UHGV virus genome: UHGV-0367612
DNA from: a virus
Length of the DNA stretch: 64,000 bases
Reading direction: 5' to 3' (one strand)
Shown here: in pieces, positions 1-64,000 of the stretch
Numbering within the stretch: the stretch's first letter is position 1
Layout: each line of letters opens with the position of its first letter
The notes under the pieces: generated by a model
Told to the model about the DNA's origin: nothing
Databases searched by the model: none
Seen by the model: only the letters and a program-made list of their open reading frames with translations
Program-made: the position numbers and the translations under genes

Positions 1-509
1 CTCATGAACTCATCAGTGATAGGTCCAGAAATAACCTTATATCCAGGACAGTATACTTTTCCCAAAACTGCTTTTGCCATCTTTGCCCCTGATCTTAATA
101 GAAGGTCAAGAGTATCATCTTCTGGATCTGCTTCACAGAATTTCCTTATGTCTTCTTCCTCTATCCCAGAATAAATCAAAAGCTCTAACCAGAAATGAAG
201 AGCGTCTGAACATTCTTCGTTGAAATTCTGAAGGAAAGGCATCATCTTATCTCGGGTATCTCCTCGTGAGAATTGCATCATCAACTCATCATAGGATTCA
301 TAACCCTCTCCAAGCTCTTCAATAACTCTCCCCACAAAATCCTTGATTAAGGTTTGTGAAGATTTTAAATTCACATCTACTGGGTACTGAGGTAAACCTT
401 CTATCTTTATATAAGAGTTCAATAACTCTTTTTGTAACCTGTACATCTCAGTTAATCCTTGACCCATAGGATAAACCACTTCTACTTTCGAATAATCCCT
501 GATATCCAT
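1..509 (-). CDS. MazG-like nucleoside triphosphate pyrophosphohydrolase (all-alpha NTP-PPase), 5'-partial (runs off window)
   Basis: Minus-strand ORF starting at ATG (complement of 507-509) and open to position 1. Translation is MDIRDYSKVEVVYPMGQGLTEMYRLQKELLNSYIKIEGLPQYPVDVNLKSSQTLIKDFVGRVIEELGEGYESYDELMM...SDALHFWLELLIYSG. The EExGE ... D-x-L-helix pattern is typical of MazG and dimeric all-alpha NTP-PPases such as T4 gp56 dCTPase. Family call by eye only. Confidence 0.35.
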   Translation of the reverse strand, partial: MDIRDYSKVEVVYPMGQGLTEMYRLQKELLNSYIKIEGLPQYPVDVNLKSSQTLIKDFVGRVIEELGEGYESYDELMMQFSRGDTRDKMMPFLQNFNEECSDALHFWLELLIYSGIEEEDIRKFCEADPEDDTLDLLLRSGAKMAKAVLGKVYCPGYKVISGPITDEFM

Positions 510-511
510 TT

Positions 512-913
512 TTAATCTTTATTTGGTTTATAATACTTTTTAATTATCTCTCTTAATCTCTCTGAATCAATGTTTAATTCCCGGGATAGTTTTAATCTTA
601 TCCTGGCTTTGGAATAACCCTTAGACTTATACTTCTCAATCAATCTCTTGGCTTCTTTGGCATCCTTCTCATTCAAAAATTTGGCTTCATCCAAATCTTT
701 AAAATCTTTCTCTTTTGCCAAGAGCTCTCGTTGGAGTTTGTTATTTTGCATCTGAGCTATGGCACATATTTCGATGTCCCCACATATCTTACAATCCTTA
801 TCTCTTGGGTCATATTGTGTCCCAAAACATGGATCATCGGGTGTACCTATCTTACTCAAATCTATGGGTTTAGACAAATCTATGGTCTCTTCTTTTTTCT
901 TACTCTTTGCCAT
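512..913 (-). CDS. hypothetical protein with CxxC-type metal-binding cluster (CFGT...CKICGD..C), basic C-terminus
   Basis: 133-aa ORF. Cys cluster PCFGTQYDPRDKDCKICGDIEIC. Lys/Arg-rich coiled C-terminal half. Confidence 0.4.
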   Translation of the reverse strand: MAKSKKKEETIDLSKPIDLSKIGTPDDPCFGTQYDPRDKDCKICGDIEICAIAQMQNNKLQRELLAKEKDFKDLDEAKFLNEKDAKEAKRLIEKYKSKGYSKARIRLKLSRELNIDSERLREIIKKYYKPNKD

Positions 914-929
914 GTCTTGTTAATTTTTA

Positions 930-2339
930 CTATAATAGTTTTCCTTTGAACTCTTCTATAACGTTCAGGCCTTCATCCTTGTAATATCTTAGTCTATGCT
1001 TAGAGTGCCGCTTAAGATACTGTCCTTCATCAAAGAAATCGTCATAGTATGTTATCTTCTTTGACTCATGAGAACGGAGTGCTCTACCTAATAACTGAAG
1101 AGCTTGAATTGCGGAATCTCCAGAAGCCAGGTTTTGCATATATTGGATAAGAGGCATATTCTGTCCCACTTTTATGATCAGTGAGGCTACCAAGATATCA
1201 GTTTCTCCTCTCTTAAACCTGTTTAATTTCTCTTGCCTATCCTTCACTTCATGGTGGATATACTCTATCTTCAAATTTGGAAATTCAGATTTATACCTTT
1301 CATAGGTCTCCTCTACCTGTGTTATATATTTACATACTACCAAGATTGGTTTGTGTCCCTCTCTTAAATGATACTTGGTTGCCTCTATAGCTCTGTCCAT
1401 TCTCTCCACCCCATAGGTGATAGCCTTATCAAACTCGGTTTTATAATCAGCCCCAGGAAATAGTTTGGTGTTACCTTTTCTCATGGTAATGATAATATTA
1501 GAGGATACTCCCATTTCCACTAACTCCTTATTCCTTATGACAAAGGTTTCATTACCGAAGAAAGATTCAACTGTGATGTTCTTTACTTTGTCTTTGTGCT
1601 TTAATGCAGTACCAGATAAACCAACTCGAATAGGGATTAAGTATAGTTTATTTAATACCTTTCTAGCTGTCTTACTCGTAGCAAGATGACATTCATCATA
1701 TATGAGTACATTGTATTTACTTAATTGCTTCCAATACTTCTCTATATTTTTTGCTAAAGTGGGTAACATACATACCACTATATCTCCCCATTGAATGGTT
1801 TTTCCCTGCATGAATCCCCAGCTACTGAACATACCCGGTAGATCATCCTTAAATTGGTTATATAGATCCAGCCCATTCACAATTACCAAAGTCTTAGCCT
1901 GGTGAACTGAGGCATGGATTAATCCGGCTATTAAGGTTTTACCAGCGTTTGTTGCTGCTCCAACAATTCCCCTTGGAAAAGGTACTCCCCCACATGAGTT
2001 CTTCAGTATAGACCAAGCTGCCTTTCTTTGATACGGTCTTCTCTTTAAATCTCCAATGTGTACTGGCATAGCCGTTATCTGTGGTAGTTTCCTTAGGTCG
2101 TCAATCTCATAAGGAACCCCATGATCTTCTATCCACTGAATAACTCTAGGTAATAAACCAGTTTCACAATAACCTCTATCAGTTACCATGTGTACCATAC
2201 CATCCCAACCTTTTGGCATACTCGCTCTAATATAAAAAGCTTGTGGATGTCTGAAAGCCATTTCCTTGTACAATTTCGTAAGTACTTTAGGATCGCCTTC
2301 TACTTTGAACTTGTTGTTATTCAGTTTAATTGTTACCAT
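930..2339 (-). CDS. superfamily-2 DNA/RNA helicase (DEAD/DEAH-box, UvsW/RecG-like)
   Basis: Walker A GAATNAGKT, motif II YDECH (DEAH variant), motif III SGTA, and a C-terminal helicase-C-like region (ILVASLIIKVGQNMP...GRALR). Confidence 0.7.
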   Translation of the reverse strand: MVTIKLNNNKFKVEGDPKVLTKLYKEMAFRHPQAFYIRASMPKGWDGMVHMVTDRGYCETGLLPRVIQWIEDHGVPYEIDDLRKLPQITAMPVHIGDLKRRPYQRKAAWSILKNSCGGVPFPRGIVGAATNAGKTLIAGLIHASVHQAKTLVIVNGLDLYNQFKDDLPGMFSSWGFMQGKTIQWGDIVVCMLPTLAKNIEKYWKQLSKYNVLIYDECHLATSKTARKVLNKLYLIPIRVGLSGTALKHKDKVKNITVESFFGNETFVIRNKELVEMGVSSNIIITMRKGNTKLFPGADYKTEFDKAITYGVERMDRAIEATKYHLREGHKPILVVCKYITQVEETYERYKSEFPNLKIEYIHHEVKDRQEKLNRFKRGETDILVASLIIKVGQNMPLIQYMQNLASGDSAIQALQLLGRALRSHESKKITYYDDFFDEGQYLKRHSKHRLRYYKDEGLNVIEEFKGKLL

Positions 2340-2560
2340 TTACTCCACTCTTTTAAGGCTATGATTATAATTAATAACCCAAAGCCAGATATAAAGAAAG
2401 CGAAAGGTACCCACATAGGTGCCAAACACGTTATATAACTGGCATCTTCCATTCCCCATTCAAAGTACTTAGCTAAGCAGCAAAACATTGCTACCACTAT
2501 ACAAGTACCATAACTTAAGATCATGAATTTCATGAACCCATTTCTATTCTTCTGTTCCAT
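2333..2560 (-). CDS. small membrane protein (2 predicted TM helices)
   Basis: 75 aa with hydrophobic stretches ILSYGTCIVVAMFCCLA and WVPFAFFISGFGLLIIIIAL. Overlaps neighbours by a few nt. Confidence 0.35.
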   Translation of the reverse strand: MEQKNRNGFMKFMILSYGTCIVVAMFCCLAKYFEWGMEDASYITCLAPMWVPFAFFISGFGLLIIIIALKEWSKW

Positions 2561-3461
2561 CTTCTATTGATTTTAATTTTCCTAAATTTAACCATGACAT
2601 CGATTTCGGTTTCTGAGCTTTTACATTATTCTTTTTCATATACCTGTATAACCTCTCCACTGCTTTATCTCCAACGAACTGAGAGGGATAAGGTATATTA
2701 CCTGTGAAAGATAATCCCTCAAACTGAGCCCTCATGTATACTTCTGGTTTTATCTTTGATTCTGCAATGTACTCAGCTGCCTTGACAAACCATATCTTAG
2801 ACTCAGGTTTCTTGGATATATCATCCACTATACCAGTCTCATCTAGTACGGCCTTGTTATATATTTTGCATAGGATATCAGTTATATCCTTATGCTTATC
2901 TTCTTTCTCAGCCTGTTTAGCTTCATACTCAGTACATATCCTAGTATGTAGTGGTAAGAATTTATTCAAACTATAAACCCTCATTAACTTTAATCCGATA
3001 GTACAATACTCTATGAACCCCTCTCTTATTGGTATGTCAAAGTCTTCCACGAAATCCTCTGCATTAGAGGCTACCTGTTTTAGAGTTGCCCATTCCTTAC
3101 TGGTTGATGTGATAAGGTTTATTCCCCTATGTTTAAACTGTCTTCTGACCTTGAATAACATAGATGAGAATAATACTGCAGTATCCTTAGTTGTCACTGT
3201 TATCTTCTCAACCTTTTCCTCTATCTTTTTATTGCTTGCAACTACTGCTCTATTTGATAGAGAGTATGGGCTGGCATACTTTAATATTTGGCCCACTAAG
3301 TTTTCTTTACTAACATGAATAGTAATTACTCCTTGTTTAATTAACTTTTCTACTAGAATTGTCAAATTTGACCTTCCTATATGTATGCTTGGTTCATTTT
3401 TTGAGTATACTGTATTTTCTGCCATGATTAACATCCATTTTATAATTAATAAGTTCTCCAT
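2544..3461 (-). CDS. hypothetical protein (replication-module associated)
   Basis: 305-aa ORF. Start may be the internal Met (MAENTVYS...). No recognisable motifs. Confidence 0.4.
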   Translation of the reverse strand: MENLLIIKWMLIMAENTVYSKNEPSIHIGRSNLTILVEKLIKQGVITIHVSKENLVGQILKYASPYSLSNRAVVASNKKIEEKVEKITVTTKDTAVLFSSMLFKVRRQFKHRGINLITSTSKEWATLKQVASNAEDFVEDFDIPIREGFIEYCTIGLKLMRVYSLNKFLPLHTRICTEYEAKQAEKEDKHKDITDILCKIYNKAVLDETGIVDDISKKPESKIWFVKAAEYIAESKIKPEVYMRAQFEGLSFTGNIPYPSQFVGDKAVERLYRYMKKNNVKAQKPKSMSWLNLGKLKSIEDGTEE

Positions 3462-4407
3462 AAGTCAAGAACTTATGCTTCCTAATCCTCCTTATGGTTT
3501 CTTTTTTACCAAGGTCATTAACATCTAAGTAACTACCATCCTTCTTTTTATCTTCCCAGTATACCACTCTCACCTTCTTAAAGTTCACTAACTTTAATGC
3601 GAGGTTTATGCTTTCTATTAAAGCATCTGGGTCTAATAGTAAATCTATAGCCTCTACTGGAGAAGATAGTATAGTATTGATCTGCCACTCAGTTAACAAT
3701 TTCCCAGCTGTTGCTATGGCTGTATCCCCAATTGTCTCAGCGTTAAATGCTCCCTCACATATTTGGATTCTCTTGTAAATATATAAAGCCTCTATATTAT
3801 ATATCACGTAAGCTTTACCTAATCCCACATCATTAGCAATGGGGTTCTTATATTTTGTCAATCCCCCAAGTAACACTTTCCTGGCATTAAAGTATACCAA
3901 CTGATCGTGCATAATGTAAGGGATGATGACATAACCCTTATAAGGACCTGAATCACAATAACCAAATCCTTTCTGTGATAACTTAGCTACTGAGAATCCC
4001 CTTCTCTTTAGATACTCCCTACATTTCCTTGCTACCAAGTTTGTACCGAATATGATGTTGTGGAACCCTTCTGGGAGTTCTAAGCCTTTGACTTTGTTAT
4101 TTATGGTTAGCTCTGACTCTGGTAACTTTATGTGTAACATATCCCAGTCCTTTGAGAAAATTACTTCCCAAGCTTCTTTCTCTGTGTCTGAGTTAGTTAT
4201 TTCTTGTACAGCTTCAATTATAGGTTTATTATACCCACATCTAAAACAATGGGTATCACCAGTTATGGGTTTTACTCCAAATTTATCTTTGGCTCCACAA
4301 AAGGGGCAAGGCATATTAACCCAACCCCTTGCTTTAGGTTTACCTCCCAATGTATGAATAAACCAACCATATAAATGTTTGATTGTTTTCTTACTGTACC
4401 TCGACAT
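3394..4407 (-). CDS. DNA primase (DnaG-like: zinc ribbon + TOPRIM)
   Basis: CPFCGAKDKFGV...HCFRCG zinc ribbon at the N-terminus. TOPRIM-like ICEGAFNAETIGD and DLLLDPDA acidic motifs. Confidence 0.6.
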   Translation of the reverse strand: MSRYSKKTIKHLYGWFIHTLGGKPKARGWVNMPCPFCGAKDKFGVKPITGDTHCFRCGYNKPIIEAVQEITNSDTEKEAWEVIFSKDWDMLHIKLPESELTINNKVKGLELPEGFHNIIFGTNLVARKCREYLKRRGFSVAKLSQKGFGYCDSGPYKGYVIIPYIMHDQLVYFNARKVLLGGLTKYKNPIANDVGLGKAYVIYNIEALYIYKRIQICEGAFNAETIGDTAIATAGKLLTEWQINTILSSPVEAIDLLLDPDALIESINLALKLVNFKKVRVVYWEDKKKDGSYLDVNDLGKKETIRRIRKHKFLTYGELINYKMDVNHGRKYSILKK

Positions 4408-4921
4408 AGATTTCCCTCCTAATTATCCTGTCTATTGTCCTTCTGGATACTCCATATTTCTTTGCCAGCTCTGTATGTGTTGACTCACTTTCCCTTATCT
4501 TTATAACCTGTTTTTTGGTTAATTTAGATTGTGGGTGCTTACTACTACTCAATAAATATTTATTTCTCCCATCCCTTTTACATTGCTTCATATTTTCTGA
4601 CTGAGTTCCCCAGTATAGATTGTCCAGGTTTGAGTTCATGGGATTATTGTCTTTGTGACAAACCATAGGTTTATTACTTGGGTTTGGTATATAGGTTATA
4701 GCTAACAACCTATATAATAATTTAGGTACACCATATAAGTTTACCTTGGGTCTATACTCTCCTCTCTTACTTCTATATTTATATACAGAAATTTCTACCC
4801 AACTACCAGTTACTTTAGAAAATACCCTGCCCTCTTTGATTATTCTATAATCTGGATACCCAGGTATCTCTTTGCTTTTATCAAAGATCTCCTTCAGTAT
4901 TTTGTCCTCTATCTGCTTCAT
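4391..4921 (-). CDS. HNH homing endonuclease (NUMOD4 + HNH_3 + C-terminal HTH)
   Basis: EIPGYPDYRIIKEGRVFSKVTGSWVEIS matches the NUMOD4 pattern I-P-G-[FY]-x-x-Y-x-[IV]-S-x-x-G-x-V. HNH core VCHKDNNPMNSNLDNLYWGTQSENMKQ. C-terminal HTH ELAKKYGVSRRTIDRI. It is a paralog of the endonuclease inside the terminase intein. Confidence 0.7.
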   Translation of the reverse strand: MKQIEDKILKEIFDKSKEIPGYPDYRIIKEGRVFSKVTGSWVEISVYKYRSKRGEYRPKVNLYGVPKLLYRLLAITYIPNPSNKPMVCHKDNNPMNSNLDNLYWGTQSENMKQCKRDGRNKYLLSSSKHPQSKLTKKQVIKIRESESTHTELAKKYGVSRRTIDRIIRREIYVEVQ

Positions 4922-6284
4922 TTGTCTCTTCTTCAGCTATAAAGTGATTAAACTGTTCATCAAATTCTTTTCTCTGTGCAACACTTAACTCTTTGAACCT
5001 TTGCCTATCCATATCTGTCATGAATACCGCTCTCCCTCGTGGAGTACCATCTCTCTGGTCTATGATCTCTAACCTCTGTACTCCTGCCATTTCTTCATCT
5101 TCTGTTCTATTCAAACCGAATGCGGCGTTGGCATGACGTATGATCTCTATTGCTCCAGCTATATCTTCCCCTTCATACCTTGTCTTCTCATGTTTAGCCC
5201 CTAACCTTGTTACATGGTTAGCAGTCCAATGTACATCTATGTTATGTTTCAACATCACATTAGACATATCAATGTAAGCTTCTGAAATACGTTCTGATAA
5301 AGCTTCTTTTCCAGTGTTAGAACCCATCTTACCCATATAGTCTGTTACCAACACATTCGGATAAAATCCAAAATTCTCTTCAAGGTCAGTGATTAACCTA
5401 TCTACTGTGTTACCAGTAGTTACCAGGGCAGGTAATCTCCTCACCACTACCTCTCCTCCTAACCTTTTATACTTTCTAAAGGTTTTCTTAACATCCTTAT
5501 CATATTCTCCAGAGAGTAATTCCATCTTTGTTTTATTACTCATACATTGTTCTAACCTGGCCATGTATTCTTCTTCTCCATTCTCAAGGTCTATCACCAA
5601 TACCTTCTTTCCCATTTTCAAATACCCCACTATAACATTAACCAAGAAGGCTGTTTTCTTTTTCTTGGGTTTATCCACTATAACTATAGTAGCTCCCTTT
5701 GGATAACCTCCCGCATTGGTTAATTTATTTATCTGCCTAAATGGAGTGGGGAATATAGTTTGTACGTCCCTTCTCATTAACTGTCTATCTGATAAACCTT
5801 CAATAAGAAAGGATCTTGATAGATCCTCTACTATTACCCTTGGTGATATTGCTTTACTTACTTTATCCGAGAATGTGTGATATCTCTCAAAGTCAAGGAT
5901 ATCCATGGTTTCAATGGTATCTTTTAAATCCAGGTATTGGGCAAACTTCTCTGTTTGTTTAACGATATACTCAGGATCTTTTACACTACCCTTGAATAAA
6001 TCTCTAGCTAATGATCTCACATTATCTAGCTCGGATTCCAACAAAGATGATGTCACAGATCTATCTGATAACAATTTCCTTAGTTCTTCCATGTAAACAG
6101 CTTTACTGGGAACTTTCTTGTAGTTTTTGTAGTAATCCTTAATTACTTTTGCCAGGATAGTATGCTCTATTAATGTGAAGTAATCTTCAGAATACAGATT
6201 AACCACCTTATAACCTTCAGGATGCTGCAACGTATAACGTAATATCTCAAATTGAAAGTCTGTATCAAATTCAAACTTAGCCAT
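4881..6284 (-). CDS. replicative DNA helicase, RecA-fold (DnaB / T7 gp4-like)
   Basis: 467 aa with a P-loop-like segment GATIVIVDKPKKKKTAFLVNVIVGYL and a Walker-B-like VLVTDYMGKM. Sits next to the primase. Confidence 0.5.
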   Translation of the reverse strand: MAKFEFDTDFQFEILRYTLQHPEGYKVVNLYSEDYFTLIEHTILAKVIKDYYKNYKKVPSKAVYMEELRKLLSDRSVTSSLLESELDNVRSLARDLFKGSVKDPEYIVKQTEKFAQYLDLKDTIETMDILDFERYHTFSDKVSKAISPRVIVEDLSRSFLIEGLSDRQLMRRDVQTIFPTPFRQINKLTNAGGYPKGATIVIVDKPKKKKTAFLVNVIVGYLKMGKKVLVIDLENGEEEYMARLEQCMSNKTKMELLSGEYDKDVKKTFRKYKRLGGEVVVRRLPALVTTGNTVDRLITDLEENFGFYPNVLVTDYMGKMGSNTGKEALSERISEAYIDMSNVMLKHNIDVHWTANHVTRLGAKHEKTRYEGEDIAGAIEIIRHANAAFGLNRTEDEEMAGVQRLEIIDQRDGTPRGRAVFMTDMDRQRFKELSVAQRKEFDEQFNHFIAEEETNEADRGQNTEGDL

Positions 6285-6443
6285 ACTCTATTTTATGTTT
6301 TGTAATGTTCATTAGTTCCCCTGAAAGTCAGACACTTAGGGCATAATTTAATATATAATAGCATATTTTGTGCCTTAGGCTATCAACTTATTTATAATTT
6401 ATATTTATATTTGCACTACCAAACTATATAATAATTCAAGGAT

Positions 6444-7079
6444 ATGGAATTACACAGGCTAAAAGAAATGCAAGATGACTACGATGAAGAGTTATTTAAC
6501 AAAATCTACAAGGATTGTAGCAAACTCATGAACAAGCTCACTTTTGGTATTAACCCCCTCTACTATGGAGTTACCACTGATATTATCCGTAGTTGGTTTG
6601 ATGATAAGTTTATTTATGTTTATAATAAGTATTATGGTGAGATGTCGGATAAATCGCTCAAATCACATATCATCAAAGCACTACAACAATTCAGATGCAG
6701 AATCTTAAGAGGAGCTTACACTCAACATTCTGAAAAGAATATAGAAATGGTTAGGTTGGATGATGAAGAGTACCAACGTTATAACATGGATGTTATAGAC
6801 GATATTGAACCAGAGGTTGATGAAGAACTCCTATCTAAAGTAAAGGATTTTATGAAGCAAACATTGAGTGAAGATGCTTACTTTTTCTTTAATCTCCAAC
6901 TAAATCCTCCCCCAATGGTCTTATCAAATGAGAAAGAAACTTCAGATGAGAAATGGGCTTCATTCTTAGACTTACCACAAGAAGAATCCACTTATATATA
7001 CCTCGATAAATTAAGAGAAGAGATTTCAAGGGGTACTAAAAGATGCAGAAACAAATTCAAAGATCAGGTTACAAAATAA
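6444..7079 (+). CDS. hypothetical protein, possible transcription regulator transcribed divergently from replication genes
   Basis: 211-aa ORF preceded by TATATTTG (6406-6413), which looks like a -7 element. Acidic middle. No confident family. Confidence 0.4.
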   Translation: MELHRLKEMQDDYDEELFNKIYKDCSKLMNKLTFGINPLYYGVTTDIIRSWFDDKFIYVYNKYYGEMSDKSLKSHIIKALQQFRCRILRGAYTQHSEKNIEMVRLDDEEYQRYNMDVIDDIEPEVDEELLSKVKDFMKQTLSEDAYFFFNLQLNPPPMVLSNEKETSDEKWASFLDLPQEESTYIYLDKLREEISRGTKRCRNKFKDQVTK

Positions 7080-7081
7080 AA

Positions 7082-7105
7082 GGTAGGGATTAAATCCCTA
7101 CCTTC
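7082..7105. terminator. bidirectional rho-independent terminator between convergent genes
   Basis: Perfect hairpin aggtagggatt-TAA-atccctacct lying between the stop of the 6444-7079 (+) gene and the stop of the 7140-9761 (-) gene. Confidence 0.5.
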
Positions 7106-7139
7106 ACCATTAATCACCAATATAATAAGAGAAAACACG

Positions 7140-9761
7140 TTAATAATTCTTTGGGGCATCTTGATAAATTGTCCATGAGTAACATCCAGCCCCCATCATT
7201 AATGGCATAGTTCCTTCCCAACTGAATACTCCATCATCTATATCATTAACTACTACCTCATTCCTATACCCATACCTTGACTCATTAAATCTACCGTGGA
7301 TATACCACTGTAATCCATTATTTCCTCTTGAATCACAGAATTGAAGATACTTATCTCCAGCTATAGGAGGTACACATGGATTAAACCAATAACTACCTGA
7401 TGCTGACTTACCAGATTTCCAACACTGTACTGATAACTGCATGTGGAGGACATCTTCCTTTACGAATAGACCCATACCATTTCCCCAAGCATTCTTGTAA
7501 GCATTGTATGTATTACCCACCATGTATTGTAACCTACCCACAGTTCCTCCTGATTGTTCTGTTAAAATGTTATAAGTATCTAAGGCAAATCCACCTTTAC
7601 CTGTATTCATACTTACAGAACTGAAAAGAAGTTGGATTGGACTTGCGAATCCATTATCTACTAATACCCATTTCATGGCTCCTTTCCAATTCATAGCCTT
7701 AACTCTAATCCAATCCCCTACATATTTTAGATATGGTCTATGTGGACCGTTATCATTGCTACTCAAATCATATGAGGGGTCAACAATAGAATTAGGTAAA
7801 GCTATGTGGAATAATAACCTAGTCCAACCTTCTAAGTACTGTTCTCTCGCCCACAATGAGTTTGATATATTACCTATCAATTTAATCACTTTTTCATACC
7901 CATCCATATCTTCTGTGGGTGGGTCAAGTATTAAACAACTTCTATGGTTACCATATCTCTGATTACCATTATTTATATTACCTGACCAACCAAAGTTATT
8001 CCTTGCCGCATCATATAACGGCTGATAGTCCAGATAACTTATACCCACTGTATTACTGATACGAATCCATTGGGTATTACTACTGTAATCATGTATATTA
8101 TTACCATTTATTATCTCAGTTCCAGCCATCAACCCAGGTGTAACGTTTGCTGATGGAAGTCTTCCTTTCTCCCTAGCATGAATTCTCCAGAATGATTCTC
8201 CAGCTTTCTTTGATACCAATACCCAACCTCCAGTATATAACTCAACAGTGATAGTTTCATCCCCAGCTCTCAACCCAGTTACCACTATACCTTTTCCATC
8301 TAGACCCTCATTAACCCAGTTCTCACCAAAGCATAAGAATAATATCTGATTATGATCAGCTCGGTTATCTGAAGGAAGTTTGACAAAACCCACATTACCA
8401 GTTACCCCATTCCTTGTCATGTACTTCATATCTATTATCATAGCCTTGTACACTTCAGCTGCTGGAAACTCAGTGGGAGAAGTACTCGAGTTACTCAGGT
8501 TAAGAGTGGGCATGTAAATCTTGAAGTCGTTACTTTGATTCAGATCATCATACTTGGTTTGTAACTCATTTTGTAAAGCCACCAAGTTTGTCCAAATAGA
8601 TTTTGTCTTGGATACAGAAGTCATTGGAGGCTCTGTCTGACTCCCGTTGAGTTTATATCCCAACGTAGAGTAGATAATACTCAAATCCTGAGCTAATGGC
8701 CCATCTATGTAATCATGGATGGATTTCAAATCTGCATCAGTTTGTACCTCATATCTCTTTAGCTCGGTATCCAAACTTAACAGGTTTTCCCAAACAGTCT
8801 TGGCTATTGAAATCCAATTAACTCCCGCGGGGTTTTTATCTGGGTAACCTATACGATTCCATATTTTAGTATCTTCATCGTTGAGATACTTTTTAAGAGC
8901 TACAAAGTTCTCCCAAACAGTTTTTAGAGTATCGAGTACCGTTTCTCCCTCTGGTTGCTTCTCAGGAAATCCTAGCTTGTCCCAAAGCTTCTTTAATTGG
9001 GTATCTATAATGTATAAGTTATACCACATCGTGTATACCGCCCCAATGAAGTTGTAGGTGTTGGGTAACTCACCTGGGTTATTGGGGTCTTCTTTTCCTG
9101 TATAGTTTGGGATACCTAGCTTTGCTATAACGTTCAAATCTGCTCTATCCTTTTCTTTTAACCAGGTATCCAGGTATTTCAGTATCTTACCAAGCTCTTT
9201 AAATTTCCCTAATCCACCTCTAACTCCTGACGCTGTAACATCATCGGCTGAGAGTATATTTGTGGACTTCATATCTGCGGAACCAGGAACTGCACCCATT
9301 GAATAGGTTCTGGCAGCCCCTGTTCCAGAGATACGGATAGTCATCAATGGGGTGTCATACTGATTTAATGCAGAAAGATCATCTACATTCTCAGCTGCCC
9401 TTAATGTATATGTTATATCAAATCTTACAGGTACATCAGTACCAACATATGGCCTTTGATAATAAGCTACCAATATGTATAACCCCTCTTTTGTTTCACC
9501 TGGAACATTGACAGATATTGCTCCCTCCTCATGTACTAATGTCCCATACTTGTTCATATAAACACCAGTAGGATTGGACATACTCCAATCCTCTAATGTT
9601 TTTACTATCCCAGTCTTTTCATGTGAAATTGAAAATCCCGTACTCGTTTTTGCTATGGTATCAAACCCACAGTATATACCTGGGTTTATAACTCCCAGCA
9701 TGGCCTCTCTAAGTTCATAAGAAAGAACTAGGGCCCTATGATCGGTAAACGTCTTTGCCAT
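7140..9761 (-). CDS. tail fiber / baseplate-distal fiber protein with three internal ~38-aa repeats
   Basis: 873 aa. It is the last gene of the baseplate block. Repeats IW(D/N)(K/R)(L/I)G(F/Y)P(E/D)K(Q/N)P...TVWENLVAL occur three times (nt ~8570-9010). Gly/Asn-rich C-terminal half. Confidence 0.45.
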   Translation of the reverse strand: MAKTFTDHRALVLSYELREAMLGVINPGIYCGFDTIAKTSTGFSISHEKTGIVKTLEDWSMSNPTGVYMNKYGTLVHEEGAISVNVPGETKEGLYILVAYYQRPYVGTDVPVRFDITYTLRAAENVDDLSALNQYDTPLMTIRISGTGAARTYSMGAVPGSADMKSTNILSADDVTASGVRGGLGKFKELGKILKYLDTWLKEKDRADLNVIAKLGIPNYTGKEDPNNPGELPNTYNFIGAVYTMWYNLYIIDTQLKKLWDKLGFPEKQPEGETVLDTLKTVWENFVALKKYLNDEDTKIWNRIGYPDKNPAGVNWISIAKTVWENLLSLDTELKRYEVQTDADLKSIHDYIDGPLAQDLSIIYSTLGYKLNGSQTEPPMTSVSKTKSIWTNLVALQNELQTKYDDLNQSNDFKIYMPTLNLSNSSTSPTEFPAAEVYKAMIIDMKYMTRNGVTGNVGFVKLPSDNRADHNQILFLCFGENWVNEGLDGKGIVVTGLRAGDETITVELYTGGWVLVSKKAGESFWRIHAREKGRLPSANVTPGLMAGTEIINGNNIHDYSSNTQWIRISNTVGISYLDYQPLYDAARNNFGWSGNINNGNQRYGNHRSCLILDPPTEDMDGYEKVIKLIGNISNSLWAREQYLEGWTRLLFHIALPNSIVDPSYDLSSNDNGPHRPYLKYVGDWIRVKAMNWKGAMKWVLVDNGFASPIQLLFSSVSMNTGKGGFALDTYNILTEQSGGTVGRLQYMVGNTYNAYKNAWGNGMGLFVKEDVLHMQLSVQCWKSGKSASGSYWFNPCVPPIAGDKYLQFCDSRGNNGLQWYIHGRFNESRYGYRNEVVVNDIDDGVFSWEGTMPLMMGAGCYSWTIYQDAPKNY

Positions 9762-9763
9762 AA

Positions 9764-10588
9764 TTATAAGTTTCTTGTATCAGGGAATTTATGTAATACA
9801 GTAATGTAATTCGTTTCTCTTGTTTTGATATATCTTCTCAACCTTGTTACCAATCCTCTTGGCAGGGTAAACGTTATATCTAGCTTCACATTTACTGGAG
9901 TAAGGTAATCTTCAATGACAGTTGCTAGGTTCTCACGAAACTCTTCCGAATACTCCGTATAATTATTCCCAGGTACTACAGTTATATTTATTTGCTCAAT
10001 AGCGCAATCAGTACAACCGTTCCTATACGTGGAGTTATAATCATACCTCAATCCTTCATTTCCCAAGTTCTCGTAAACTGTGTCATACCTTAACCCAATG
10101 TCATATCTGGATGTGGCTTTCCTGTAAGACTTATGGTCTTCAGGTTTCACTCTTAATCCAAATAAACCAAGGAACATGTTTAAGGCATTGATTGAACCCC
10201 TTGCTCTATGTATATGTACTGCATAAGCCAGGTAATCCTTGTATTGTTCATAGGTTTGAAAGGTTTCATACCTTACATCTCCCCATAGCCAAGCTATGTA
10301 ACGAAGTAATCCCAGGTGATCTACATCTGGGATTAAGTCAATGTTTTGTGGGTCGTTGAGATATTTTAACCCCTCAATCTTTGGGATTAATTTCTCATCA
10401 AACTCATTCATGAAAGCTTCTGTAAACCTCTCTAAAGGTCCCGCATCTTTCATGTTCTCAGCTACTTCTTTATTCTTTATTACTGGTGGATAGTTAGGAT
10501 CATTTTGATCGTTTTGTTTGAACCCACTCGGTAAATTCTCCATAAACCAATTCAGCTTGTGGAGGATGTTATCCCTAGATAGTTTCAT
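9764..10588 (-). CDS. baseplate protein (P2 gpI / Mu gp48-like position)
   Basis: 274 aa, immediately downstream of the gpJ-like gene with overlapping start and stop. Called by synteny only. Confidence 0.35.
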   Translation of the reverse strand: MKLSRDNILHKLNWFMENLPSGFKQNDQNDPNYPPVIKNKEVAENMKDAGPLERFTEAFMNEFDEKLIPKIEGLKYLNDPQNIDLIPDVDHLGLLRYIAWLWGDVRYETFQTYEQYKDYLAYAVHIHRARGSINALNMFLGLFGLRVKPEDHKSYRKATSRYDIGLRYDTVYENLGNEGLRYDYNSTYRNGCTDCAIEQINITVVPGNNYTEYSEEFRENLATVIEDYLTPVNVKLDITFTLPRGLVTRLRRYIKTRETNYITVLHKFPDTRNL

Positions 10589-12374
10589 TAGCGTATTCGT
10601 TTATGGTTAAACTGATATTTTCAACCTTAAGAACAGGAACTGAATTATCTGATACTGGGATATCTACATTGTTAGTGTAGGTTTGGAACTCCCATGAATC
10701 TCCCTCTTGTATACCGGGGTTATTCAATAACAACTTGAATACAAATACATCATACTCAAGTGTTACGTATCCATCAGCTCCGGGTGTTACAGATACATTC
10801 TCAAACACTTTCACTTGAGCCCCATTCTTTGTGATTATAATATCCATGTTTGCTCTGTTGTTCTTAATCAATGAAATGATTAAAGCCCAATAGGCATTCT
10901 CAGTGGGTACATATTTGTTGTTCTCTTTCTTGAAGTCAATATAGCCAGGGAAAGTGATTTGAGCTGCATTGGGATTCTCAGTAGTGATTGCCTTTCTCCC
11001 ATAGGGTATGAGGTATAGCTCATCCAATGTCAAGTGATCTACAGCATCAAGGTTATCTACCAGGGCAATTATGTCTGAAGTGTAGATCGGTCTGTTGATG
11101 TCGGAATTGTTGTAACTATATTCATTTACCAGAGCAGTCTCAACCAATAGTTGTATATCCTGAGCTCTCTTACCATATTTTCCCCATACTGTTAAACCTA
11201 CATAGATTTGGGTTTCACCAGCGGGGAAAGCTTGTACAGGTACTCCTAATACCTTTCTCATATCTACGTAGGCTTCTAGCTCTCTCAATAAAAGCTCATT
11301 AGCTTCGCCTCCTTTGTCAGGTGTGATATAGTATGAGATCCCTGTTTCACAAGTAAAGTCAGCCCCTACTTTATCAACACCTGGACAAAGTTTAGCGATA
11401 TCAATAAAATCCTTGAAAGTTACTGCTCTGTCTAATGTCCTTAAAGAACAACCCAAATGTTCTCTCATATCTTCAATGGTTTCTCTATCTGAACCCCCGG
11501 TTGCAGCATTTGGGTTTGTTATAGCAAGAGTATAATCTGCCAAAGCTCCTGCGGGTTCTACAGTTGGAGTTCCCTTAAAGTCTGTGATAGTACCTGAATC
11601 AAGGTTACCATTTACTCCTTGTGTGATGTTGTATGATAACTTAGCTTCAGCTCCTGCTCTTGGTATAGCCCCTCTAATACCATCCCCAAATTTAGCAACG
11701 AATAATCCTTCACTCACATATTCTACTACAAAGACCTGATCATAAGGGCTTGAGAATCCCAGAGTCTCTACCAAATCCCATTGTTCTCCATCAATGTATA
11801 TTGTACCAGAACCGTCTGCATAGTTTGAGGGTAATGATACTGTTGGATTCTTTCCTTCTGGAATTAAACCAAGGCTAGTATATTCATCTGGATTAGTGGC
11901 ACTCTTCACTGATTGTTCAAGGTCAAGCACTATTAAGTTTGAACCTTTTCTCATCACTACATCACCCATCTGTCTGAACGGTACTCCATTAGAACCTAAT
12001 AGGATATTATCTCCTTTGAATATTATATCCTGAATTGCCTCTGCTGGGTTACCATCTTGGTCTAAGAGTTGTACTGTTACCCGTGCAGTTGAAGGTATCT
12101 TTGCCTTGATCCTGTAATCAATTAACCTTGATAACTGAATCATGGATGAGATGTGTTGAGCTGTGTAAACGTATAGCTCTCGTGCTGATACATCTACATA
12201 GTAATTCAACAACTCAGTCAGAGCAGCCATATAATCTAGGATAATCATAAAGATATTGCTCTGACTATAGTCTGTCATTTCTGGCAGTAATGTTTTTACC
12301 CTATTTACTAGGGCCGTTTTAATGGTTCTGTATCCCCTATCAAGATACCCAACCCATGGATTCTCTAATTTCAT
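10575..12374 (-). CDS. baseplate wedge protein (P2 gpJ / T4 gp6-like)
   Basis: 599 aa following the gpW-like gene. Size and order match baseplate J family proteins. Confidence 0.45.
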   Translation of the reverse strand: MKLENPWVGYLDRGYRTIKTALVNRVKTLLPEMTDYSQSNIFMIILDYMAALTELLNYYVDVSARELYVYTAQHISSMIQLSRLIDYRIKAKIPSTARVTVQLLDQDGNPAEAIQDIIFKGDNILLGSNGVPFRQMGDVVMRKGSNLIVLDLEQSVKSATNPDEYTSLGLIPEGKNPTVSLPSNYADGSGTIYIDGEQWDLVETLGFSSPYDQVFVVEYVSEGLFVAKFGDGIRGAIPRAGAEAKLSYNITQGVNGNLDSGTITDFKGTPTVEPAGALADYTLAITNPNAATGGSDRETIEDMREHLGCSLRTLDRAVTFKDFIDIAKLCPGVDKVGADFTCETGISYYITPDKGGEANELLLRELEAYVDMRKVLGVPVQAFPAGETQIYVGLTVWGKYGKRAQDIQLLVETALVNEYSYNNSDINRPIYTSDIIALVDNLDAVDHLTLDELYLIPYGRKAITTENPNAAQITFPGYIDFKKENNKYVPTENAYWALIISLIKNNRANMDIIITKNGAQVKVFENVSVTPGADGYVTLEYDVFVFKLLLNNPGIQEGDSWEFQTYTNNVDIPVSDNSVPVLKVENISLTINEYANETI

Positions 12375-12733
12375 AATGTATTTTGATTTAATGGTGTTAC
12401 AAAACTTATGTTGATGTTGATAGTCCCATCCTGTCTCCTACTATACTCAACCACATCTACTTCACATCTATTCTCCAACTGAACTACCTTATCTATGACT
12501 GTCTTTTTAATAAGAGCCTCTAACACTAAATCATCTGGCTCTTTTAAAGTCTGGTATAATCCAGTACCGAAACCAGGTTGGTAGGGTCTTTTATTTAAGG
12601 GAAACATCAATATATTATTTATTGAACTTCTCAGTACCTGGTTTGTACTCTTCAGTTGAGGTCTTACCTCACCAGAGCTATTCTCTGTGAATGTTATTGG
12701 GAAACAGAGTCCCACTATATTTCTCGTTGACAT
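12371..12733 (-). CDS. baseplate protein (P2 gpW / T4 gp25-like)
   Basis: 120 aa between the spike and the J-like gene. Size and position are typical of the GPW/gp25 family. Confidence 0.45.
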   Translation of the reverse strand: MSTRNIVGLCFPITFTENSSGEVRPQLKSTNQVLRSSINNILMFPLNKRPYQPGFGTGLYQTLKEPDDLVLEALIKKTVIDKVVQLENRCEVDVVEYSRRQDGTININISFVTPLNQNTL

Positions 12734-12735
12734 AC

Positions 12736-13584
12736 CTATTTATGTTTAGGGTGAGTTACTGTCGGGTCATTATATTCACTTTCAGAAAATTCTGATATGG
12801 TACCTGTATAGGGTACTGTTGGTGCTGATGGTGATCCCATACCAGCTGTTGGATGAGTATGTAACTTGTAGTCATTGATAAGAGAAATTAACTCCTGTTG
12901 TAACTTGTTCAACCTCTCAGTTAAAGCCTCAATAGCTACTGCATCTCCACCTCCACCATTCAGAATTATATTTCCCTCTCCATTCATCTCTATGGTAGAA
13001 GATGTACCATCTTTCTCCACTTCAATTTTAAGAGTGGGTTCATCAAGGTTTATGTTTAAAGAAGTATTGGTCTTTTTGTCTTCATCCTTGAACTCAAAAT
13101 CAAGGTTCCCATTTAGCTCATCTAGTTTAAATGAATTACCTTTTGGAGTGGTTATTTCAATATAACTATTTTCTTCGCTAGTATTTGATTTGGGCTGTTC
13201 ATTTATTAATAATTCATACCCCATTGGAGTACGAAATCTATAAACTCTTTTTTGAAATTTTATTATCTCTTTCCCCTCTTCATCTTTCTCTGGAACATAA
13301 GGCCCAAAACTCCATACTGGCATGTGGAAATCTCCATTGATAAACTCAATCAAAACAGTATCACCAACATTGGGTACTATGAAAGACCCATAGTTCTCTC
13401 CCATCCATTGACCCTTTGGTAAAGCTTGAGCTCTGAGAACTCCCTTACTAATTGTAGGTACTGAAACAGAAATACGACCCCTACCAGAAGGATCGTTATT
13501 TCTAAATACTATTCCGGAATAAGTACCATAATATTTACCGTACCTCTCTAACCCGGTATTTAATATCTCATTTAATATACTCAT
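12736..13584 (-). CDS. baseplate central spike (P2 gpV / Mu gp45-like, OB-fold N-domain)
   Basis: N-terminus YSGIVFRNNDPSGRGRISVSVP...ALPKGQWMG...GSFIVPNVGDTVLIEFINGDFHMPVW matches the gpV/gp5 OB-fold signature (G.V...DP..GR.RV..P......WA.P......G..P.VGD.V.V.F..GD...P). C-terminal HTHPTAG resembles an HxH metal apex. Confidence 0.6.
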   Translation of the reverse strand: MSILNEILNTGLERYGKYYGTYSGIVFRNNDPSGRGRISVSVPTISKGVLRAQALPKGQWMGENYGSFIVPNVGDTVLIEFINGDFHMPVWSFGPYVPEKDEEGKEIIKFQKRVYRFRTPMGYELLINEQPKSNTSEENSYIEITTPKGNSFKLDELNGNLDFEFKDEDKKTNTSLNINLDEPTLKIEVEKDGTSSTIEMNGEGNIILNGGGGDAVAIEALTERLNKLQQELISLINDYKLHTHPTAGMGSPSAPTVPYTGTISEFSESEYNDPTVTHPKHK

Positions 13585-13585
13585 A

Positions 13586-15706
13586 TCATTCGTCTATTCC
13601 AGCTTGTTTAACATACTCATTTTGGAACTCTGGTGAGTTTGGTGTCATGTAGTTATCACCAGTCTCACTTACCCATACTGTATCGTCAGTGGGTGTATCA
13701 TTAGGACCCATTTGAGTTTGGCTTGCATCTTTAGACCAGTTCCTGGGGTTAGAAGGACCAATATAAATTTGTCGGTTATTAACACCGAATAATTGTTGGT
13801 CAAAGAACCTTCTTCTAAGGTCTTCTGGTTTATATGATGTATACTCCCTAACCTGATTCAACATGGTTGCAGTTGTTTCTTCAGCCTGTCTACATAACTC
13901 CATGGTAGTTTTATACCCACCTGACTCAGTTATAGAGTGTCTCACCGATTTTATGTAGTAATCACCACTATCTCCACCTAATCCGGTTAATCTTACTACC
14001 ATACCATCCATGATGGAAGGCTCTCCCTCAATGGTACAAGTAGCAGTAACACCTGCCATGGCTGAAGCTCCTAACTTATTGGCCGCTTCCCATATTGCAT
14101 CATTGTTTTCTTGAGTTTGGATATAACGTATAACACCTGAGAATTTTCTTACTCTACCAGTTTTATCATCTATGGGATCATAAGTATAGAACTTCTCATG
14201 TTTTACCTTCACTATCTCAGATTGTGGTAACCTAGCATTTGAACCTGCATTACCATGACTTGCCCCGTAACTCATTTGTTCCAATACCTTCATAAAAGAA
14301 GATTTGGTTTTATCAGAATCAACTACTGCTGTGTTGGTATCTGATTGACTGTCACCCAAGTAATACTGATACAATTTTTCTATTCCTGCATACTGATGTA
14401 ATTCCTTGGCAGTTGCATAGGCCTCATTAAATTTGTCGTAATCCTCTTTTGAAATTTCTAACCCGTCAAGAGTATATTTCAGGTTTTGTTTTAATAACAA
14501 ACCTTGACGAGTGTTTATAACCATACCTTCTTTAATAAGGTCTGGAGTATTCTTTGTCGTGTCTCCTCCAAATACATCGTTAGTCAAACCATATATAGAA
14601 TCAGTTTGTACGTAAACAGAAGATTTATTCTGGATTACTTTTGGGTTATTGTTTATAACTCTATCCCAAATCTCCTCCATTGTTTTCAGGGCAGTGTTAT
14701 ATTGTACTACCCTACTAATATTCCTTAGTGTAGAATCTTGTGATGATACCTCCTCTTTATCCTTAGATAACTCGTCACCATCATATTTAATGGTACAACT
14801 AAGGATTGTGTTATCATCATTGTAAAAATTAAATTGTCTTTTCGCTGACCCAAAAATTCCCCTATCATGAATCATGAATAGGTTACCTCTTCTAGTAACA
14901 TACCAAGGACCCTCTGGCATGTAAGATAATATCTTGTTTATTGTTGCCATTACCTTCTTAGCAGTGACATCAATAATCCTGGGTGTAAGTAAGAACTCTT
15001 TCAGTTCATCTGGTAAGTTTATATCTGAGGCCTGTGGTTTGAAACCCTGTTGAGCTTCTTCCAATATAGATGTATCTTTGAATGGCCCTATGTATGGTTG
15101 GGCATCATTTCCCAGTGAAGGCAATAGATACTTAATTACGTTATATGAGTTCCATGAGAATGTAGGAGGGATATACCCATTACCAGCTTTCACCCTACTA
15201 TACCTGTATCCAACTTTACCTCTACATGTAATCACTAACTCAAGGCTATCACCCATTAATCCGATAATAAATTCTAGTGGAGATTGAGAAATTGTCTTAC
15301 TCTCATTCTCCTCTTGAGAACCGCTTTCATCTGGTATTTCTATGTCTACTGGAGAATCATCATCCACTGAAAGTGAGTCAAGTGGGGAAGATAGTGATGT
15401 TAATGATATAGTGGTAGATAAACCTTTCTCAGTATATTTTCTCTCTACATCCTTAATAACATAAGGTATAACATCTGACATAGTCCCATCTGTATATCCA
15501 AATGACATACTCACTAATCCCTCATATACAAACCCCCATGAGTGCATCAATTGAACATTCCTGGATTCAAAAGTGAGTTCTATGTCATCTTTACCATCAT
15601 CCTTCCATTTACAGTCAAATTGGGTCAGACGAATATCTGACCCATCGGGACATATCTCCATACCAGTTGGAGTAGTTAATATGACAGTTGGTATCCTAGT
15701 TCCCAT
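13586..15706 (-). CDS. tail/baseplate hub protein (P2 gpD / Mu gpP-like, extended)
   Basis: 706 aa. It lies between the gpX-like LysM protein and the spike, as in P2 and Mu. Confidence 0.4.
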   Translation of the reverse strand: MGTRIPTVILTTPTGMEICPDGSDIRLTQFDCKWKDDGKDDIELTFESRNVQLMHSWGFVYEGLVSMSFGYTDGTMSDVIPYVIKDVERKYTEKGLSTTISLTSLSSPLDSLSVDDDSPVDIEIPDESGSQEENESKTISQSPLEFIIGLMGDSLELVITCRGKVGYRYSRVKAGNGYIPPTFSWNSYNVIKYLLPSLGNDAQPYIGPFKDTSILEEAQQGFKPQASDINLPDELKEFLLTPRIIDVTAKKVMATINKILSYMPEGPWYVTRRGNLFMIHDRGIFGSAKRQFNFYNDDNTILSCTIKYDGDELSKDKEEVSSQDSTLRNISRVVQYNTALKTMEEIWDRVINNNPKVIQNKSSVYVQTDSIYGLTNDVFGGDTTKNTPDLIKEGMVINTRQGLLLKQNLKYTLDGLEISKEDYDKFNEAYATAKELHQYAGIEKLYQYYLGDSQSDTNTAVVDSDKTKSSFMKVLEQMSYGASHGNAGSNARLPQSEIVKVKHEKFYTYDPIDDKTGRVRKFSGVIRYIQTQENNDAIWEAANKLGASAMAGVTATCTIEGEPSIMDGMVVRLTGLGGDSGDYYIKSVRHSITESGGYKTTMELCRQAEETTATMLNQVREYTSYKPEDLRRRFFDQQLFGVNNRQIYIGPSNPRNWSKDASQTQMGPNDTPTDDTVWVSETGDNYMTPNSPEFQNEYVKQAGIDE

Positions 15707-15998
15707 AATTCATAGTTTGTAGATCATCCTTATTCGGAAATACTAACTCTATCCCTACTGGTAATTCCAGTGGGTTGATGAATTTATCTCTATTGTAAGC
15801 AGCAACTATGAACCAAAGATTATGGTTACCATAGTACTTTAAAGATATATCTTTCAATGATTCACCATCTATTACTGTGTGGTATATGGGGTCTACCATA
15901 TCATATACTGGTAAGAAAGAGATTAGCGCATCTCTCTCATTAGTACTGGCATCCCTGTATACTCTGGCTACATCGTATAAGTGTGTGTTCAGGTTCAT
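15696..15998 (-). CDS. LysM-domain tail protein (P2 gpX-like)
   Basis: 100 aa. HTVIDGESLKDISLKYYGNHNLWFIVAAYNRDKFINPLELPVGIELVFP fits the LysM consensus (Y.V..GDTL..IA..Y......I...N.......I..GQ.L.IP). Confidence 0.55.
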   Translation of the reverse strand: MNLNTHLYDVARVYRDASTNERDALISFLPVYDMVDPIYHTVIDGESLKDISLKYYGNHNLWFIVAAYNRDKFINPLELPVGIELVFPNKDDLQTMNYGN

Positions 15999-16981
15999 CT
16001 CTGTGTTGTGTTAATTACTTTGTATTGGATGTCATTCCAAGTAGGATTTAGTTTAGATACCTTTTGCAAAGTAATAGTTTGTACAATATGTAAAGGAACT
16101 ATCTTACTCTCCCCTGCAACTCCCGTGAATTGTTTAATGACATAAGGTGCTGAGGTTATTACGTAATCTACATCCTCTACTCCAAGAACTCCAATCAGAT
16201 TAATTACTGGAGGTTGTTTCTTATACCCATCAGCTTTGGAATAAGACTCTATCTTCTTACATAGAGAGAATACCCCAGTGTAATCTCCTTTAGTAGAATA
16301 CCAATCTATATCAAATGATAAAGTATCTTTACCACCCAAGTATTGGAGTGGGGGAGAGTTTCTTCCAAAGGCATTTATATTTACCCAAGTAGATTCAGGT
16401 TTGAAATCCATCCCAGTTGGAATGAAAGGAAGTTCTATCTTATCGAAAGAATCTCCCTTATCCAAATTATAAAATGCAAGGATATATAATTTCCTACCTG
16501 TTACTGCAAGCTGTTTATTCTGCTCATCTAGTGCTGTTTTAATGGTTGAAGCAGCATCTATATAAAACGTCATACCAGCTTTATTATACCCCTCATGGGC
16601 TTGCTCATAATTCCCATTATTGATTAGAGAAATTACTTTACTCTTATCTGTAGTAGGACCAATCTCTAATGGAGTTTTAGTATTTATTCGTTGGTCTCGG
16701 TTTCTGATAGCTGTGGCAGATGATTCTGGGATACCCCCAGCTTTAGGTCTTAACTCTGACCTTCTGTATGGGAAACCAGTTTTTACGTAAGCATATCCCA
16801 AATCTTTTGTAGAACTATCCAAATCACCAACCAGGGTTTGAGTACCGAAAGAAAGTCCAAGTTGACCTAGTACTCTCCCAGCTACTCCACCAGGCATTTG
16901 TACTGATTTTAATAGATAAGACCTTGCTACATCTATTGTCTTTACAGCCGTTGGTCTAAATTCAAATCTCAATTTTGCCAT
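15995..16981 (-). CDS. tail protein downstream of tape measure (Mu gpN / P2 gpU position)
   Basis: 328 aa, translationally coupled to the tape measure. Called by synteny only. Confidence 0.3.
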   Translation of the reverse strand: MAKLRFEFRPTAVKTIDVARSYLLKSVQMPGGVAGRVLGQLGLSFGTQTLVGDLDSSTKDLGYAYVKTGFPYRRSELRPKAGGIPESSATAIRNRDQRINTKTPLEIGPTTDKSKVISLINNGNYEQAHEGYNKAGMTFYIDAASTIKTALDEQNKQLAVTGRKLYILAFYNLDKGDSFDKIELPFIPTGMDFKPESTWVNINAFGRNSPPLQYLGGKDTLSFDIDWYSTKGDYTGVFSLCKKIESYSKADGYKKQPPVINLIGVLGVEDVDYVITSAPYVIKQFTGVAGESKIVPLHIVQTITLQKVSKLNPTWNDIQYKVINTTQR

Positions 16982-16992
16982 AGCCTTACCTC

Positions 16993-19392
16993 CTATAATT
17001 CTTCATTTATGGTTTTGTTAACCATTGATTGAACATCTGCCCTGATAGCTCTTCTGATTGTATCTGCCCCAATGGTTAAGCTTAAATTGATAACTGGGTT
17101 CTGATTATCTTTACCTAGGGAGGATACCTCATTAGGGGATACATCTGTACCCATCTTCTTAGATACTTCATTCAACCCATACAAGTTTTTAACTGCACTT
17201 CCAGTCATGGCGGCTTTCATTGCTTCTGCCTCGTATGACCTCATTGTATCTTGGTTGTTCCTTAACCATTGTTGAGCTACCCTTAAATTATTGTTATCTC
17301 TAACTACATCTTCTGCATTCTTAGCAGTGGCCTGTCTTAGTAACTCGGTTTGCTTCTTATCTTCTGCATTCTTATCTGAAAAGAAGCTCCATAAAGACAT
17401 ACCTATTGAAGCTACCAAGGTTATAATCATACCAACTGGTCCAGTTAAGAAACCAAGTACTCTACCCAATATCCCACCTATCCTAGTTATCCAAGGTAAG
17501 GCTTTACTAAACCAACCTCCAATTTTACCAAGCCATGGTAGCCATGTTAATATCCTTGCCCATACTCCGGTTTTAGTAGCAGTCTTTGCAGCTTGTGCTG
17601 CTTTCTCTGCCTTAGTTGTACCTGGAGAAGATCCGAACCAAGATACTCCCCAACCTTTGGCTATCTCTTTCTCAGTAGCTGGTCTATAATACTCCGGTGT
17701 GTATTGTTTTCTAAATGACCTTGCAGCATCACGAGTATCAAATACCTTATTTCCCATTTGTGGGTTATAAATAACCCATTGACCATTTATCTTCTGAGGA
17801 GCAGACCATGGGTTTTTACCTTTCATTGATTTGACATACCCAGCCCAACCATCTGGTACTGTCTTCTTACCCATATTGTTTGTGAATACCATTGGTCCCA
17901 TACCACCTGCTCCCATTGCCATTGATCCAGCTACTCCTTGAGCTTGATAAGCTCTGGTTGTACCCATTACTGCAGCAGTCAACCCATTCTGAGCAGCTGT
18001 AGCTGAGTATATAGTTTGGGTTAAAGCAGACATTATGGAATTCTGTTTTGTACCACCAGCTATGGCCTCTCCAGAAGCTACTGCAGATTTGGCTTTCAGT
18101 ACATCAAAAGCCATACCAGCTAATCTAACTGCCATTCTGGCTAACCTCCACCCTGTGACAACTAGGAACGTTGGGCCAACAATAGATTTTACTATGGGTA
18201 TACTCATGAGGTGTACTAACCCCCTTAACAACCCATTTATACCAGATAAGAAAAACTTTAATGGTGGTGTTATAGAATCAGTGAATACAATACCCAAGTG
18301 TTTCACAACAGTTATGAATTGAAGGATATGACCATATAATGATTCCATCCTCATATCCATAATCTCTTGTGATTTACCAGCAGAGTTATTCAACTGGTCT
18401 ATGAATCCTTTTAACTGGTCTCCATCCCTTACTAACAATGTAGCAGCTCTCTTACCTCTTACTCCAAATAAGTTATCTAGGATATTCTGTCCAGCGATTG
18501 TACCAGTTCCTACCTTCTGCATGGCAGTTTGTAACTTCTCAAATATTACAGGTAATGATAGTAACCTACCTTGCCTATCCATGAAGTCCTCAGTTTGTAA
18601 ACCGAGTTGTTGTAATGCTTTTACTTGTCTACCAGTTGCCTGTGGTCCTAGAGCCCTTGCAAAATACCTCATTGCATTCTCCATTGCAACACCAGCCATA
18701 GAACCCTGTATACCAGCATTAGACAGTAACATAAGTCCAGCTGTTAACTCTTGTAAAGGTATATTCAAAGAATTGGCAGTTGAACCGGCATATTTAATAC
18801 CTTGTGCTAAGTCTACCAGGTTGGTATTCGCTTTAACTGTAGCTACTGTCAATACATCTGCCACTGAAGTTGCGTGTTCTACTCCCAACTGAAAAGTCTT
18901 CATTATATTGGTCATAATATCCGCAGTACCTAACTTCCCTTGTAAGGCAGAATCAGTTGCACCAGCTAAGTTTACGGCTGCAGGTATAGACCCCATAATC
19001 TCAGCATACTTCATACCAGCCATACCCATGTACTTCATAGCATCTGCTACCTGATCAGAGTGGAATATAGTATTCTGACCTAAGTCCATGGCCAATCTAT
19101 CCATCTTCTGTAACTCGGCATTGGTTGACTCAGTAACAGCTTGTACTGATACAAGGGTATATTTATATCTTGCTCCAGCCTCTATCACCCTACTTAATCC
19201 ATACCAAGCAGAGCCCATAGCTACAGAAGTAAATCCCAACCCTCTATAGAATTGAGATTGAGCTGATGCTAAAGCAGCTAAGTTTTGTTTTAGGTATTGA
19301 GACTGTTGGTTAATACGTGAAGCGGGGCCTGAAAATTGGTCCCGCAACGCAACCGCAAGTCCTACTCCTAAGAGTGTTCCATTTGCAGCCAT
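16993..19392 (-). CDS. tail tape measure protein
   Basis: 799 aa, Ala/Gly/Gln-rich with long predicted helices and hydrophobic segments (FLVVTGWRLARMAVRLAGMAF, MIITLVASIGMSLWSFF). Sits after the tube and chaperone genes. Confidence 0.7.
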   Translation of the reverse strand: MAANGTLLGVGLAVALRDQFSGPASRINQQSQYLKQNLAALASAQSQFYRGLGFTSVAMGSAWYGLSRVIEAGARYKYTLVSVQAVTESTNAELQKMDRLAMDLGQNTIFHSDQVADAMKYMGMAGMKYAEIMGSIPAAVNLAGATDSALQGKLGTADIMTNIMKTFQLGVEHATSVADVLTVATVKANTNLVDLAQGIKYAGSTANSLNIPLQELTAGLMLLSNAGIQGSMAGVAMENAMRYFARALGPQATGRQVKALQQLGLQTEDFMDRQGRLLSLPVIFEKLQTAMQKVGTGTIAGQNILDNLFGVRGKRAATLLVRDGDQLKGFIDQLNNSAGKSQEIMDMRMESLYGHILQFITVVKHLGIVFTDSITPPLKFFLSGINGLLRGLVHLMSIPIVKSIVGPTFLVVTGWRLARMAVRLAGMAFDVLKAKSAVASGEAIAGGTKQNSIMSALTQTIYSATAAQNGLTAAVMGTTRAYQAQGVAGSMAMGAGGMGPMVFTNNMGKKTVPDGWAGYVKSMKGKNPWSAPQKINGQWVIYNPQMGNKVFDTRDAARSFRKQYTPEYYRPATEKEIAKGWGVSWFGSSPGTTKAEKAAQAAKTATKTGVWARILTWLPWLGKIGGWFSKALPWITRIGGILGRVLGFLTGPVGMIITLVASIGMSLWSFFSDKNAEDKKQTELLRQATAKNAEDVVRDNNNLRVAQQWLRNNQDTMRSYEAEAMKAAMTGSAVKNLYGLNEVSKKMGTDVSPNEVSSLGKDNQNPVINLSLTIGADTIRRAIRADVQSMVNKTINEEL

Positions 19393-19565
19393 AATCTATT
19401 TCTTCTTTAATTGTTTTTCGATCTCCTTATTCTTAGCTTCCATTTCGTCAATGGCCTTATTCAATTTCTTTACCAAGCTTACCCTACGTTTTGAGGGCAT
19501 CTTTAAAAAATCTTCAAAGGATCCTATATTAACATGGTTGACTGATAGGAATAGAAAGTCATTCT

Positions 19566-20342
19566 CTATGTCAACCGTGGAGATAAAAAATCCTCAACCT
19601 GAAGAAGTGGTATATCCAGCTCTTCCTCTGGGTTATAAGGGTTAATTATGTGTGATGTCATTGATTGATTCCCATCGTCGAAATCAGCCATTACTTTTCT
19701 CAAGAAAGCCATGTCTTTAGGGGAGAAATTCTTGAATGAATTTACATTGACCCAATTCTCTTTCTCACCTTCACTAATGAACTTCTGAGCTAACTCTCTA
19801 CCTTTTAAGATTGAGTTTGAGTTGATATCATCCCCGAGCTGAATAAGATATTGTTCTAAACGACCATCAGGGAATCTCATTCTAAATTCCTTACCTTGCA
19901 TCTGGAAGTAGATGTAATGGTAGTCATGGAAATCTCCAGTTGCCGGAAATGGTTTGAATAGGTTTGGGTTATATCCCTCTTCTTCTGTTGTAGGGAAAGG
20001 TTTTGAGTAATCAAAAAGATAGGTATTCAAATCCTCTTCATAGGGAATTTGTTCTCCATCCTTATCCCATTTATATTCAAACTTTAATTCTGATCCAAGT
20101 GAGAATACTCGAGATTGTAACAGAGCATAGTATTTATCCGAAATCCTCATGTCTATTATGTCCTGAAGTTTCGGTTTTCCTTTGTCAAACAAATCAGTGA
20201 TGATATTACAAAGGAATGCGTTTATGTGGTTACCTTCTTTTGTTAACCGAACACTGGAAAGAAGTTCTTCATCCTCTCCATTTTGCATTCGAATTGTACA
20301 AGGTAATCCACTCGGTAATAAAAATCTTAATGTGTTTTCCAT
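19566..20342 (-). CDS. tail assembly chaperone candidate (gpG-like position)
   Basis: 258 aa between the tail tube and the tape measure. A 57-codon overlapping reading frame continues in the -1 frame across its stop, through 19393-19565, up to the tape measure start. Confidence 0.35.
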   Translation of the reverse strand: MENTLRFLLPSGLPCTIRMQNGEDEELLSSVRLTKEGNHINAFLCNIITDLFDKGKPKLQDIIDMRISDKYYALLQSRVFSLGSELKFEYKWDKDGEQIPYEEDLNTYLFDYSKPFPTTEEEGYNPNLFKPFPATGDFHDYHYIYFQMQGKEFRMRFPDGRLEQYLIQLGDDINSNSILKGRELAQKFISEGEKENWVNVNSFKNFSPKDMAFLRKVMADFDDGNQSMTSHIINPYNPEEELDIPLLQVEDFLSPRLT

Positions 20343-20418
20343 ATCTCTTTAGTTTATATTGGGTAATAGTATTTAAACAAGTAAACCCAGACCTAAGCCT
20401 GGGTTAATACTTAATGTA

Positions 20419-20898
20419 TTAAATGATACCACCCGTTCCAGATGGGCTTGAGTAGTAGTCTACTGCAAACTCAATGGTTTCTATCACGTTGTCAGAACTC
20501 ATACGGTCAAGTTCTAATCCGTTTATTTTACATGGCCAGATACCATCTACTGTGTGTTTCTCAGTAGTGATACCTAGCTCATCTACCAATTCAATAGTGG
20601 CACTGTCCTTTGCAGTATCTATCGGTAACCCAACTCCAAGCATAGCGTTTTGGATTGAATGAATCCAAACTCTCAATGCGTTATCATTCGCGTTATTCGG
20701 TTTCAACTTCTCGCAAACAAGATTTGAGAAGTGAACCATACCAGGTGTCTTCACCGGAGAGTTAATCTCACCATGCTCAACTACATCAAGCTCGATATCT
20801 GGAAGAGTCACTCTCTGGAACTCAAATTCATTTCCTTTTAAGGAAGCGAAAGAAATCCTCCATTGGAATTTCTTTCTAGGGTTTGAAAAATTTGCCAT
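20419..20898 (-). CDS. tail tube protein
   Basis: 159 aa immediately downstream of the sheath gene, the standard myovirus order. Confidence 0.5.
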   Translation of the reverse strand: MANFSNPRKKFQWRISFASLKGNEFEFQRVTLPDIELDVVEHGEINSPVKTPGMVHFSNLVCEKLKPNNANDNALRVWIHSIQNAMLGVGLPIDTAKDSATIELVDELGITTEKHTVDGIWPCKINGLELDRMSSDNVIETIEFAVDYYSSPSGTGGII

Positions 20899-20904
20899 GT
20901 TGTT

Positions 20905-22527
20905 TTATGCTATTTCGATTCCTACTTCACCATCGCCTTGTACAAGCATGATGTTCAATGTTACTTCAATCATTGGTACAATCAACCAAAGTTTCAGATA
21001 AGCTTTGTACTTACCCATTTGTACATCGTTCTTCTGGTTAACAACCAAAGTATCCAGAGAACTTGCATCCTGATCTCCCAAGTATTCATACTTCCAAAGA
21101 GCTCTGGAAGAAGTTCTTGCCAAGTTATCAAGGAACGGTCTGATTTGATTCCACATGTTTTTGAATGTCACAGTATCACAAGGTTCTTTCAGATAAGAAC
21201 GGTATACCGGCAACATGGTATTCTTGATGTAGAATACCAAGAACATGGATGATACAAATGAGAGAGCTGAGTTTGTCTTCTGAGAAGTATAAGATGATGT
21301 CCACTCAATTGCACCATCACGGTAAACCATTGCATTGATTCCATGATTTGCAAGAGTATTCAACTCTGAGATCCTAGCTGGAGTACCAAAGTTTTGTACT
21401 ACTCCAAGTGCATTCAATACAGTTGCACTTTGTTTTGATGCGGGATCAAACCAAGCTCCTCTGTTGTTGTGAGTCCATACTGTCAAACCAATGGTATCGG
21501 CTATTTCGTCCAACTCAATCTCAGTATCGGTTGCGGTATCATAATGACGAATACCGCCGGTGGAGATTTGAGCATACTCGGTATCTCCAATTGCTTCATC
21601 TTTCTCAGTACAAGCTTCTTCTGCTTTACCAGGTACTGCCAATACAGAACCATAGTATACCATATCCTGTCTCAACGTTGCGTAGGCAACACCGGCAGTA
21701 TGGATGGCATCAATTCTTGCCCCAGGTACTGCAACAATCATTGAATCTGATACAGTGTCAAAAGCATGGAATCCATTGTCTGTACCATCTCCAATAAAGT
21801 CAGCATCAACTACTGCCGCACCATCTGACCCACCAGTAAATGCAGTGGTTGCCGGTACAATAGCAATTGTTGCCTCTGCAGGTACTGTAGGTTCTGTTTC
21901 AGCTTTTGTGAATGTGGCGATTGATGATAACTTGTTAAGGTTATTCAAAAAGGTTTGTTTTGCCCATTCAATATTCGGATCAGGAAGTGGTACTGCAGAA
22001 TAACTCTCACTCAAGTCTGGGTTGTTAGGCCAAACCAATTTCAAGTCAAAAGCTTTCGGGTTACCGTTCGTTGAAGCAGATACCACTACCTGAATACCAT
22101 TGTAATCTGCTCCGGCATATTTGGGTTGTACCTTGAAAATTTCTGTGGGTGTTGCTGAACCACCTTTTGGGGTGATATTCATCTTCACTGAAATGGCAGT
22201 GGCTTTCTTTGCCTCAACTTCTTCTGCCGTTTCACTCTGTCCGGCTCTATGAGTTATACGGTTAATTCTCAACCGAGCTCCATAAGCCAACATTCTCTGT
22301 ACGTAGATATGGAACTTATCCAATCCTTTCGCATCTGCAGCGAACATGCTTTTTGGAGCGGCACCACCATAGAGAGCCTCAAATTGATTCATTGTGGAAA
22401 TTAAGATTGAGGGATCATTGATAGGCCCTCTTCTCGTAACTCCACTTACACAAACTATCCCAGTGGCTGGTGTCGATGCCTGTTGGGTAAAGTCCTGTAC
22501 GTTTACATTAACTACTGGAGTATTCAT
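20905..22527 (-). CDS. contractile tail sheath protein
   Basis: 540 aa directly upstream of the tube gene. Size and position are typical of a sheath. Confidence 0.6.
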   Translation of the reverse strand: MNTPVVNVNVQDFTQQASTPATGIVCVSGVTRRGPINDPSILISTMNQFEALYGGAAPKSMFAADAKGLDKFHIYVQRMLAYGARLRINRITHRAGQSETAEEVEAKKATAISVKMNITPKGGSATPTEIFKVQPKYAGADYNGIQVVVSASTNGNPKAFDLKLVWPNNPDLSESYSAVPLPDPNIEWAKQTFLNNLNKLSSIATFTKAETEPTVPAEATIAIVPATTAFTGGSDGAAVVDADFIGDGTDNGFHAFDTVSDSMIVAVPGARIDAIHTAGVAYATLRQDMVYYGSVLAVPGKAEEACTEKDEAIGDTEYAQISTGGIRHYDTATDTEIELDEIADTIGLTVWTHNNRGAWFDPASKQSATVLNALGVVQNFGTPARISELNTLANHGINAMVYRDGAIEWTSSYTSQKTNSALSFVSSMFLVFYIKNTMLPVYRSYLKEPCDTVTFKNMWNQIRPFLDNLARTSSRALWKYEYLGDQDASSLDTLVVNQKNDVQMGKYKAYLKLWLIVPMIEVTLNIMLVQGDGEVGIEIA

Positions 22528-22573
22528 CTTTAACTTTTTAAGGGTTTATGATATTTAATTTTAGTATTGTCAT

Positions 22574-23290
22574 TTACTTCACTTGGAAGTATAGATTTGA
22601 TTCGTTTATTTGTACCAAGTCCATGAAAAGGTTAACCTCCAAAAGTGGTGATATCTTATCAGGATAAGTCTTAACTATAACTACATCCCAAGCATCTGGT
22701 ATGTTATACCGGTATACATCTTCTTGGCAGTTGTTCTCTGGACTAGGGTACATGTTAGAGGTTAATAATTCACAGAAAAAGGTTGGTAACTCTTCAGGTA
22801 ACTCTATACCATCATATACCATTTTTGTTATCTTATGGAATCCCCTTCTTGGTATTGCCTTAGCTAATATAGCATTCAATACCCTGCCTTGGTCTATACT
22901 GTTGTAGACAAGGTGGATGTTCATCACATAATTAACTGGTTGCGGTGGTAGTTCATGTCTTCTGAAATTACCATCTGTGTCCAATGTATATTGGGTTCTA
23001 CCCCATTGTCCGAATTCACCAGGAATACATTGTACTGTCCTTACTACCATCCTGGCAAATTTCTTCTCTCCCATTTCAACTGGGCTAAGGTTACTCAACA
23101 CATCAATACAAAAACCCTTATCACTAACCACCCTCTCCTGAGCTTTGACATAATCTGCATACCCTTGTTTAGTTCTTGGATACTTTGTGATATCAGGCAT
23201 GTAGCCATAATTCACTGCTTCTAGTCTTAAGTTCTCAACTAAAGTTCTCTCTATTAATGTTTGAGTAATTGATAAACTAGTTTCAGCCAT
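22574..23290 (-). CDS. hypothetical virion protein (tail-completion / sheath-stabiliser position)
   Basis: 238 aa, upstream of the sheath in the late operon. Confidence 0.3.
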   Translation of the reverse strand: MAETSLSITQTLIERTLVENLRLEAVNYGYMPDITKYPRTKQGYADYVKAQERVVSDKGFCIDVLSNLSPVEMGEKKFARMVVRTVQCIPGEFGQWGRTQYTLDTDGNFRRHELPPQPVNYVMNIHLVYNSIDQGRVLNAILAKAIPRRGFHKITKMVYDGIELPEELPTFFCELLTSNMYPSPENNCQEDVYRYNIPDAWDVVIVKTYPDKISPLLEVNLFMDLVQINESNLYFQVK

Positions 23291-23295
23291 TGGGA

Positions 23296-23895
23296 TTATA
23301 ATTTTTTAAATGCTCGAACTCTCTGAGCAATAGATCTATTCAAATATTGGGATAACCCTCTATTACCACCGAGTTTCTCGTATGTTCTACTAAAGAATGG
23401 TCTGGCTGGAGTTCTCCCAGTTCCACCTTCCAAGAACCTCGCATATTCATCTACAGTTACCTGGTTAGCATACACTTCAGAAATCATGGCATTAGGAGGA
23501 ATTATATCACGAGGAGTATTCTTTAAAATACCAACCTGTACTAACCCATACCTACCACCCTGAATCTTTCTGATAGAGTTTAGTAAATTACCCATCATGT
23601 AACCGGCATGATCTGCTCTTTGATCACTCACATAGGTTTTTTTCTTGGCAGCATACAATGGAGAGTTTTCATCTATACCTATCTCAGCTCCCCCAGTTCT
23701 AATATACCTTTTAAGTTGGTGATAATATTTATCTGCGAATGAGGATTGACCTTCTCTAACAGCATTAGAAATCTCAGGACCCATGTTCATAAAACGATCA
23801 AGGGTATTGAGATCTCCCAATACCCTAATCTCTAAACTTCCAAAGCCTAGATTCCTATTCGATATTTTCCTATAATTAGGATCTTCACGTGCCAT
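23296..23895 (-). CDS. hypothetical virion protein (tail terminator/neck position)
   Basis: 199 aa in the late operon. Confidence 0.3.
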   Translation of the reverse strand: MAREDPNYRKISNRNLGFGSLEIRVLGDLNTLDRFMNMGPEISNAVREGQSSFADKYYHQLKRYIRTGGAEIGIDENSPLYAAKKKTYVSDQRADHAGYMMGNLLNSIRKIQGGRYGLVQVGILKNTPRDIIPPNAMISEVYANQVTVDEYARFLEGGTGRTPARPFFSRTYEKLGGNRGLSQYLNRSIAQRVRAFKKL

Positions 23896-24452
23896 TATAT
23901 TTCAGTGTTTTCTTTCTCAGCTCTTTTTAAGATTAACCGATAAAGAAGTGGGTTGTCCCCTGCCTGAGCAACTGGTTTATCTCCAGAAGGCCTGTACTTA
24001 ATACCATCAAGGTAAAAGTAATCCCTTACAGAGTCCATATCCATCGCAAGGTCTTCTTCTGTTTCCCCACGAGTATATCCCAATTCTTTAAGGTATTTAA
24101 GGTTTATATACACTACCACATGTTCTTCATCAAAAGTACCAGTGGTAGTCTCGGTATTTAGAGGCCAATTCTTTATGGTATCATACATCACGAGAACTTT
24201 TATTTCTCGTTGTTCCCATTTAGAATTTTTATCTGTATTCTCACCAAACTGGTTCATTGAGAAAAGGTAATGATACCAAGTCAACTTATTCCTGAAAGCA
24301 TCATGTCGGAATTTGTTGATGATATTCTTATACCTATTCCAATTCTTAATACCTACGTAAGCCATGGAACCTCCTCCTGTTTCCAGTGAATTTTTGTACT
24401 CGTGGGCCAGATACTTTGAATCTGTTGTTATATAGGCTTCTATCATCATCAC
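23895..24452 (-). CDS. hypothetical virion protein (neck/head-completion position)
   Basis: 185 aa. The true start is probably the internal Met (MAYVGIKNW), because the annotated start overlaps the upstream gene by 107 nt. Confidence 0.3.
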   Translation of the reverse strand: MMMIEAYITTDSKYLAHEYKNSLETGGGSMAYVGIKNWNRYKNIINKFRHDAFRNKLTWYHYLFSMNQFGENTDKNSKWEQREIKVLVMYDTIKNWPLNTETTTGTFDEEHVVVYINLKYLKELGYTRGETEEDLAMDMDSVRDYFYLDGIKYRPSGDKPVAQAGDNPLLYRLILKRAEKENTEI

Positions 24453-24915
24453 AGTAAGGTACTTTAATACCTATCCTACTTGCCATAGAACATATTCCCT
24501 TAAACAACATATCCATCACAGAACCATTTTGCCCATTTGAAGATAATAAATCTTTCAATGCTGTAGAGGTAGAATAGAACTCTACCTTAGTTGGGCCAGT
24601 CTCAATACTTTTAATATTTCCCCCATCAGGTTCTGAGTCTGGGTCTACCTCTGTTTCTCTGTTTGTATTACTACTTCCCCCTATGAAAGCTATGAATGAT
24701 CCCATAGCTGCCATCTGAAAAGCATCATATACTACTAACTTCGCGATTAATGAGTTACACATATCCTCGAAGTTTTCGCAACGTAACTCCTCTGGAATTG
24801 ATTTGAAGCCTGGCTCCATAAACAATTCCCAATATTTCTTTTTACCTTGTACCCATTTAGAATCAAGGGATAGGTTACCAGGAACCTCAAGGTCTATGTA
24901 TTCATTAATTGTCAT
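24346..24915 (-). CDS. hypothetical virion protein
   Basis: 189 aa in the late operon. Confidence 0.3.
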   Translation of the reverse strand: MTINEYIDLEVPGNLSLDSKWVQGKKKYWELFMEPGFKSIPEELRCENFEDMCNSLIAKLVVYDAFQMAAMGSFIAFIGGSSNTNRETEVDPDSEPDGGNIKSIETGPTKVEFYSTSTALKDLLSSNGQNGSVMDMLFKGICSMASRIGIKVPYCDDDRSLYNNRFKVSGPRVQKFTGNRRRFHGLRRY

Positions 24916-25322
24916 AAGTCTATCTCAATCCAAACTTGTTCTTTTCTTTCGATGGCCTCATTGATTCTCTTGTTCAACTCATCTGAGTATTTCCTTGAGT
25001 TAATCAATTGGCCTTTTTTCTTGTTCTCTCCCACCAAGATACATCCTAAAGTATCCTTAGGAGTATTACCAGGGTGTATCATGATACCGGTGAATTGTGG
25101 TACATTCTCTAAGTAAGGCATTACCCTTTTAAACTTAGAAGACATAGACATCACCACCTTATATTTACCAGCTGGGATAGCTGTTTCTCCATAGACCTTC
25201 TTCTCACTGTTCAGGTCTCTTACCTTATCCTCTAACGTATCAGAGAATTTCTCACCATCTACCATCAGAACTCCAATAGTATAGGTATCTTTTTTGTATA
25301 GCCTTTTAACTTCTAGCAACAT
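24912..25322 (-). CDS. hypothetical protein
   Basis: 136 aa in the late operon. Confidence 0.3.
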   Translation of the reverse strand: MLLEVKRLYKKDTYTIGVLMVDGEKFSDTLEDKVRDLNSEKKVYGETAIPAGKYKVVMSMSSKFKRVMPYLENVPQFTGIMIHPGNTPKDTLGCILVGENKKKGQLINSRKYSDELNKRINEAIERKEQVWIEIDL

Positions 25323-26061
25323 TTTTGTATATATTATCTATGAACTCTGATCTTAATTGCTTGTAGAATATCTCTACGTTATTTTTAGCAACACGAGCAT
25401 TATACCCGTCTTCGCAATATATTTGTTTTAACATTACTTCTTTCAATCTCTCTTTCCAGTTCTCTGGGATAAAGAAGCTTAATGGAGAGCCCTTGAATTT
25501 AAAACTCAAGGCTCTCTCTCGATCGTAAGCGACTATATTTGATGACAAAAGCTCAACTTTCTTTTCTATAGCTTCTCTGTTATCTATATGATTATCCCTT
25601 ATAATTTGCTCCAAATAATTCACAACCCTTAATTGGCTTTTAGCAAAAAACATATCAGATAGATCATCTACTTGCTTTGAAGAAATCTCATCTGATACCC
25701 CCTCTACTAAAGTTCTCAGTAACTGGGTGTGACCTTGTAAAAGGTTTCCTTGATCAATTAAAGTATTTCTCAACTCAGTTAACTGACCAATGTATTCCTT
25801 GTTAAAGGCATCTGATTTCCTGTTGTCCCTTATCATGTTAAGGAACATCACTATAAATCCTATAAACAGGATTGCCATGGCAACTACCATGGCTGATTGT
25901 TCGTTTATTAACTTTGACATATTACCAACAGCATCTACTGTCTGTTGTAATCCTTCTTGTGGTGACAGTTGTAAAATCATTTTAGTTTGGTTATTAAAAG
26001 ATTGGGAGGAGTATAAAAACCAGGCTAAAACTCCTCCCAAGTGGTGTGTGAAAGAACTCAA
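25306..26061 (-). CDS. membrane-anchored hypothetical protein (1 TM)
   Basis: 251 aa with a TM segment MVVAMAILFIGFIVMFLNMI. Downstream of the fiber genes. Confidence 0.3.
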   Translation of the reverse strand: MSSFTHHLGGVLAWFLYSSQSFNNQTKMILQLSPQEGLQQTVDAVGNMSKLINEQSAMVVAMAILFIGFIVMFLNMIRDNRKSDAFNKEYIGQLTELRNTLIDQGNLLQGHTQLLRTLVEGVSDEISSKQVDDLSDMFFAKSQLRVVNYLEQIIRDNHIDNREAIEKKVELLSSNIVAYDRERALSFKFKGSPLSFFIPENWKERLKEVMLKQIYCEDGYNARVAKNNVEIFYKQLRSEFIDNIYKNVARS

Positions 26062-26087
26062 TTATAATTTTTAAAGTCTCGTATCAG

Positions 26088-27887
26088 TTATATTTGCCTA
26101 AACCCATCTTCAAAGTTGGATTGTTTAATTACTGTGAATTGGTTCATGTCGTAATAAGTATTTAAAAGTAACATGTATAATAATATTGTTTTACCATCAG
26201 TCTCAGTAATACTATCCCAAGCACCCTCTGTAGTTTCTGCCCCAGATTGTACATTACCTCTTAGAGCACCTGGGTTTACAAGAAATACCACTGGGTAGTT
26301 ATTTGTCCATGGTCTATGGGCTGTTACAACTCCTCCCATATTCTTATCTGTATCACCAGTTGAATCATACAGAATAGTTAATAGTGCTACTGGATCCTCT
26401 ACGTCAGTGAATACAAGTTCTTGATTTAAGAGGTCCATAAATACTATTGAACCACTTATCAAATTTGTACTACCACCGTTTCTATGATAAGCTGGTAAAG
26501 CTTGTAATACCCAATTACTCAAAGTTTGTTGGGTATATGATGATTGTCCACCATATAATATCCTTAATCTAATATCATATAGTTTGGATGTCTGGGTAAT
26601 CTTTACAGTGATTGTCTGCTCAGAATCAAATCCAGGTAAGTATGCTACAACTGTGTTGTTACCAACAATAAAAGCATTCTTTGGTATTAAGAAAACTGTA
26701 CCAGAACCATCTACATTGAAATTCAATCTACCAAGGTTACAAGCTGTATGTATGTACTCTGTACCTCTCACAGTAAACTTATACCCAGTTGCCCCACCTC
26801 CCCTTATACTTGAATCTAGAGACCTGTTAATATAAAATTTAATATAATCATCTGTGACAGTAGATATGTCAAGTTCTATGGTTGTTGCTTTTTCTCCATT
26901 AGGTTTAACCCTGTTATCAATACAATCAAACCTATTGGTTATCATACTAGATATAGACCCACCACTACATACAAAAACCCCACTGTGTTTTAAACTATTT
27001 ATAGGTAAATATCCTCCTGTATATGAACCTATCATATTACCTATATACCTGTTAAATACAATCTTCTTCTCTGCATCTGTTAATTTTCTATTCCATAATA
27101 CAAAATCCTGTATATCTCCACACCACCAGTCCTTTGGAGTACCTGTAGTTTGAAAACATCTCCCTAACCAGATGTTACCGTCCCAACCTCTATCTCTATC
27201 ATTATAGTTCACATTACCTTTTTGGGCAGTTGTTAAATAAGTACCATACCTATACCCATTAAGATACATACCTCTTCCTTCTAATGTACTATCAAACTCT
27301 AATAACAGGTGCATCCATATACCCAAAGTTTGTGGCCATACATCTGAGTTTATACAATAACTGCCATTAACGTTTGGACTCACTTGGTTTTTTGGATATT
27401 GTTGGAATTGAAATCCTTTAGATAAATCTTTACCATCTCTTGCTGCTACAGCGTAACCTAATCCAATAGAATTGTTACCAGAAATAACTCCTCCCATTAA
27501 TCCATTCCTTGTAGTTTCTTGAGTTACTACTTGAGGATTTATTAACACTGATATAGTGAATGGTCCAACTACTTTCGCTGCGGCATTTAAGGCTACAGCA
27601 AATTGGCACATACATTGAAGTGACTTTCTACCATCTATACCCTCACCCCAAAAGGTAGTACCTGTAGAACCAATTGGGTTGTTATTATTACCAGAGTAAT
27701 CTAATAAATCTCCATTTAATGGCATTAATATAGTTGGATTTAATCCTATAATAGGATCGTCTGGCCACACTTGTACCACCGTGTTACCGGTGGTACATAT
27801 CCCTATCTTCTTTATGGTTTTCTTTGCCCCAGTGGAATCTACTAACATCCCAGCTTTGAGCGATTGATTTGCTATCTTTATTCCCAT
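26088..27887 (-). CDS. tail fiber / receptor-binding protein
   Basis: 599 aa, Gly/Asn/Thr-rich beta-type composition. Follows the giant fiber gene. Confidence 0.4.
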   Translation of the reverse strand: MGIKIANQSLKAGMLVDSTGAKKTIKKIGICTTGNTVVQVWPDDPIIGLNPTILMPLNGDLLDYSGNNNNPIGSTGTTFWGEGIDGRKSLQCMCQFAVALNAAAKVVGPFTISVLINPQVVTQETTRNGLMGGVISGNNSIGLGYAVAARDGKDLSKGFQFQQYPKNQVSPNVNGSYCINSDVWPQTLGIWMHLLLEFDSTLEGRGMYLNGYRYGTYLTTAQKGNVNYNDRDRGWDGNIWLGRCFQTTGTPKDWWCGDIQDFVLWNRKLTDAEKKIVFNRYIGNMIGSYTGGYLPINSLKHSGVFVCSGGSISSMITNRFDCIDNRVKPNGEKATTIELDISTVTDDYIKFYINRSLDSSIRGGGATGYKFTVRGTEYIHTACNLGRLNFNVDGSGTVFLIPKNAFIVGNNTVVAYLPGFDSEQTITVKITQTSKLYDIRLRILYGGQSSYTQQTLSNWVLQALPAYHRNGGSTNLISGSIVFMDLLNQELVFTDVEDPVALLTILYDSTGDTDKNMGGVVTAHRPWTNNYPVVFLVNPGALRGNVQSGAETTEGAWDSITETDGKTILLYMLLLNTYYDMNQFTVIKQSNFEDGFRQI

Positions 27888-27898
27888 AATATTTCTAT

Positions 27899-30800
27899 TT
27901 ATCCTACTTCAAAATAGATGTTCCCTGCCGTACCAGTTGTGGGTAATGTAGTTACTATATTTAAAGTATAACCACCCCACTTTGTTGAATTATCAGCCTT
28001 ACCATTAAGATCACCTATAAATTTATTAGCGTAAATACTAGCCAAATTATTTGACCTATCACCTTTCAAGAACCTGTAGTATGATATAGGGTTTGTTACT
28101 GCTTTTGTCTTACCTGAAAAGTTAATGTTAAGTATTGTTCCAGCACTACCACTCCCGTTTAATATCCCCACATCTGGGATGAAATTAAATTGGTTCTCAC
28201 CTACTATAAAATCATTATTGGCATCTTCTCTAGCCACCCCAGATATCTCGGAAGCTGTGTATGTGGGTTTTGTTGCTGCTTTAGCCCAACTATATACATC
28301 ACTTGCAGGCATAGATGAAGGGAAATCAGTGATTTGTGATTTGGTATGAGTATGAGCTGATGGCGTAAAGGTTGATGGTTTTCCAGTTATAGAACCCCAG
28401 GCTATTGATGGTTTCACTACAGGAGGAGTTGTCAACTGTGTTACAGCAGATAGATCAGTTAAGAAACTTACTGTAACTCCAGATAATACAGTATTATATG
28501 CTGAGTAACCCCTATCTATCTCATTAACCCATACTTGTGGATAAGCCCATGAGTCACCAGATGAACCGATTATGATAGCACAATGTCCATTATAATAACC
28601 TAACCTTACAGTATACTCATATCCTTCTATTGTACATGTGGTATTCACCCATGAGGAACCTGAGTAATTATAACCCCAAATATGTATACGTGAAGATTTA
28701 CCAGTAAAGTAATGAAATATTGTCACAATATAGTGGGCCATCGTTGAAATCCAACCGTACGGAAGCTCTATTACTATTGCCCCGGTTTTATCTGTACTAG
28801 CTACATGTCCCCCTAAATCATGGAATATAGCATTCTCCTCGAATGTATCTGGATTTAATCCCCTAATAGCTATTTGTTTACCAGCTATAAATCCTCTAGC
28901 ATCACCTGAAGCTTTACTTATCTCAAAGTCGGGTGTCCTACCCATCATTGAGTTAGCAGTAACTCCATTAGTTAAATCCAACCCTGCGTGCCACCTTAAC
29001 CTTGTCACATTATTTTTTGCCCAAATAGCAACACACTCATTACCTTGAGTATCATACCCTATACCTCCACCATAAGCACCTCCCAAATCATTACCCCTAA
29101 AGTTTAAGGTTTTACCATTATTAATATTGATATTCCCTTTTGAATATATACCCAATGAAGGTACTTTAGTGTAATCTGCCCAACTATCTGATACAAGTAA
29201 GTCCTTGATATTAATCCCTTTAGCAGTGTTTCTACCAGCAACTATACGACCTCCACCATCTGAATAAGAATACCAACCAAAGTCTGCTGTTGCCCCGATC
29301 TGTAATCCAGATATAGCTCTTATTAATCCAGCTGTTATTCCAGCATAAGTACCACCAGTACCGTTATAAAAATTATAGGTAGTAATGGCTGCTCCATCCT
29401 GAGTACCTAACCCATTTCTATAGTTAATAGCTACGGTTGTTTGAGTTTTATTGGCAAAGTTAAATTCATTACCATGAGATATCATGTTATTGTCACTTGC
29501 TCTAATAGCGAAATCTACATCTCTAGTTAACTCAGATACCTTACTTGGAATTGCCACTGAAACAGCTGCAGAACCATTATAGGTTTTGGATTGATATCCT
29601 GTAAATGTAAGGGCATAAGGATTGGGTAATGATCCTGGTATACTTGGGATTGTAGGCTTATCACTTAAGTCATTATAACTACCAGAAGTAGCTACAGTAG
29701 CAAATGTGGGTTTCCCTTGTAGTGTTGCCCAAGTAGGATATGCTGGAAGGTTTCCTGAATGGTAGATGATTTTTGATCCCCATTGTACTTTATCAGGATA
29801 CACTCTCAATGTATTTTCACTGCTGTACTCATTACCCTCAGTACCAAAAAATAAGTAATTAGGTACTTCTCCATTTCCAAAAATACCCAATGTACCTATA
29901 ACATCCCTACTACCAGTTGCAGCCTTGGTATGTCTAAAATAAAACCCATAAGACCAACCTCCAGTTCTAGTACACAATGCACTAACAGATTCCCCAAACA
30001 TGGGGGAGTCACCCTCTTTATAATATTTTGTTAGGTCAGAAGTCTGTACTGGATTAGGTAGGTTGTAAGCATCCCAAATTTTGTAGTTAACATTATTCCT
30101 TCTGTGGATAAGGTCGTTAGCCGCTGATCTTATGTAAGTTGTACCTAGGGATGTACTAATGTAATTCTCACTACCATTAAAGGCTAATAGAGCATATCCA
30201 GAAGCGTTATATATACCCCCAGTTGTTAAATTTGCCCCACCATCTTTTAACCATAGAGGTCCTATATTCCTTCCACCTGCAATAGGGATGTAATTAGCTA
30301 AGTCGGTTGTACTTGCAGGAGATGGAAGGTTTAAGGCATCCCAAATGGCATAATTTGTACTACCAATCTTGTGTTGTAAAGCTGTATTATTTGCTGATTC
30401 TATGTATGTACCACCAGAATTAGAACCAAAGTACTTATTCCCAACACTATCTACACTTAATAATTGTTCTGATCCATTACGGAGAGTCCAAGATCTTTGT
30501 GGTACATACAAATCACCAGTCATGGCATGAGAAGATCCACCTGATCTAGGGATATAATTAGTTCTAATATCTGTTAAATCATCAAGGATATTCTGGATAA
30601 TGTCTGGGTTATTTTGTAAAGCCTCAGCTAATTCTCCCAAAGTATCCAATACATCTGGAGCATCACCTATAAGGTCTTGGATTTTCTGAAGTACAAAATC
30701 CTCGGTAGCCTTAGCATCCCATGTATCTTTATCCTGTTTGGTTACGTGAACGTTGGCATTTGCTATGTGAGTAAGTATGGGTTGAATCCTACTCAACTCT

Positions 30801-32719
30801 GATTGAGTGATAACATCCAGAGTGGTGTCGTCTATTGGGTCTACAGAGATACATACTCTATCAACTTTGTTTGTTGACCAATCAGCCGGCTTGGTTACAA
30901 CAGCTTCTCCCTCCCCATCAGGTACCTCTACATCAGGCATTTTAGCTGTGGGAGTGAATACCATCTCTATCGTCAAGAAGTTATTAGTAGATGAATCCAA
31001 TGAGGTTGTATTCAATTCCACGTATCCATTGTATACACCCTCTAAATCACCAGTCAATAGAGAAATTGCTCCTAATGTTGTACCAGATTTACCATTCTTA
31101 ATTGTGATTTTTACAGAAGCCTGCTCATTCACTAGTGTATCAAAATCCATAGAACAATATAACTTGTTAGTTAATTTTATTCTATCCACTAGTGAACCAG
31201 TTAGGATTACTGTACCAACTACAGAGTTAGTAGTCCCAACCATCTCACTGTTCTGTTTTAAAAGGATTGAGTTATTATCTCCCCCACAACATTCGGTTAA
31301 TCCAACTGAATAATCCCAGAAGGGTGTTACTGGTCTACCAGTCCCAGTACTACCACTATTATAAATAGCCTTAATTGGGTTACTCATATCAAGGATAGAG
31401 TAATTTACCCCTACTCTGGCAAGATCTAGAATTTGTTGGATTTGTTCATATATTAATACCTCTCCATCTGATGTGGCAGAGGCTCCTGATTTCAATTTAC
31501 TCTCTGATGTGTACTTGGGAATGATCCCAGCTGCTGGAGTAGAAGATGCTCTACTCACGTCATAGAAATGTTCTTTCGGATATAAACCAGTGACTGTGTC
31601 AGAGGCTAAAGGTATCTCAAACCCAGTACCAGCTGTATTGGTTATGGTTGCTTTCTTATTGGGTTCACTATATGAATAAGCCAAGTTAACCCACCACATA
31701 GTTTTTCCGATAACTCTCCATTGAGTACCATCTTTCATCACTACATCACATGATGTAAAGTTTTGTCCTGTTACAGCATCTGTGATAGTGGTTGTGGGAG
31801 TTGCTAACTTACTTACGTAAAATACTGCTCCGTCTTTCTGGCTATTTATATCTGGTATTCCGGCAGAGTTACCAGCTTCTCCAACAAAGTGTAATACTTT
31901 ACCCATGTCAGATATAGCTGAGTCTACCAGGTCAAGTACTGCCTTTTGAATTGTGGCTCGGTAATACTTACCATCTGCTCCCATGACAAGTATCTCATCA
32001 TTAGCCACTACGCTTGTTTTTGACCCTTGTCTACCTATTATGGTATCAATGTAAGCTTTTACTATCTTGTTAGAGATTGCCTTTGTAGATGTATCTGACA
32101 TTGTCTGATCCACAATCTCGGGATGAGCGTTGGGATCCTTCATGTGGTTAATTAACTCTTGTCCAATCTCCTCTCCTGAAGTTTCAAGGTCATTTATTTG
32201 GTTTTGTAAATCAACATCTTTAGCATCTAGCCTAGCCATCTCACTATCATGTTTTGATTCTAGGTTATCTAAAGCCTCTTGAGTGGCAGTAGATATGGGT
32301 TTATCTAAGTCTGAAGTGTTGTCTACATTTCCAAGGCCAACATCAGACTTGTTTAACCAAATATCTTTATCTAAAGCATACCCATTCACTTTTCTTGTGA
32401 TAGGAACATACTTCAGTAACTCTTTATATACTTGATCACCCGTAACAAATCCTTGTGAATCCTGAACTACAGAACCACTGAAATACTCTTTGATTTGGTT
32501 AGGTGTTAATATCTCTGGTTCAGGTAGTTTACCTTGAACCATCAACATCTCTTCTCCTGTTAGTGGCATCCCAATATTGGGGAAACTATCAGGAAATATT
32601 ACATAGTCTCTTCCGCCAATGGGTTCAGTAGCTCGGCTACTTCTTAAGAAATAAGGAACGAACGGCTCATCGGAAGAAGGTTCTATTGGATATTTTGAAT
32701 TATTCTTAAAATTACTCAT
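27899..32719 (-). CDS. giant tail fiber / spike protein (1606 aa) with internal tandem repeats
   Basis: Very long ORF, Gly/Ser/Thr/Asn-rich. Tandem ~60-aa repeat TYI(E/R)SA(N/A)N...N(Y/V)(A/K)IWDA(L/Y)NLP(S/N)P...(S/T)DL(A/T)(N/K)Y at nt ~30020-30420. Coiled-coil N-terminal region. Confidence 0.5.
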   Translation of the reverse strand: MSNFKNNSKYPIEPSSDEPFVPYFLRSSRATEPIGGRDYVIFPDSFPNIGMPLTGEEMLMVQGKLPEPEILTPNQIKEYFSGSVVQDSQGFVTGDQVYKELLKYVPITRKVNGYALDKDIWLNKSDVGLGNVDNTSDLDKPISTATQEALDNLESKHDSEMARLDAKDVDLQNQINDLETSGEEIGQELINHMKDPNAHPEIVDQTMSDTSTKAISNKIVKAYIDTIIGRQGSKTSVVANDEILVMGADGKYYRATIQKAVLDLVDSAISDMGKVLHFVGEAGNSAGIPDINSQKDGAVFYVSKLATPTTTITDAVTGQNFTSCDVVMKDGTQWRVIGKTMWWVNLAYSYSEPNKKATITNTAGTGFEIPLASDTVTGLYPKEHFYDVSRASSTPAAGIIPKYTSESKLKSGASATSDGEVLIYEQIQQILDLARVGVNYSILDMSNPIKAIYNSGSTGTGRPVTPFWDYSVGLTECCGGDNNSILLKQNSEMVGTTNSVVGTVILTGSLVDRIKLTNKLYCSMDFDTLVNEQASVKITIKNGKSGTTLGAISLLTGDLEGVYNGYVELNTTSLDSSTNNFLTIEMVFTPTAKMPDVEVPDGEGEAVVTKPADWSTNKVDRVCISVDPIDDTTLDVITQSELSRIQPILTHIANANVHVTKQDKDTWDAKATEDFVLQKIQDLIGDAPDVLDTLGELAEALQNNPDIIQNILDDLTDIRTNYIPRSGGSSHAMTGDLYVPQRSWTLRNGSEQLLSVDSVGNKYFGSNSGGTYIESANNTALQHKIGSTNYAIWDALNLPSPASTTDLANYIPIAGGRNIGPLWLKDGGANLTTGGIYNASGYALLAFNGSENYISTSLGTTYIRSAANDLIHRRNNVNYKIWDAYNLPNPVQTSDLTKYYKEGDSPMFGESVSALCTRTGGWSYGFYFRHTKAATGSRDVIGTLGIFGNGEVPNYLFFGTEGNEYSSENTLRVYPDKVQWGSKIIYHSGNLPAYPTWATLQGKPTFATVATSGSYNDLSDKPTIPSIPGSLPNPYALTFTGYQSKTYNGSAAVSVAIPSKVSELTRDVDFAIRASDNNMISHGNEFNFANKTQTTVAINYRNGLGTQDGAAITTYNFYNGTGGTYAGITAGLIRAISGLQIGATADFGWYSYSDGGGRIVAGRNTAKGINIKDLLVSDSWADYTKVPSLGIYSKGNININNGKTLNFRGNDLGGAYGGGIGYDTQGNECVAIWAKNNVTRLRWHAGLDLTNGVTANSMMGRTPDFEISKASGDARGFIAGKQIAIRGLNPDTFEENAIFHDLGGHVASTDKTGAIVIELPYGWISTMAHYIVTIFHYFTGKSSRIHIWGYNYSGSSWVNTTCTIEGYEYTVRLGYYNGHCAIIIGSSGDSWAYPQVWVNEIDRGYSAYNTVLSGVTVSFLTDLSAVTQLTTPPVVKPSIAWGSITGKPSTFTPSAHTHTKSQITDFPSSMPASDVYSWAKAATKPTYTASEISGVAREDANNDFIVGENQFNFIPDVGILNGSGSAGTILNINFSGKTKAVTNPISYYRFLKGDRSNNLASIYANKFIGDLNGKADNSTKWGGYTLNIVTTLPTTGTAGNIYFEVG

Positions 32720-32801
32720 GGCTTTAAGACTTAAAACGAAAAAACCGAGTTAACTGACAAGAGCAACTCGGTTTCTTACGCATGTAATTGGAAATAATAT
32801 A

Positions 32802-33365
32802 TTACTTCTCTCCCTCTTCAGGGTCTTCTTCGGAATTTTTTTCGAGCTGATAAGCATAGTCTAACTTTTCTTCGAAACTCATAGCCTTGTAAGCTTTTTG
32901 CTCTTTCTTTTCAAGGTCATAGGTTTCCAGGATGTACTTATCCAATTCGGTTTCGTCTTTTGCAAAGACATCCTCCTTACCGGTGGAGAGTAACTCGATA
33001 CGAGCTTCAAAAATGGCTTTCTCTTTCTCAAGGGTAGAAACTCTTTCTAAGGCTTCTGTAAGAAGTTGAGATTTCTCTGAGTTCTCATTTCTCAAGGATT
33101 CTACCTCTGCAAGAATCTCAGATACATCTTCTTTATCTACCTTCACTCCTTGTGGTCTTTCTTGGCCCATCTTTTCCATATAAGCCTCTACCTCTTCAGG
33201 AGTTGCTATACGAATATGGCCATTACCAAGTGCTGTCATGAACGTACCGTCCATCATAGCTTTTTCCGGAAATTCTTTTATTTCACCGGGAAGGAGCTTA
33301 AATCTAAGGACTGAAGAATAAAAGCTTGCAGCCTTTGCTCCTAATCTAGCATATTGTTTTGCCAT
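32802..33365 (-). CDS. coiled-coil acidic head-associated protein (scaffold-like?)
   Basis: 187 aa, very acidic and helical C-terminus. Directly downstream of the major capsid gene. Confidence 0.3.
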   Translation of the reverse strand: MAKQYARLGAKAASFYSSVLRFKLLPGEIKEFPEKAMMDGTFMTALGNGHIRIATPEEVEAYMEKMGQERPQGVKVDKEDVSEILAEVESLRNENSEKSQLLTEALERVSTLEKEKAIFEARIELLSTGKEDVFAKDETELDKYILETYDLEKKEQKAYKAMSFEEKLDYAYQLEKNSEEDPEEGEK

Positions 33366-33446
33366 AATTATAATAATCTTGTTTACACTCTAAATATTTA
33401 CTAGAAATAAGAATAGGGAGAGAATTTTCCCTCCCTAAAACTCATT

Positions 33447-34568
33447 TTAGTTTTTCAATTCAACAATTTGTTTTGAATTGATATCGAAAGCAGCCGGGAA
33501 TCCGTTGGTAGCAAAGTCTTTGGTCTTATCCAAGATGATCACTGAATCTTTCCAAAGCTTAGCAAACCCAATTTGCAATGAAGCATAGAATGCTTCCGTT
33601 TGGTTAGAAACGATTCTCTCAGATTCAACCTTCAACGGGAACCCATTCAATTTCAGCAAACCTGCTGATTTGTCAAGCATAAGGATTTGATCTTCGTCAA
33701 CTCCACCATGGATGAAGAAATCCAAGTTTTGAGGGATCGGAGTTTTGATGTTCAGGTTAGCCCGAGTGGTACCTGATTCACGTTGACTGAATTCCGGAAG
33801 ATCCAATACATCGATTGCCATTTCCTCCCCACCAATCAAGGTAGACGGAGTACGTCCAAGACGAGACATACGAACCAAGATTTTCAAAAGGTCACGATAG
33901 GCAACAGTTCCCACCGTCTTAACTCCAATTACAGGAGCAGCTTCTGAACCATCTTTCTGTTCTCCATTGATTGCACACTCAATTGCTAATCCATCAACCA
34001 CGTGACCAAGCAATACCCCGAAATCTTCCAAGAAAATGGAAACAAGGTTCAGAGATGAATACATCTTGATTTCATCGGTAAGAGAGATACCACGTCCAAT
34101 CTTGAACATAGTGTATTCTTTCTGACCGAAAGAAACAGCTCCCAATGGAATTGTCTCAGCTTCATTTACTTTACGAGGAGCAGCATCTGACATATTGATG
34201 TACGGTACTTTCATTACCGGGCCAGACATTTGCTCTTCTCCACGAATAATGTTCGGATAAATAGGTGCTCCCCGATATCCTTTTCTCAATGCTGCACGGA
34301 AGATTTCCGGAACGATCCAACGAATTTGGTCAACCTCTGCCTGATTCAAGATCATGGCAACGGTATCTTGGTTCGGGTTGATTCCCATCTTGTACAAGTA
34401 AGAATCAAACTCCATATTGTATTTCAGTTTGATGTAATCTTCAACCAACACATCGTTGGGTCTTTGAGCATCAAAACGCAAGGCATTCAATTCATCGAAT
34501 ACCGTCTTAACTTCTTGGCGGAGTTTGGTTCTCTCAGCCTTTTGCTCTGCTGTTAATTCAAGTGCCAT
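33447..34568 (-). CDS. major capsid protein (putative)
   Basis: 373 aa. Lies in the portal / protease-scaffold / small-protein / capsid order typical of HK97-fold head modules. Preceded by a strong RBS-like spacer. Confidence 0.5.
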   Translation of the reverse strand: MALELTAEQKAERTKLRQEVKTVFDELNALRFDAQRPNDVLVEDYIKLKYNMEFDSYLYKMGINPNQDTVAMILNQAEVDQIRWIVPEIFRAALRKGYRGAPIYPNIIRGEEQMSGPVMKVPYINMSDAAPRKVNEAETIPLGAVSFGQKEYTMFKIGRGISLTDEIKMYSSLNLVSIFLEDFGVLLGHVVDGLAIECAINGEQKDGSEAAPVIGVKTVGTVAYRDLLKILVRMSRLGRTPSTLIGGEEMAIDVLDLPEFSQRESGTTRANLNIKTPIPQNLDFFIHGGVDEDQILMLDKSAGLLKLNGFPLKVESERIVSNQTEAFYASLQIGFAKLWKDSVIILDKTKDFATNGFPAAFDINSKQIVELKN

Positions 34569-34600
34569 TTTTATTTGGTATTATAAAGTTTCACAATTTG

Positions 34601-35098
34601 TTACGCAACCGTAATATTCATCGGTGCATCTAACACAAGGATACGCATTTCCGGAGTGTTGTCATTCTCACAAGGTTCCATAGCGATAGCTACTACAGCA
34701 CCAGTTGCAGCAATCTTGGTTGCAATCAAGTGAGGATATGCTCTGATATCAGTTTCCGGGAATGTTGCCGGTACTCCATCTTCTCTCGTAACTGTAACAC
34801 CATCACCGGCTTTGAATGCTCCGGCAGATTCTGCGTAAAGGATAACGTGTCCTACAAGGATTGATACTGTAGTGATACCACCTGCAACAGCACCATCCAA
34901 AAGGTTGATACCGATATATTTACCGGAACCATCATTCACGTATGACTTGATTGAACCATCTTGCAATAACATTACAGGTTCACCCGGAAGAATCGGTTTT
35001 GCTTGAGTAGTTGAAACAAGGAATTGGTTTGCCAACTTATCCTGTTCTCTTTTGTAAATCGCGGTAAACGAAAGTCCACCAAATTGGTCTCCGTACAT
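34601..35098 (-). CDS. Gly/Ala-rich head protein (decoration or scaffold candidate)
   Basis: 165 aa between the protease/scaffold gene and the major capsid gene. Confidence 0.3.
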   Translation of the reverse strand: MYGDQFGGLSFTAIYKREQDKLANQFLVSTTQAKPILPGEPVMLLQDGSIKSYVNDGSGKYIGINLLDGAVAGGITTVSILVGHVILYAESAGAFKAGDGVTVTREDGVPATFPETDIRAYPHLIATKIAATGAVVAIAMEPCENDNTPEMRILVLDAPMNITVA

Positions 35099-35164
35099 AA
35101 TTGTCTATTTTTATTTGTTATTAATTTCCTGCAATTAAACTAAGTTAAGGTCTGGAAGTTTATT

Positions 35165-36616
35165 TTACTTCTTCTCTCCCTTAAAATCTCTCCGGTAAAT
35201 CAACTCTTCTTTGATACTCTCGAAAGAACGAATTTCTTTGTCATCATTGTTCTCGTTGTCGTTTGAGTTGGATTTGAAAGAAGAACGAGAGATATCGTGG
35301 CCTCCACAATTCTTGCAAGTTAAGGGAGCATCTTTCTCCAGCTGAGCTTGGTATTGAGCAAGCATTGATTTTGCCTCTTTGGCATCGGCTTTGTTGATAA
35401 GAGCAACAATAGCTTCATCCTCTGTTTTACCCTCTTCTAAGGTCATCTTGTAAAGATTGATAGCCTCTTCTCTCAATTCTTTCAGATGATCTTCACCAAT
35501 CTGAATAAACTCTGCTTTCTCTTTCAGAGCTCTCAATTCGGTTAACTCCGTGGTCATTGCATTGAATGACTCTTGAATCTTATCCCAACCGGTAACATCA
35601 CCTAACTTCAGAGAAGCAGGGTCTACCAGTTTATCCATGTTCGCCTTGAAAGCATCCAAGGTCGTTTTAAAGTTCTCAGTGGTCATTCCTGATAAACCCA
35701 AAGCCTGAGAAGCTAAATTAATGATTTCTTCTGGGGTCATAACTTTTTGATTATTTTGGTTACTGTTAATTCTGAATAGTCCGTTGAAAGAGTTTGTCTC
35801 TTCATTTAGAACAGACTTAAGGTTCCTCCAATCTACATTGTAAGCAAAATTGGTCTGGTCTACTTTTACTGACTGTTTCTCTGCAAAGTTGGGTAACACG
35901 ATTTTACCATTCTCATCAAGTTTTTTTGCAAAGGGGTCTGCTCCATGAGGGACTAAAGATAACTCCATGTAATAAACTATCTCAGTAGCTATCTTACGAA
36001 CGAGTTGTCCTTTCTCATCATAGGTACCCATCTTCTCGTAAAATTCCCATTCTTTCTCAAATGAGTGAGAAGGTTTCCACCGATAAACAACAGTACATGA
36101 TACCGAGTGAATTGATGGAGGGGTCATATTCAACCCACGTGCAATATTGGGATGAGATTTGGCATCAATCTTTAAACGAGCGTTAATTCCAGCCGGAATA
36201 GTTTTGTCGCCCACCTTGTAAGATTCTTGCCAAACATTATCTACTACTGCACCCAGCTCGTTACCCACTTGCATATCATGGTTAGGATAAATTGATTGAC
36301 CAACCATAAGTCCCATAGATTTCTTAAGAACATCAACTGGAAACTCAATCAATCCTCTATCTGATATAACAACTGTGTTAGATAACATCCGGAATAGTGG
36401 TTGGATGAACTCACCATCCTTGGCAGTGAAATCTTCTTCCTTTGCTTCAGGATAATAAGTGTTAAATGCAGGTGGATCATTCCAGAATCCGAAACTTGAT
36501 TGATCTTTCATGTTTTGACCCAGCTCCTCTTTTAATGGAAGTTGGGTCGGTATATTAGAAGCAATCAGAGATCGAATCCCACAAAGTGTAACCTGCTCTT
36601 CATAAATCTCTTTCAT
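35165..36616 (-). CDS. prohead protease / scaffold fusion candidate
   Basis: 483 aa immediately downstream of the portal. Helical, coiled-coil C-terminal half with a CKNCGG zinc knuckle. Confidence 0.35.
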   Translation of the reverse strand: MKEIYEEQVTLCGIRSLIASNIPTQLPLKEELGQNMKDQSSFGFWNDPPAFNTYYPEAKEEDFTAKDGEFIQPLFRMLSNTVVISDRGLIEFPVDVLKKSMGLMVGQSIYPNHDMQVGNELGAVVDNVWQESYKVGDKTIPAGINARLKIDAKSHPNIARGLNMTPPSIHSVSCTVVYRWKPSHSFEKEWEFYEKMGTYDEKGQLVRKIATEIVYYMELSLVPHGADPFAKKLDENGKIVLPNFAEKQSVKVDQTNFAYNVDWRNLKSVLNEETNSFNGLFRINSNQNNQKVMTPEEIINLASQALGLSGMTTENFKTTLDAFKANMDKLVDPASLKLGDVTGWDKIQESFNAMTTELTELRALKEKAEFIQIGEDHLKELREEAINLYKMTLEEGKTEDEAIVALINKADAKEAKSMLAQYQAQLEKDAPLTCKNCGGHDISRSSFKSNSNDNENNDDKEIRSFESIKEELIYRRDFKGEKK

Positions 36617-36617
36617 G

Positions 36618-38054
36618 TTATTTCACTTTTGGTTGTGGTTTATTCTTTTCACGAGTTCTTTTATCTGACTCGTCTTTCTCTTTCTCTCTCGTTTGTTGAG
36701 CTCCATTCTCTTCAATAGGTGCTCTTGGTTCTTTCTCAGCTGGGGCATCGTATCCCAGCTCATCAGCAGCTTGCTCTTGAGAAATGATACCCATCATGTA
36801 CTTATTAGAGGTATTCCTGATCTTGTACTCGTTGGCTTGTTCTGTTTTCAAGATATCAGTGATTGTTGAAGGATTAAACTCTACCTTCAGAGTTTTAAAA
36901 TTAAACCCAGCTAACAATAATTCATACCTATACCCTATCTCAAGGTCTGCAGCCACTATACTTTGTACTGCTCTAAGTTGAGATAACATCTTGGTAAAGA
37001 TGATACTTAACCCAGTTTCAGTTCCCCCAGTAGTATTTAACCCCATGAATGTTCCAGGATATTTCAACGAGTTTGCCACTTTCCGTTGAGCTTCTGAGTA
37101 TAGTTCAGATACTCCATTCATATCCTTAGTAGCTGTATGGAAATTAAACTCATGATCATCCTGGAATCCGGTTACCACTCCATTAGATACCCCTTTCATA
37201 ATCTCCTTTTGAGTTTTCAGTAGGAAACTATCTAACTTGGATATGTAAGCGTTATCACTCTCACCATCTTCTTGTGTAGGTTTAGCAACCTTAACTTCAA
37301 GAAAACCTACCAACCCCATAAGAGTTAACAAGTTATCAACGTTCTGATCCATCCGGTATAACTTTGCTATGGTTCTCAAAGCCGGTAACCAAGGTGGAAT
37401 ACCATATGGAACTTCTGAGTAACCATTGATGGCAAAGTATTTGTAGGTCTTTGGGTTTAACTTCATGTAAAAATCCTTTACATTACTCCCAATAGGTGTA
37501 TCACCCTTTGTACCCACTATGTATTGATATGGGAAATACCTTTGTTTCCTTTTATCATACACCCAACGAATATTCTCAGGTTCAACCATGAAACAGGATT
37601 TAATTCCTTTCAAATCATTGTCTATCACCCATTCATTGGATATACAACCGGTAAGGTATGCTTGAGCTATAAGCTTACTGACAAAGTTATCAGTATTGGC
37701 TATACCATCAACCCATGTTTTACATTTCTCGTTTAGATGATCTCTCATCTTCTTTACCTGGTCAGCTGGAACCTGTGGGTCAAATTTTATCTTGTGCCCA
37801 GTATTGGTCAGTAAAACCAAATCGTTCAGGGCTAAAGATAAATTGTCATCAAGCATAGCTAACTTTCTGATCTGCGGAAGTACCTTCAAGATAAGTTCTG
37901 GTACAATGAGCTTCTTGTTTGGAGATAGCTCATTGACAACAAAATCCCCACCAATATCCAAATAACTATCCCTACCTGCTGATAAGGATTTTGGGTTGGT
38001 AGAGACATCCGTTACAGAACCTCCTGCAAGGGCTTTGTCTTTTAGCTTTACCAT
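36618..38054 (-). CDS. portal protein
   Basis: 478 aa directly downstream of the large terminase. Charged, disordered C-terminal tail. Size and position are typical. Confidence 0.6.
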   Translation of the reverse strand: MVKLKDKALAGGSVTDVSTNPKSLSAGRDSYLDIGGDFVVNELSPNKKLIVPELILKVLPQIRKLAMLDDNLSLALNDLVLLTNTGHKIKFDPQVPADQVKKMRDHLNEKCKTWVDGIANTDNFVSKLIAQAYLTGCISNEWVIDNDLKGIKSCFMVEPENIRWVYDKRKQRYFPYQYIVGTKGDTPIGSNVKDFYMKLNPKTYKYFAINGYSEVPYGIPPWLPALRTIAKLYRMDQNVDNLLTLMGLVGFLEVKVAKPTQEDGESDNAYISKLDSFLLKTQKEIMKGVSNGVVTGFQDDHEFNFHTATKDMNGVSELYSEAQRKVANSLKYPGTFMGLNTTGGTETGLSIIFTKMLSQLRAVQSIVAADLEIGYRYELLLAGFNFKTLKVEFNPSTITDILKTEQANEYKIRNTSNKYMMGIISQEQAADELGYDAPAEKEPRAPIEENGAQQTREKEKDESDKRTREKNKPQPKVK

Positions 38055-38055
38055 A

Positions 38056-40518
38056 TTAAATCGGATTTGTTACTAAGTTTTTCTTACCTTTTCTGATATA
38101 GTTAGTTATGGCTTCAGCCATTATGCAGTCATCTGTGTATACTGCATCATCATCGTAGATGTTATCATCGTTTGCCTTATCTTTACCCATTGCCACTGGC
38201 CTATTTCTGGAATCGAATATGAATGTATATGACTCATCCACAAAGAATTTGTTACATATATTCACTTGGTCAAAACGGATATCTTCTTCTAACTCATCTA
38301 TAATAATTGGTCTAGTGGATGTGGTTGTATACCAACCTGGGATATCTTCTACCTCAGGCTTACTTTTACCTTTCTTTTTCAAGAGTTTTTTGGCGTAATA
38401 CAAGTTAGGATAACCGTGATCCTGAATCTTAGAAGTTACTGCCAACCCAATATCATTTGATTCTGGTGCTATCAAAGCATTGTTGAAACGTTTACCGGTA
38501 TGCATGAGGAGGTTTGCATACTTAGAGGGATTTATCTTTCCCCTAAAATAAGCTAACTCCTCCCCATACCGGTTCATAACAGAAAATGCAGAATAGTCGT
38601 TTGCTCTACCAATAGCAACGTCTGCTCCGATAAAGCATCTCTCACCAGGTTTAGCGAAACGTCGTATGAAAAGTTTCCCATTCTGTTCAATGGAAATATA
38701 ATCATCTGGATAAGGTAAGCATTCCTCTATTGCTCTGATACAATTCAAATCGAATACCGTATTACCTGAAGAAAGGAAGTCACCATCAATCTCCTGTGCT
38801 GTTCTCCTTGGACCCAGTGACTTAGCCATCGAGTTATACCACTCCTCGTTTCTTTCAGGGTGCATTTGCCAATACAACCGAATAGGATTGAAATAACTAT
38901 CTCCATTTTTGGCATCAACCCATTGTTTGTGAAAGAAGTTCCCAATACCCATTGGCGTGTTATGGTTGATATACAGCGAGTTACATATATAAGATTGATC
39001 CTCTTCTACTGAAATATCATATATGTTCTCATAGGTGACGTTCACTAATTTTAACTTAGAAATATTCACCTTTGTAACCCTCTTGTTGTTTATAACTCTA
39101 CTGATATATGAAGCATTTACTCTTAACCCTAATTCATCTTCAATCTCTCTCATAATAATCTTAGATGAACCATAGGAGTTACCATACTTTTGATACTTCT
39201 CTTTTATCTTACCTATCAATAAGATATCTGGAAATTTATCACCCACACTTGGAGCAACTTTAAATGTGGGGGAAAGGTTTACTGCTCTCTTAGTATTTTC
39301 TGATTGAGATAGTATTTGTAAGTTTGTTACATAATTATGAGAATGGTCACAATCTATATGGTCTACTACATAACCTTCTGGAATATCACCTATAAATAAT
39401 TTAGCTACTAATCTTGATACTGAAAAGTTCTTACTCTCCCCATTTGCCCAAAGCTTAAACCTATAATACCCAGAATTACCTAGTATGGGTTCTTTCTCTA
39501 TCAGAGAATCACCATCCTTTATATATAACTTACCCCAGTTAGATAACATATATTTTGGATAACCAGGTATATTCTTGAATATCTCAATACTTGGTTTCTC
39601 GGTTTTTTTTGTTTCTAACTTCTTAAACCCTGTATCAAAGGTTATTATATTTAAACCTTCTCTAACAATTCTACCTACTGACCTCCAACCCTCTGTAGTA
39701 TATAATTTATGAGCTGGAGTACATCTCAAAGTATTTCCTTGTTCATCTTCTACTTCCCAGGTTTTCAATATACCTTTGTTCACAGAGTGTGTTACTTTTC
39801 TCCACTTACCAGTATGTGATAATACTTCTATCCCTAAATGAGATATATCTTTTATCCCCATTTCTTTTGGGCATACAGTATCAATTCTCAATGGTCCTTC
39901 TTTTGTAACTATTTCAGTATCACCTGTAACGCAAGAGTTTAGGATAGCACTACCTCCAGTTGATAGAGTGGGGAATGCTGCTGCCCAGATCCTATCAGCC
40001 CATCTTACAATTGCCGCCTCGTCTATCACAAGAAGAGAAACTGCCTCTGAACGACCGGCTTCTTCTGTTGTGGGGACTGATGTTATTGATGACCCATTCA
40101 CAAACTCAAGTACTGTGGCAGTACCAAATGAGTCTCCACGTATTTGAGTTACAGGAGTTTGTAACCATTCTGGCAGGTTTTTGTACATGTACTTAATCCT
40201 TTTCAAAACTCTCTTTGCAACCATATCCTTGATCGAGATAATCTGGATATTCTTGTTGTCATTAAACATGGCTAACCATAAGCAAAAGAAAGCGATAAGC
40301 TCTGTTAAACCTGCCTGACGAAACTTAAGTATGATGTTGAAACGGTTGTTCAGAAAATTCCAGAGAACTGCTCTCTGGTATTCGTAGAGTTTGAATTGTA
40401 CTTTACCCTTAACAGGATGAATGATATACACAAAGTTTGCAAGGTAGAATGGATTTACCTTGCATGTCCTGTATATTTCAAATTGTTCCTTCGTAAGAGT
40501 TACTATCTTTTTCTCCAT
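38056..40518 (-). CDS. terL: terminase large subunit, interrupted by an intein
   Basis: Exteins carry Walker B LLVIDEAA and the terminase motif STGGSAILNS|...|TPMGIGNFFH. The inserted segment between Ser195 and Thr521 has intein hallmarks. Confidence 0.85.
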   Translation of the reverse strand: MEKKIVTLTKEQFEIYRTCKVNPFYLANFVYIIHPVKGKVQFKLYEYQRAVLWNFLNNRFNIILKFRQAGLTELIAFFCLWLAMFNDNKNIQIISIKDMVAKRVLKRIKYMYKNLPEWLQTPVTQIRGDSFGTATVLEFVNGSSITSVPTTEEAGRSEAVSLLVIDEAAIVRWADRIWAAAFPTLSTGGSAILNSCVTGDTEIVTKEGPLRIDTVCPKEMGIKDISHLGIEVLSHTGKWRKVTHSVNKGILKTWEVEDEQGNTLRCTPAHKLYTTEGWRSVGRIVREGLNIITFDTGFKKLETKKTEKPSIEIFKNIPGYPKYMLSNWGKLYIKDGDSLIEKEPILGNSGYYRFKLWANGESKNFSVSRLVAKLFIGDIPEGYVVDHIDCDHSHNYVTNLQILSQSENTKRAVNLSPTFKVAPSVGDKFPDILLIGKIKEKYQKYGNSYGSSKIIMREIEDELGLRVNASYISRVINNKRVTKVNISKLKLVNVTYENIYDISVEEDQSYICNSLYINHNTPMGIGNFFHKQWVDAKNGDSYFNPIRLYWQMHPERNEEWYNSMAKSLGPRRTAQEIDGDFLSSGNTVFDLNCIRAIEECLPYPDDYISIEQNGKLFIRRFAKPGERCFIGADVAIGRANDYSAFSVMNRYGEELAYFRGKINPSKYANLLMHTGKRFNNALIAPESNDIGLAVTSKIQDHGYPNLYYAKKLLKKKGKSKPEVEDIPGWYTTTSTRPIIIDELEEDIRFDQVNICNKFFVDESYTFIFDSRNRPVAMGKDKANDDNIYDDDAVYTDDCIMAEAITNYIRKGKKNLVTNPI
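38959..39933 (-). mobile_element. intein (325 aa) with NUMOD4/HNH homing endonuclease, inserted in terL
   Basis: Begins CVTGDTEI (the block-A Cys is the first residue after ...ILNS). Ends ...SLYINHN followed by the extein Thr (His-Asn + Thr/Ser/Cys). Internal NIPGYPKYMLSNWGKLYIKDG is NUMOD4-like. VVDHIDCDHSHNYVTNLQILSQSENTKRA is an HNH core. Boundaries were checked at nucleotide level: gca 39931-39933 encodes the Cys, gtt 38959-38961 encodes the terminal Asn. Confidence 0.7.
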
Positions 40519-41189
40519 ATCCTAAACTTTAATCCAACCTCTAATCTTGGTTTTTCGTTAAACAATAGAACCTCAGAAGCCCGGAGAAACATGAATGAAT
40601 TGTTATTAAACCGATAATCTAACTGAAACTCTCCGAATGGCTTTTCCCGTAAAAAATCCAAACCGAAAACAAGAAAATAGGAAAGCCTTGGCTCCTGAGG
40701 TCTGTATTTTGTTTTCGAATACCCCATAACTCCTGATGCCCAATGATAGTTGTAATCCTGGTAAAACAGGTTATAGTGTTCCGAATAAACTTGTCCGTTA
40801 ATTCCAAGAAGAGAAATGTTAAGTGAATCTCTGAATAAACTCATTTCCACTAACTTTGGGTTTTGGGGATAAAGCTTTAGGAAATTCTCAGAAATCTCTA
40901 TCTCTTCCTGTAATCCTTGGATGATGAAACTGTAATGAAGGCTGTCCTTCAAAATCCTTAATTCCAATTCCTTTATTCTGGATGAATCTTCCCGGTAAAT
41001 CGTTACTCTATCAGGTTTCAGTGTATCTCTGATGATTTTGATTTCAGGATAAGGTTTTGAAATGAAGATTGTATCTGTAACCACCTTTACATGGGGATTT
41101 GGTGATTCAGATTTGTTGGTTCTGAATCCGAGATAAAAGGTTAAAGCCAGTATCCCAATGATGGTTATGATTTTGATTGTTGTCTTCAT
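40503..41189 (-). CDS. secreted / membrane-anchored beta-rich protein (signal-peptide-like N-terminus) overlapping terL start
   Basis: 228 aa. The N-terminus MKTTIKIITIIGILALTFYLGF is hydrophobic. It occupies the slot where a small terminase is usually found, but has no TerS-like features. Confidence 0.4.
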   Translation of the reverse strand: MKTTIKIITIIGILALTFYLGFRTNKSESPNPHVKVVTDTIFISKPYPEIKIIRDTLKPDRVTIYREDSSRIKELELRILKDSLHYSFIIQGLQEEIEISENFLKLYPQNPKLVEMSLFRDSLNISLLGINGQVYSEHYNLFYQDYNYHWASGVMGYSKTKYRPQEPRLSYFLVFGLDFLREKPFGEFQLDYRFNNNSFMFLRASEVLLFNEKPRLEVGLKFRIWRKR

Positions 41190-41285
41190 CCATGTTTCCT
41201 GTTTGGTTTCAGTGTATTAGAACCTCGAAAGTAAAATTTTATCAGTTCTAGAAATCAGGGAAAGGATATCGCGTGTATGCGTATA

Positions 41286-41434
41286 GACTAGGCTTAGGAT
41301 TAAGCTTAAAGATAGAGTTAGAGAAAGAGTAAGGTAATAATTTTTAGGCTTTAGCCTAAAAATACTTAGGATACGTAGTATCCTAAGTTTATACTCTTTT
41401 CTCTTTCTAAAAAGGATATTACGTAGTAATATCC
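41286..41434. repeat. cluster of four or more perfect palindromes (candidate operator / pac / terminator region)
   Basis: ttaagcttaa at 41300-41309. tttttaggc-ttta-gcctaaaaa at 41341-41362. cttaggatac-gta-gtatcctaag at 41365-41387. ggatattac-gta-gtaatatcc at 41414-41434. The last two share the core GGATA..TACGTAGTA..TATCC. Confidence 0.6.
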
Positions 41435-41455
41435 CAAAAAGGTTTTCTCTTCTCT

Positions 41456-42466
41456 CTAAATAAACTTTTTGTGTCTGAAAATCCATTCCAATGATTGTTT
41501 TATCCATGTCCCTACTTCATAAGGGGGGCACTTAGCTACTGTAGTACGGCCTTTGTTTATCCAATAGTTGATGTTCTCCCTCTCTGCATGGATTATGAAT
41601 TCATCAGGTATTCCCTGTATCCTAGCTAATTCTCTAGGACTCATCTGATAACCATCGGGATTGAATTGTCTGTTTGATTTCCTAGCTACTTGAGGATATG
41701 AATGCTTCAGGTTTCTGTAAACACCCGGTGCAGAAGAGTATTTACGTTTACTAGCTATGAATCTCTTTTCATTCGGATGATCTATCCAATACCTTCTTAC
41801 TTCAGATAATGTCATCTTAAATCCGGCATACATAGTTACTTCAGAATTTATCAACTCAGTGATATGTCCCCAAGGTATAGAATGGTTGTTGGATTTTAAT
41901 CCTTTTAACAAAATTCCAGTAGTTTTAGGCTTATGTTCTTTAAATTTCGTGATGTGTTTCCATATCAGTTTATGATTAACTGGGAAATCTTTCCTTATAC
42001 CCATCACTATAAGCCTTATTCTCCCAACTTGAGAATTCCCAAACTTTAACACTGAGCCAGTTAAGTAATGTAAGTGGTATTCTTCACTAAGCCATTTTAT
42101 CTCCTTAACAGAATATTTGGCTTTCGGTAAATTCTCCATGAAAAATATACTCGGTTTATAGGTTTTTATCTGGTCAAAGAACATGGCAAATGAATCATTA
42201 TCAAGAGGATTAGAGAATTCTTTTGCCCTTGTTAAAGCCATCATTGATGATGATCCACAATCTGGTGCTCCCACTATCACATCTGGGAAATCAAATACTT
42301 CTTCAGGTTTTTTGTAGAATGGTATACCTTCAAAATTCCTATTCCACTGGATATTGTTTTGAGTATGGAATAAACTCCTACTCTCAATATTTCCAGTAAG
42401 GTTGTCTTTCATTGGGTATAACCAAGAACCATTACCCCCACATACTGCTAAAATTTTGTGTTTCAT
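41456..42466 (-). CDS. C5-cytosine methyltransferase-fold protein with non-canonical motif IV (DCG instead of PCQ)
   Basis: Motif I-like ILAVCGGNGSW (FxGxGG). Motif IV-like VIVGAPDCGSSS (canonical GGPPCQxFS). Motif VI FFMENLP (ENV). Motif VIII-like GRIRLIVMGIRKD (QxRxR). Confidence 0.5.
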   Translation of the reverse strand: MKHKILAVCGGNGSWLYPMKDNLTGNIESRSLFHTQNNIQWNRNFEGIPFYKKPEEVFDFPDVIVGAPDCGSSSMMALTRAKEFSNPLDNDSFAMFFDQIKTYKPSIFFMENLPKAKYSVKEIKWLSEEYHLHYLTGSVLKFGNSQVGRIRLIVMGIRKDFPVNHKLIWKHITKFKEHKPKTTGILLKGLKSNNHSIPWGHITELINSEVTMYAGFKMTLSEVRRYWIDHPNEKRFIASKRKYSSAPGVYRNLKHSYPQVARKSNRQFNPDGYQMSPRELARIQGIPDEFIIHAERENINYWINKGRTTVAKCPPYEVGTWIKQSLEWIFRHKKFI

Positions 42467-42640
42467 ATTAATTGTTTTTATTTTGCAATAGTTGGTATTG
42501 CCAAATCTATCATTTGGATGGGTAAATATTGAATCTAGAAGAAAATTATTGAGTAAAAGCTAAGTTAATTCATTGGCCCTAAAAAGTTTAAACTAGATAA
42601 CTCTTTCTATCTTGGTTCTAATAATCCTAAAATCAAACAA

Positions 42641-43036
42641 ATGGAAACACAATTCAAGAATAGGCAGGATTTAGTGGATTACTTTGAGAATCTCCCAAGG
42701 ATGTTATACATCGTTATGGGTGATAAACGAGTTACTTTACACTCATATAAATTCGCAAGGTTAATCCTTTTCTCTATGGGTGCTGAAATGCACAGAGATG
42801 GTAAGTTAGATTTACTTGCATACACCAAATTAACTCGGATGTATTCCCAAGATTTCATTGACAATCAAGGTGGAACAAACAGACAAGAATACCAATATGA
42901 TGACAGTGAGATGGATTTCATTGAAGAAATGGTATCTCTATTCTCACTTGAGATATTGAGAGCTGGGTTTATATCTGATGTACAATTCAGAATCCTATTA
43001 TGTAATGAGAATGTGATAGATGTTATACTCCAATGA
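42641..43036 (+). CDS. hypothetical protein
   Basis: 131-aa ORF, first gene of a plus-strand cluster. Confidence 0.4.
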   Translation: METQFKNRQDLVDYFENLPRMLYIVMGDKRVTLHSYKFARLILFSMGAEMHRDGKLDLLAYTKLTRMYSQDFIDNQGGTNRQEYQYDDSEMDFIEEMVSLFSLEILRAGFISDVQFRILLCNENVIDVILQ

Positions 43037-43581
43037 GAAAATGTAAGGATAAAAGGATGTATGAACCTCATGTAGAGGTTTTGAAGTATATACTTGATTT
43101 AGACCAAGACCCATTTTGTGGTTTTGTTTTACCTGATTGCACAAGGAACAATCTTATAAACCTTGACAGAGTGAATTACAGTATAACTGGGATAAGGATT
43201 ATAGATGAGACTTACATGTGGCAGGATATTGAGGTTGATGGTAAGTTACACATAACAAGCCCGCTTTACATAGAAACTATTACAGAATACAACAAGTATT
43301 TAAAACACATATCAAAAGAGATGGCAGTAAATTACGAAATAGGGGATTTAAGACCAGTTGATTTCAAGGAGGCTAACAGATTATTACAAGGTAGTGATGA
43401 GAATATAGAACCCTTGAAAGTTTATAATGATGGTACAATGTCAGTATCCTGTTGGAAGATGACATTAAGAGATATACTTAGGTTATTATTTAATCCTAAG
43501 AAAAGATATATTTGGATGGGTATAAAAGCTGGACAATCGCAACCACCAGTATGGTTAACCACCAGATACCCGTTCAAATAG
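43033..43581 (+). CDS. hypothetical protein
   Basis: 182-aa ORF translationally coupled to the upstream gene (ATGA overlap). Confidence 0.4.
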   Translation: MRKCKDKRMYEPHVEVLKYILDLDQDPFCGFVLPDCTRNNLINLDRVNYSITGIRIIDETYMWQDIEVDGKLHITSPLYIETITEYNKYLKHISKEMAVNYEIGDLRPVDFKEANRLLQGSDENIEPLKVYNDGTMSVSCWKMTLRDILRLLFNPKKRYIWMGIKAGQSQPPVWLTTRYPFK

Positions 43582-43664
43582 ATATCCATGAGTGTTAGAT
43601 TTTACCCAGACTTTTACAGGAGTCTGGGTTTTCTTTGCGTGAACTAATTTAAAATAAACAAGTT

Positions 43665-44105
43665 ATGGAAATTCCAAAGAACCTACAAAAGTATCACAGT
43701 TATTTATGTAATAGCCTACAAAGGCTTAAAGATATGAAGTTAAAGCCTAAACAGATGAAAAAAGAAACTGTGGGTGTAGAGATAAGGTGTTATAAATGTG
43801 GTAAATCATTCAAGATGGTTTTCACCATTGCAGAGTGGGCAGCATACCTTGATACTCAAAGAAAACTGATAGAAGAGAAAGGTATTGTGATGAGTAATCA
43901 AGATACAGTGTCTATGTTCAGATACAAGAACATGAGATTCTTGAAACACCTATTCCTTGAATGTTGTGAATCCTGTTTACAGGAAGAAGAAAGGATTCAG
44001 GTAGATGGGTTAATGTCACTTGAGAATAACATCAAATTAATTCTCGGAACCTATGAAAAAGGAAAAGAAGAATACGAGAGAGCACCCATTACAAGTTTAC
44101 TGTAA
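43665..44105 (+). CDS. zinc-ribbon protein (CxxCGK ... CxxC)
   Basis: 146 aa with CYKCGKSF ... CCESCLQ. Confidence 0.4.
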   Translation: MEIPKNLQKYHSYLCNSLQRLKDMKLKPKQMKKETVGVEIRCYKCGKSFKMVFTIAEWAAYLDTQRKLIEEKGIVMSNQDTVSMFRYKNMRFLKHLFLECCESCLQEEERIQVDGLMSLENNIKLILGTYEKGKEEYERAPITSLL

Positions 44106-44304
44106 AACCTGTGGTAAACTGTTAGTAGAGGTAGAAGCTGATTGGTACCAGTTTAATTGGTATTACGCTCCGTTAGAGATAAGACCACCATTAAGAGAAC
44201 TGTTTCCTGGAATTACTCATGAACAGTTCTTGGGTTTGAAATACAGGAAATGTGAGCAATGCAGGAAACAAAAGAAACAAAAGAAACAAAGGATTTGCAT
44301 TTAG
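44053..44304 (+). CDS. zinc-ribbon protein, paralogous to the preceding ORF and overlapping it in the +1 frame
   Basis: 83 aa with CKTCGKLL ... CEQCRKQ, the same CxxCGK...CxxC architecture. Basic KKQKKQ tail. Starts inside the A-rich end of the upstream ORF. Confidence 0.35.
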   Translation: MKKEKKNTREHPLQVYCKTCGKLLVEVEADWYQFNWYYAPLEIRPPLRELFPGITHEQFLGLKYRKCEQCRKQKKQKKQRICI

Positions 44305-44325
44305 TAAAACGGGATATTATATTTG
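44294..44325 (+). promoter_or_regulatory. Bacteroidetes-type sigma-AB promoter (TTTG-20nt-TATATTTG), extended conserved block
   Basis: gaTTTGCATttagTAAAACgGGataTTATATTTGCAT. The -33 TTTG is at 44294-44297 and the -7 TATATTTG at 44318-44325, ~24 nt upstream of the 44349 ATG. It is nearly identical to the minus-strand promoter blocks at 55.8 and 60.4 kb. Confidence 0.6.
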
Positions 44326-44348
44326 CATTATAATTAAATAATAAAAAT

Positions 44349-44606
44349 ATGGTTATTAAGACTTTACTAAAATTGATTATCCTAATCCCCACTTTAAAAA
44401 TCTTAAAATGGTGGTACAGGGGATTTAATATGTTTATTTGGGTTGGATGTGGTATCACATTTAGTTTTGCAAGGGTATCTGGAAATATGGATTTACTAGA
44501 TAAAGGGTGGTATAAAACATTCACAGAAGTTTTGGGTTTTAGTTTATACATGATACTTCATGTATTATGGATATTAGCTATCAGAGAATTAATCATTAAG
44601 TTATAA
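44349..44606 (+). CDS. small membrane protein
   Basis: 85 aa with hydrophobic helices LLKLIILIPTL and FIWVGCGITFSFA ... LYMILHVLWILAI. Immediately upstream of thyA. Confidence 0.4.
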   Translation: MVIKTLLKLIILIPTLKILKWWYRGFNMFIWVGCGITFSFARVSGNMDLLDKGWYKTFTEVLGFSLYMILHVLWILAIRELIIKL

Positions 44607-44607
44607 T

Positions 44608-45672
44608 ATGTTACAGTACTTAGAGTTATTAAAGAAAGTCCATGTTTTAGGGACTTATAGAAAGCCGGCAAGAGAAGGGATGCCTGCTTCTAAGAATTTA
44701 TTCGGTGAGATGATGGAAATTGATTTACGTGATGGGTTTCCATTATTAACTACTAAAAAGATGGCTTGGAATGCTATCAGGGTAGAGTTATTATGGTTCT
44801 TGAGAGGAATACCAAACCTAAGGTATTTATGGAGATATAATGTACATATCTGGGACCAAGATGCTTATAGGTTTTACAAGAGAAAATGTGAGACTTATAC
44901 GAGGACTCCCATATCTACTTACATGAAGACTCCATTATCTTATGAGGGTTGGTTAGAGAGATTATGGGTTATGAGAAATGGTTCTTTCTGGGAAAGAAAT
45001 CAGGACTTTGACAAGATGACCTATATGGGAGCAGTTTACCCAGCTCAATGGAGAGGTACATTTGTTTTTGGAGGGTCTTCTCATACTGATCAAATCCTAT
45101 ACATGATAGAGAATATCCGAAATAATCCTACGAGTAGATACCATATAGTTGATGCTTGGAATCCTATGGATATTGACCTGAACAAAAGGACTCCAGTGTT
45201 AGCTTTACCACCTTGTCACATGAGCCACCAAATCTTGGTAGATGTGAAGAGTGGTGAGTTTGATATGCTCATGTACCAGAGAAGTGCAGATATTTTCTTG
45301 GGAGTACCATTTAACATAGCTAGTTATGCTTTACTATGTTACTTCTATAGCATGATGACTGGATATCAACCTAGGTATCTCAAAATGATTTTTGGAAGCG
45401 TTGATTTATATGAAACTCATTTTGAGCAAGCAAGAGTTCAATTGAACAGAGATCCCAAGTTATTACCGAGATTAAAACTATTACCAAATGAGAATGGTGT
45501 TATGGATAGAGTGATGGAGTTCAATATGAAGGCTAAGGAGTATTATGATAACCCCACTCATTCGAAGTTAAATGAAGTGGTCAATACATTACAACCTTCA
45601 GACTTTGAGTTAGTGGGATATGACCCACATCCTGCAATAAAAGGGAAACTAGATACTGGGTTAGGAATCTAA
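44608..45672 (+). CDS. thyA: thymidylate synthase family enzyme (ThyA-like; TS or dUMP hydroxymethylase) with large small-domain insertion
   Basis: Strong identity to E. coli ThyA blocks: LQYLEL..V...G (N-terminus), DGFPLLTTKK, PPCH catalytic Cys, MLMYQRSADIFLGVPFNIASYALL, GYDPHPAIKG. About 45 extra residues lie between IWD and YPAQWR. The pyrimidine-specificity Asn in PFNIASY is retained. Confidence 0.85.
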   Translation: MLQYLELLKKVHVLGTYRKPAREGMPASKNLFGEMMEIDLRDGFPLLTTKKMAWNAIRVELLWFLRGIPNLRYLWRYNVHIWDQDAYRFYKRKCETYTRTPISTYMKTPLSYEGWLERLWVMRNGSFWERNQDFDKMTYMGAVYPAQWRGTFVFGGSSHTDQILYMIENIRNNPTSRYHIVDAWNPMDIDLNKRTPVLALPPCHMSHQILVDVKSGEFDMLMYQRSADIFLGVPFNIASYALLCYFYSMMTGYQPRYLKMIFGSVDLYETHFEQARVQLNRDPKLLPRLKLLPNENGVMDRVMEFNMKAKEYYDNPTHSKLNEVVNTLQPSDFELVGYDPHPAIKGKLDTGLGI

Positions 45673-45736
45673 CATAATATGTTATAGAGGCATTGTTATT
45701 TATACTGTATCTAAGTTTTGAATCTAAACAACAAAG

Positions 45737-45775
45737 GGGACCGTCTAGATGACAGACCCCTTCTTTTTGTGATTA
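45737..45775 (+). terminator. rho-independent terminator after thyA
   Basis: aaggggaccgtctagatgacagacccctt hairpin followed by ctttttg. Confidence 0.45.
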
Positions 45776-45955
45776 CTTATTTACTGGACGGATGTACTTG
45801 TCATAGAACATCTTTGCCCACCAACCTATCACTACTCCCGCTGCAAATGATACCAGAGCATTAACTGATACCCAGAAAGGAGCACACTTAACGAACACTA
45901 AAGCTACGATGATGATAGCTACTACCACCAACCAAAAAATCTGTTTCTTTTTCAT
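45773..45955 (-). CDS. small 2-TM membrane protein (holin-like)
   Basis: 60 aa: MKKKQIFWLVVVAIIIVALVFVK ... VSFAAGVVIGWWAKMF. Last gene of a three-gene minus-strand unit. Confidence 0.35.
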   Translation of the reverse strand: MKKKQIFWLVVVAIIIVALVFVKCAPFWVSVNALVSFAAGVVIGWWAKMFYDKYIRPVNK

Positions 45956-45968
45956 GATAAGAATTTAT

Positions 45969-47315
45969 TTAGTTAACAAATGGATCTTCATTTGAGAATA
46001 CCTGTACATTACCAATTACCCAACCAACTTGCTCACTTGGTTTTAATATAGTGGCTACATTCACATAACTTATGGTTACTTGATTTTTACCATCAACCTG
46101 ACTTACCTTGTGAACTGGAAAATATAACTGATACTCAGTGTCACTGATTTTAATTACTTGAGAACAATTCAAAGTATAAACTTGGCCACTTGAGTTAGCT
46201 GTTTTGGGATAAGTTAGAATGGTATTTCTAAGAATTTCTTCTAAAGTATACCCAGCTTGTGTTAGTGTAGATATCCCACTAATAACTGTACCTCCAGAAG
46301 TACCTCTTTGACCAGTTCCAGTTACTGGATTGCCATTTACCATAAATATGGCTTGTATGGTTAATTTCCTTGAAAGGAGCATAGCACTACTCAATATTCT
46401 CCCTTGGTTTGCTGATAATGGAGCCTGTTTATCGGCTGAACCAAGGTGATCTACCACTATATTACCGGTTAAAACTGGGGTATTGTACCTTATTCCTCTC
46501 TCGACATACTCTAAACTCTTCTGATTGAAAGTAATGGATAGGTAATATGAAATACTGTTATAAACAACAGTCAATACTAATTCACCGGTTTCCCATGCTT
46601 GAGGATTATCTTTAAGGTTTGTGATAGTTATATTAACAGGTATATATCCTCGTACATTATCTGAAGCCTTGATTAGGAATTGTGTTTCCTTCTTATTTAG
46701 TTCAGTAATCTCTTGTATAGTCCCAATCCTCTCATTAATAAAGGCAGCCCAAGAAGCTACACTATCCTCTACCTCGTCATTGAACAGGTTATATAGGGTA
46801 TTTGGTAATACATGGACCTCACCACTACCACCCCCTATATCCGATAAGTAGGCTATTTGGTTTGCCTCTTCTCCAGTTTGACCAGCTTCTTGAACAGTTG
46901 GTCGAACTCCCTTAGGAGTGTTCAGGTTAATGGGTAATTCTGAAGTACCGAGATCAACTACATCCCACTCATTTACCATGGCAATGTTCACACTACCCAA
47001 ACCCTCTTTCTTAGCCACTCCTGTGATAAGGTCACCATTCTTCAGTTGAATGGCTAACCTGTTTGGGTGTTGTTCATCCTTAGCTTCAACATACTTCACC
47101 ACATCATCAGATGTAGTGGCTATCTTACCAGTATCTTCATATTCACCAGTTTCATTGTTGTATATCCACCAGTTATTATTCTCTCCAATCATTGGAGATT
47201 TACCTGGTGCTCCCTTCACTATATTACCCATAGTGATTTGAGCAAATACTCTCTCGTTTGTTACAACTGGAAAGATATTTAGCTCTCCATTATAAATTTC
47301 TAGCTTACAAATCAT
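45969..47315 (-). CDS. hypothetical protein, possible accessory virion/adhesin protein
   Basis: 448 aa, Gly/Thr/Asn/Val-rich beta-type composition. Not in the main structural operon. Confidence 0.3.
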   Translation of the reverse strand: MICKLEIYNGELNIFPVVTNERVFAQITMGNIVKGAPGKSPMIGENNNWWIYNNETGEYEDTGKIATTSDDVVKYVEAKDEQHPNRLAIQLKNGDLITGVAKKEGLGSVNIAMVNEWDVVDLGTSELPINLNTPKGVRPTVQEAGQTGEEANQIAYLSDIGGGSGEVHVLPNTLYNLFNDEVEDSVASWAAFINERIGTIQEITELNKKETQFLIKASDNVRGYIPVNITITNLKDNPQAWETGELVLTVVYNSISYYLSITFNQKSLEYVERGIRYNTPVLTGNIVVDHLGSADKQAPLSANQGRILSSAMLLSRKLTIQAIFMVNGNPVTGTGQRGTSGGTVISGISTLTQAGYTLEEILRNTILTYPKTANSSGQVYTLNCSQVIKISDTEYQLYFPVHKVSQVDGKNQVTISYVNVATILKPSEQVGWVIGNVQVFSNEDPFVN

Positions 47316-47321
47316 AGCAAA

Positions 47322-47726
47322 TTATATTTTTCCTATTACTGCATATTTTACCTCTAGAATGTTAGAGAATACACCTATGATTGAAGTCTCAACATTCTCA
47401 GCCTCTGATACCGTTACCTGCATCACTTGGATATCATAAACTCCATCCATATCCTTAGTCTCATCAGGAGTGAAGTTTATGAGGAGTTTGTTCCCATTCA
47501 CTCCCATTTTCCCGTATTGAAGGTCTGGGTATTCTGGAATTGGGTCTAAGATTAATGGCATGGGATTTTGGTATATAGCTACAACTTGTGAACCTTGAGC
47601 CACTACAACTCTCATTACCTTGTCTTCTAAAGTGATTGGGGTGAGTCCATCATCCTCATACATAGCTAACACTATACCAACCGTCTCACCGGTATAAATG
47701 GTATGTTTTTTGTTACAACTGTTCAT
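47322..47726 (-). CDS. hypothetical protein (Ig-like composition)
   Basis: 134-aa ORF upstream of and coupled to the 448-aa gene. Confidence 0.3.
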   Translation of the reverse strand: MNSCNKKHTIYTGETVGIVLAMYEDDGLTPITLEDKVMRVVVAQGSQVVAIYQNPMPLILDPIPEYPDLQYGKMGVNGNKLLINFTPDETKDMDGVYDIQVMQVTVSEAENVETSIIGVFSNILEVKYAVIGKI

Positions 47727-47856
47727 GTTCGTTAATATTTTAGTTTATATGATGATACAATATGGTCTGGACAACCTACATAGGATAAAATATAGCCCTA
47801 GTAATGTTACAAGTGTACTTACTTCCCACTAATACATATAAATTAAAACCAGGATT

Positions 47857-48135
47857 ATGAAGTCAGTAGAAGAGTATTTCTATTTATACTATGATCTAAA
47901 AGATGAGATGATAAGGTTATCCAAAGAGGGTAATGATATAAGGAAAGCTTTTATCACCAAAATTTACTGTGTCCCAAAGAATGAGGTTAAGAGTAATTAT
48001 CAGGACCTGAAGAAAATTGTGAGGACTTTTAAACAAGATGGGTTTTGGGCAAAGGCTTCTAAAAATAGAAATGGGATTTTAAGGATAGTAGTATTTTTCA
48101 AAAAACCAAGTATAATAGTTAGGATATTAATATGA
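47857..48135 (+). CDS. hypothetical small basic protein
   Basis: 92 aa, first of a plus-strand array of small genes with overlapping start and stop codons. Confidence 0.4.
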   Translation: MKSVEEYFYLYYDLKDEMIRLSKEGNDIRKAFITKIYCVPKNEVKSNYQDLKKIVRTFKQDGFWAKASKNRNGILRIVVFFKKPSIIVRILI

Positions 48136-48527
48136 AAATTAAAGTTTTGATTAGGTACTTAGACATTGATAAGAAAGGTAATAAGACTTACACTAAAAAA
48201 CCCATAAGTAAGTTCTCTGCTAAAGTGATAGTTTTAAAAGGTGGGCCATGGCTTGATAAATTGATACTGAAGTTTAACAATCAAGAGGTAATGGCGTTCG
48301 AGTATAACGAGCAAACTCTTACCTTCCTAAAGAAGATTACTAGTGAGTACTTTGCAGTAACTAAAGTGTATAGATGTCCATTTTACAGCTATTATCTAGT
48401 AAGTCGTTATTCGAAGGAGATAGTATCAAACTTGAGTGATTTACTGAAGCAATGTCATTACATGGATTTAATAACAACAGAAGAATATTGGCAAAACCAA
48501 ATACCCGTAAAGTTATGGAAAGAATAA
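48132..48527 (+). CDS. hypothetical protein
   Basis: 131 aa, ATGA-coupled to the previous gene. Confidence 0.4.
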   Translation: MKIKVLIRYLDIDKKGNKTYTKKPISKFSAKVIVLKGGPWLDKLILKFNNQEVMAFEYNEQTLTFLKKITSEYFAVTKVYRCPFYSYYLVSRYSKEIVSNLSDLLKQCHYMDLITTEEYWQNQIPVKLWKE

Positions 48528-48916
48528 GTATAGAAGAAGCTAGGGAGATAACCCAGGTAGCAAAAACAGAGTATGACAAAAAGGTATCTCAACGAATGAA
48601 GGATGAGATACTGTGCCTTACTAATAGTATCATTTACCAAGCTAATGGGGGAAAATATGATACTCACAATAGTATACGTTTCAGAGATAAAGATGGTGTT
48701 ACCCTTGACAAATACTGCATGAAAAGTATAGTGTCCTATTTCAAGGATCAAGGTTATAAGGTAGAATGGGGTGAAAATAACCAATCAGACAGGTACTGGA
48801 TAAGGATATCTTGGTACAAATCTCCAAAGATCACCTGGTACCAATGGTTGATTCTTATTGGGATACCAGCCATGTTAATTTATGGATTTATTAAATTATT
48901 GAGTTATGGGATATAA
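48452..48916 (+). CDS. hypothetical protein with C-terminal TM anchor
   Basis: 154 aa. C-terminus WYQWLILIGIPAMLIYGFIKLL. The true start may be an internal Met. Confidence 0.35.
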   Translation: MSLHGFNNNRRILAKPNTRKVMERISIEEAREITQVAKTEYDKKVSQRMKDEILCLTNSIIYQANGGKYDTHNSIRFRDKDGVTLDKYCMKSIVSYFKDQGYKVEWGENNQSDRYWIRISWYKSPKITWYQWLILIGIPAMLIYGFIKLLSYGI

Positions 48917-49265
48917 TGCAAGAAAAGCCTACAAGGATGTAGTGAAATCTGGGATAAACTCCAAAAGGGATAAGGATAGGTATATTATGTTACAAGAAAT
49001 CCTGACCAAGATTGAGGGAAGAGCCAAACAAGGTGAAAGGTCAATTGTGATAGAGGAACCCATAAATAGTTGGGATTTTATTTTACCGGTAGTGGAGAAG
49101 CTAAGAGAATTGGGATTTACAGTAGACCCAAAATTCTTACAATCCAGAGGTTGGGTATTAGCTATCTATTGGAATAACAAACCCAGGAATAAAGGAGAAA
49201 ACGTGATCATTCTGGGATTGGTTTTATTAGTTTTAACCTGGTTAATTTGGTTGATATGGCTTTAG
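48906..49265 (+). CDS. hypothetical protein with C-terminal TM anchor
   Basis: 119 aa. C-terminus VIILGLVLLVLTWLIWLIWL. Confidence 0.4.
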   Translation: MGYNARKAYKDVVKSGINSKRDKDRYIMLQEILTKIEGRAKQGERSIVIEEPINSWDFILPVVEKLRELGFTVDPKFLQSRGWVLAIYWNNKPRNKGENVIILGLVLLVLTWLIWLIWL

Positions 49266-49501
49266 ATAGAGATGAAAAACTCCTGAAGAAGATAGCTAAA
49301 TTCCCATCAAAGAAACAGTGGGATGATTTGGCCTATTCTTGGTTGAAGGAAAGGTTTCCTAATGCAGAGGATATAATGATCAGGGAAGCAAAATTCAACC
49401 AAGGGATATTCCACGTAGTGGCTTACATCGACTGGCAGAAGGTGAGTTTCACGGTTAATTCAACAGCACTTTTGTTTCACCTTATTAAAAAGTATTTATA
49501 G
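49247..49501 (+). CDS. hypothetical protein, tandem paralog A
   Basis: 84 aa. MALDRDEKLLKKIAKFP...LKERFP...ALLFHLIKKY. Confidence 0.45.
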   Translation: MVDMALDRDEKLLKKIAKFPSKKQWDDLAYSWLKERFPNAEDIMIREAKFNQGIFHVVAYIDWQKVSFTVNSTALLFHLIKKYL

Positions 49502-49502
49502 T

Positions 49503-49724
49503 ATGGCTTTAGAAATGGACAAGGTCTTAGGTAATATCCTAAAAGAAAGGTTCCCACAATATCCAATGAGGTTATTGTCCTATACCGATACAGGGACTGG
49601 ATGGGAAGTAAGGGCTATGGTAAAGAACTCCAACATGGCTACAGTATTAGAGGATGGATTCAATATCCTAATCTCAGATAGGGAGGTTTTAATTCACTTA
49701 ATCCAAAATTATACCTGGATATGA
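49503..49724 (+). CDS. hypothetical protein, tandem paralog B
   Basis: 73 aa. MALEMDKVLGNILKERFP...VLIHLIQNY. It shares its N-terminus, the LKERFP motif and its C-terminus with the preceding ORF. Confidence 0.45.
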   Translation: MALEMDKVLGNILKERFPQYPMRLLSYTDTGTGWEVRAMVKNSNMATVLEDGFNILISDREVLIHLIQNYTWI

Positions 49725-49930
49725 ACAGGGAAGTTAAATGTGAGTTGGTAGGATCCATATCCCCAATTATATGTGGGATGTTATTCATATTTGGATACTG
49801 GATTGGAGGTGGGAGTAGTGAAGACGTTTACGCTTCAGCAATCCTTTTAACCCTGATCTCAGCAGTTTGGGGAGGTTTAATGGGTAGTATTTACGGGTCA
49901 CCAAACGATGGCCCCATTTGTGGGCCGTAA
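49721..49930 (+). CDS. small membrane protein (2 TM)
   Basis: 69 aa. ISPIICGMLFIFGYWIGG ... ILLTLISAVWGGLMG. Confidence 0.4.
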   Translation: MNREVKCELVGSISPIICGMLFIFGYWIGGGSSEDVYASAILLTLISAVWGGLMGSIYGSPNDGPICGP

Positions 49931-49950
49931 AAAGTGGTGGAAATTTTTTG

Positions 49951-49980
49951 GAGGATATGGATAACGTATCCTCTTTTTTG
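49951..49980 (+). terminator. rho-independent terminator ending the plus-strand small-gene array
   Basis: gaggata-tggataacg-tatcctc hairpin followed by TTTTTT (49974-49979). Confidence 0.6.
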
Positions 49981-50140
49981 TATGTATAGGGTGATGGGGT
50001 GGCTTTGAATCCTTGTCCTTGATCCTTGTTTGTGGGGCTTGGGAAAGTCGTAGCTGTAGGGGGGCCGGTCGGTAGGATATAATTAAAAAATAAGTGTTAA
50101 TTTTTTAGGGGACAAATTAACACTTATCTAATTTAAAAAT

Positions 50141-50251
50141 TTAACGTTTTTCTTTCTTGAAACACACGTACAAAATGCAAACAATAACTAAAATAATAAT
50201 CTGCATAATGAAAGAAAGTATTTCAATTAATGCGTTTAAAATAGCGTCCAT
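50141..50251 (-). CDS. 36-aa hydrophobic peptide (not in ORF track)
   Basis: ATG at the complement of 50249-50251. Translation MDAILNALIEILSFIMQIIILVIVCILYVCFKKEKR, then stop. Single TM. Lies inside the AT-rich island. Confidence 0.2.
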   Translation of the reverse strand: MDAILNALIEILSFIMQIIILVIVCILYVCFKKEKR

Positions 50252-50421
50252 ATCTAAAAACAATTATAGATAAATATATCATATTTCTTTTTGAAAATTT
50301 TTTCATAGAAATATTTTTTTAGTTTTAAAATCTTTTTCTCCATTCTAAAATAATTGAATACACGAAACAAATAAAAATGAGTAGTACAAATGTACTACTC
50401 ACTAATGTAAAAATATTCATT

Positions 50422-50850
50422 TTATTTTGCGGTCTGTTTGAAATTCTTTGATTTTGCAGTCTGCAAACGTGCAAACAATTTTTTCATTGCGTCCTCTTTT
50501 TCGAGTGTCGAAGTATTATATAGCTCTTTTGCGCTATTATACTCTCCTTGCACTTCTACAATCGTGTCGTGTAGTTCTTTCAACTCGACTAACGTTTTTT
50601 TGTCAACGTTAAATGCAAAATCAAGAATGAATTTTTGATACAATTTGCGTACACTCTTTTTTTCGTGCGTTTTTGAATCCATTTTCGCTAAATTATTAGG
50701 AATCTCTAGTCCTAATAATTTATACAACTTTTCGTAGTTAATTTTACCTTTGTTGTTACTACGATTTACAACGCTTTTAGAAAATTCTTGAAATAAACTC
50801 ATAATATAAATTATTAAAAATAAAAGGTGAACTTTTAAATTTGGTGTCAC
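50422..50850 (-). CDS. hypothetical protein encoded in compositionally distinct AT-rich island
   Basis: 142-aa ORF, though the true start may be Met17 (MSLFQEFSK...). Codon and dinucleotide usage differ from the neighbours: many CG dinucleotides in very AT-rich DNA. Followed on its strand by a palindrome and T-run terminator (50379-50400). Confidence 0.4.
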   Translation of the reverse strand: MTPNLKVHLLFLIIYIMSLFQEFSKSVVNRSNNKGKINYEKLYKLLGLEIPNNLAKMDSKTHEKKSVRKLYQKFILDFAFNVDKKTLVELKELHDTIVEVQGEYNSAKELYNTSTLEKEDAMKKLFARLQTAKSKNFKQTAK

Positions 50851-51524
50851 CTCATAGCCAAATTATATTTTTACATTTTTTCAACATTTCAAAGAACTTG
50901 TTTTTTTATCGTTTTTCGATATACGAATGTACAATTAATTTTTGAACTACAAAAATATTTGCAAGAAAAAATCAAATTATTTTCATGAAAAAATTAATTT
51001 TATTTTCATTCTAAATTAAATAAAAATCGAAAAATTTTTGATTAAAAATTTGTTTTTGTCAAAAAAATTTCGTAGATTCAATATATAAAATATCCACCTG
51101 CCCGCCTGCCCACCCTATTCCTAATTCCAATCTAGCTCTGGCTTCCGCTCCTAGTCCTGGTATCTTCTGAGCCCGCCTACCTTCTTAGCCTTAAATTAAA
51201 CCCGCCTTCCTATTCCTAACCTATTAACATTAACCCAATAGCTCTCACCTTTCAGTTCTCCGGTTAACTGATAAGAAGGCTTTAAGATAACTAGGATATA
51301 AGGCCTTATGACCACTAATTATGATATCTAGTTGATCAACTCTTATCAAACATGTAAATATTCTCATAGAATAACTACTTTTCTTCTAGAAATTCATTCT
51401 GGCTGTCCTAAAATGACAGAAAAGCGAGCTTTCATTCAGTCAAACTTTCTCACACAATCAATCACAAAAATAGAGTGGCTGTATGGGTCACTCTATCATT
51501 ACATCTAATACAGCTCTTACAGCC

Positions 51525-52040
51525 TCAGTTCTTTTTCTCAAGCATTTTCACTACCTGATATCCGACCTTTGCCTGGATAACATCCATCCGGTAATCCTGG
51601 AATTTACTGTAGTGGGTGTACTCTTCCAGTTCCCTTGTCTTGATAACCTTCTCAATCCTGTTGATGAAATCCTGAACATCAACCTCATATTGTGCCTGAT
51701 GTAGTACCTGATAGTACTGGGATATCAGATCCGGAATATAGTCGCAGAGCTCATCATCCTCTGTAACCTCCATAGCCCTCTCATAAACTAAGAGTCCCAA
51801 CATATTCAGATAAGCTGTTAACCTTGTTTCCGGTACGTTGACTTCCCATATATTATCCGGTAAACATCCAAATACATCCATTATGGGTTCCATCTCTTCC
51901 CAATCCTGAGGGTCGTAAATCTTGATAGCCTTGAGCCCTGTGATCTTCTCTGCCCAAGCTAACAACTCATATTCTCCGGTTGAACCTACAGTTAATAACT
52001 TAATTTCCTTGATTCCCTGATTTGCTTGTTCGTTCTCCAT
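51525..52040 (-). CDS. hypothetical acidic protein
   Basis: 171 aa. A conserved promoter block lies immediately upstream (52068-52106). Confidence 0.5.
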   Translation of the reverse strand: MENEQANQGIKEIKLLTVGSTGEYELLAWAEKITGLKAIKIYDPQDWEEMEPIMDVFGCLPDNIWEVNVPETRLTAYLNMLGLLVYERAMEVTEDDELCDYIPDLISQYYQVLHQAQYEVDVQDFINRIEKVIKTRELEEYTHYSKFQDYRMDVIQAKVGYQVVKMLEKKN

Positions 52041-52067
52041 AATTTTATTTATTTTAAAAATTAATAT

Positions 52068-52106
52068 ATTGCAAATATAATAAACCCTGATTGCTGATGC
52101 AAATCC
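52068..52106 (-). promoter_or_regulatory. conserved Bacteroidetes-type promoter block
   Basis: Minus-strand reading: ggaTTTGCAtcagcaatcagggtttatTATATTTGCAa, 28 nt upstream of the ATG at 52040. Confidence 0.55.
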
Positions 52107-52357
52107 TTTTTAACCCTAATAGGGATCTGAAACCCGCCCACTTATCTTAGAGGCCTTAACATCACCAAGCCGAGATTTAGGATAGGGCTGAAGGACCTAT
52201 CCTCCATGGCTATGGTTCTCTATCCTAATTCTAATCCTTAGCCTGATATCCATAGCCTGACAAAGCCAAACACTAAAAGTTCTCCCAGTACATTATATAA
52301 GTACAAAGGAGAACTGATCAGGCTTGGGTTGTTGGCCTTGATTTGGGGATATGGCTC

Positions 52358-53851
52358 CTATTCTCTGTTAGGTAGTGAATCGTCCTCTATAACATCAACC
52401 TGTCTTCTGGCTAAGGATTTGAGATGTCTTTGGGCCTTTTTGTCCTTAGCCTTTAGAGGCTGTATGGTATCACCATATTGGTATTTCCTTTTCTTCTTTG
52501 GTGATAAGGATATAGGGCCCTTATTCCCTGATACTGGATTAGGATTTAAGGCTGTTTGAGGCTTAGGATCAAGGTCCTTGAGGCCATCATGGCTATCCTG
52601 GCCTTTACTGTCATTGGGCCTCAGTGATCCCTTTCCCATCCCCAAAAATTGAGGCCCGGACTCCATCCTTGATCCTTGATTTGTGGCTAATAAATCCTCT
52701 ACAGATCCCTGAATGTCTGATACAGCCTCAGTATAATCATTATCGGATACTGGAACACCATCCAAATAAGGAATCCCATTACCTAAACCCAAATCCATAC
52801 CTATACTATTACTCTCTTTAGAATTACTCTTAGATAATGTACTTGTAGATTGATGAATTTCTTTGTTTTTTGTGGGTTTTTCTTTTTGTAGGCTATCAGG
52901 GATAAGGTCTTCATCCGTATCCTGGTCTATATCTTCCTCTTCCCAGTCCTCTACCTGATCCTTTATCCCTTTAGATTTTCTCTCTTCTGCTTTTTGTAAT
53001 GTCAGGATTTTATCCTGGATCCTTTGTCTTAGGGTTTTGTCTTCTGTTTCTTGTAGTTGTTTTTGTAATTCTGGGATTGTGTCCTCTATCCAGTCAACGT
53101 CTTCGATTTGTTGCATTCTTTTCTCTGATCTGGCTTTGGATACAGAGTTGTCGATGTGATCATATTTATGTAGTATATCTAGGGAGATATGTTCTTTCTC
53201 TTCTAATAGTTTGAGCTGAGGTTGGTCTAGGATTTTAGCCTGTTTTATGTTATCTGTTTGTATTTCTTTCGGTTGGGATGTTTGAACTATTTTGTAGGCT
53301 TCCTCTACAGTCAAGGATTGGGATTGGTTATTTTGAGTGAGGTTGTTGTTGATGTTGATGGTAGATCCTGAAGCATAGAAGGTCCTGAATATCTCTGCTA
53401 CTTGTTTATTAGATTGTAGTAGAGTGGATAGGGTTCTGGATATCTCTCCTGATATGAAGGGTGCGTATTTATCTCCTTGTGATTTTAGTAGGATTTCTAG
53501 TTGATGTTGGATTGTACCTCTATCCTGAATAGCCCAAAGTGTGGACATGTTGGCTAAGGCTGCAGCAGTATCCTGTAACCTTTGAGGGTCTTTGAAGGCC
53601 TCTAATGTATGAGAGGTTCCGAGCATACATGATTGTATTGTTTCTACTTTGGTATTTAAAAGATGGGCCAGTTGAGGGATGGATAGTGTCCTATCATTTA
53701 GCCTGAATCCTGACATTGTGTAGATATTGACAATGTGGGAAATCAGTTTCTCTTTCCTGGTTTTTCTTAACTTTTTGCTCTTTGCTTTATTCATTTGCTG
53801 AGCTAGGATTGTAACCCCAGTAGGTCTGGGCATTCTTTCAATTTGTGTCAT
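52358..53851 (-). CDS. large mostly disordered charged protein (N-terminal folded domain, KKKRKY basic cluster near C-terminus)
   Basis: 497 aa. N-terminal ~150 aa appear structured. The rest is low-complexity Gln/Glu/Asp/Lys/Ser-rich. Confidence 0.45.
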   Translation of the reverse strand: MTQIERMPRPTGVTILAQQMNKAKSKKLRKTRKEKLISHIVNIYTMSGFRLNDRTLSIPQLAHLLNTKVETIQSCMLGTSHTLEAFKDPQRLQDTAAALANMSTLWAIQDRGTIQHQLEILLKSQGDKYAPFISGEISRTLSTLLQSNKQVAEIFRTFYASGSTININNNLTQNNQSQSLTVEEAYKIVQTSQPKEIQTDNIKQAKILDQPQLKLLEEKEHISLDILHKYDHIDNSVSKARSEKRMQQIEDVDWIEDTIPELQKQLQETEDKTLRQRIQDKILTLQKAEERKSKGIKDQVEDWEEEDIDQDTDEDLIPDSLQKEKPTKNKEIHQSTSTLSKSNSKESNSIGMDLGLGNGIPYLDGVPVSDNDYTEAVSDIQGSVEDLLATNQGSRMESGPQFLGMGKGSLRPNDSKGQDSHDGLKDLDPKPQTALNPNPVSGNKGPISLSPKKKRKYQYGDTIQPLKAKDKKAQRHLKSLARRQVDVIEDDSLPNRE

Positions 53852-54028
53852 ATTATCATGGTTTTAGTAATCACTTATATGATATCTGGAAATCTGGGTC
53901 TTAGACCTACTTATGAGTAGTTTAAGATAAATCTCTACAAATTCTTTTTAGTTAACTAGATACACAAAAAGAAAGAGCCAAATCATTCAATTTGACCCTT
54001 TCCAGTTAATTCAAATTATGGAGTTTAC

Positions 54029-54295
54029 TCAAAAAGTCGCATCTATGTCGATATATACTAAAGTCCCAGGATTAAACCTGTATTCCTCTTCCTCCTCTGT
54101 TTCTATTACCAGTTCCTCAGTCTCATCATCCATGTATATAGATTGAACGTGATCTATGGTTTGTTCTTTACTGATTTCTGATATGGTTACTATTACTGAT
54201 TCTTCCATGTTTGAGAAAGCCCATTCTATTATTCCTAGAATCTCAACCGTTTGTTCTAAGGTTTTCTCTCGTAGTTGTACTGTTAATTGATCCAT
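54029..54295 (-). CDS. small acidic protein
   Basis: 88 aa, very acidic C-terminus (ETEEEEEY). Last gene of the operon fed from the 55856-55893 promoter. Confidence 0.4.
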   Translation of the reverse strand: MDQLTVQLREKTLEQTVEILGIIEWAFSNMEESVIVTISEISKEQTIDHVQSIYMDDETEELVIETEEEEEYRFNPGTLVYIDIDATF

Positions 54296-54311
54296 GATTA
54301 ATCATTATTAA

Positions 54312-54617
54312 TTATAAAGCGTATTCTGATTTTGTAGTCAGAGATATCTGATCTATCTCATCATATTCAAATATCTTTTTCTTACCTGCATCCCAGCAGA
54401 ATGTGGTAAACTTGTTGGGCGTTATATCCGCTATTGTCGGATCTACCAGGTTAATTTTCATTGTACATCTCTTGGTTTCTTTGAGTTGAATTATCATTTT
54501 AATTTCAACTCTTTCATTGTCTTCTACCATCCTAAGGTATAATGCTAGCAACTTTATGAGTTGTTGCTTAGCATTATTACTTAAGTCTTTAAAGTCTAAA
54601 ACTAGATTCTCATTCAT
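54312..54617 (-). CDS. small hypothetical protein
   Basis: 101-aa ORF, tightly packed with its neighbours. Confidence 0.4.
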   Translation of the reverse strand: MNENLVLDFKDLSNNAKQQLIKLLALYLRMVEDNERVEIKMIIQLKETKRCTMKINLVDPTIADITPNKFTTFCWDAGKKKIFEYDEIDQISLTTKSEYAL

Positions 54618-54619
54618 GA

Positions 54620-55195
54620 TTACTCATTTTTGAGTTTATTCCAAACTTCCAGGACATTCTTGCAGGTAAGAACCTTATCATGGTTAGTACCAATGGCAGT
54701 TGAGGTCATCCATTGTACCATATCCTGAAGTTCATCATCAGAATTGATATAATCACTATCCTCATTAGAGAGGTATTCTTCCCACATTCCCTGAACCCAT
54801 TTATCAATGAGTGCATTCTTTTCCGGGCAATTTGGAATCTGATACAATAACATTTGGATTTGTTCGGATAGATCTGGTACATAATCATAATAGGAATCAT
54901 CTCCACCGTCGAAGTTATCGAGCATTACCTCCAAGTATTTACCAGCCTCTTCTAATAGAGTTTTTAACATCTTATCCCCTGGAAACTCAGGATCCTCAAA
55001 TGTCCTGACAAATATTTGGGTTGACATATCAATCTCTAACCCTTTCAAGGATTTTAAATACTCTTCGAACTGTTTATCCTTTTCTGGATTTTCTTCTAAT
55101 TCGAATTTATCAAAAGCCTTTACCCATTGTTCTCCAATGAACTGATCAGGAGTGTATTCTCCAATTTCTGTTAAAATATAAAACTTCTTTTCCAT
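54620..55195 (-). CDS. acidic hypothetical protein
   Basis: 191-aa ORF. An internal antisense ORF was ignored. Confidence 0.45.
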   Translation of the reverse strand: MEKKFYILTEIGEYTPDQFIGEQWVKAFDKFELEENPEKDKQFEEYLKSLKGLEIDMSTQIFVRTFEDPEFPGDKMLKTLLEEAGKYLEVMLDNFDGGDDSYYDYVPDLSEQIQMLLYQIPNCPEKNALIDKWVQGMWEEYLSNEDSDYINSDDELQDMVQWMTSTAIGTNHDKVLTCKNVLEVWNKLKNE

Positions 55196-55197
55196 AA

Positions 55198-55524
55198 TTA
55201 ATCTCTAAATAAGGTTAAACTTTTACCTATCTCTTCCCAATCTTTTAGTACCGGAGAATCTGGTACAAATCTTGAGTTTAGGGCTTCATTTATTTTATCC
55301 CTATGTTCAATAACGAATTTTCTCATCTGATCATTTAGGTGATCTTCATATTCTGTTACAGCAGATTCGATGAAGTCGAATAAATTACCTACTTTTGTTT
55401 CGTCTGCATCCAGTAAGATATATTCCTCATGGTCGTTGAGAATCTGTTCTATTTTCCTAAAGTCTTCTCTTAATTCAAGTAATTCATTACCTGAAAAACT
55501 TAAGGTTTTAGTGAACTGTTCCAT
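55198..55524 (-). CDS. small acidic protein, tandem paralog 1
   Basis: 108 aa. Shares FxxGxELLEL ... EY(E/K) ... DWEEIGKSL blocks with the next ORF. Confidence 0.45.
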   Translation of the reverse strand: MEQFTKTLSFSGNELLELREDFRKIEQILNDHEEYILLDADETKVGNLFDFIESAVTEYEDHLNDQMRKFVIEHRDKINEALNSRFVPDSPVLKDWEEIGKSLTLFRD

Positions 55525-55530
55525 GGCTCA

Positions 55531-55827
55531 TTATGCTAAAGGTTGTAACAATTCTTTTACTCTCTCCCAATCTCTTTGGAATCCTGAATTGGGATACCCA
55601 ACTGAAATAGCATTGCTGATTTCTTCTAAATGATCCTCAAGGAACTCCATGACATCATCGAAAATACTTTCCTTATATTCATTTACTGTATCTTCGAGTG
55701 TCTCGAAAAATTCTCTTAAACATGGGGTATCACATCTTGAATTCGGGTTAACCTGGTCTTTAATCTCCTTGTATAACCCTAATAATTGTGAGCCTTTTAA
55801 CTCGATTGATCTTTTAATATTCTCCAT
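55531..55827 (-). CDS. small acidic protein, tandem paralog 2
   Basis: 98 aa. LKGSQLLGLYKEI ... NEYKESIFDDVMEFLEDHLEEISNAIS ... DWERVKELL. Confidence 0.45.
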   Translation of the reverse strand: MENIKRSIELKGSQLLGLYKEIKDQVNPNSRCDTPCLREFFETLEDTVNEYKESIFDDVMEFLEDHLEEISNAISVGYPNSGFQRDWERVKELLQPLA

Positions 55828-55855
55828 AACTCTTTATATTTTAATTATTTAATAT

Positions 55856-55893
55856 ATGCAAATATATAAAACCTGTTTTACTTTTGCAAATCC
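55856..55893 (-). promoter_or_regulatory. conserved Bacteroidetes-type promoter block
   Basis: Minus-strand reading: ggaTTTGCAaaagTAAAACaGGtttTATATATTTGCATatat. The -33 TTTG is 20 nt from the -7 TATATTTG. The ATG at 55827 is ~30 nt downstream. Confidence 0.6.
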
Positions 55894-55906
55894 TAAATAA
55901 CCAATT

Positions 55907-56383
55907 TTACTCATCCCTATTTGTGTAATCTACCACCCTAACATAGATATGTCTATTAGGATCTTTCATTTGGTGTACGTTCTTTTCCTCTTCTCCATCA
56001 ATGATGAACGGGAATTGTACTGGAGACATGGTCATCTTGAAGGTGTACATCTCAACCCCAAATTCATTTTCCAAGATTTCAATGGTTCTCTTAAATACCT
56101 GGAAATAGACAAACGGGTAATTCTTTTCAAATTGCCGGGTCTTAATGACAAACTTTTGCATTGCTGGTGTAGTATAGCTCATTTGACAAGCATCCCTCTC
56201 AGATACCTTGAGTGCTGCAGACTGAGCTATCACAACTATGGTGGGTTTATTCTCACCATGTCTCCCCTCGATTTCAGAGGTAAACAGATAATCTATTTCC
56301 TCTGCCTTTAAGGCGATTATCAACTGTTCAATGAATTGCTTAAACGTGCAATCGTAATTTAACTGATCTAACTTAACTTCCAT
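55907..56383 (-). CDS. hypothetical protein
   Basis: 158-aa ORF downstream of the 56387 gene. Confidence 0.45.
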   Translation of the reverse strand: MEVKLDQLNYDCTFKQFIEQLIIALKAEEIDYLFTSEIEGRHGENKPTIVVIAQSAALKVSERDACQMSYTTPAMQKFVIKTRQFEKNYPFVYFQVFKRTIEILENEFGVEMYTFKMTMSPVQFPFIIDGEEEKNVHQMKDPNRHIYVRVVDYTNRDE

Positions 56384-56386
56384 AAC

Positions 56387-56722
56387 TTAAATGTCTAAAA
56401 TTAACTGAACTCCAACTAATTTGATTGAACCTTCATAAGGTTTCATATATACTCTCTCGTATTCCGGTAAAGTCATACCTAACATCTTGGCATCGTGTTC
56501 AAGCATATCCGTGGGCTCTACCTTAAGTATGTTATCGTCCTTTTGAACATAAACATAAACCCTCTCATGTTTTTGGGCGTTGGCGATAAAACTCTCAATA
56601 AAGTATTCCTTACCATAATGGTCATTACTATCGGATATTTGCTCATCCTTTACCCGTAAATACTTATTGTTTAACTCATCCCAAATTAACTCAGCTGCCT
56701 GTTGTAACTCTTTTTGCTCCAT
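56387..56722 (-). CDS. small acidic protein
   Basis: 111 aa. Promoter block immediately upstream. Confidence 0.45.
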   Translation of the reverse strand: MEQKELQQAAELIWDELNNKYLRVKDEQISDSNDHYGKEYFIESFIANAQKHERVYVYVQKDDNILKVEPTDMLEHDAKMLGMTLPEYERVYMKPYEGSIKLVGVQLILDI

Positions 56723-56750
56723 AACTTAAATATTATTAATTATTTAATTT

Positions 56751-56790
56751 ATGCAAATATAAAAAACCCAAGTTGCTAATGCAAATCTTG
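56751..56790 (-). promoter_or_regulatory. conserved promoter block overlapping a 9-bp-stem hairpin
   Basis: Minus-strand reading: ccaagaTTTGCAttagcaacttgggtttTTTATATTTGCAT. aaacccaag and cttgggttt form an inverted repeat across the spacer. Confidence 0.5.
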
Positions 56791-56817
56791 GGTTTCCTTA
56801 TTAACCTGAATAACCTT

Positions 56818-57183
56818 TTATTCTGTGATGATAACTCCTGACCTCATACCTTCATAAATAAGATAAGAGATTAACTGAAGAGGGCAGTTTACCACTCTTT
56901 TTCCATATCTCTCCAAGTCCAGAGCATACATGGTTACAAGTGATACTGTGGTAAACGTGTCTGTTTCTGGGTCATAGCTCCCACGTCCTCCAACTTCTTC
57001 GTTAATCACATCCCAATCTACAATTTCGGGATTTTGTACTGTGATACCTTCTACCTGGTCTATGTCTGGGATGGGTACTCCTCTCAAGAAATACCTATCA
57101 TCTTTTTTCTCTAACATCTCATTATCTCTAAGATAATACTGTGTTTTCAGTAGGTCTTTACCCTTAAATTTCTTGATTGCCAT
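56818..57183 (-). CDS. hypothetical protein
   Basis: 121-aa ORF overlapping the upstream gene by 20 nt. Confidence 0.4.
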   Translation of the reverse strand: MAIKKFKGKDLLKTQYYLRDNEMLEKKDDRYFLRGVPIPDIDQVEGITVQNPEIVDWDVINEEVGGRGSYDPETDTFTTVSLVTMYALDLERYGKRVVNCPLQLISYLIYEGMRSGVIITE

Positions 57184-57448
57184 TTTCTACGATTTCTAAA
57201 ATGTAAGTGTTATTATCCCATACAAATGTGGGATTGTTGATTGATTTCGCTTTACTTTGTAATAACCTCAACCCTACTGATTGTGGTATTCTTATCATTA
57301 CCTTATCACGTATCCTACCGCTCTCTACTACCTCTTGGTGTATTTTATTATCCCATAAGAAAAGCGTTTCCTTCTCAGAATCCATGTAAATGAAATCTCT
57401 GATTGGGATTTGCTCTAATAAATATTCAAAATCTTTCGTGATTAGCAT
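57164..57448 (-). CDS. hypothetical protein
   Basis: 94-aa ORF. A terminator-like hairpin (ggagta...tactcc, 57456-57480) and a TAtttaTG element lie upstream. Confidence 0.4.
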   Translation of the reverse strand: MLITKDFEYLLEQIPIRDFIYMDSEKETLFLWDNKIHQEVVESGRIRDKVMIRIPQSVGLRLLQSKAKSINNPTFVWDNNTYILEIVENGNQEI

Positions 57449-57508
57449 ATCTAGTTTACATTAAAAAGGAGTAAAGCATAAACTCTACTCCTTTGCATAA
57501 ATACTCGC

Positions 57509-58000
57509 TTATTGGATATTATAGGATGTCATATACCTTTTTATCAAATACAATAGCATGATAAAAGAGTATAACCCTTCTTCTTTAGAGGATACAACTC
57601 CATACCCAAATAAATCCATGAAGAAATTCTTATAGATTGATGTCATATTATCATCAATCATGAGTTGAACAATATTGATGATATCACCAATCCTGTCCTT
57701 TTGTACCAGGATAAACCGACGGTCAATGTCTATGTATAACCCATAACTCTTAAACAAGGTATTCAAGATTTCAGCTATATCCACCGTGTTAATCTTGAAG
57801 TCTGGGCTTATACCCTGAATTAACTCTACCGGAGTTATAGCTTTACCTGGATTTACATCACTCTCCATTGAGAATTCATACCCATCAACATCAAGAACAT
57901 TGTTTATGCTATATTCTTTGATGATATAGTCCTTGAGTTCATCGATGTCAATGTAACTATTGTGCATCACCTTGGGTCCCTCCAGTGACCAATTGCTCAA
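57509..58000 (-). CDS. hypothetical protein
   Basis: 163-aa ORF. Confidence 0.4.
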   Translation of the reverse strand: MSNWSLEGPKVMHNSYIDIDELKDYIIKEYSINNVLDVDGYEFSMESDVNPGKAITPVELIQGISPDFKINTVDIAEILNTLFKSYGLYIDIDRRFILVQKDRIGDIINIVQLMIDDNMTSIYKNFFMDLFGYGVVSSKEEGLYSFIMLLYLIKRYMTSYNIQ

Positions 58001-58568
58001 GGATACATTTTAACCGGGTCAAAAGGTCGCAGATAACCTCTGGATTCTTTGCTACCCATGAGTGGTTGTTGATAACCCATTGCCGATGTTTGTGATATAC
58101 CAGTAATGAATCAATCATCTCATTCACTGATAGGATAGCATATTCAATGGGTGCCCTGAACTCGAAATGGAGTGTAGGTTTTCTTGAACCTTGAGTCTCA
58201 GCCCATACTACTTGGAATGGGTCAAATTCCAATGAAATCAAATCCCATGGTAAATCATTTACCTGTTTCCAAAAATCCTCTTGGAATTGTCCCAAAGTCT
58301 CCTCTGCAATCCGATCATGTAAAGTGGCTTTACCTGATTTTACTTTGGATTGCAAGGTTCTCATGGCAGCTAACGTGATTGCATCTGCCGAAAGTAAGAG
58401 TGGTTTTCTCTTCTCTTCTTGTACCGGAGCATCTTCTACTCCAGTATTCTCTGCTACTTCCTGAACTCCTGCTAATGGTGCCCCAGTTTCGGGGTCAAAT
58501 TTTGGTTGTGGAATCTCAACCTTTCTTCCTCTTTTTGCCATTTCTTTTAATTTTAAGTTATATAACAA
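57957..58568 (-). CDS. hypothetical protein with Pro/Glu-rich N-terminus
   Basis: 203-aa ORF. Confidence 0.4.
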   Translation of the reverse strand: MLYNLKLKEMAKRGRKVEIPQPKFDPETGAPLAGVQEVAENTGVEDAPVQEEKRKPLLLSADAITLAAMRTLQSKVKSGKATLHDRIAEETLGQFQEDFWKQVNDLPWDLISLEFDPFQVVWAETQGSRKPTLHFEFRAPIEYAILSVNEMIDSLLVYHKHRQWVINNHSWVAKNPEVICDLLTRLKCILEQLVTGGTQGDAQ

Positions 58569-58581
58569 TGGTTATTAGTTC

Positions 58582-59091
58582 CTATGCTTCACCCATGATT
58601 TTATTGGGTACATAGCCGGCTTTTGGTTTACCTATTTTCATAAATCCCTGAATCCATGCTTTAGCAGCATCTCCAACTGCCATAATGGCCAGATCATTTA
58701 TATTTTCAATGGTCATGTTCTTACTTTTCTCATTTTGCTTATGAATAATGGGTAGTGCTCTCAATACCAAGGCATGGTTATGGGTTTGATCATTCACTTC
58801 TTCCATTAACTTAACCATAATACTGATCTTATCATCCTCGTTAAACTCCTTGTGGTCTTTAAGGAAACCATCCACTGTATCTGTTAACATACTGTGTAAT
58901 TCCTTATCCAGATCATCCATATCTCCCATAGTTGAGAAGTAATTTCTGAACAGATTCATCACTACACTTACCATTAAACTATCTATAAAAGTCGGGGTTA
59001 TAATACCCGACTCTATGAGTTCTTGAATTTTTCTGATTTCTTCCAACTCTTTATCTGGAAGAGAATCCAGACTATTTATTCTTTTTCCCAT
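58582..59091 (-). CDS. hypothetical acidic protein
   Basis: 169-aa ORF. Confidence 0.45.
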   Translation of the reverse strand: MGKRINSLDSLPDKELEEIRKIQELIESGIITPTFIDSLMVSVVMNLFRNYFSTMGDMDDLDKELHSMLTDTVDGFLKDHKEFNEDDKISIMVKLMEEVNDQTHNHALVLRALPIIHKQNEKSKNMTIENINDLAIMAVGDAAKAWIQGFMKIGKPKAGYVPNKIMGEA

Positions 59092-59324
59092 TATTTATTC
59101 TTTAAGGTTTCATAATCTTCTTCTGTAATCTCTGAGCATCCGGTAATTTCTACTGTGTTACCGATAGGAGCATATTTGGCTGTAGTCTCCACTCTAATCT
59201 GGTTTTTGATCTCTTCAATCTCTCCCATTGGGTGTTCTCCCTCGGTTTCTACATAGAAAATGTGTAGTGACTTTCTACCCCTGTAGTTTGTCACGTTTGC
59301 GAAAATCATAAAATAGCGTTTCAT
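59091..59324 (-). CDS. small hypothetical protein
   Basis: 77 aa, ATGA-type coupling with the upstream gene. Confidence 0.4.
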   Translation of the reverse strand: MKRYFMIFANVTNYRGRKSLHIFYVETEGEHPMGEIEEIKNQIRVETTAKYAPIGNTVEITGCSEITEEDYETLKNK

Positions 59325-59328
59325 CTCT

Positions 59329-59739
59329 TTATCTTATTTTAGTCCATTCAATCGGTTTACCTTTTATCTCTGTAATAAAAGAGTCCCAGTTCTGATTGAC
59401 AAGCAATATATCCATGGGCTCAACTTTTGAGAATTTTTCCAAGAACTCCTCAAAGTTGTTCATGATATTCTGGGATAGCTCCTCATTCTTTCCAAAATGT
59501 TTGTGTAACTCTTGCCTGAGTAATTTCTCAGATTGGATTCGGAATTGGTCTCCAGCCACTTTTAATTTCCCAGACCAGATATTCGTGTATTTCAAATCAT
59601 CCAGTTTTTCCATTAATACAGTGGATACCAGAACAAGCACCATGTATGATGATGCCTGTTCCATTGTAATCTTAGTTCCCATAAGCTCTCCCCCTTTTAA
59701 CCATTTTCTCATGGTGACCCTTAACTGCTTCTGGGTCAA
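59329..59739 (-). CDS. hypothetical protein
   Basis: 136-aa ORF. Confidence 0.4.
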   Translation of the reverse strand: MTQKQLRVTMRKWLKGGELMGTKITMEQASSYMVLVLVSTVLMEKLDDLKYTNIWSGKLKVAGDQFRIQSEKLLRQELHKHFGKNEELSQNIMNNFEEFLEKFSKVEPMDILLVNQNWDSFITEIKGKPIEWTKIR

Positions 59740-60028
59740 ACCCTTTCACTTTTTCCCTTATGGGCACGATGTGAGTCTTATATAAAGACTTCCATAAAAA
59801 CTCAGGTAAGGGTCTAAATGAATTCTCTGATACCTTATCCCACTTTGCCCGGAGTGAGTTAATGCAAAACCGGAATGTACTCATGTCCTCCATTGCATTA
59901 AAATTCGTTATCAGATCATCAAAATCCTTTTTCATGTCCTCAATAAAATTGTTATAAGGGAAATTCTCAGTGTTCTCCAAATTATACTTTCCCAAATACT
60001 CTGTTACTTCCATGTACCTAACCTCCAT
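59672..60028 (-). CDS. hypothetical protein
   Basis: 118-aa ORF overlapping its neighbour. The true start may be an internal Met. Confidence 0.35.
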   Translation of the reverse strand: MEVRYMEVTEYLGKYNLENTENFPYNNFIEDMKKDFDDLITNFNAMEDMSTFRFCINSLRAKWDKVSENSFRPLPEFLWKSLYKTHIVPIREKVKGFDPEAVKGHHEKMVKRGRAYGN

Positions 60029-60321
60029 TAAGCTAAATATTTCTCTTGCAATTCTTTTAACTCTTTTTGTGCCTTTCTCAACTCTTTTGCATCCTCTCCA
60101 CCAGATGCTCGGAATACCCTTAATTCGGCTTTCTCAATTTGATTCCGAACCTTTTGCCGGTAAGACTTCCTTTTAACCGTGTCAATCATACCCTTTGGGT
60201 ATTTGTACCTGAGTTCTTTTCTCACTACCACTTCCTTAACAACCTCTAACTCCATTTGTTCTTTGGCAGACTTGGTTTCCTTAACCTGTTCTTCCTTTTT
60301 TGTTTTGACTTTTGTTTTCAT
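60028..60321 (-). CDS. small basic coiled-coil protein
   Basis: 97 aa, Lys/Glu-rich. First gene downstream of the 60363-60400 promoter. Confidence 0.45.
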   Translation of the reverse strand: MKTKVKTKKEEQVKETKSAKEQMELEVVKEVVVRKELRYKYPKGMIDTVKRKSYRQKVRNQIEKAELRVFRASGGEDAKELRKAQKELKELQEKYLA

Positions 60322-60362
60322 AACTTACTCATTATTAATTATTATAATTATTATTAAATGCA

Positions 60363-60400
60363 ATGCAAATATATAAAACCTGTTTTACTTTTGCAAATCC
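60363..60400 (-). promoter_or_regulatory. conserved promoter block (38/38 nt identical to the 55856 copy)
   Basis: Plus-strand text tgcaaatatataaaacctgttttacttttgcaaatcc is identical to 55858-55894. Confidence 0.6.
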
Positions 60401-60404
60401 TTTG

Positions 60405-60599
60405 TTACCCAATTATCAATCCGATAATCATTATTATCAGGAAGAATAAGAAGGCGATCCCCACTATGGTGTCAGCTCTTTTCTTATTCTTTTCCCTGAT
60501 CTCTTCCATGGTCATGGGTTTGGTTATTTTTGAACCTCCATCCACTATAGCCCCGTAAATTACAGCTACCACTATTATTACTAAGATGATTGTAATCAT
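60405..60599 (-). CDS. small 2-TM membrane protein
   Basis: 64 aa. MITIILVIIVVAVIYGAIV ... IVGIAFLFFLIIMIIGLIIG. Confidence 0.4.
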   Translation of the reverse strand: MITIILVIIVVAVIYGAIVDGGSKITKPMTMEEIREKNKKRADTIVGIAFLFFLIIMIIGLIIG

Positions 60600-60904
60600 G
60601 ATTTCTTTGTTTTAAGTTTGTAAATCTTGTCAATCTCAGTTTGAGATACCACCAATACGTTATTCTCTTCATTGAATGTCCAATCCAATTCCTTAAATAA
60701 TGGATCCATTCTTAAACTCTCTATCAACCTTTTCATGGGTAGTTTATCTGAAAAATAGATAATATTGTTGGTGATGTCTATGGATACCCTTATACGATTA
60801 TGAGAATCCTCTATCCCATGATTTAACTCTGAACTCTCTACGATGTAGTCTAAGAAATCACTTAAACTCTCATCTAAAACTGCATTACCTGTTGAGCCTT
60901 TCAT
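60596..60904 (-). CDS. hypothetical protein
   Basis: 102-aa ORF. Confidence 0.4.
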   Translation of the reverse strand: MKGSTGNAVLDESLSDFLDYIVESSELNHGIEDSHNRIRVSIDITNNIIYFSDKLPMKRLIESLRMDPLFKELDWTFNEENNVLVVSQTEIDKIYKLKTKKS

Positions 60905-61248
60905 AATCCTAAATACTTTTCTAGTTCTGCTTCTTCTTTTAATTCACGTAATTGCTTACGAGTCGTTTTCTTTTTACTTTGAAGCTCTTTAATTTGTCTC
61001 TGTAAATCCTCCACTGCCGCTTCAATATCATAAGGATCATTCCCATCCACTGAAGTCCCAGTATAAATCTCACCCTTGGGAACCTTAATCCCATAATCAG
61101 ATAAACTCTTGTCCCGATATGGATAGGGAATAGTAATCTTCCCGTAATTCTTTGGAGCATCCCACTTTTTCTTCATCTCGGTTTCATTAATCCCATATAC
61201 ACATGATATGAGAATCCCTATCAATACTGCCACTACGTATTTCATCAA
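60901..61248 (-). CDS. secreted/lipoprotein-like small protein
   Basis: 115 aa. N-terminus MMKYVVAVLIGILISCVYG is signal-peptide-like with a Cys. Basic coiled-coil C-terminus. Confidence 0.4.
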   Translation of the reverse strand: MMKYVVAVLIGILISCVYGINETEMKKKWDAPKNYGKITIPYPYRDKSLSDYGIKVPKGEIYTGTSVDGNDPYDIEAAVEDLQRQIKELQSKKKTTRKQLRELKEEAELEKYLGL

Positions 61249-62054
61249 TAATTGAATAAGTGATCCAAGACCTGTCTATCTAACCCAATCTCTTTTGCCG
61301 GTTTCAAGTCAAACTCATGGTTTAACTGGTAGTTAAATCCATTATAGACGTAATAGTCATTGCAAATGGCTATCTTGTTTTTCTCCATTTCCAATTTGAT
61401 CCGATCTACAATATTCTCTCTATAAGTTCCCGGGAATCCAGTTTCTTCAATAACATCCACTACCCGATCTTCAAATGATCTTCTAACCTTTTGAGATTCT
61501 AATTCTCGGAATGGGTAAATTGCCTCTTCAAACCTGTTGATAAGGTCATTGGCTGAGTCCAAGAGATATTCCGGATTGAGCATCTTTTCTAAGGCTTCTG
61601 TGTGTAACCCCTTGACATGAATCCCAGCACCTTCCGGAATGCACATCCCATTAGTGCATATTTGCCGGTAAATGGCTGCGGTCATTTGGAATTTCATTGA
61701 CCCATCATAGGAATTGTAAAAACTCAATTTCGGGTGTAATGAATCTACTCCCTCCATTTTAACCTTTTGGTCTTTGAGAATCAAATCCAATCGAGTGATA
61801 GCCCCACCCTTAATGAGTTTAGCCTGAGGTTCTACCTTGAATTTATCAGAAAATAATTCAATGATAGGTTGAAATACTACCTTATTCTCAACCAAGTGGT
61901 ATTTCTCAGAGCAAAAATTCACTATTCGTGCATTCTCTGTTCCTGGATTGACAATCACTGCATACTCATTGCTGGAATTAACCTGAATCCCCGGTATCAA
62001 TTCTGATACCTTTCTTTTAATAACTGGTTGGTAAATCTGTTCTAACGTACTCAT
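61245..62054 (-). CDS. hypothetical protein
   Basis: 269 aa, the largest protein of the early array. Promoter block upstream. Confidence 0.45.
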   Translation of the reverse strand: MSTLEQIYQPVIKRKVSELIPGIQVNSSNEYAVIVNPGTENARIVNFCSEKYHLVENKVVFQPIIELFSDKFKVEPQAKLIKGGAITRLDLILKDQKVKMEGVDSLHPKLSFYNSYDGSMKFQMTAAIYRQICTNGMCIPEGAGIHVKGLHTEALEKMLNPEYLLDSANDLINRFEEAIYPFRELESQKVRRSFEDRVVDVIEETGFPGTYRENIVDRIKLEMEKNKIAICNDYYVYNGFNYQLNHEFDLKPAKEIGLDRQVLDHLFNY

Positions 62055-62083
62055 AATTAATTATTTTATTTATTATTAAATGC

Positions 62084-62125
62084 AATGCAAATATAATATA
62101 CTCATATTCACATTGCAAATCCTAT
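62084..62125 (-). promoter_or_regulatory. conserved promoter block
   Basis: Minus-strand reading: aggaTTTGCAatgtgaatatgagtatatTATATTTGCATtgca. Confidence 0.55.
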
Positions 62126-62134
62126 TTTACTTTA

Positions 62135-62563
62135 TTAACTTTCCCATCTCTCTGTTACGAAGATGAAATCGGCTGCAAAGGTAACATCTACCCCATTCTC
62201 GAAAAATTGACTGATACCTCTTTGACATTGGTACTCATCAAAATCATAATACTCATCTCCATCTATATCAAAGTCCTCATTAACAGATTCAAATACCCAT
62301 TGGTGAAAACCATAACCTCTGGCATCATTCTCGAAGGTATCGAAATGACATAACTGCCAATTCCTATCTCTGAACCATTTGAAGAAATCCTTCCAGTAAA
62401 TATTGTTTTTCTCCAATTTCCCATTAATTAAAGTGTAACCCGTTATATATTCCCATACTCCGGTTCTATTCTGAGAATCATTCCGGATGAATCTTTTGAT
62501 TGCATCCTCTGTAGTCTTCTTTGCTAATTGCAAGCTTAACTGGTTTAAATCTTGTATCTCCAT
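62135..62563 (-). CDS. hypothetical acidic protein
   Basis: 142-aa ORF with a promoter block upstream. Confidence 0.45.
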   Translation of the reverse strand: MEIQDLNQLSLQLAKKTTEDAIKRFIRNDSQNRTGVWEYITGYTLINGKLEKNNIYWKDFFKWFRDRNWQLCHFDTFENDARGYGFHQWVFESVNEDFDIDGDEYYDFDEYQCQRGISQFFENGVDVTFAADFIFVTERWES

Positions 62564-62584
62564 ATATTTATTATTAAAAATTAT

Positions 62585-62624
62585 AATGCAAATATATAAA
62601 TCCTCAGTTTCCTATGCAAATCTC
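62585..62624 (-). promoter_or_regulatory. conserved promoter block
   Basis: Minus-strand reading: gagaTTTGCAtaggaaactgaggatttATATATTTGCATt. Confidence 0.55.
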
Positions 62625-62657
62625 TTGTTACGTGATTAACATGAAAAGAGGCTCATT

Positions 62658-63077
62658 TTACTGAGCCTCTGGTTTTAGTCCAAATTTAAGATTGAAATCT
62701 CTGAGCTTCTCTCGTGCTCTCTCTTTATAAAAGATCTTTTCCCACCATTTTAGTTTCCCAATAAAGAAATCTAGTATTGGTTGTTGGTTTTTCAATATAA
62801 CTTTATGTAGCAATGAAAATTGCTCACTAGATAAATCGTGCATGATATTAGCCATAGCCCCTGTATTGATCCCCAATTTGGTGTACAAACTGATAGAATC
62901 TAGGTTGAGGTCTGTCCAATCATCAACTGATATCCCGGGTATAACACATTCTACTGATTTACCTAAAACCTTTTTATTAGCGGCTGCTATAACCTGAGCC
63001 AGAGTTTTAATAACTGCCAACTCATCCTGGTTAAAAGGAGGCCTATTCTTCATCGCTGTCCTCGGCATAACTTTCAA
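62658..63077 (-). CDS. hypothetical protein
   Basis: 139-aa ORF. Confidence 0.4.
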   Translation of the reverse strand: MKVMPRTAMKNRPPFNQDELAVIKTLAQVIAAANKKVLGKSVECVIPGISVDDWTDLNLDSISLYTKLGINTGAMANIMHDLSSEQFSLLHKVILKNQQPILDFFIGKLKWWEKIFYKERAREKLRDFNLKFGLKPEAQ

Positions 63078-63852
63078 GTTGTTTAAGTGGTTGTGACGTA
63101 GTTACCCATTTATTCCATCGTAAATAGAAAGGAGTGGGTTCTTTCTCCGGGTCTCTCTCCATTTCTCTATACTCTTTCCGGAATCTCTCTTTCTCTTTCT
63201 CACTCATGAATTCTGGGAAAATGTGGAGTTTCTGTGTTGTGAAGGATTCTTGAGCTTTTCCTGGAACCTTGATCTCAAGTGTACCAGTAAATTCTCCAAA
63301 CCTGTATACTTGGACTTCATCTGTCCTTTTCTTGTATATCTTTATCCCCACTATAATGGTTGGGTCGAATTTATCTAACATGGGGTTCTTTGATTCTTTG
63401 ATTAACCGAACCATGTATTGGAACTTGTCTGTTCTCCAATCATCATTCTCCCACTCTACCTTTTCAAACCTCTCCATTTGGTGAAGTAAATCTCGAGTCA
63501 CGAATACAAATCCCTGTTCTCGTAAAGCCTTGATTAATTCATCTTGATCCTGAGAACTGTTAATGATCTCCATGATCTCTTCTACATAGCTCTCTGAATC
63601 TGAATCGATCTTACCAACCTTTTTAGCCTTTTTCTCCTTAGCTTCAAGTGGCAATAACCCGGATAACTTCTTGAGATATGTGATAGCTTTCTCCACATCT
63701 TCCTGATTATCCATTGTAACCTCAATTCTCATTGGACCGTTGTGGGTAAACTTTGGTCCAGTTGCAAACTCTGATCCCTGTTTATAGAGTTTATCTGATA
63801 TGAGCCTTGACTCTTCATCAAATAATTGTACTCTTATTCTTTTCTCTTCCAT
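63043..63852 (-). CDS. hypothetical charged protein
   Basis: 269-aa ORF, Lys/Glu-rich. Confidence 0.45.
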   Translation of the reverse strand: MEEKRIRVQLFDEESRLISDKLYKQGSEFATGPKFTHNGPMRIEVTMDNQEDVEKAITYLKKLSGLLPLEAKEKKAKKVGKIDSDSESYVEEIMEIINSSQDQDELIKALREQGFVFVTRDLLHQMERFEKVEWENDDWRTDKFQYMVRLIKESKNPMLDKFDPTIIVGIKIYKKRTDEVQVYRFGEFTGTLEIKVPGKAQESFTTQKLHIFPEFMSEKEKERFRKEYREMERDPEKEPTPFYLRWNKWVTTSQPLKQLESYAEDSDEE

Positions 63853-63853
63853 A

Positions 63854-64000
63854 TTAATATCTCTTTTTACTAATTACTTTAAAATCTTTTGGATAACCCT
63901 CTCTCCATATAATCAACATGGATTGATCCTGAATCTCAGTCTCAATTACTATGAATTTAGTACCACTACTGTAAGGAATAATCCATTCTCTTATGGGATT
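63854..64000 (-). CDS. hypothetical protein, 5'-partial (continues beyond window end)
   Basis: Open minus-strand frame ...NPIREWIIPYSSGTKFIVIETEIQDQSMLIIWREGYPKDFKVISKKRY. The stop (complement of 63854-63856) overlaps the ATG of the next gene. Confidence 0.35.
   Translation of the reverse strand, partial: NPIREWIIPYSSGTKFIVIETEIQDQSMLIIWREGYPKDFKVISKKRY

Follow-up and report, generated by a model that had tools for sequence, protein, structure and literature searches.

A predicted class-1 intein with an I-HmuI-like HNH module in the large terminase of an uncultured gut phage

Positions 38959-39933 (minus strand) of the window, by which we mean the entire 64,000-nucleotide stretch of virus genome UHGV-0367612 that was analyzed, very probably encode a class-1 intein with an I-HmuI-like HNH module, for which both splicing and mobility are predicted. 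The element is 325 aa (975 bp) long, occupies residues 196-520 of the 820-aa terminase large subunit (TerL) precursor, and extends from Cys1 to His324-Asn325, with Thr+1 as the first residue of the C-extein. It begins with CVTGDTEI and ends with SLYINHN, between the flanking sequences ...GGSAILNS and TPMGIGNFFH. These are the boundaries that the first-pass annotation had drawn from the letters of the window, and our analysis reproduced them exactly. The host is an uncultured human-gut tailed phage of about 85 kb.

The interrupted terminase and its uninterrupted relatives

The TerL precursor is encoded by a single unbroken reading frame at 38056..40518 on the minus strand (820 aa plus stop), which a phmmer search of the six-frame translation with the extein identified as the sole TerL in the window. 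The deposited records of this protein and its relatives are labelled simply "large terminase protein" or "hypothetical protein," and the terL gene had no megablast match among deposited phages. The N-extein (aa 1-195, 39934..40518, minus strand) contains the N-terminal part of the ATPase with the Walker B motif LLVIDE and runs as far as the second residue of the ATPase coupling C-motif, ending in ...AILNS. The C-extein (aa 521-820 plus stop, 38056..38958, minus strand) begins with Thr+1 (38956-38958), which is the third C-motif residue, and includes the nuclease domain as well as what remains of the ATPase. The spliced TerL sequence matches the terminase large subunit family phrog_2 of PHROG (E 5e-42), the T4 gp17 structures 3ezk and 3cpe match TerL at E 2e-23, and LLVIDEAA of the N-extein aligns with MIYI(D/E)(E/D)C at Walker B of gp17. 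On these alignments, the gene product is a T4 gp17-like large terminase with Walker B and C-motif. Nearby, the low-complexity ORF at 41217-41507 was searched for tandem repeats and has none.

Removal of the insertion improves the match to the terminase profile. Pfam Terminase_6N scored 18.7 bits against the precursor, covering profile positions 2-125 and falling below the cut-off of 22, versus 31.1 bits against the in silico-spliced TerL, covering positions 2-210 of 215. The seamless joining of the extein halves that had been anticipated is thus borne out, and the spliced product has a natural counterpart, P0004, an intein-free 495-aa TerL that is identical to it residue for residue. At the DNA level, the phage contigs that encode P0004 are 96-97.5% identical to the window. 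Four intein-free contigs (L004-L007) in this range of identity lack exactly 975 bp, and their alignment breaks at window positions 39935/38958. The protein alignment of two further uninterrupted homologues, L001 and L003, likewise closes the gap at precisely Ser195|Thr521, the junction proposed in the first-pass annotation.

The position of the junction within the ATPase could be refined by comparison with T4 gp17. The rejoined block N-S|T-P-x-G-x-(G/N/S)-F is conserved among TerL homologues and aligns with T-T-T-P-N-G of gp17, the ATPase coupling C-motif, so that the earlier proposal that the flanks reconstitute a conserved ATPase motif holds. ILNS|T aligns with IITT|T, making the insertion site equivalent to T286|T287 of gp17. 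This alignment places the intein between residues 2 and 3 of the C-motif, and Thr+1 would consequently serve both as the splice nucleophile and as a conserved ATPase residue.

Hint domain and endonuclease module

The insertion has the sequence blocks and the predicted fold of a class-1 intein. The N-terminal part of the Hint domain (intein aa 1-105, 39619..39933, minus strand) carries block A with Cys1 (39931-39933) and block B with T72-P-A-H75 (39709-39720), and the C-terminal part (intein aa 291-325, 38959..39063, minus strand) carries block F (...IYD306ISVE...) and block G (...YINH324N325). Both NCBIfam intein profiles exceed their cut-offs, intein_Nterm (TIGR01445) over intein aa 1-79 with 31.5 bits versus 24.5 and intein_Cterm (TIGR01443) over aa 304-325 with 17.1 bits versus 15.6. 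Pfam Intein_splicing reached 35.7 bits, 0.1 bit below its cut-off of 35.8. In a PDB sequence search, the Spl DnaX mini-intein matched intein aa 2-90 (E 9e-6), and the splicing blocks are retained in an alignment of 15 family members. In the AlphaFold (AF2) model of the intein (pLDDT 91.5), an inserted domain divides a Hint fold in two. The best Foldseek match to this model is I-HmuI (1u3e), and the others are inteins, including TliVMA, PI-PfuI, GyrA, DnaE, DnaB and RecA (E 6e-8 to 1e-4).

We also considered two readings without an intein, namely, a normal TerL subdomain particular to this lineage, or an HNH-bearing insertion element such as an in-frame intron. Phage methylases are reported to carry in-frame HNH insertions that resist easy classification (PMC11855218). 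Nevertheless, an explanation of this kind is hardly credible at all given the Hint fold, the presence of all class-1 blocks (Cys1, TxxH, the block F Asp, His-Asn and Thr+1), the passing scores of TIGR01445 and TIGR01443, the unbroken reading frame, and the precise closure of relatives at the predicted splice junction. A group I or group II intron with an HNH ORF was rejected in particular, as the insertion is in frame and an Rfam search of 38000-40600 at E up to 1 found no intron.

The endonuclease module (intein aa 106-290, 39064..39618, minus strand) comprises a NUMOD4-like beta region, an HNH core and an HTH-like tail. Within the NUMOD4-like region and HNH core (intein aa 115-220, 39274-39591, minus strand), Pfam HNH_3 matches aa 172-214 with 40 bits versus a cut-off of 24.8. 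I-HmuI (PDB 1u3e) aligns by sequence with intein aa 119-219 (E 8.6e-12) and, as the top Foldseek match, by structure over 193 columns (E 2.6e-8). Residues D191, H192, N204 and N213 align with the D-H...N...N residues of I-HmuI and do not vary across the family alignment. The helical, HTH-like DNA-binding tail follows at intein aa 221-290 (39064-39273, minus strand). The first-pass annotation had called the module HNH/NUMOD4. The HNH assignment stands, together with the intein profiles and the combined Hint and I-HmuI-like fold; NUMOD4 is below threshold in Pfam (17.2 bits versus 23.4), but the corresponding block aligns with I-HmuI residues 3-50, the N-terminal DNA-binding strands. Several relatives, among them P0138 and P0174, pass the Pfam NUMOD4 cut-off, and precomputed NUMOD4 matches exist for 845-aa alleles.

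Much as HNH proteins assist the terminase in HK97-like cos phages, the HNH module could in principle have been recruited for packaging, as a functional TerL accessory rather than a selfish element. Its physical location within TerL and the purifying selection on the endonuclease (see below) would agree with such a role. We nonetheless regard recruitment as highly improbable. Genomes 96-97.5% identical to the window make an identical extein without the insertion, indicating that the HNH module is dispensable; the same intein family occurs in family-A DNA polymerases, which are unrelated to packaging; and the module folds like I-HmuI, a homing nuclease, down to the long DNA-binding tail.

A free-standing gene outside the intein, at 4391..4921 on the minus strand, encodes a 176-aa NUMOD4/HNH/HTH endonuclease that had been described as paralogous to the intein endonuclease. 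The two share the NUMOD4-HNH-HTH layout, and BLASTP aligned them with 32% identity over 106 aa (E 5e-7); the free-standing protein also matches positions 112-283 of the intein-family HMM (E 1e-12). Its matches to Pfam HNH_3 (22 bits versus 24.8) and to HTH families, the best of which is HTH_29 (22.8 bits versus 28.1), are below cut-off. Paralogy was an overstatement, however, as the closest match among deposited phages is the HNH protein ORF069 of Staphylococcus phage Twort (38% identity over the full length), and the free-standing enzyme is only a distant homologue of the intein module. To see whether this gene is an insertion polymorphism, look-ups were made with the protein and the adjoining helicase, and they returned only genomes of the same arrangement.

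Predicted splicing, homing and the terL intein family

We infer that the precursor undergoes autocatalytic protein splicing, by analogy with the standard chemistry of class-1 inteins. An N-S acyl shift at Cys1 would be followed by transfer of the N-extein onto the hydroxyl of Thr+1; cyclization of Asn325, assisted by His324, would then free the intein, and an O-N shift would create the Ser195-Thr peptide bond. The expected products are an active 495-aa TerL and a free 38-kDa intein. During co-infection with an intein-free relative, the HNH nuclease of the freed intein would nick or cut the empty terL site, and repair by recombination would copy the intein and short stretches of flanking extein DNA into the cut site. 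Mobility through HNH cleavage of the intein-less allele is thus the predicted mode of spread, and I-HmuI itself is a strand-specific nickase. The predicted function is supported by the interruption of the sole TerL, the recurrence of the precursor, the low dN/dS and the invariance of the HNH residues. Mobility is supported by low GC, discordant intein and extein divergence, the multiplicity of insertion sites, double inteins, mini-inteins and clustered synonymous differences. The identical precursor is present on at least five contigs, one of them an 84.9-kb scaffold. The intein is more AT-rich than the exteins, with a GC content of 32.5% versus 39-40% and a GC3 of 25.8% versus 37.9%.

When the intein was the sole query, a word-indexed search of proteins gave only three hits, and our view of the family came from an extein search and an exhaustive search of cluster representatives, in which 18 of 1.8 billion representatives belonged to this clade of gut-phage TerL and PolA inteins at E up to 1e-30. 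There are three intein sites in the same TerL family, two of which (sites b and c) are only 9 codons (27 nt) apart. Among exteins at least 99% identical to that of the window, empty, site-b-only and site-c-only states are all found, and some more diverged TerLs contain two inteins at once. Because sites b and c are so close and the first survey contained no double allele, mutual exclusion between them was suspected; it was rejected when P0124 and the fragment P0002 were found to be occupied at both sites, with a 9-residue mini-extein, TGGSAIVNS, between the two inteins. Divergence of intein and extein is discordant in this family. P0036 and the window share 77% identity in the extein versus 38% in the intein, and two site-b inteins only 38% identical to one another are located in exteins each >99% identical to the window's. 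The presence of divergent inteins at one site in near-identical exteins, together with the double-intein TerLs, suggests repeated invasions, some of them probably recent.

Synonymous differences are clustered around the insertion sites. Site-b alleles differ from the window at 17 of 80 nt near the sites versus 62 of 1408 elsewhere (p = 3e-7), and intein-free alleles at 4-5 of 40 nt near the site (p = 0.0008-0.04). Four synonymous differences, each no more than 18 nt from the junction, are common to all four intein-free alleles. From the alignment, these four differences would fit co-conversion, and would fit equally well alleles that resist cleavage or an endonuclease that no longer invades.

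The last of these possibilities is part of an alternative in which the intein splices but its HNH nuclease has ceased to promote homing. The element would then persist by vertical descent only because imprecise loss from the essential C-motif would be lethal. We think this unlikely, although it is a genuine contender. Intein-free alleles with the four synonymous differences beside the site do exist in near-identical genomes. The intein and extein of the window and L010 have similar synonymous divergence, which is consistent with long vertical co-descent of the lineage, and the endonuclease-deleted mini-inteins at site b (P0019 and P0030) indicate that the family does decay. Retention of homing is favored, on the other hand, by the selection on the endonuclease and by its invariant HNH residues, as well as by the 38%-identical inteins at the same site in >99% identical exteins and by the double-intein TerLs. 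Compared with the allele whose intein is 86% identical, dN/dS is 0.06 for Hint and 0.11 (0.108) for the endonuclease, values that are approximate because the alleles compared are close to saturation in dS (about 1-1.3). Both modules thus appear from these ratios to be under purifying selection, which is strong in the Hint part.

With homing as the preferred reading, we offer a further conjecture, itself improbable, that several diverged HNH inteins use this terL segment as an active arena in natural gut-phage populations. The dense synonymous recoding between and around the sites would then be a footprint of co-conversion, of target-site immunity or of both, and the inteins would act as marker-exclusion weapons between co-infecting phages, more than as passive parasites. 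Marker exclusion by the I-HmuI and I-HmuII introns is established for phages SPO1 and SP82.

Relation to known systems

The TerL intein belongs to an already known kind of selfish element, of which it is a new instance. Inteins in TerL, an intein in the TerL C-motif, and HNH inteins have all been published, and the current understanding of inteins is unchanged by this finding. The family around it provides an unusually clean natural series, namely, an empty-site TerL identical to the predicted product, three insertion sites, double inteins 9 residues apart, and endonuclease-deleted minis. In uncultured gut phages, such a series would allow homing, co-conversion and decay of inteins to be followed. 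For protein engineering, the family also supplies compact HNH inteins whose junctions have Thr+1. Moreover, as the precursor passes the Pfam terminase cut-off only once the intein has been taken out, recognition of such inteins improves gut-phage gene calls and terminase phylogenies.

The nearest precedent by location is TerL6-f of Chandler gp6, an intein in the ATPase coupling C-motif that splices (Kelley et al. 2016, PMC5050341). Compared by description, mycobacteriophage TerL6-f and the intein reported here both lie at the C-motif of a Terminase_6-type TerL ATPase domain, whereas the host in our case is an uncultured gut phage rather than an actinophage. In actinophages, TerL is the commonest intein host, with several sites per family (PMC5050341; bioRxiv 10.1101/2025.01.02.630785), and 712 of 784 inteins in one survey were classed as LAGLIDADG-bearing (bioRxiv 10.1101/2025.01.02.630785). 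Unlike most of those, the intein described here has an I-HmuI-like HNH endonuclease. The same survey terms in-frame HNH inteins "non-canonical" and rare, with earlier reports in phages (bioRxiv 10.1101/2025.01.02.630785).

The endonuclease module resembles I-HmuI, from the DNA-polymerase group I intron of Bacillus phage SPO1, in having N-terminal strands, an HNH core and a helical/HTH tail in the same order, with about 24-30% identity. In contrast to I-HmuI, which is free-standing and intron encoded, the module here is embedded in a Hint domain and would be released by the predicted protein splicing. In-frame HNH-type inteins were reportedly described by Dalgaard and coworkers in 1997, and our intein shares with them a Hint domain that carries an in-frame HNH nuclease. 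The literature searched contained no description of a gut-phage TerL/PolA intein clade. This clade includes the sister inteins in gut-phage family-A DNA polymerases (e.g., MT121964.1 and MT121960.1), which are full-length homologues with 31-40% identity, the same Hint-NUMOD4-HNH-HTH organization and a C...(H/S)N|T junction. They differ from the TerL intein in their host gene, where they interrupt the motif ...IHG|C...NSN|T-x-SGRLSS.

The intein in the terminase gene

The single large terminase (TerL) encoded in the window, an 820-aa precursor on the minus strand (38056..40518), almost certainly carries an intein with an HNH homing-endonuclease module. A scripted search of the translation placed the start of CVTGDTEI at aa 196 and the end of SLYINHN at aa 520, recovering exactly the 325 aa (38959..39933) that the first-pass annotation had read as an intein; the segment is preceded by ...TLSTGGSAILNS and followed by TPMGIGNFFHKQ... 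The GC content is 32.5% in the intein segment versus 39-40% in the rest of terL, and GC3 is 25.8% versus 37.9%. An intron was considered and rejected, since the insertion holds no intron-like RNA in Rfam and the reading frame is uninterrupted.

The terminase closes around the insertion as that annotation had expected, both against terminase profiles and in relatives without the insertion. Joining aa 1-195 to aa 521-820 in silico raised the Terminase_6N score from 18.7 bits for the precursor (profile positions 2-125, below the cut-off) to 31.1 bits, nearly full-length (2-210 of 215). Among deposited relatives, the uninterrupted TerLs of ON840059 and MT121964 (phage DP SC_6_H4_2017) align without a gap over Ser195|Thr521, and in MT835790 this position is occupied by a homologous intein. 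The strongest evidence for seamless closure is P0004, a 495-aa TerL from a metagenome collection that is identical end to end to the predicted splice product. Four or more contigs encode it (L004-L007; up to 84.8 kb in length). At the DNA level they share 96-97.5% identity with the window, and their alignments break at 39935 and 38958, so that exactly the 975-bp segment is absent, a precise indel. The precursor itself recurs, without a single amino-acid change, on five or more contigs, one an 84,879-bp scaffold, which places the window in a recurrent ~85-kb gut phage.

The spliced TerL aligns to T4 gp17 (3ezk, 3cpe, 2o0h; phmmer, E ~1e-22), with LLVIDEAA opposite the Walker B and catalytic-Glu segment of gp17 and AILNS|TPMG opposite IITT|TPNG. 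Given a 25-residue offset between 3cpe_A and gp17 numbering, which we infer from the IYIED segment (the D255E/E256D mutant), the alignment places the insertion within the TTT coupling motif (the C-motif, residues 285-287), after T286 and before T287. Thr+1 would thus double as splice nucleophile and conserved ATPase residue. Inteins habitually occupy active-site motifs.

The anatomy of the intein is established by profiles and fold. HNH_3 scores 40 bits (Pfam; cut-off 24.8), and the NCBIfam intein-terminus models TIGR01445 and TIGR01443 pass on intein aa 1-79 (31.5 bits versus 24.5) and aa 304-325 (17.1 versus 15.6), with Pfam Intein_splicing at 35.7 bits, just under its cut-off of 35.8. The NUMOD4-like block of the first-pass annotation is plausible but falls below threshold in Pfam (17.2 bits versus 23.4). 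In PHROGs, the intein segment falls into HNH endonuclease families, and the spliced flanks match the terminase large subunit (phrog_2, E 5e-42). A sequence search of solved structures matched I-HmuI (1u3e) to intein aa 119-219 (E 8.6e-12) and the Spl DnaX mini-intein (7cfv) to both intein ends (E 9e-6). An AlphaFold2 model built from a 15-sequence family alignment has a mean pLDDT of 91.5; its top Foldseek match in the PDB is I-HmuI (E 2.6e-8, 193 columns), and its other matches are inteins (TliVMA, PI-PfuI, GyrA, DnaE, DnaB, RecA). The class-1 catalytic residues are complete (Cys1, T72-P-A-H75, D306, H324-N325 and Thr+1), and the HNH residues D191-H192, N204 and N213 are invariant across the family alignment. 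Phage homing nucleases of the I-HmuI type have an elongated shape, consist of several modules and make contacts over as much as ~30 bp (PMC3943268).

Related elements inside and outside the window

The free-standing NUMOD4/HNH/HTH endonuclease gene at 4391-4921 (-) is flanked by a 337-aa ORF with a zinc-finger-like motif (3394-4407; putative primase) and by a DnaB-like helicase gene (4881-6284), overlapping these neighbors by 17 and 41 nt. Its proposed paralogy with the intein endonuclease holds as homology, with a common NUMOD4-HNH-HTH layout and 32% identity over 106 aa, but probably not as recent duplication: its best deposited-phage match is the Twort HNH protein, at 38% over full length. 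From these comparisons, the two look like separate acquisitions from a large I-HmuI-like pool. Upstream of terL, two similar palindromes sharing the core ACTACGTA (GGATATTACTACGTAATATCC and AGGATACTACGTATCCT; ~41330-41440, -) occupy the intergenic stretch that separates ORF 40503-41189 from a cytosine methylase gene. A possible role for them is as operators or terminators heading the packaging and structural module, and the mechanically called ORF 41217-41507 in this region is probably not a gene.

The TerL family of the window has three intein sites: site a, after ~aa 132 (P0107, P0116); site b, after Ser186 (TLS|C...HN|TGGS), 27 nt upstream of the window's site (P0005-P0031, P0023, P0121); and site c, after Ser195, the window's own. 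Loci L008, L009, L012 and L013 also represent sites a and b. The +1 residue is Thr or Ser at all three, and their inteins form one family, 36-56% identical. Site-b alleles of 845 aa are commonest among close relatives (the P0031 cluster holds 372 member sequences). In two shorter TerLs, P0019 (760 aa) and P0030 (725 aa), the site-b intein is 265 and 230 aa long and the HNH module is cleanly deleted; these mini-inteins match the expectation for a late stage of the homing cycle. Mutual exclusion of sites b and c was rejected by an exhaustive representative search, in which P0124 (1152 aa) holds both (aa 180-520 and 530-855), separated by nine residues, TGGSAIVNS. Sites a and c are both occupied in P0125 (1178 aa; aa 138-471 and 533-875), and the fragment P0002 also bears two HNH inteins. 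The aspect most deserving further study is this polymorphic system of three sites and tandem inteins. In public databases these intein-bearing TerLs are labeled plain terminase or hypothetical protein, and the intein goes unmentioned; P0008 (UniRef/nr "Large terminase protein, Ackermannviridae sp. ctClB2") is one such record.

Among library representatives inspected or scanned, the non-TerL hosts of full-length relatives are family-A DNA polymerases (P0129-P0139, P0160, P0174). Deposited phages likewise gave two full-length matches outside TerL, both in DNA polymerase genes: those of MT121964.1 (L018 1268-4546), whose TerL is intein-free, and MT121960.1 (L019, annotated DNA polymerase 1). The gut-phage polymerase inteins are 27-40% identical to the window intein over full length, with junctions ...IHG|C...NSN|T-x-SGRLSS, and some intein-bearing polymerases appear to hold a second Hint element. 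A distant TerL homologue in Desulfovibrio phage 7757 (OR395405.1, a record without annotation; L020 139-2214) has a ~150-aa mini-intein in Walker B, with junctions SLCFIDE|CVTGDTMV...GVTSHN|CAFIP.

Splicing, selection and homing

Splicing of the window TerL is very likely and would follow the canonical class-1 route: an N-S shift at Cys1, transesterification onto Thr+1, cyclization of Asn325 and a final O-N shift, yielding a P0004-type TerL and a free intein of 38 kDa. During co-infection, the I-HmuI-like nuclease of the freed intein would go on to target terL genes with an empty site, into which the element would be copied by repair. The intein is under purifying selection: Nei-Gojobori comparison with the L010 allele (P0032; intein 86% identical) gave dN/dS values, approximate because dS is near saturation, of 0.06 for the N-terminal Hint part, 0.11 for the endonuclease and 0.05 for the C-extein, and the low values of the first two support function.

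Mobility is supported by discordant divergence of inteins and exteins and by synonymous clusters at the sites. Relative to the window, P0036 is 77% identical in the extein and 38% in the intein, and P0113 is 64% and 56%; the site-b inteins of P0005 and P0023 are 38% identical to each other, while the exteins of each are >99% identical to the window's. Near the insertion sites, 17 of 80 nt distinguish site-b alleles from the window, versus 62 of the other 1408 nt (p = 3e-7). Among intein-free, site-b and site-c alleles, synonymous differences concentrate at spliced terL nt 540-620 (window ~38924-38958 and 39934-39978) and among them are serine codons switched in two steps (TCA to AGT, AGT to TCG, TCT to AGC). 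All four intein-free alleles have four synonymous differences in common, ≤18 nt from the junction (p = 0.0008-0.04). The clusters could be a co-conversion tract or, fitting equally well, reflect target-site immunity. Current homing activity is plausible.

Relation to known inteins

The literature searched yielded no description of this gut-phage TerL/PolA intein clade; the kind of element to which the window intein belongs is well known. In actinophages, TerL is the commonest intein host, with seven sites, all within the ATPase domain (PMC5050341); the window intein likewise lies in this domain, in a different host lineage, a gut phage. TerL6-f of Chandler gp6, which splices in a reporter, is described as a C-motif intein (PMC5050341), and by that description the window intein resembles it in placement. 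Moreover, in-frame HNH endonucleases in inteins, "non-canonical" and rare, have been known since 1997 (bioRxiv 10.1101/2025.01.02.630785), and the window intein carries such a nuclease. Since C-motif TerL inteins and in-frame HNH inteins have both been published, the window element brings together features already known, in a host lineage that is new for them.

Follow-up and report, generated by a model that had tools for sequence, protein, structure and literature searches.

The window analysed here, a 64,000-nucleotide stretch of the virus genome UHGV-0367612, comes from an uncultured and probably gut-dwelling phage. On its minus strand, an open reading frame at 41456..42466 (the end includes the stop codon) encodes a 336-residue protein with the fold of C5-cytosine methyltransferases, identified with PF00145, AF2, and Foldseek and hereafter called the MTase. 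In about 40-50 of 57 loci the gene opens the late operon, with the TerL, portal, and capsid genes behind it, and in about 9 of the 57 it directly abuts TerL. Between this leftward operon and a rightward cluster of small genes lies a divergent intergenic region (42467..42640), where a promoter scan found no sigma-70-type consensus. In about 44 of 50 loci the gene upstream of the MTase is transcribed divergently from it; this neighbour varies in size and family, with a MazG-like ORF at this place in only four loci, and we rejected the idea of a conserved upstream partner. About 70 nt past the MTase stop codon there is a terminator-like hairpin with a T-run (41364..41388, minus strand, 11-bp stem); the one site of this kind compares with 1.1 expected by chance and is not significant. 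The 64-kb window encodes no tRNA genes. Weak signs point to the Bacillota as the host group.

The original prediction placed the protein in the C5-MTase fold with its catalytic cysteine retained and proposed a search against PF00145. This search gives 57 bits for a cut-off of 22 (E=2.8e-15), over protein residues 59-297 and profile positions 57-300 of 324. Structure prediction agrees: the AF2 model has the two-domain C5-MTase fold (mean pLDDT 92, pTM 0.90) and its top Foldseek matches are C5-MTases (3g7u, HaeIII, CmoX 8yf3, DNMT1, and HhaI), the best 50 PDB matches being 49 DNA C5-MTases and human DNMT2 at rank 44 (E from 5e-14 to 9e-10). The cut-off of the NCBIfam 'dcm' model TIGR00675 is not reached (28.9 bits vs 100.65).

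Motifs I, VI, and VIII, which had been named from the sequence at the outset, are all present (AVCGGNGS, FMENLP, and GNSQVGRIR), and the remaining ones can be placed along the minus strand by alignment to HaeIII and by conservation among 51 sequences of 43-90% identity. Motif I, the SAM-binding glycine loop (residues 7-14, 42425..42448), has G11, N12, and G13 conserved or invariant; its adenine-stacking Phe is replaced by Cys9, which aligns with CmoX Phe25. In the motif II region (N-I-E-S-R, 42377..42391), N26, E28, and R30 are invariant, and the form GNIE[P/W]R is common to the clade and to a distant sister group. Glu28, at the end of strand beta2 (predicted strand 23-27), is presumably the ribose-binding acidic residue, a role that we take from family knowledge. 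Motif IV (GAPDCGSSS, 42245..42271) belongs to the stretch VIVGAPDCGSSS (residues 63-74), with P68, C70, G71, and S74 invariant and the codon of the catalytic Cys70 at 42257..42259. Motif VI (FFMENL, 42128..42145) has invariant E111, N112, and L113; FMENLP covers residues 109-114, and Glu111 is the Glu of the ENV motif, in which Val has become Leu. In C5-MTases this Glu contacts N3 and N4 of cytosine; among 198 full-length clade and sister proteins, the position holds Glu in 163 and Asp in 35. Motif VIII (residues 143-151, 42014..42040) has invariant N144, S145, Q146, R149, and R151 and matches Q-x-R-x-R, the arginine motif that binds cytosine O2. Motif IX reads MSPRELARIQGIPDEF (41597..41644) and the motif X equivalent reads INKGRTTVAKCPP (41522..41560), with N304, K305, R307, K312, P314, and P315 invariant and the codon of Lys312 at 41531..41533. 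That C70, E111, Q146, R149, R151, motif IX, and the glycine loop are invariant in all 51 sequences indicates that purifying selection maintains a functional active site.

Few DNA enzymes are as well understood as the C5-cytosine methyltransferases, in which a Pro-Cys in motif IV and an Asn in motif X are deemed near-universal. The MTase has neither. In motif IV, D-C-G lies under P-C-Q without a gap when GAPDCGSSS is aligned by HMMER to GGPPCQSWS of M.HaeIII, so that Asp69 takes the canonical Pro position and Gly71 that of Gln. This was the central claim of the original prediction and is no alignment artefact: the pattern P-[D/N]-C-G-[H/S]-S-S occurs in all 120 homologues among the matches listed (44-99% identical), in every one of which Asp or Asn precedes the Cys and the Pro has its place one position upstream. 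Gly follows the catalytic Cys in 190 of the 198 full-length clade and sister proteins. The change in motif IV is far beyond chance. The description of Pro-Cys-Gln as invariant was too strong, since the Gln varies across the family and the natural enzyme CmoX has SPPCS.

A second change had escaped the first reading of the sequence: the Gly-Asn of motif X is missing, its equivalents being Ala or Thr at 311 and an invariant Lys312, which replaces the Asn (N304 in HhaI). In sequence alignments, K312 is equivalent to HhaI N304, CmoX R350, and M.MpeI N374. The placement goes through the sister group, whose signature is GHPxCG plus TGK: the clade aligns to this group with a probability of 100% (E=2.8e-50), the GK of the sister group aligns over the GR of CmoX with a posterior of about 0.8, and five of five such bridge alignments agree on K312. 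Direct comparison of the clade with CmoX by hhalign made Arg307 a candidate counterpart of R350, with a posterior of only 0.1-0.3, and HMMER against HaeIII gave a third register for motif X; we rejected Arg307 because the bridge consistently gives K312 and because of the covariation described below.

Residues 69 and 312 covary repeatedly, and they are therefore probably in contact. Where residue 69 is Asp, Asn, or Glu, it is paired with K312 in 160 of 161 sequences; in most members the residue beside the Lys is acidic (Asp or Glu), which would tend to neutralise it. Across clade and sister proteins, the residue before the Cys varies more widely (D, N, E, S, K, and P), and in about seven independent lineages the pocket Lys moves between positions 312 and 69. 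A cation is retained in the transfer pocket of nearly all members. This relocation looks like selection for a functional cation. As judged from these alignments, the residues that wall the canonical pocket (Pro and Gln in motif IV, Asn in motif X) have given way to a co-evolving set of Asp/Asn69, Gly71, and Lys312, and the catalytic pocket differs, in a conserved and co-evolving manner, from that of every methylase studied.

The clade is confined to phages. It was found on just two MAG contigs among 185,579 species genomes, a distribution on which we rejected an origin in bacterial restriction-modification or prophages, and no partner restriction enzyme was found for its members. The phage collection contains no cultured relatives of the clade or of the sister group, beyond two uncultured faecal records, and no member of either has been characterised. 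We also considered CpG depletion as a footprint of 5mCpG deamination; rho is 0.38 and TpG/CpA are not raised, which is uninformative.

The MTase had at first been tied to a ThyA-family gene with a large insertion, two to three genes away, as part of a modification toolkit. This gene (44608..45672, plus strand, 354 aa) lies about 2.1 kb off on the opposite strand, with about five small ORFs in between, and encodes a canonical thymidylate synthase (TS) with insertions at variable sites (PF00303, 239 bits). It passes the equivalog model TIGR03284 (240 bits vs 108), retains L143, C146, D169, and N177, and is found together with the MTase at only 7 of 57 related loci. By the published residue rules (L143, D169, and N177; PMC13326640) it is an ordinary dTMP synthase, and on these grounds we rejected both its coupling to the MTase and its role as a modification gene. 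The MazG-like NTP pyrophosphohydrolase attributed to the window is there, as a mere fragment: the window edge cuts it, leaving the N-terminal 169 codons of a 262-residue protein (3..509, minus strand). The full gene, at 10405-11193 of locus L071, matches phrog_12184 and phrog_173 (nucleotide pyrophosphohydrolase).

The phage does have a pyrimidine-modification toolkit, with another TS as the relevant member: a second homologue with N177D and R143, encoded outside the window at 12723-13508 of L071, beside the MazG-like pyrophosphohydrolase and a DNA polymerase. At least 9 of 17 long clade contigs encode such an N177D homologue. The combination of an N177D TS with a deaminase, a PRA-PH-type pyrophosphohydrolase, and PolA is a signature of phages with 5mC or 5hmC in place of C, and five of the seven N177D homologues tested made 5-methyl-dCMP, not the hydroxymethyl form (bioRxiv 10.1101/2024.12.05.627091). 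By analogy with such phages, this one appears to pre-modify its cytosine nucleotides.

In the sister group the association is closer. Its genes form a tight operon that comprises 1) an Asn-synthase-like ligase, 2) a pyrophosphohydrolase, 3) the MTase-like gene, 4) an N177D TS homologue, and 5) a gene of the dCMP-deaminase family. Of 72 sister loci, 59 have the TS homologue next to the MTase-like gene, at a median gap of 455 bp, and 47 have the ligase there. These are nucleotide-metabolism operons, not located by terminases. We found no description of this gene set in the literature searched, and MetaGPA (PMC8670742) makes no mention of PF00145 or Asn synthase. The operon is a concrete, testable candidate pathway.

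From the conserved active site we infer a catalytically active protein, and the reading that we prefer, to which we give about an even chance, is that of a phage-specific orphan DNA cytosine-C5 methylase that uses SAM, works after replication, and has an alternative pocket. Cys70 would attack C6 of a flipped-out cytosine, with the base held and activated by Glu111 and Arg149/Arg151, and C5 would then receive a one-carbon group from a cofactor of the SAM type, for which motifs I, II, and X form the binding site; this group would most likely be methyl from SAM, giving 5-methylcytosine. Because the gene heads the late operon of packaging and head genes, the enzyme would be expected to act on replicated DNA prior to packaging and thus to shield it from host nucleases. 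Because the phage also has a predicted dCMP-specific TS homologue and a MazG-like pyrophosphohydrolase, through which most cytosines may be C5-modified before replication, the MTase would probably follow a 'completion' strategy, modifying those cytosines that escaped. Two analogies are compatible with this reading. The S. pombe enzyme Pmt1 has a non-consensus residue in motif IV and is yet an active tRNA methyltransferase (PMC3526270), so that activity is compatible with such a motif; and M.CviPI Y205K/R still methylate with SAM, which in E. coli is about 400-fold above carboxy-SAM (Cx-SAM) (PMC13288465), so that SAM use is compatible with a cation at the motif X position.

A number of arguments weigh against the methylase. 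First, two features that rank among the best conserved in C5-MTases are absent, namely the Pro before the motif IV Cys and the motif X Asn, and the protein falls short of the 'dcm' cut-off. Second, to our knowledge, the only role of a cation at that pocket position is binding the carboxylate of carboxy-SAM. Third, if the N177D TS replaces all cytosines before replication, then a C5 transferase has little substrate left. Fourth, the Asn-synthase-like ligase of the sister group has no role in plain methylation. Fifth, phage C5-MTs with an altered motif X (clades III-IV) gave no detectable methylation in E. coli (PMC8256090); the text of that study on TET-associated phage C5-MT clades gives no P-x-C-G signature.

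The second of these arguments leads to the best of the alternatives, the transfer of a group other than methyl, which we regard overall as rather unlikely. In the form most directly suggested by the pocket, and in our view unlikely, the enzyme would place on cytosine C5 either carboxymethyl from carboxy-SAM made by host CmoA or another SAM-derived group that bears a carboxylate. The pocket Lys would bind this carboxylate and, if the donor were Cx-SAM, the clade would represent a second, independently evolved lineage of DNA carboxymethyltransferases. K312 occupies the very position (CmoX R350, HhaI N304, M.MpeI N374) that determines the use of Cx-SAM: R350 contacts the Cx-SAM carboxylate in CmoX, the wild type of which accepts only this cofactor (PMC12783734), and Lys in the engineered M.MpeI N374K or Lys/Arg in M.CviPI Y205K/R enables its use (PMC13288465). 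The survival of the pocket cation through repeated positional swaps fits this role, as does the small residue that follows the Cys in both CmoX (Ser) and the clade (Gly) in place of the canonical Gln. The ligases linked to the sister group are of the class of CmoY, an Asn-synthase-class enzyme that amidates 5cxmC, and SpCmoX is active in E. coli on host-made Cx-SAM alone (PMC12783734).

Against this stands the genomic setting. Contigs with CmoX usually carry CmoA (4257 CmoA for 5615 CmoX; PMC12783734), whereas none turned up when SpCmoA and EcCmoA were compared by tblastn with 58 clade loci, 72 sister loci from IMG/VR, and five further sister loci (L066-L070), nor is there one in the window or in either 10-kb genome flank, and no such Pfam domain occurs among 46 window ORFs tested. 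The CmoY-like ligase is found in 0 of 58 clade loci. The clade also lacks SPPC, and the Asp or Glu that most members have by the Lys should repel the cofactor carboxylate or compete with it. The weak hints of a Bacillota host count in the same direction, as Bacillota generally have no CmoA. Finally, the engineered Lys/Arg variants keep their SAM activity, and SAM is in vast excess (PMC13288465).

The third argument, a shortage of unmodified cytosine, could be met by letting the MTase act on 5-hydroxymethylcytosine pre-placed via the N177D TS, a reading that we consider very unlikely: the enzyme would attack C6 through Cys70, expel the hydroxyl, and attach a nucleophile from the former cofactor pocket. 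It would be the natural equivalent of side reactions that C5-methyltransferases reportedly show on 5hmC in vitro, in work from the Klimasauskas laboratory; we know of no natural enzyme of this displacement kind. Such chemistry would explain a C5-directed enzyme in a phage whose cytosines are possibly C5-substituted already. In its favour are also a pocket in which every lining residue is non-canonical and the co-occurrence of MTase-like genes with the N177D/R143 TS across very distant phages, the two being operon-adjacent in the sister group. Moreover, residue 143 of this TS is Arg, whereas methyl products go with a bulky hydrophobic residue there (PMC13326640). Yet a dedicated acid catalyst would not be expected at a position as variable as that beside the Cys, the SAM-binding motifs I and II are kept, and the 5-methyl product of most N177D homologues tested could not be processed in this way.

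If phage cytosines are pre-modified, then unmodified cytosine would lie mainly in host nucleic acid, and the target might be host DNA, with C5-substituted phage DNA unharmed, or an RNA such as tRNA, as for Dnmt2/Pmt1. Pmt1 itself combines a non-consensus motif IV with tRNA methylation (PMC3526270). We nevertheless hold a target other than phage DNA to be highly improbable, as the gene heads the late operon and not an early host-takeover cluster, and fusions to N6/N4 DNA methylase domains occur in three distant relatives. Motif VI reads ENL, with no second catalytic Cys (Thr-Cys), and no RNA m5C methyltransferase family of the RsmB/NSUN type has a Pfam match at E<=1. DNMT2 is absent from the sequence matches and comes only at rank 44 among the structural ones; the CFT tripeptide in the target-recognition region, which we take to be the mark of the Dnmt2/Pmt1 family, does not occur in the 336 residues. 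Least probable of all is a DNA-binding or packaging-associated factor devoid of catalysis, suggested by the loss of two family hallmark residues and by the place of the gene, where the small terminase subunit is often found, in a phage with no recognisable TerS, but contradicted by an invariant nucleophilic Cys, motif VI Glu, pair of motif VIII Arg, and cofactor loop, all unexpected in a pseudo-enzyme, and by a sister group located away from terminases.

Whichever product is made, our analysis reveals a large natural phage-only family with a co-evolving pair, Asp/Asn and Lys, in place of the motif IV Pro and the motif X Asn; the Lys lies at the one position that is known to govern a change of cofactor from SAM to carboxy-SAM. 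If its members still make 5mC, they represent a second structural solution for the methyl-transfer pocket and may be post-replicative 'finishers' in cytosine-replacing phages. If the product is another, they would provide a new route of DNA modification that epigenome-sequencing chemistry could use directly, as it already does with CmoX-type enzymes. A broader and tentative possibility, which we think doubtful but worth stating, is that the P-x-C-G proteins with a pocket Lys, clade and sister group together, form an unrecognised phage-only superfamily that installs a non-methyl group on cytosine and makes up, with the N177D/R143 TS, a new hypermodification pathway. The group might be a carboxyl-bearing one, derived from carboxy-SAM or SAM and amidated by the ligase of the sister group, or it might be introduced by displacement at 5-hydroxymethylcytosine. 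Published searches could not find such proteins because they filtered on SPPC plus Arg: the filter of the CmoX study (SPPC plus R350; PMC12783734) would leave out this clade.

Comparison with known systems helps to place these features. The cytosine-replacing module of the Xp12 type resembles the one in this phage, where the N177D homologue, the pyrophosphohydrolase, and PolA lie side by side, and its deaminase, which recurs in the sister-group operon, is replaced in this phage by a canonical ThyA. As described, the module has neither a C5-MTase-fold gene nor an Asn-synthase-like ligase, and the Arg at TS residue 143 here falls outside the published rules. The nearest solved structure by sequence is M.HaeIII (PDB 1DCT and 3UBT; profile E=6.8e-12, 48 bits), collinear with the MTase from motif IV to the C-terminus at about 16-18% identity. 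The two share the fold, the catalytic Cys, the Glu of motif VI, the Q-x-R-x-R of motif VIII, and motif IX; they differ by PPCQ to PDCG, ENV to ENL, Phe to Cys in motif I, and GN to [A/T]-K in motif X, with extra residues in the helix that precedes it. M.HaeIII is also a canonical bacterial enzyme, whereas the clade is phage-only and without a partner restriction enzyme. Pmt1, a eukaryotic tRNA-Asp C38 methyltransferase of the Dnmt2 family, has no specific sequence relationship with the MTase.

CmoX of Synechococcus phage S-B43 (PDB 8YF3), a natural DNA cytosine C5-carboxymethyltransferase (PMC12783734), is like the MTase phage-encoded and of the C5-MTase fold, with a cation that aligns to HhaI N304, a small residue behind the catalytic Cys, and a link to an Asn-synthase-like ligase that here concerns the sister group only. 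It differs 1) in motif IV, with SPPC (S95, P96, P97, and C98, in SPPCSAFS) against [A/H/N]-P-[D/N]-C in the clade; 2) in the cation itself, Arg350 against a Lys312 usually accompanied by Asp, Glu, or Asn at residue 69; and 3) in travelling with CmoA, of which there is none in 130 clade and sister loci. At 26.6 bits, CmoX is no nearer to the MTase than HaeIII is (48 bits), and in the absence of any special kinship the cation must have arisen independently. The engineered carboxymethyltransferases M.MpeI N374K and M.CviPI Y205K/R (PMC13288465) have a Lys at the pocket position of K312. These are laboratory point mutants of otherwise canonical Pro-Cys enzymes and retain methylation with SAM, whereas in this clade the Lys is natural, invariant, and covaries with the residue before the catalytic Cys.

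The fold and core chemistry of the 336-aa protein encoded at 41456..42466 (-), hereafter the MTase, are those of C5-methyltransferases. Its Pfam match to PF00145 (57 bits) is well above the gathering cut-off of 22, and its score with the stricter NCBIfam dcm model is below the cut-off (28.9 bits vs 100.65). Motifs I (AVCGGNGS), VI (FMENLP) and VIII (GNSQVGRIR) stand where the original prediction had placed them, with SPRELARIQGIPDEF as motif IX. The AlphaFold2 model, built with 51 homologues, has a mean pLDDT of 92 and a pTM of 0.90, and its sole disordered stretch (residues 73-80) lies directly past the catalytic Cys. The best structural neighbours all have the C5-MTase fold and almost all are DNA C5-methyltransferases; they include 3g7u, HaeIII, the phage cytosine C5-carboxymethyltransferase CmoX (8yf3), DNMT1 and HhaI. 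The replacement of P-C-Q by D-C-G in motif IV, which was the core of that prediction, held up in two ways. First, the alignment with M.HaeIII is collinear and sets GGPPCQSWS above GAPDCGSSS. Second, P-[D/N]-C-G-[H/S]-S-S occurs in 120/120 homologues listed (44-99% identity, all metagenomic), and P68, C70, G71, S74, E111-N112-L113, N144-S145-Q146, R149 and R151 do not vary across 51 aligned sequences. MT121964, a less close relative from the database (35% identical), reads P-S-C-G-H-S-S at this place. Judged by these sequences, the motif IV change is a signature of the clade formed by the MTase and its close phage homologues. The clade is sharply bounded: when 1.84 billion representatives were searched exhaustively, only 167 proteins came up at E<=0.001, with full-length clade members at >=173 bits and all others at <=72 bits. 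Just past this cliff lies a sister group of 340-420 aa proteins, three of ten scanned being fused to N6/N4 DNA methylase domains, with G-H-P-x-C-G-x-[F/Y]-S as motif IV, D-N-L as motif VI and K-Q-T-G-K-x-M-P as motif X, i.e., the canonical Q-I-G-N-A-V-P with Lys for Asn.

The alignments extend the original prediction by a second pocket change, Lys312. The clade and sister profiles align with a probability of 100% (E=2.8e-50), placing clade A311-K312 over sister G340-K341 and clade P315 over sister P344; the register of K312 was agreed by 5/5 HMM alignments and agrees with the MTase model, where the last two helices meet at 312-315. The sister G-K pairs in turn with G349-R350 of the CmoX family (profile alignment, posterior ~0.8), and R350 is equivalent to HhaI N304 (PMC12783734). 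Invariant K312 is thus the predicted counterpart of both residues. Another candidate for the R350 counterpart, R307, came only from a direct clade-CmoX alignment of very low confidence and was dropped for K312. Residues 69 and 312 covary: among 198 full-length clade and sister sequences, 160 of the 161 with D, N or E at 69 have Lys at 312, 15 of the 16 with Lys69 have N, Q, S, A or R there, and two P-P-C-[K/R] proteins have Asp. On a neighbour-joining tree made without columns 69 and 312, and rough at such divergence, Lys69 falls in eight groups, in seven of which Lys312 is gone too; read from this tree, the pattern is more than one single inherited event. Pro80 and Asn304 of HhaI neighbour each other in structure. 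From the covariation, we infer that side chains 69 and 312 likewise adjoin, and that a single cation is retained in the transfer pocket of almost all members, in contrast to canonical enzymes (P, Q, N), which have no pocket cation.

In 57 related loci, the late operon opens with the MTase. Next come, in some loci, a ~240-aa protein, then a protein of ~230 aa whose N-terminus has a transmembrane segment, the large terminase gene TerL, the portal and the head genes. Facing the MTase is a variable set of small genes transcribed divergently. The protein at 40503..41189 (-) (228 aa, with an N-terminal transmembrane-like segment) matches neither Pfam nor PHROG and separates the MTase from TerL in 38/57 loci, the two being directly adjacent in ~9 loci; no small terminase subunit is recognisable in this region. 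The 96-aa ORF 41217..41507 (-), overlapping the MTase 3' end, is probably not a gene, because it is low-complexity (LSLTLSLSLILSL) and spans a terminator-like hairpin. An intein of 325 aa that includes an HNH endonuclease domain interrupts TerL (38056..40518) at 38959..39933 (-), residues 196-520, from CVTGDTEIV to YINHN, then Thr. Its excision in silico (junction AILNS/TPMGIG) leaves a protein that agrees at 488/496 aligned positions with the 495-aa TerL encoded by a relative of 79 kb, and long TerL genes, coding for 820-1170 aa, are also seen at eleven related loci. Together with an HNH_3 insertion in the DNA polymerase outside the window (13486-16758 on the flank contig L071) and the free-standing ORF 4391..4921 (-) among the replication genes, possibly a homing endonuclease given weak sub-cut-off HNH_3 and helix-turn-helix matches, this suggests a genome rich in homing elements.

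Contigs with identical copies of the window-end proteins added ~10 kb on each side, and with the window cover most of a ~76-85 kb genome. One flank encodes a MazG-like pyrophosphohydrolase (first 169 codons at window 3..509 (-)), a 260-aa unknown, GroES, TS2, PolA with the HNH insertion, a ligase, gp32 and UvsX; the other encodes SbcCD-like and PD-(D/E)XK proteins. TS2, a second thymidylate-synthase homologue of 261 aa (L071 12723-13508), is flanked by GroES and PolA, ~2.8 kb outside the window past position 1. The original interpretation is partly supported: a pyrimidine toolkit is present, but it is made up of TS2 and the MazG-like gene, both near PolA, and the ThyA then named is not part of it. 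Under published residue rules (PMC13326640; bioRxiv 10.1101/2024.12.05.627091), the window ThyA (44608..45672) is an ordinary dTMP synthase, since it scores above the TS equivalog cut-off and has L143, D169 and N177 in place. TS2 stays below the cut-off of all TS equivalogs (best 52 bits vs 174) and has R143, S147, H173 and D177. The N177D change predicts a dCMP-specific enzyme; as D169 is kept, these rules exclude a 5-hydroxy-dCMP synthase, and Arg143 is outside the published methyl-vs-hydroxymethyl rule. At least 9 of the 17 long contigs of the clade carry TS2 (80 of 546 matches taken in), as does MT121964.

The window is strongly depleted in CpG (rho 0.38), as are the ten clade loci sampled (0.36-0.59), against 0.73-0.96 in sister loci, with no accompanying TpG/CpA excess; CC/GG are over-represented (1.3-1.8), GCGC and CGCG occur 3 and 5 times in the 64 kb, and GATC reaches 0.57 of its expected frequency. 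The cause could be mimicry of the host, avoidance of restriction or an effect of modification. Public data are rich in this lineage, the 133-aa protein at 512..913 (-) having identical copies in 352 collection blocks (162 with contigs of 50-200 kb), and sample names suggest human gut cohorts. We found no cultured representative of the clade, and bacterial genomes lack it except for two MAG contigs, one of which, at 83 kb, is as long as these phage genomes. Among cultured phages, PolA comes closest to Bacillus phages of the SPO1/SP8/SP10 type (26-33%) and TS2 to Clostridium perfringens phages (36%), which points weakly to a Bacillota host. Pfam scans of 46 window ORFs gave no ParB, TET or glycosyltransferase match. 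The early-gene region encodes a 269-aa protein that matches DUF932 at 61245..62054 (-) (48 bits vs cut-off 23).

The MTase-like genes of the distant sister group (IMG/VR loci L075-L146, and L066-L070) share a compact operon, all on one strand, with genes for an Asn-synthase-like ligase, a MazG-like pyrophosphohydrolase, an N177D TS homologue and a dCMP-deaminase-family protein. Counting genes up to 10 kb away from the sister MTase, 59 of 72 IMG/VR loci have a TS2-like gene (median gap 455 bp, always same strand), 51 a dCMP-deaminase-family gene (median gap ~1 kb), 47 the ligase (all within 3 kb) and 23 the MazG-like gene (median gap 364 bp); TS2-like gene, ligase and deaminase are found jointly in 36/72, and CmoA, which makes carboxy-SAM, in none.

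On the conservative reading, for which belief and doubt are about evenly balanced, the MTase would be an active SAM-dependent DNA cytosine-C5 methyltransferase; its catalysis, substrate and product are all predictions. The Pro/Gln/Asn pocket would be rebuilt as Asp(Asn)/Gly/Lys; the phage would probably supply C5-modified dCTP, and the MTase, expressed late, would act on replicated DNA, modifying cytosines left unreplaced. A precedent is Pmt1, whose non-consensus motif IV is consistent with activity (PMC3526270). Plain methylation fits poorly with a pocket cation selectively kept through repeated positional swaps, and a C5 transferase is redundant where cytosines are already substituted; with the ligase tightly linked to the sister group, these points keep readings other than methylation in play. 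The better of these, and still unlikely, is that a carboxyl-bearing group is transferred to cytosine. In natural CmoX, Arg350 touches the carboxymethyl moiety of carboxy-SAM, which is the only cofactor that the wild-type enzyme takes, and R350N is inactive (PMC12783734); among M.MpeI N374 variants, a cationic side chain gave the best CxSAM use (PMC13288465). However, M.CviPI Y205K/R still methylates with SAM, which in E. coli is ~400-fold above Cx-SAM (PMC13288465), so by analogy Lys312 would permit carboxy-SAM use without proving it. Against this use stand the acidic neighbour beside the pocket Lys and the lack of CmoA in any clade locus or either ~10-kb flank; CmoY/Asn-synthase-like ligases and dCMP deaminases are also absent from all clade loci. 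That the MTase derivatises 5hmC, which draws on the same general points, is highly improbable.

As far as the literature was searched, there is no description of the conserved pocket (P-x-C-G plus Lys) or its covariation, nor of the phage-only range or the association with N177D TS homologues; in the published survey of CmoX (PMC12783734), the filter for SPPC plus R350 would have left these proteins out. Nor did the literature searched describe a cluster of the sister type, with ligase, MazG-like, MTase-like, N177D TS and deaminase genes. N177D TS, deaminase, PRA-PH-type pyrophosphohydrolase and PolA in combination are the published signature of phages in which 5mC or 5hmC takes the place of cytosine before replication (bioRxiv 10.1101/2024.12.05.627091); that signature has neither an MTase-like gene nor the ligase.

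Follow-up and report, generated by a model that had tools for sequence, protein, structure and literature searches.

The array of small genes at 54029-63852 of the window (the whole stretch of viral DNA analysed, 64 kb, UHGV-0367612) is best explained, with a probability of roughly 0.6, as the downstream part, 10 kb long, of a mini-operon bank of ~17 kb in a lytic-type, "Flandersviridae"-like phage, probably read early by host RNA polymerase. Its architecture and its turnover support the prediction that these are early, dispensable, host-interaction genes. A first-pass annotation had proposed fast-evolving, duplicated, acidic early proteins for host takeover, DNA mimicry or anti-defence. Host-type promoters, turnover and duplication stood, but fast evolution along the whole array and distinctive acidity did not.

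The array holds 23 ORFs, 64-269 aa long, where about 25 had been counted before, and all 23 lie on the minus strand, as had been stated, with a coding fraction of 0.94. The genes are distinctly small: their median length is 118 aa, and that of the genes at 1-41.3 kb is 274 aa (Mann-Whitney p = 5e-6). Acidity, claimed together with small size, is only a trend (pI < 6 for 74% of array genes vs 58% at 1-41.3 kb, p = 0.08), because the entire proteome is acidic. Every array gene is under purifying selection (pairwise dN/dS 0-0.44 and dS 0.13-2.2 against two relatives), and these ORFs are real genes. Spurious ORFs, or non-coding or regulatory DNA, would fit with the lack of database homologs for most of them, but are extremely improbable: a single strand is 94% coding, protein families span the lineage, Rfam and tRNA searches were blank, and the above dN/dS values in conserved reading frames rule them out. 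Searches with Pfam, PHROGs, NCBIfam and PADLOC gave no match in the array except DUF932/TIGR03299 at 61245-62054, which agrees with the earlier remark that no enzymatic motif was recognisable. A demonstrated or homology-inferred function was found for none of the array proteins.

The locus carries a repeated promoter cassette. The motif ATTTGCA-N21-TATTTGCA occurs in 7 copies in the 64-kb window vs 0 in 100 shuffles, and the cassettes match exactly the Bacteroidota primary-sigma consensus TTTG-N20-TATATTTGC (found 7 times in the window, where 0 are expected). Five cassettes of ~100 bp lie in the array, every one intergenic and oriented toward the downstream gene, with the layout GGTAACA, -33 GATTTGCA box, 20-nt spacer, -7 TATATTTGCA box and A/T-rich leader without Shine-Dalgarno. 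The predicted promoters are of canonical host-sigma type, agreeing with the published Bacteroidota consensus, -33 TTTG / -7 TANNTTTG(Y) (PMC6847099, PMC12632263).

62587-62621, minus strand: promoter core P62621, -33 TTTG / -7 TATATTTG
62086-62120, minus strand: promoter core P62120, cassette motif
60364-60398, minus strand: promoter core P60398, cassette motif
56752-56786, minus strand: promoter core P56786, with a composite terminator hairpin (56752-56802) that encloses the -33 box
55857-55891, minus strand: promoter core P55891, driving the last, dispensable operon
52070-52104, minus strand: sixth minus-strand cassette, beyond the array, driving the 171-aa acidic gene 51525-52040

A relaxed motif, TTTG-N19-21-TAnnTTTG, gave 13 copies vs 1.96 expected in ~83 kb scanned. 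Of the 11 extended cassettes, nine fall in the stretch from the recombination genes to 51.5 kb, and the 41-kb structural block holds none; one cassette lies inside the replication module and another drives a plus-strand cluster. This concentration of host-sigma promoters in the locus, and their absence from the structural block, is consistent with expression by host RNA polymerase early on. Promoter type is the basis for "early", and host-type promoters could equally serve middle genes.

Four hairpins fold much better than shuffles (z -3.1 to -4.3), and the T-runs after them were read from the sequence.

62647-62670, minus strand: intrinsic terminator, 9-bp GC-rich stem then UUUU, z = -4.2
57465-57494, minus strand: intrinsic terminator at the end of the eight-gene unit, 13-bp stem and U-run, z = -4.3, 0/200 shuffles as good
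~56756-56802 (within the element of P56786), minus strand: composite terminator hairpin, z = -3.05
53970-54003, minus strand: intrinsic terminator at the array end, 15-bp stem and UUUUU, z = -3.35

The five cassettes and four terminators give seven transcription units; therefore the earlier estimate of five or more was correct. The genes 57164-57448 and 56818-57183 lack a cassette and are located behind a strong terminator, so a simple model fails to explain both.

The front of the array is fixed and the far end is strain-variable. The genes of the front are as follows; the starts of 62658-63068 and 59329-59682 follow the public gene call.

63043-63852, minus strand: conserved 269-aa gene, third gene of a unit with its promoter beyond the window end; 80-98% identity in relatives, dN/dS 0.02-0.07; only a weak ArgR-like winged-helix hint, residues 93-140
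62658-63068, minus strand: basic 136-aa protein, pI 9.4, last gene of the same unit; 76-98% identity, dN/dS 0.03-0.13 in relatives
62135-62563, minus strand: acidic 142-aa protein, single-gene unit; 84-89% identity in close relatives, 51% in distant ones; family searches blank
61245-62054, minus strand: 269-aa DUF932/TIGR03299 protein; Pfam PF06067 E = 1.5e-12, 48.2 bits (cutoff 23), NCBIfam E = 1.2e-6; 25% identity with homologs of Bacteroides phages DAC16-23
60901-61245, minus strand: lipoprotein-like 114-aa protein; 64-95% identity in relatives
60596-60904, minus strand: ORF for an acidic 102-aa protein, cut to 52 aa in strain L011
60405-60599, minus strand: 64-aa two-TM membrane protein; 100% identity in close relatives
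60028-60321, minus strand: basic Lys-rich 97-aa protein, pI 9.9, opening the eight-gene unit; 84-99% identity in relatives, 38% in MT121964
59672-60028, minus strand: 118-aa protein; 72-94% identity in relatives, 25% in MT121964
59329-59682, minus strand: 117-aa protein; 67-91% identity in relatives
59091-59324, minus strand: 77-aa protein; 64-100% identity in relatives
58582-59091, minus strand: acidic 169-aa protein; 75-84% identity in close relatives, 33-35% in distant ones
57957-58541, minus strand: 194-aa protein; 86-91% identity in close relatives, 49-54% in distant ones
57509-57967, minus strand: acidic 152-aa protein; 74-80% in close relatives, dN/dS about 0.2
57164-57448, minus strand: 94-aa protein in a unit without its own promoter cassette
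56818-57183, minus strand: conserved acidic 121-aa protein; 95-97% in close relatives, 61% in distant ones, dN/dS 0.04

In the proximal genes dN/dS was 0.1 or less and relatives were 76-99% identical, similar to capsid genes. So the claim of fast evolution holds for the distal third and fails for these genes, the first of which has a broad family, with 139 clusters at 50% identity. Because they are conserved like structural genes, "accessory" may misname them. Most of the array could instead be a lineage-specific core that the phage needs for its own programme but whose members go unrecognised (transcription-switch factors, replisome accessories and nucleoid-organising proteins would be examples), rather than a set of accessories directed at the host. 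This is possible but somewhat improbable. The 15-16 proximal genes are syntenic in 6/6 IMG/VR relatives with dN/dS of 0.15 or less and the broad first-gene family just given, the basic 97-aa and the 118-aa proteins persist in MT121964, and the small-ORF locus begins with an UpxY/NusG-like antiterminator. But natural deletion variants have lost 1-6 genes, and the DUF932 protein, the 2-TM protein and the 152-aa protein are undetectable in distant relatives. Also, in MT121964 (37% portal identity) 21 of the 23 array genes are unrecognisable, while structural genes persist: 2/23 array genes are detectable vs 7/16 baseline genes, and the architecture persists. It means that the array is not a conserved syntenic core across distant relatives, the finding which the first-pass annotation had named as contrary to its proposal.

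For the operon 60405-62054 only, superinfection exclusion or envelope remodelling, stopping competing phages at their receptor or at DNA entry, is rather unlikely. Membrane or secreted products had been noticed before and were found again: the N-terminus of 60901-61245 is a signal-like segment with L-I-S-C at its end, consistent with a lipobox, and 60405-60599 contains two segments that are hydrophobic (maximum KD19 3.31). Strain L028 carries an additional 61-aa two-TM orphan in this operon, upstream of 60596-60904, and a further protein with an N-terminal TM segment is encoded immediately upstream of the window. Superinfection exclusion is the role of T5 Llp and T4 Imm/Sp, membrane proteins or lipoproteins that are made early. 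No homology of the operon products to a known exclusion protein was found, however, and their topology is a hydropathy prediction.

The distal genes at 54.0-56.7 kb are as follows.

56387-56722, minus strand: acidic 111-aa gene, naturally dispensable, precisely excised in L011, L015 and L028; just 41-42% identity in two close relatives, undetectable in a third
55907-56383, minus strand: 158-aa protein; 23% identity in distant relatives; fused with remnants of other genes in L015 and L028
55531-55827, minus strand: paralog copy A, 98 aa, three-helix (AF2 pLDDT 83.5); family of 55 clusters, exclusively on contigs of 84 kb or less
55198-55524, minus strand: paralog copy B, 108 aa
54620-55195, minus strand: strongly acidic 191-aa protein, net charge -25, with conserved motifs GE[YF]TPD..IG..W, GDDS..DY and IG..HD; 173 clusters, all within this phage lineage
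54312-54617, minus strand: 101-aa protein; 71-81% in close relatives, dN/dS 0.25-0.29, undetectable in distant relatives
54029-54295, minus strand: very acidic 88-aa protein, net charge -19; 79-86% in close relatives, falling to about 24% in distant ones

Near-identical strains carry this distal third in at least five versions that differ in gene content. The presence/absence variation which the first-pass annotation proposed to look for among related phages was thus seen as gain and loss of whole genes. In three variant strains (flanks 95-99.7% identical to the window) the 111-aa gene is missing. L011 also lacks copy B, together with most of the 191-aa gene, and L015 is without the entire last operon including P55891. 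L028 has neither P55891 nor the 191-aa gene nor either of the paralogs, and gained a 115-aa orphan besides its 61-aa one.

The tandem paralog pair is confirmed by BLASTP (E = 7e-10, full-length identity 24%) and by family alignments. Copy B is confined to the window's own lineage (L010, L012, L029), and no second paralog copy was found in any other relative. Duplication in general is borne out: this pair is solid, a second family is present and a third is tentative. The basic 97-aa protein has a paralog in a 173-aa protein upstream of the window (phmmer E = 1.7e-7, L010:9054-9575), and 51525-52040 is tentatively a paralog of the 191-aa protein.

It is unlikely that the array is a specific anti-defence or DNA-mimic locus, in which the 191-aa and 88-aa acidic proteins and the paralogs would inhibit restriction-modification, CRISPR or other defences. 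Strong negative net charges (-25, -19, -13, -10) and a strain-variable, dispensable distal operon speak for it, as does the allelic replacement of copy A, which has the highest dN/dS of the array (0.34-0.44) and shares just 51% identity with copy A of L012. The neighbouring C5 methylase, a counter-restriction gene, is also hypervariable. But all dN/dS values are below 1, acidity is undistinctive within the genome, no Aca-like HTH marker gene is in the array, and Pfam, NCBIfam, PDB sequence profiles and Foldseek gave no match to ArdA, Ocr or a solved anti-defence protein. The fold screen recommended earlier gave no positive sign of mimicry or anti-defence: the copy A model had no match among solved or viral folds, and the 191-aa protein has no ArdA/Ocr signal by profile or Pfam, its low-confidence AF2 model (pLDDT 56.7) being too poor for surface judgement. 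Ocr and ArdA are likewise small, strongly acidic proteins, and the array is likewise a putative early region, but no sequence, profile or fold similarity was detected.

Cassettes also change between relatives. Their boxes are invariant and their spacers variable in every relative, including MT121964. In L002 the site orthologous to P62621 carries a 47-bp core identical to P60398, with flanks matching on both sides, so one cassette was converted by another; P60398 and P55891 have 39 identical bases in common. P62120 and DUF932 are both absent from the distant relatives L007-L009, and behave as a moron-like promoter-plus-gene insert. Several indel breakpoints fall within genes, away from cassettes, so cassette-mediated recombination is not the sole mechanism.

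These features resemble the PeSL cassettes (promoter-early stem-loops) of T4-type hyperplastic regions (PMC2839356, PMC4122927). In both, short repeated strong host-type promoter cassettes, some with a terminator stem-loop, are concentrated among non-essential orphan genes, with insertions, deletions and replacements between close relatives and evidence of inter-cassette exchange. The array differs in that a terminator is adjacent or overlapping at only 2/5 cassettes, many breakpoints are intragenic, and phage lineage and promoter consensus are not the same. The P62120-DUF932 unit, lying between genes adjacent in relatives, is like a lambdoid moron, and the array fills the slot between replication/recombination and packaging genes like the nin-type region. 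Morons and the nin-type region were reportedly described by Juhala et al. and Hendrix et al. in 2000. Morons are typically expressed from prophages, whereas searches here turned up neither lysogeny genes nor prophage copies.

SPO1's module for host takeover has 26 genes in a 12.4-kb region, according to PMC6873191 (citing Stewart et al. 1998). Both loci have ~24 small genes in ~10-12 kb, several short operons, every one under a strong promoter of host-sigma type, products mostly without an enzymatic domain, and singly dispensable genes. But there is no sequence homology (PHROGs blank), the SPO1 module lies in the terminal redundancy, the array promoters are Bacteroidota -33/-7 and not -35/-10, and early timing and host shut-off were shown experimentally for SPO1.

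For the mini-operon bank we propose that, after DNA entry, host RNA polymerase with the primary sigma factor (sigma-ABfr) would recognise the cassettes and transcribe short operons, each insulated from the next by intrinsic terminators. The products would be small lineage-restricted proteins without enzymatic domains, most likely binding host or phage macromolecules. The conserved proximal genes (269-aa gene, basic 97-aa gene, DUF932-lipoprotein-2TM operon) may have lineage-fixed early functions, that operon being a plausible envelope or superinfection-exclusion unit. The distal operons, with the paralogs and the two most acidic proteins, would be dispensable, strain-specific and used for host takeover or counter-defence. 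The cassettes could double as portable expression signals and homologous-recombination substrates, which would explain gene gain, loss and replacement as in T4-type PeSLs and lambdoid morons. Early timing, binding-type functions and roles in takeover, defence evasion or exclusion are what we infer from these patterns.

An 84.9-kb metagenome scaffold matches the window at 100% identity and has the gene order structural block, DnaB-like helicase, PolA, ligase, gp32, RecA, SbcCD-like pair, PDDEXK nuclease, small-ORF locus and TerL. By this order the phage fits a "Flandersviridae"-like one: the genome is 84.9 kb vs a family median of 85.2 kb, structural block, replication genes (PolA, DnaB-like helicase) and ORF locus are collinear on one strand, and Bacteroidota is the predicted host phylum. 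The accessible text on "Flandersviridae" notes a ~20 kb locus of ORFs without detectable similarity after the replication module (Benler et al. 2021, PMC8008677), and the array almost certainly corresponds to its last 10 kb. That text merely notes the locus and does not describe cassettes, operons, paralogs, a conserved/hypervariable split or turnover. The array is the "dark matter" of orphan genes in a common Bacteroidota phage of the human gut, ~85 kb in size, and what is added to the known locus is its promoter cassettes, operon structure, paralog families, the division between a conserved and a hypervariable part, and turnover at strain level.

The minus strand between 54029 and 63852 held 23 back-to-back ORFs of 64-269 aa, and coding sequence took up 94% of the span, so the minus-strand array of about 25 small genes described in the first-pass annotation was borne out. 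The dN/dS values against two relatives were 0-0.44 for all 23 ORFs (dS 0.13-2.2), and therefore we regard every ORF as a genuine gene. Small size is distinctive for the array, with a median protein length of 118 aa versus 274 aa in the comparison genes (p = 5e-6). Acidity, which had been taken as a signature of the locus, is not distinctive in this genome because the whole proteome is acidic: pI was below 6 for 74% of array proteins versus 58% of comparison proteins (p = 0.08).

Main features of the array (all on the minus strand)
63043-63852: first gene of the array
61245-62054: DUF932 gene, first of an operon reaching to 60405
60901-61248: lipoprotein-like gene of this operon, which also has a 102-aa gene
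60405-60599: two-TM gene (64 aa) of this operon
60028-60321: basic 97-aa protein
57509-57967: 152-aa gene
57164-57448 and 56818-57183: two small genes
55531-55827: copy A of the tandem paralogs (98 aa)
55198-55524: copy B of the tandem paralogs (108 aa)
54620-55195: 191-aa acidic protein
P62621, P62120, P60398, P56786, P55891: five promoter cassettes, named by coordinate

The shared block of the cassettes sits in five intergenic gaps of 79-95 bp. ATTTGCA-N21-TATTTGCA occurred seven times in the window, five of them inside the array, versus none in 100 dinucleotide shuffles. The block can be written TTTG(CA)-N20-TATATTTG(CA), and the published consensus of the Bacteroidota primary sigma factor (sigma-ABfr) is -33 TTTG / -7 TANNTTTG(Y) (PMC6847099, PMC12632263). 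As a sigma-ABfr promoter we counted these two boxes about 19-21 nt apart, upstream of a gene and oriented toward it. All 11 cassettes had TTTG, a 20-nt spacer (19 nt in one copy from the relative L004) and TATATTTGC, and all were intergenic and correctly oriented, which makes them predicted sigma-ABfr promoters. The relaxed consensus occurred 13 times over about 83 kb of genome versus 1.96 expected.

Of the 11 extended-consensus cassettes, eight lie in the small-ORF locus and one precedes the 171-aa acidic gene. One more drives the opposite-strand cluster and one falls within the replication module, with none in the structural block of 41 kb.

In the alignment the repeat unit is about 100 bp long and contains GGTAACA, both boxes and, up to the ATG, a leader that is A/T-rich and has no Shine-Dalgarno sequence. 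At equivalent positions in six IMG/VR relatives and in MT121964, a relative at 37% portal identity, the boxes are invariant and the spacers vary. Both boxes of all cassettes extend the host consensus in the same way, with ATTTGCA repeated 28 bp apart (including 62086-62120, 60364-60398 and 55857-55891), and the P62120 cassette is a 16-bp inverted repeat (delta-G -17.7 kcal/mol). The extended boxes and this inverted repeat may bind a regulator besides sigma.

Hairpins at 62647-62670, 57465-57494, about 56756-56802 and 53970-54003 scored z -3.1 to -4.3 against shuffles, and each is followed by a T-run read off the sequence. Promoters and hairpins together define seven transcription units, in agreement with the five or more that had been proposed from the promoter block; the promoter of the first unit lies past the window end. 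The genes 57164-57448 and 56818-57183 are between the strong terminator 57465-57494 and the next terminator/promoter composite, and have no cassette of their own.

The best-supported reading is that the array is a bank of host-transcribed, probably early, mini-operons. Judged from the promoters, host RNA polymerase would read the units with no phage factor needed, and so they would be early. The closest precedents are two. Like the SPO1 host-takeover module (PMC6873191), the array has some two dozen small genes in several operons with host-sigma promoters, which are strong in SPO1. The other precedent is the T4-type hyperplastic region with its PeSL cassettes (PMC2839356, PMC4122927). Both likenesses are architectural and not homology; for SPO1 gp37-gp60, 22 of the 23 array proteins had no PHROG match.

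Searches against Pfam, PHROGs, NCBIfam and PADLOC recognised only one array protein, the product of 61245-62054, which matched PF06067 (DUF932) above the gathering score (48.2 bits, cutoff 23, E = 1.5e-12) and TIGR03299 at E = 1.2e-6, a value quoted without the score relative to the NCBI cutoff. The family is without established function. The absence of recognisable motifs reported earlier thus stands for 22 of 23 proteins, with this one exception. PADLOC matches of the array at E 0.003-0.01 were judged as noise. Two smaller predictions in the same operon were upheld: the 64-aa product has two strongly hydrophobic segments, as expected for two TM helices, and the lipoprotein-like product begins with a signal-like segment whose end, L-I-S-C, is compatible with a lipobox. 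The family of the first array gene is broad, with 139 clusters at 50% identity, and the sole functional hint for this gene was a weak likeness to an ArgR-type winged helix. In the wide family alignment A6, the distant members P0177 and P0216 had no loci in IMG/VR.

Copies A and B, called clear tandem paralogs at first pass, are indeed homologous end to end (BLASTP E = 7e-10, 24% identity over the full length), and their family comprises 55 clusters, none of them on a contig longer than 84 kb. The model of copy A is a confident three-helix protein (pLDDT 83.5); solved structures gave no significant match to it (best E = 2.3), and viral models only the protein itself. Profile matches of the family in PDB were compositional helical-bundle matches only and were discarded. 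Homology also links the basic 97-aa protein to a Lys/Glu/Ala-rich protein of 173 aa encoded upstream of the window (E = 1.7e-7), and in both cases the gene comes first after a cassette.

The 191-aa protein has conserved motifs, because of which we consider it a folded family and not mere low complexity, and its 173 clusters are all lineage-restricted. In HMMER searches of profile against sequence it appears to share a motif of about 40 residues, DD..DY[IV]PDL..Q, with the 171-aa acidic protein 51525-52040, and the two are tentatively paralogs. The 171-aa gene lies beyond the 497-aa gene that follows the array and has its own cassette (52070-52104); with the shared motif, it means that the cassette-driven region reaches past the lower boundary of the array. 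In the 497-aa protein (52358-53851) the N-terminal part of about 190 residues is kept to MT121964 (30% identity), and the C-terminal part is low-complexity, charged and of varying length, with no family match.

It had been suggested that such small acidic proteins are DNA mimics or anti-defence factors. One candidate was the 191-aa protein, with a net charge of -25 and an N-terminal motif that at first suggested ArdA. Nevertheless, none of 27 members of its family matched ArdA (PF07275) in Pfam at E up to 5, its profile matched no ArdA or Ocr among PDB sequences, and Foldseek gave a best E of 0.56 on a low-confidence model (pLDDT 56.7), so the suspected resemblance to ArdA was rejected. Neither an HTH (Aca) nor an Acr family matched in the array with Pfam and NCBIfam, so no acr-aca locus was recognised. 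These comparisons gave no known fold or family, acidity does not set the array apart in this genome, and all dN/dS values stay below 1. The DNA-mimic or anti-defence reading is neither supported nor excluded by these results.

The array is not uniform in evolution and has a conserved and a variable part. From 63852 to about 56800 (the proximal genes) dN/dS was 0.15 or less for most genes, similar to baseline genes outside the array. In the distant IMG/VR group these genes are mostly 49-85% identical, with two at 33-40%, and the DUF932 gene, the two-TM gene, the 152-aa gene and 57164-57448 are undetectable. At the boundary, the 152-aa gene already has a dN/dS of about 0.2. The distal genes have dN/dS of 0.11-0.44 and are 23-34% identical or undetectable in the distant group. 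Fast evolution, ascribed at first to the whole array, thus applies to its distal part and not to most proximal genes. MT121964 has only 2 of 23 array genes detectable versus 7 of 16 baseline genes; it keeps the layout, with a UpxY-like antiterminator, a 300-aa header gene, clustered cassettes and the 497-aa end gene.

The presence/absence variation expected among related phages was found in the distal segment (54.0-56.7 kb): in strains with flanks 95-99.7% identical, this segment comes with at least five different gene contents.

Gene-content versions of the distal segment (L numbers are loci of relatives and strains)
V1 (window, L010, L012, L029): 111-158-98-108-191-101-88 aa
V2 (L011): without the 111-aa gene, copy B and most of the 191-aa gene
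V3 (L015): without the 111-aa gene and all from inside the 158-aa gene to inside the 88-aa gene
V4 (L028): without the 111-aa gene and 55920-54454 (cassette, both paralogs, 191-aa gene); gains a 115-aa orphan and, further upstream, a 61-aa two-TM orphan
V5 (L001-L006): single paralog, only 48% identical to copy A; 111-aa gene 41-42% identical in two of three contigs, undetectable in the third (L002/L005)

The two orphans of L028 have no window counterpart: the 61-aa protein (L028:2068-2253) is inserted in the lipoprotein operon and the 115-aa protein (L028:7069-7416) before the 88-aa gene. Only the window's own lineage has copy B. Copy A of L012 is no more than about 51% identical to that of the window, next to a copy B that is more than 95% identical, which argues for allelic replacement of copy A. 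P62120 and the DUF932 gene are missing as a unit from distant relatives and so are moron-like. Outside the array, the C5 cytosine DNA methyltransferase 41456-42466, a likely counter-restriction gene, is 62-66% identical in close relatives with neighbours at 93-97% (dS saturated), which looks like allelic replacement.

Cassettes may also recombine with each other. L002 carries a 47-bp core identical to the window's P60398 at the orthologous P62621 site, with flanks matching those of the window and all differences of the core clustered in the spacer, so we consider that recombination between cassettes took place, in this single clear event. P60398 and P55891 have 39 identical bases in common. 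Other breakpoints are intragenic, thus it is not the sole route. Compared with T4-type PeSL, the promoter part is found in all cassettes. A stem-loop terminator adjoins P62621 and another overlaps P56786, and the remaining intergenic regions fold better than shuffles with no clear U-run. As in T4-type hyperplastic regions, the cassettes cluster where close relatives gain, lose or swap orphan genes. A wider proposal would make the cassettes a mobile, early-firing and recombining Bacteroidota counterpart of PeSL, the locus an orphan-gene nursery and exchange platform, and the distal operon (helical paralogs, 191-aa and 88-aa acidic proteins) a source of new inhibitors of Bacteroides defence or core machinery; this proposal is tentative, at well under even odds.

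An ENA metagenome scaffold of 84,879 bp matches the window at 100% identity over 10,958 bp, and the gene order was taken from precomputed Pfam matches on this scaffold and our own scans. The genes are all on one strand except a short opposite-strand cluster.

Gene order on the scaffold
Structural block: capsid, portal, tape measure, baseplate J/W/V, TerL with intein and HNH domain
Replication/recombination block: DnaB-like and SF2 helicases, dUTPase, Cpn10, ThyA, PolA, ligase, gp32, RecA; further AAA ATPase, SbcD/SbcC-like pair, PDDEXK nuclease
Small-gene run: 34 genes, about 16-17 kb, the last 23 being the array
After the run: 497-aa gene, 171-aa acidic gene, short opposite-strand cluster with second thymidylate synthase, C5 methylase, TerL again

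The candidate family "Flandersviridae" was published with the same layout and with Bacteroides and Parabacteroides as reported hosts (PMC8008677). Genomes of the family are about 85 kb and collinear, from structural to replication genes to a locus of about 20 kb of unrecognisable ORFs, and the scaffold agrees in size and gene order, with its small-gene run of about 16-17 kb in the place of that locus. The family's replication module has PolA, a DnaB-family helicase and a DnaG-family primase; here PolA is clear (DNA_pol_A_exo1 and DNA_pol_A domains), DnaB_C was a weak precomputed match only, and the neighbouring 337-aa and 293-aa genes gave no DnaG match. Identical proteins are deposited in NCBI/UniProt as uncharacterised proteins of "Ackermannviridae sp.", labels that appear consistent with the reported sister position to "Flandersviridae". 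The Bacteroidota-type promoters and DUF932 homologs in Bacteroides phages point indirectly to a possible Bacteroides/Parabacteroides host; a portal search of 185,579 representative bacterial genomes found no relative, and so no prophage or isolate that would show the host. Cultured or deposited phages are distant (best portal identity 37%). The array had no megablast match in 50,697 phage records, and its two most conserved proteins had no tblastn match in GenBank phages at E <= 1e-3.

Several neighbouring genes were also recorded. Beyond the window end, on its upstream side, the small-ORF locus opens with a UpxY/NusG-family transcription antiterminator (L010:3735-4412), matched by NCBIfam at E = 2.3e-8 and by the PHROG 'transcription antiterminator' at E = 9e-5. 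It is followed by a conserved 300-aa protein (L010:4399-5301); the MT121964 counterparts of the two are 31% and 37% identical, respectively. The two may act in read-through of the array terminators or of the 41-kb late operon. A sigma-region-4-like reading of the 300-aa protein was dropped, having no support in Pfam, NCBIfam and PHROG models. The large terminase (38056-40518) has an intein with an HNH_3 endonuclease domain. Beside the DnaB-like helicase lies a 176-aa HNH/HTH gene (4391-4921), probably a homing endonuclease that is mobile; strain L017 lacks it and is otherwise collinear. There are two thymidylate synthase genes: 44608-45672 (plus strand, 354 aa) in the opposite-strand cluster, driven by cassette P44293, and L016:13840-14595 (251 aa) in the replication module, adjoining the Cpn10/GroES homolog.

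As dark matter of an already described candidate family the locus had been pointed out before, and such arrays are well known in other phages; new here are the operon map, the conserved/variable split and PeSL-like cassette behaviour in Bacteroidota promoter grammar. Overall, the first-pass observation was confirmed and its interpretation partly supported. Under the reading of host-transcribed, probably early mini-operons, the cassettes would double as expression signals and recombination substrates, the proximal part is fixed in the lineage, the 60405-62054 operon would plausibly be cell-envelope-associated, and the distal operons would carry dispensable, strain-specific host-interaction genes.

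The prevalence of "Flandersviridae"-like phages in human guts is reported to be close to that of crAss-like phages, and roughly a fifth of such a genome is uncharacterised. Splitting this block into fixed early-type genes, a membrane-associated operon and a small dispensable strain-variable operon gives a short ranked list of candidates to be screened in Bacteroides for toxicity on expression and for anti-defence activity. As a compact and apparently strong unit of Bacteroidota promoter and leader, the consensus cassette could also serve engineering. Should cassette-mediated shuffling be borne out, a mechanism of T4-type coliphages would also operate in another phage lineage with another promoter grammar.
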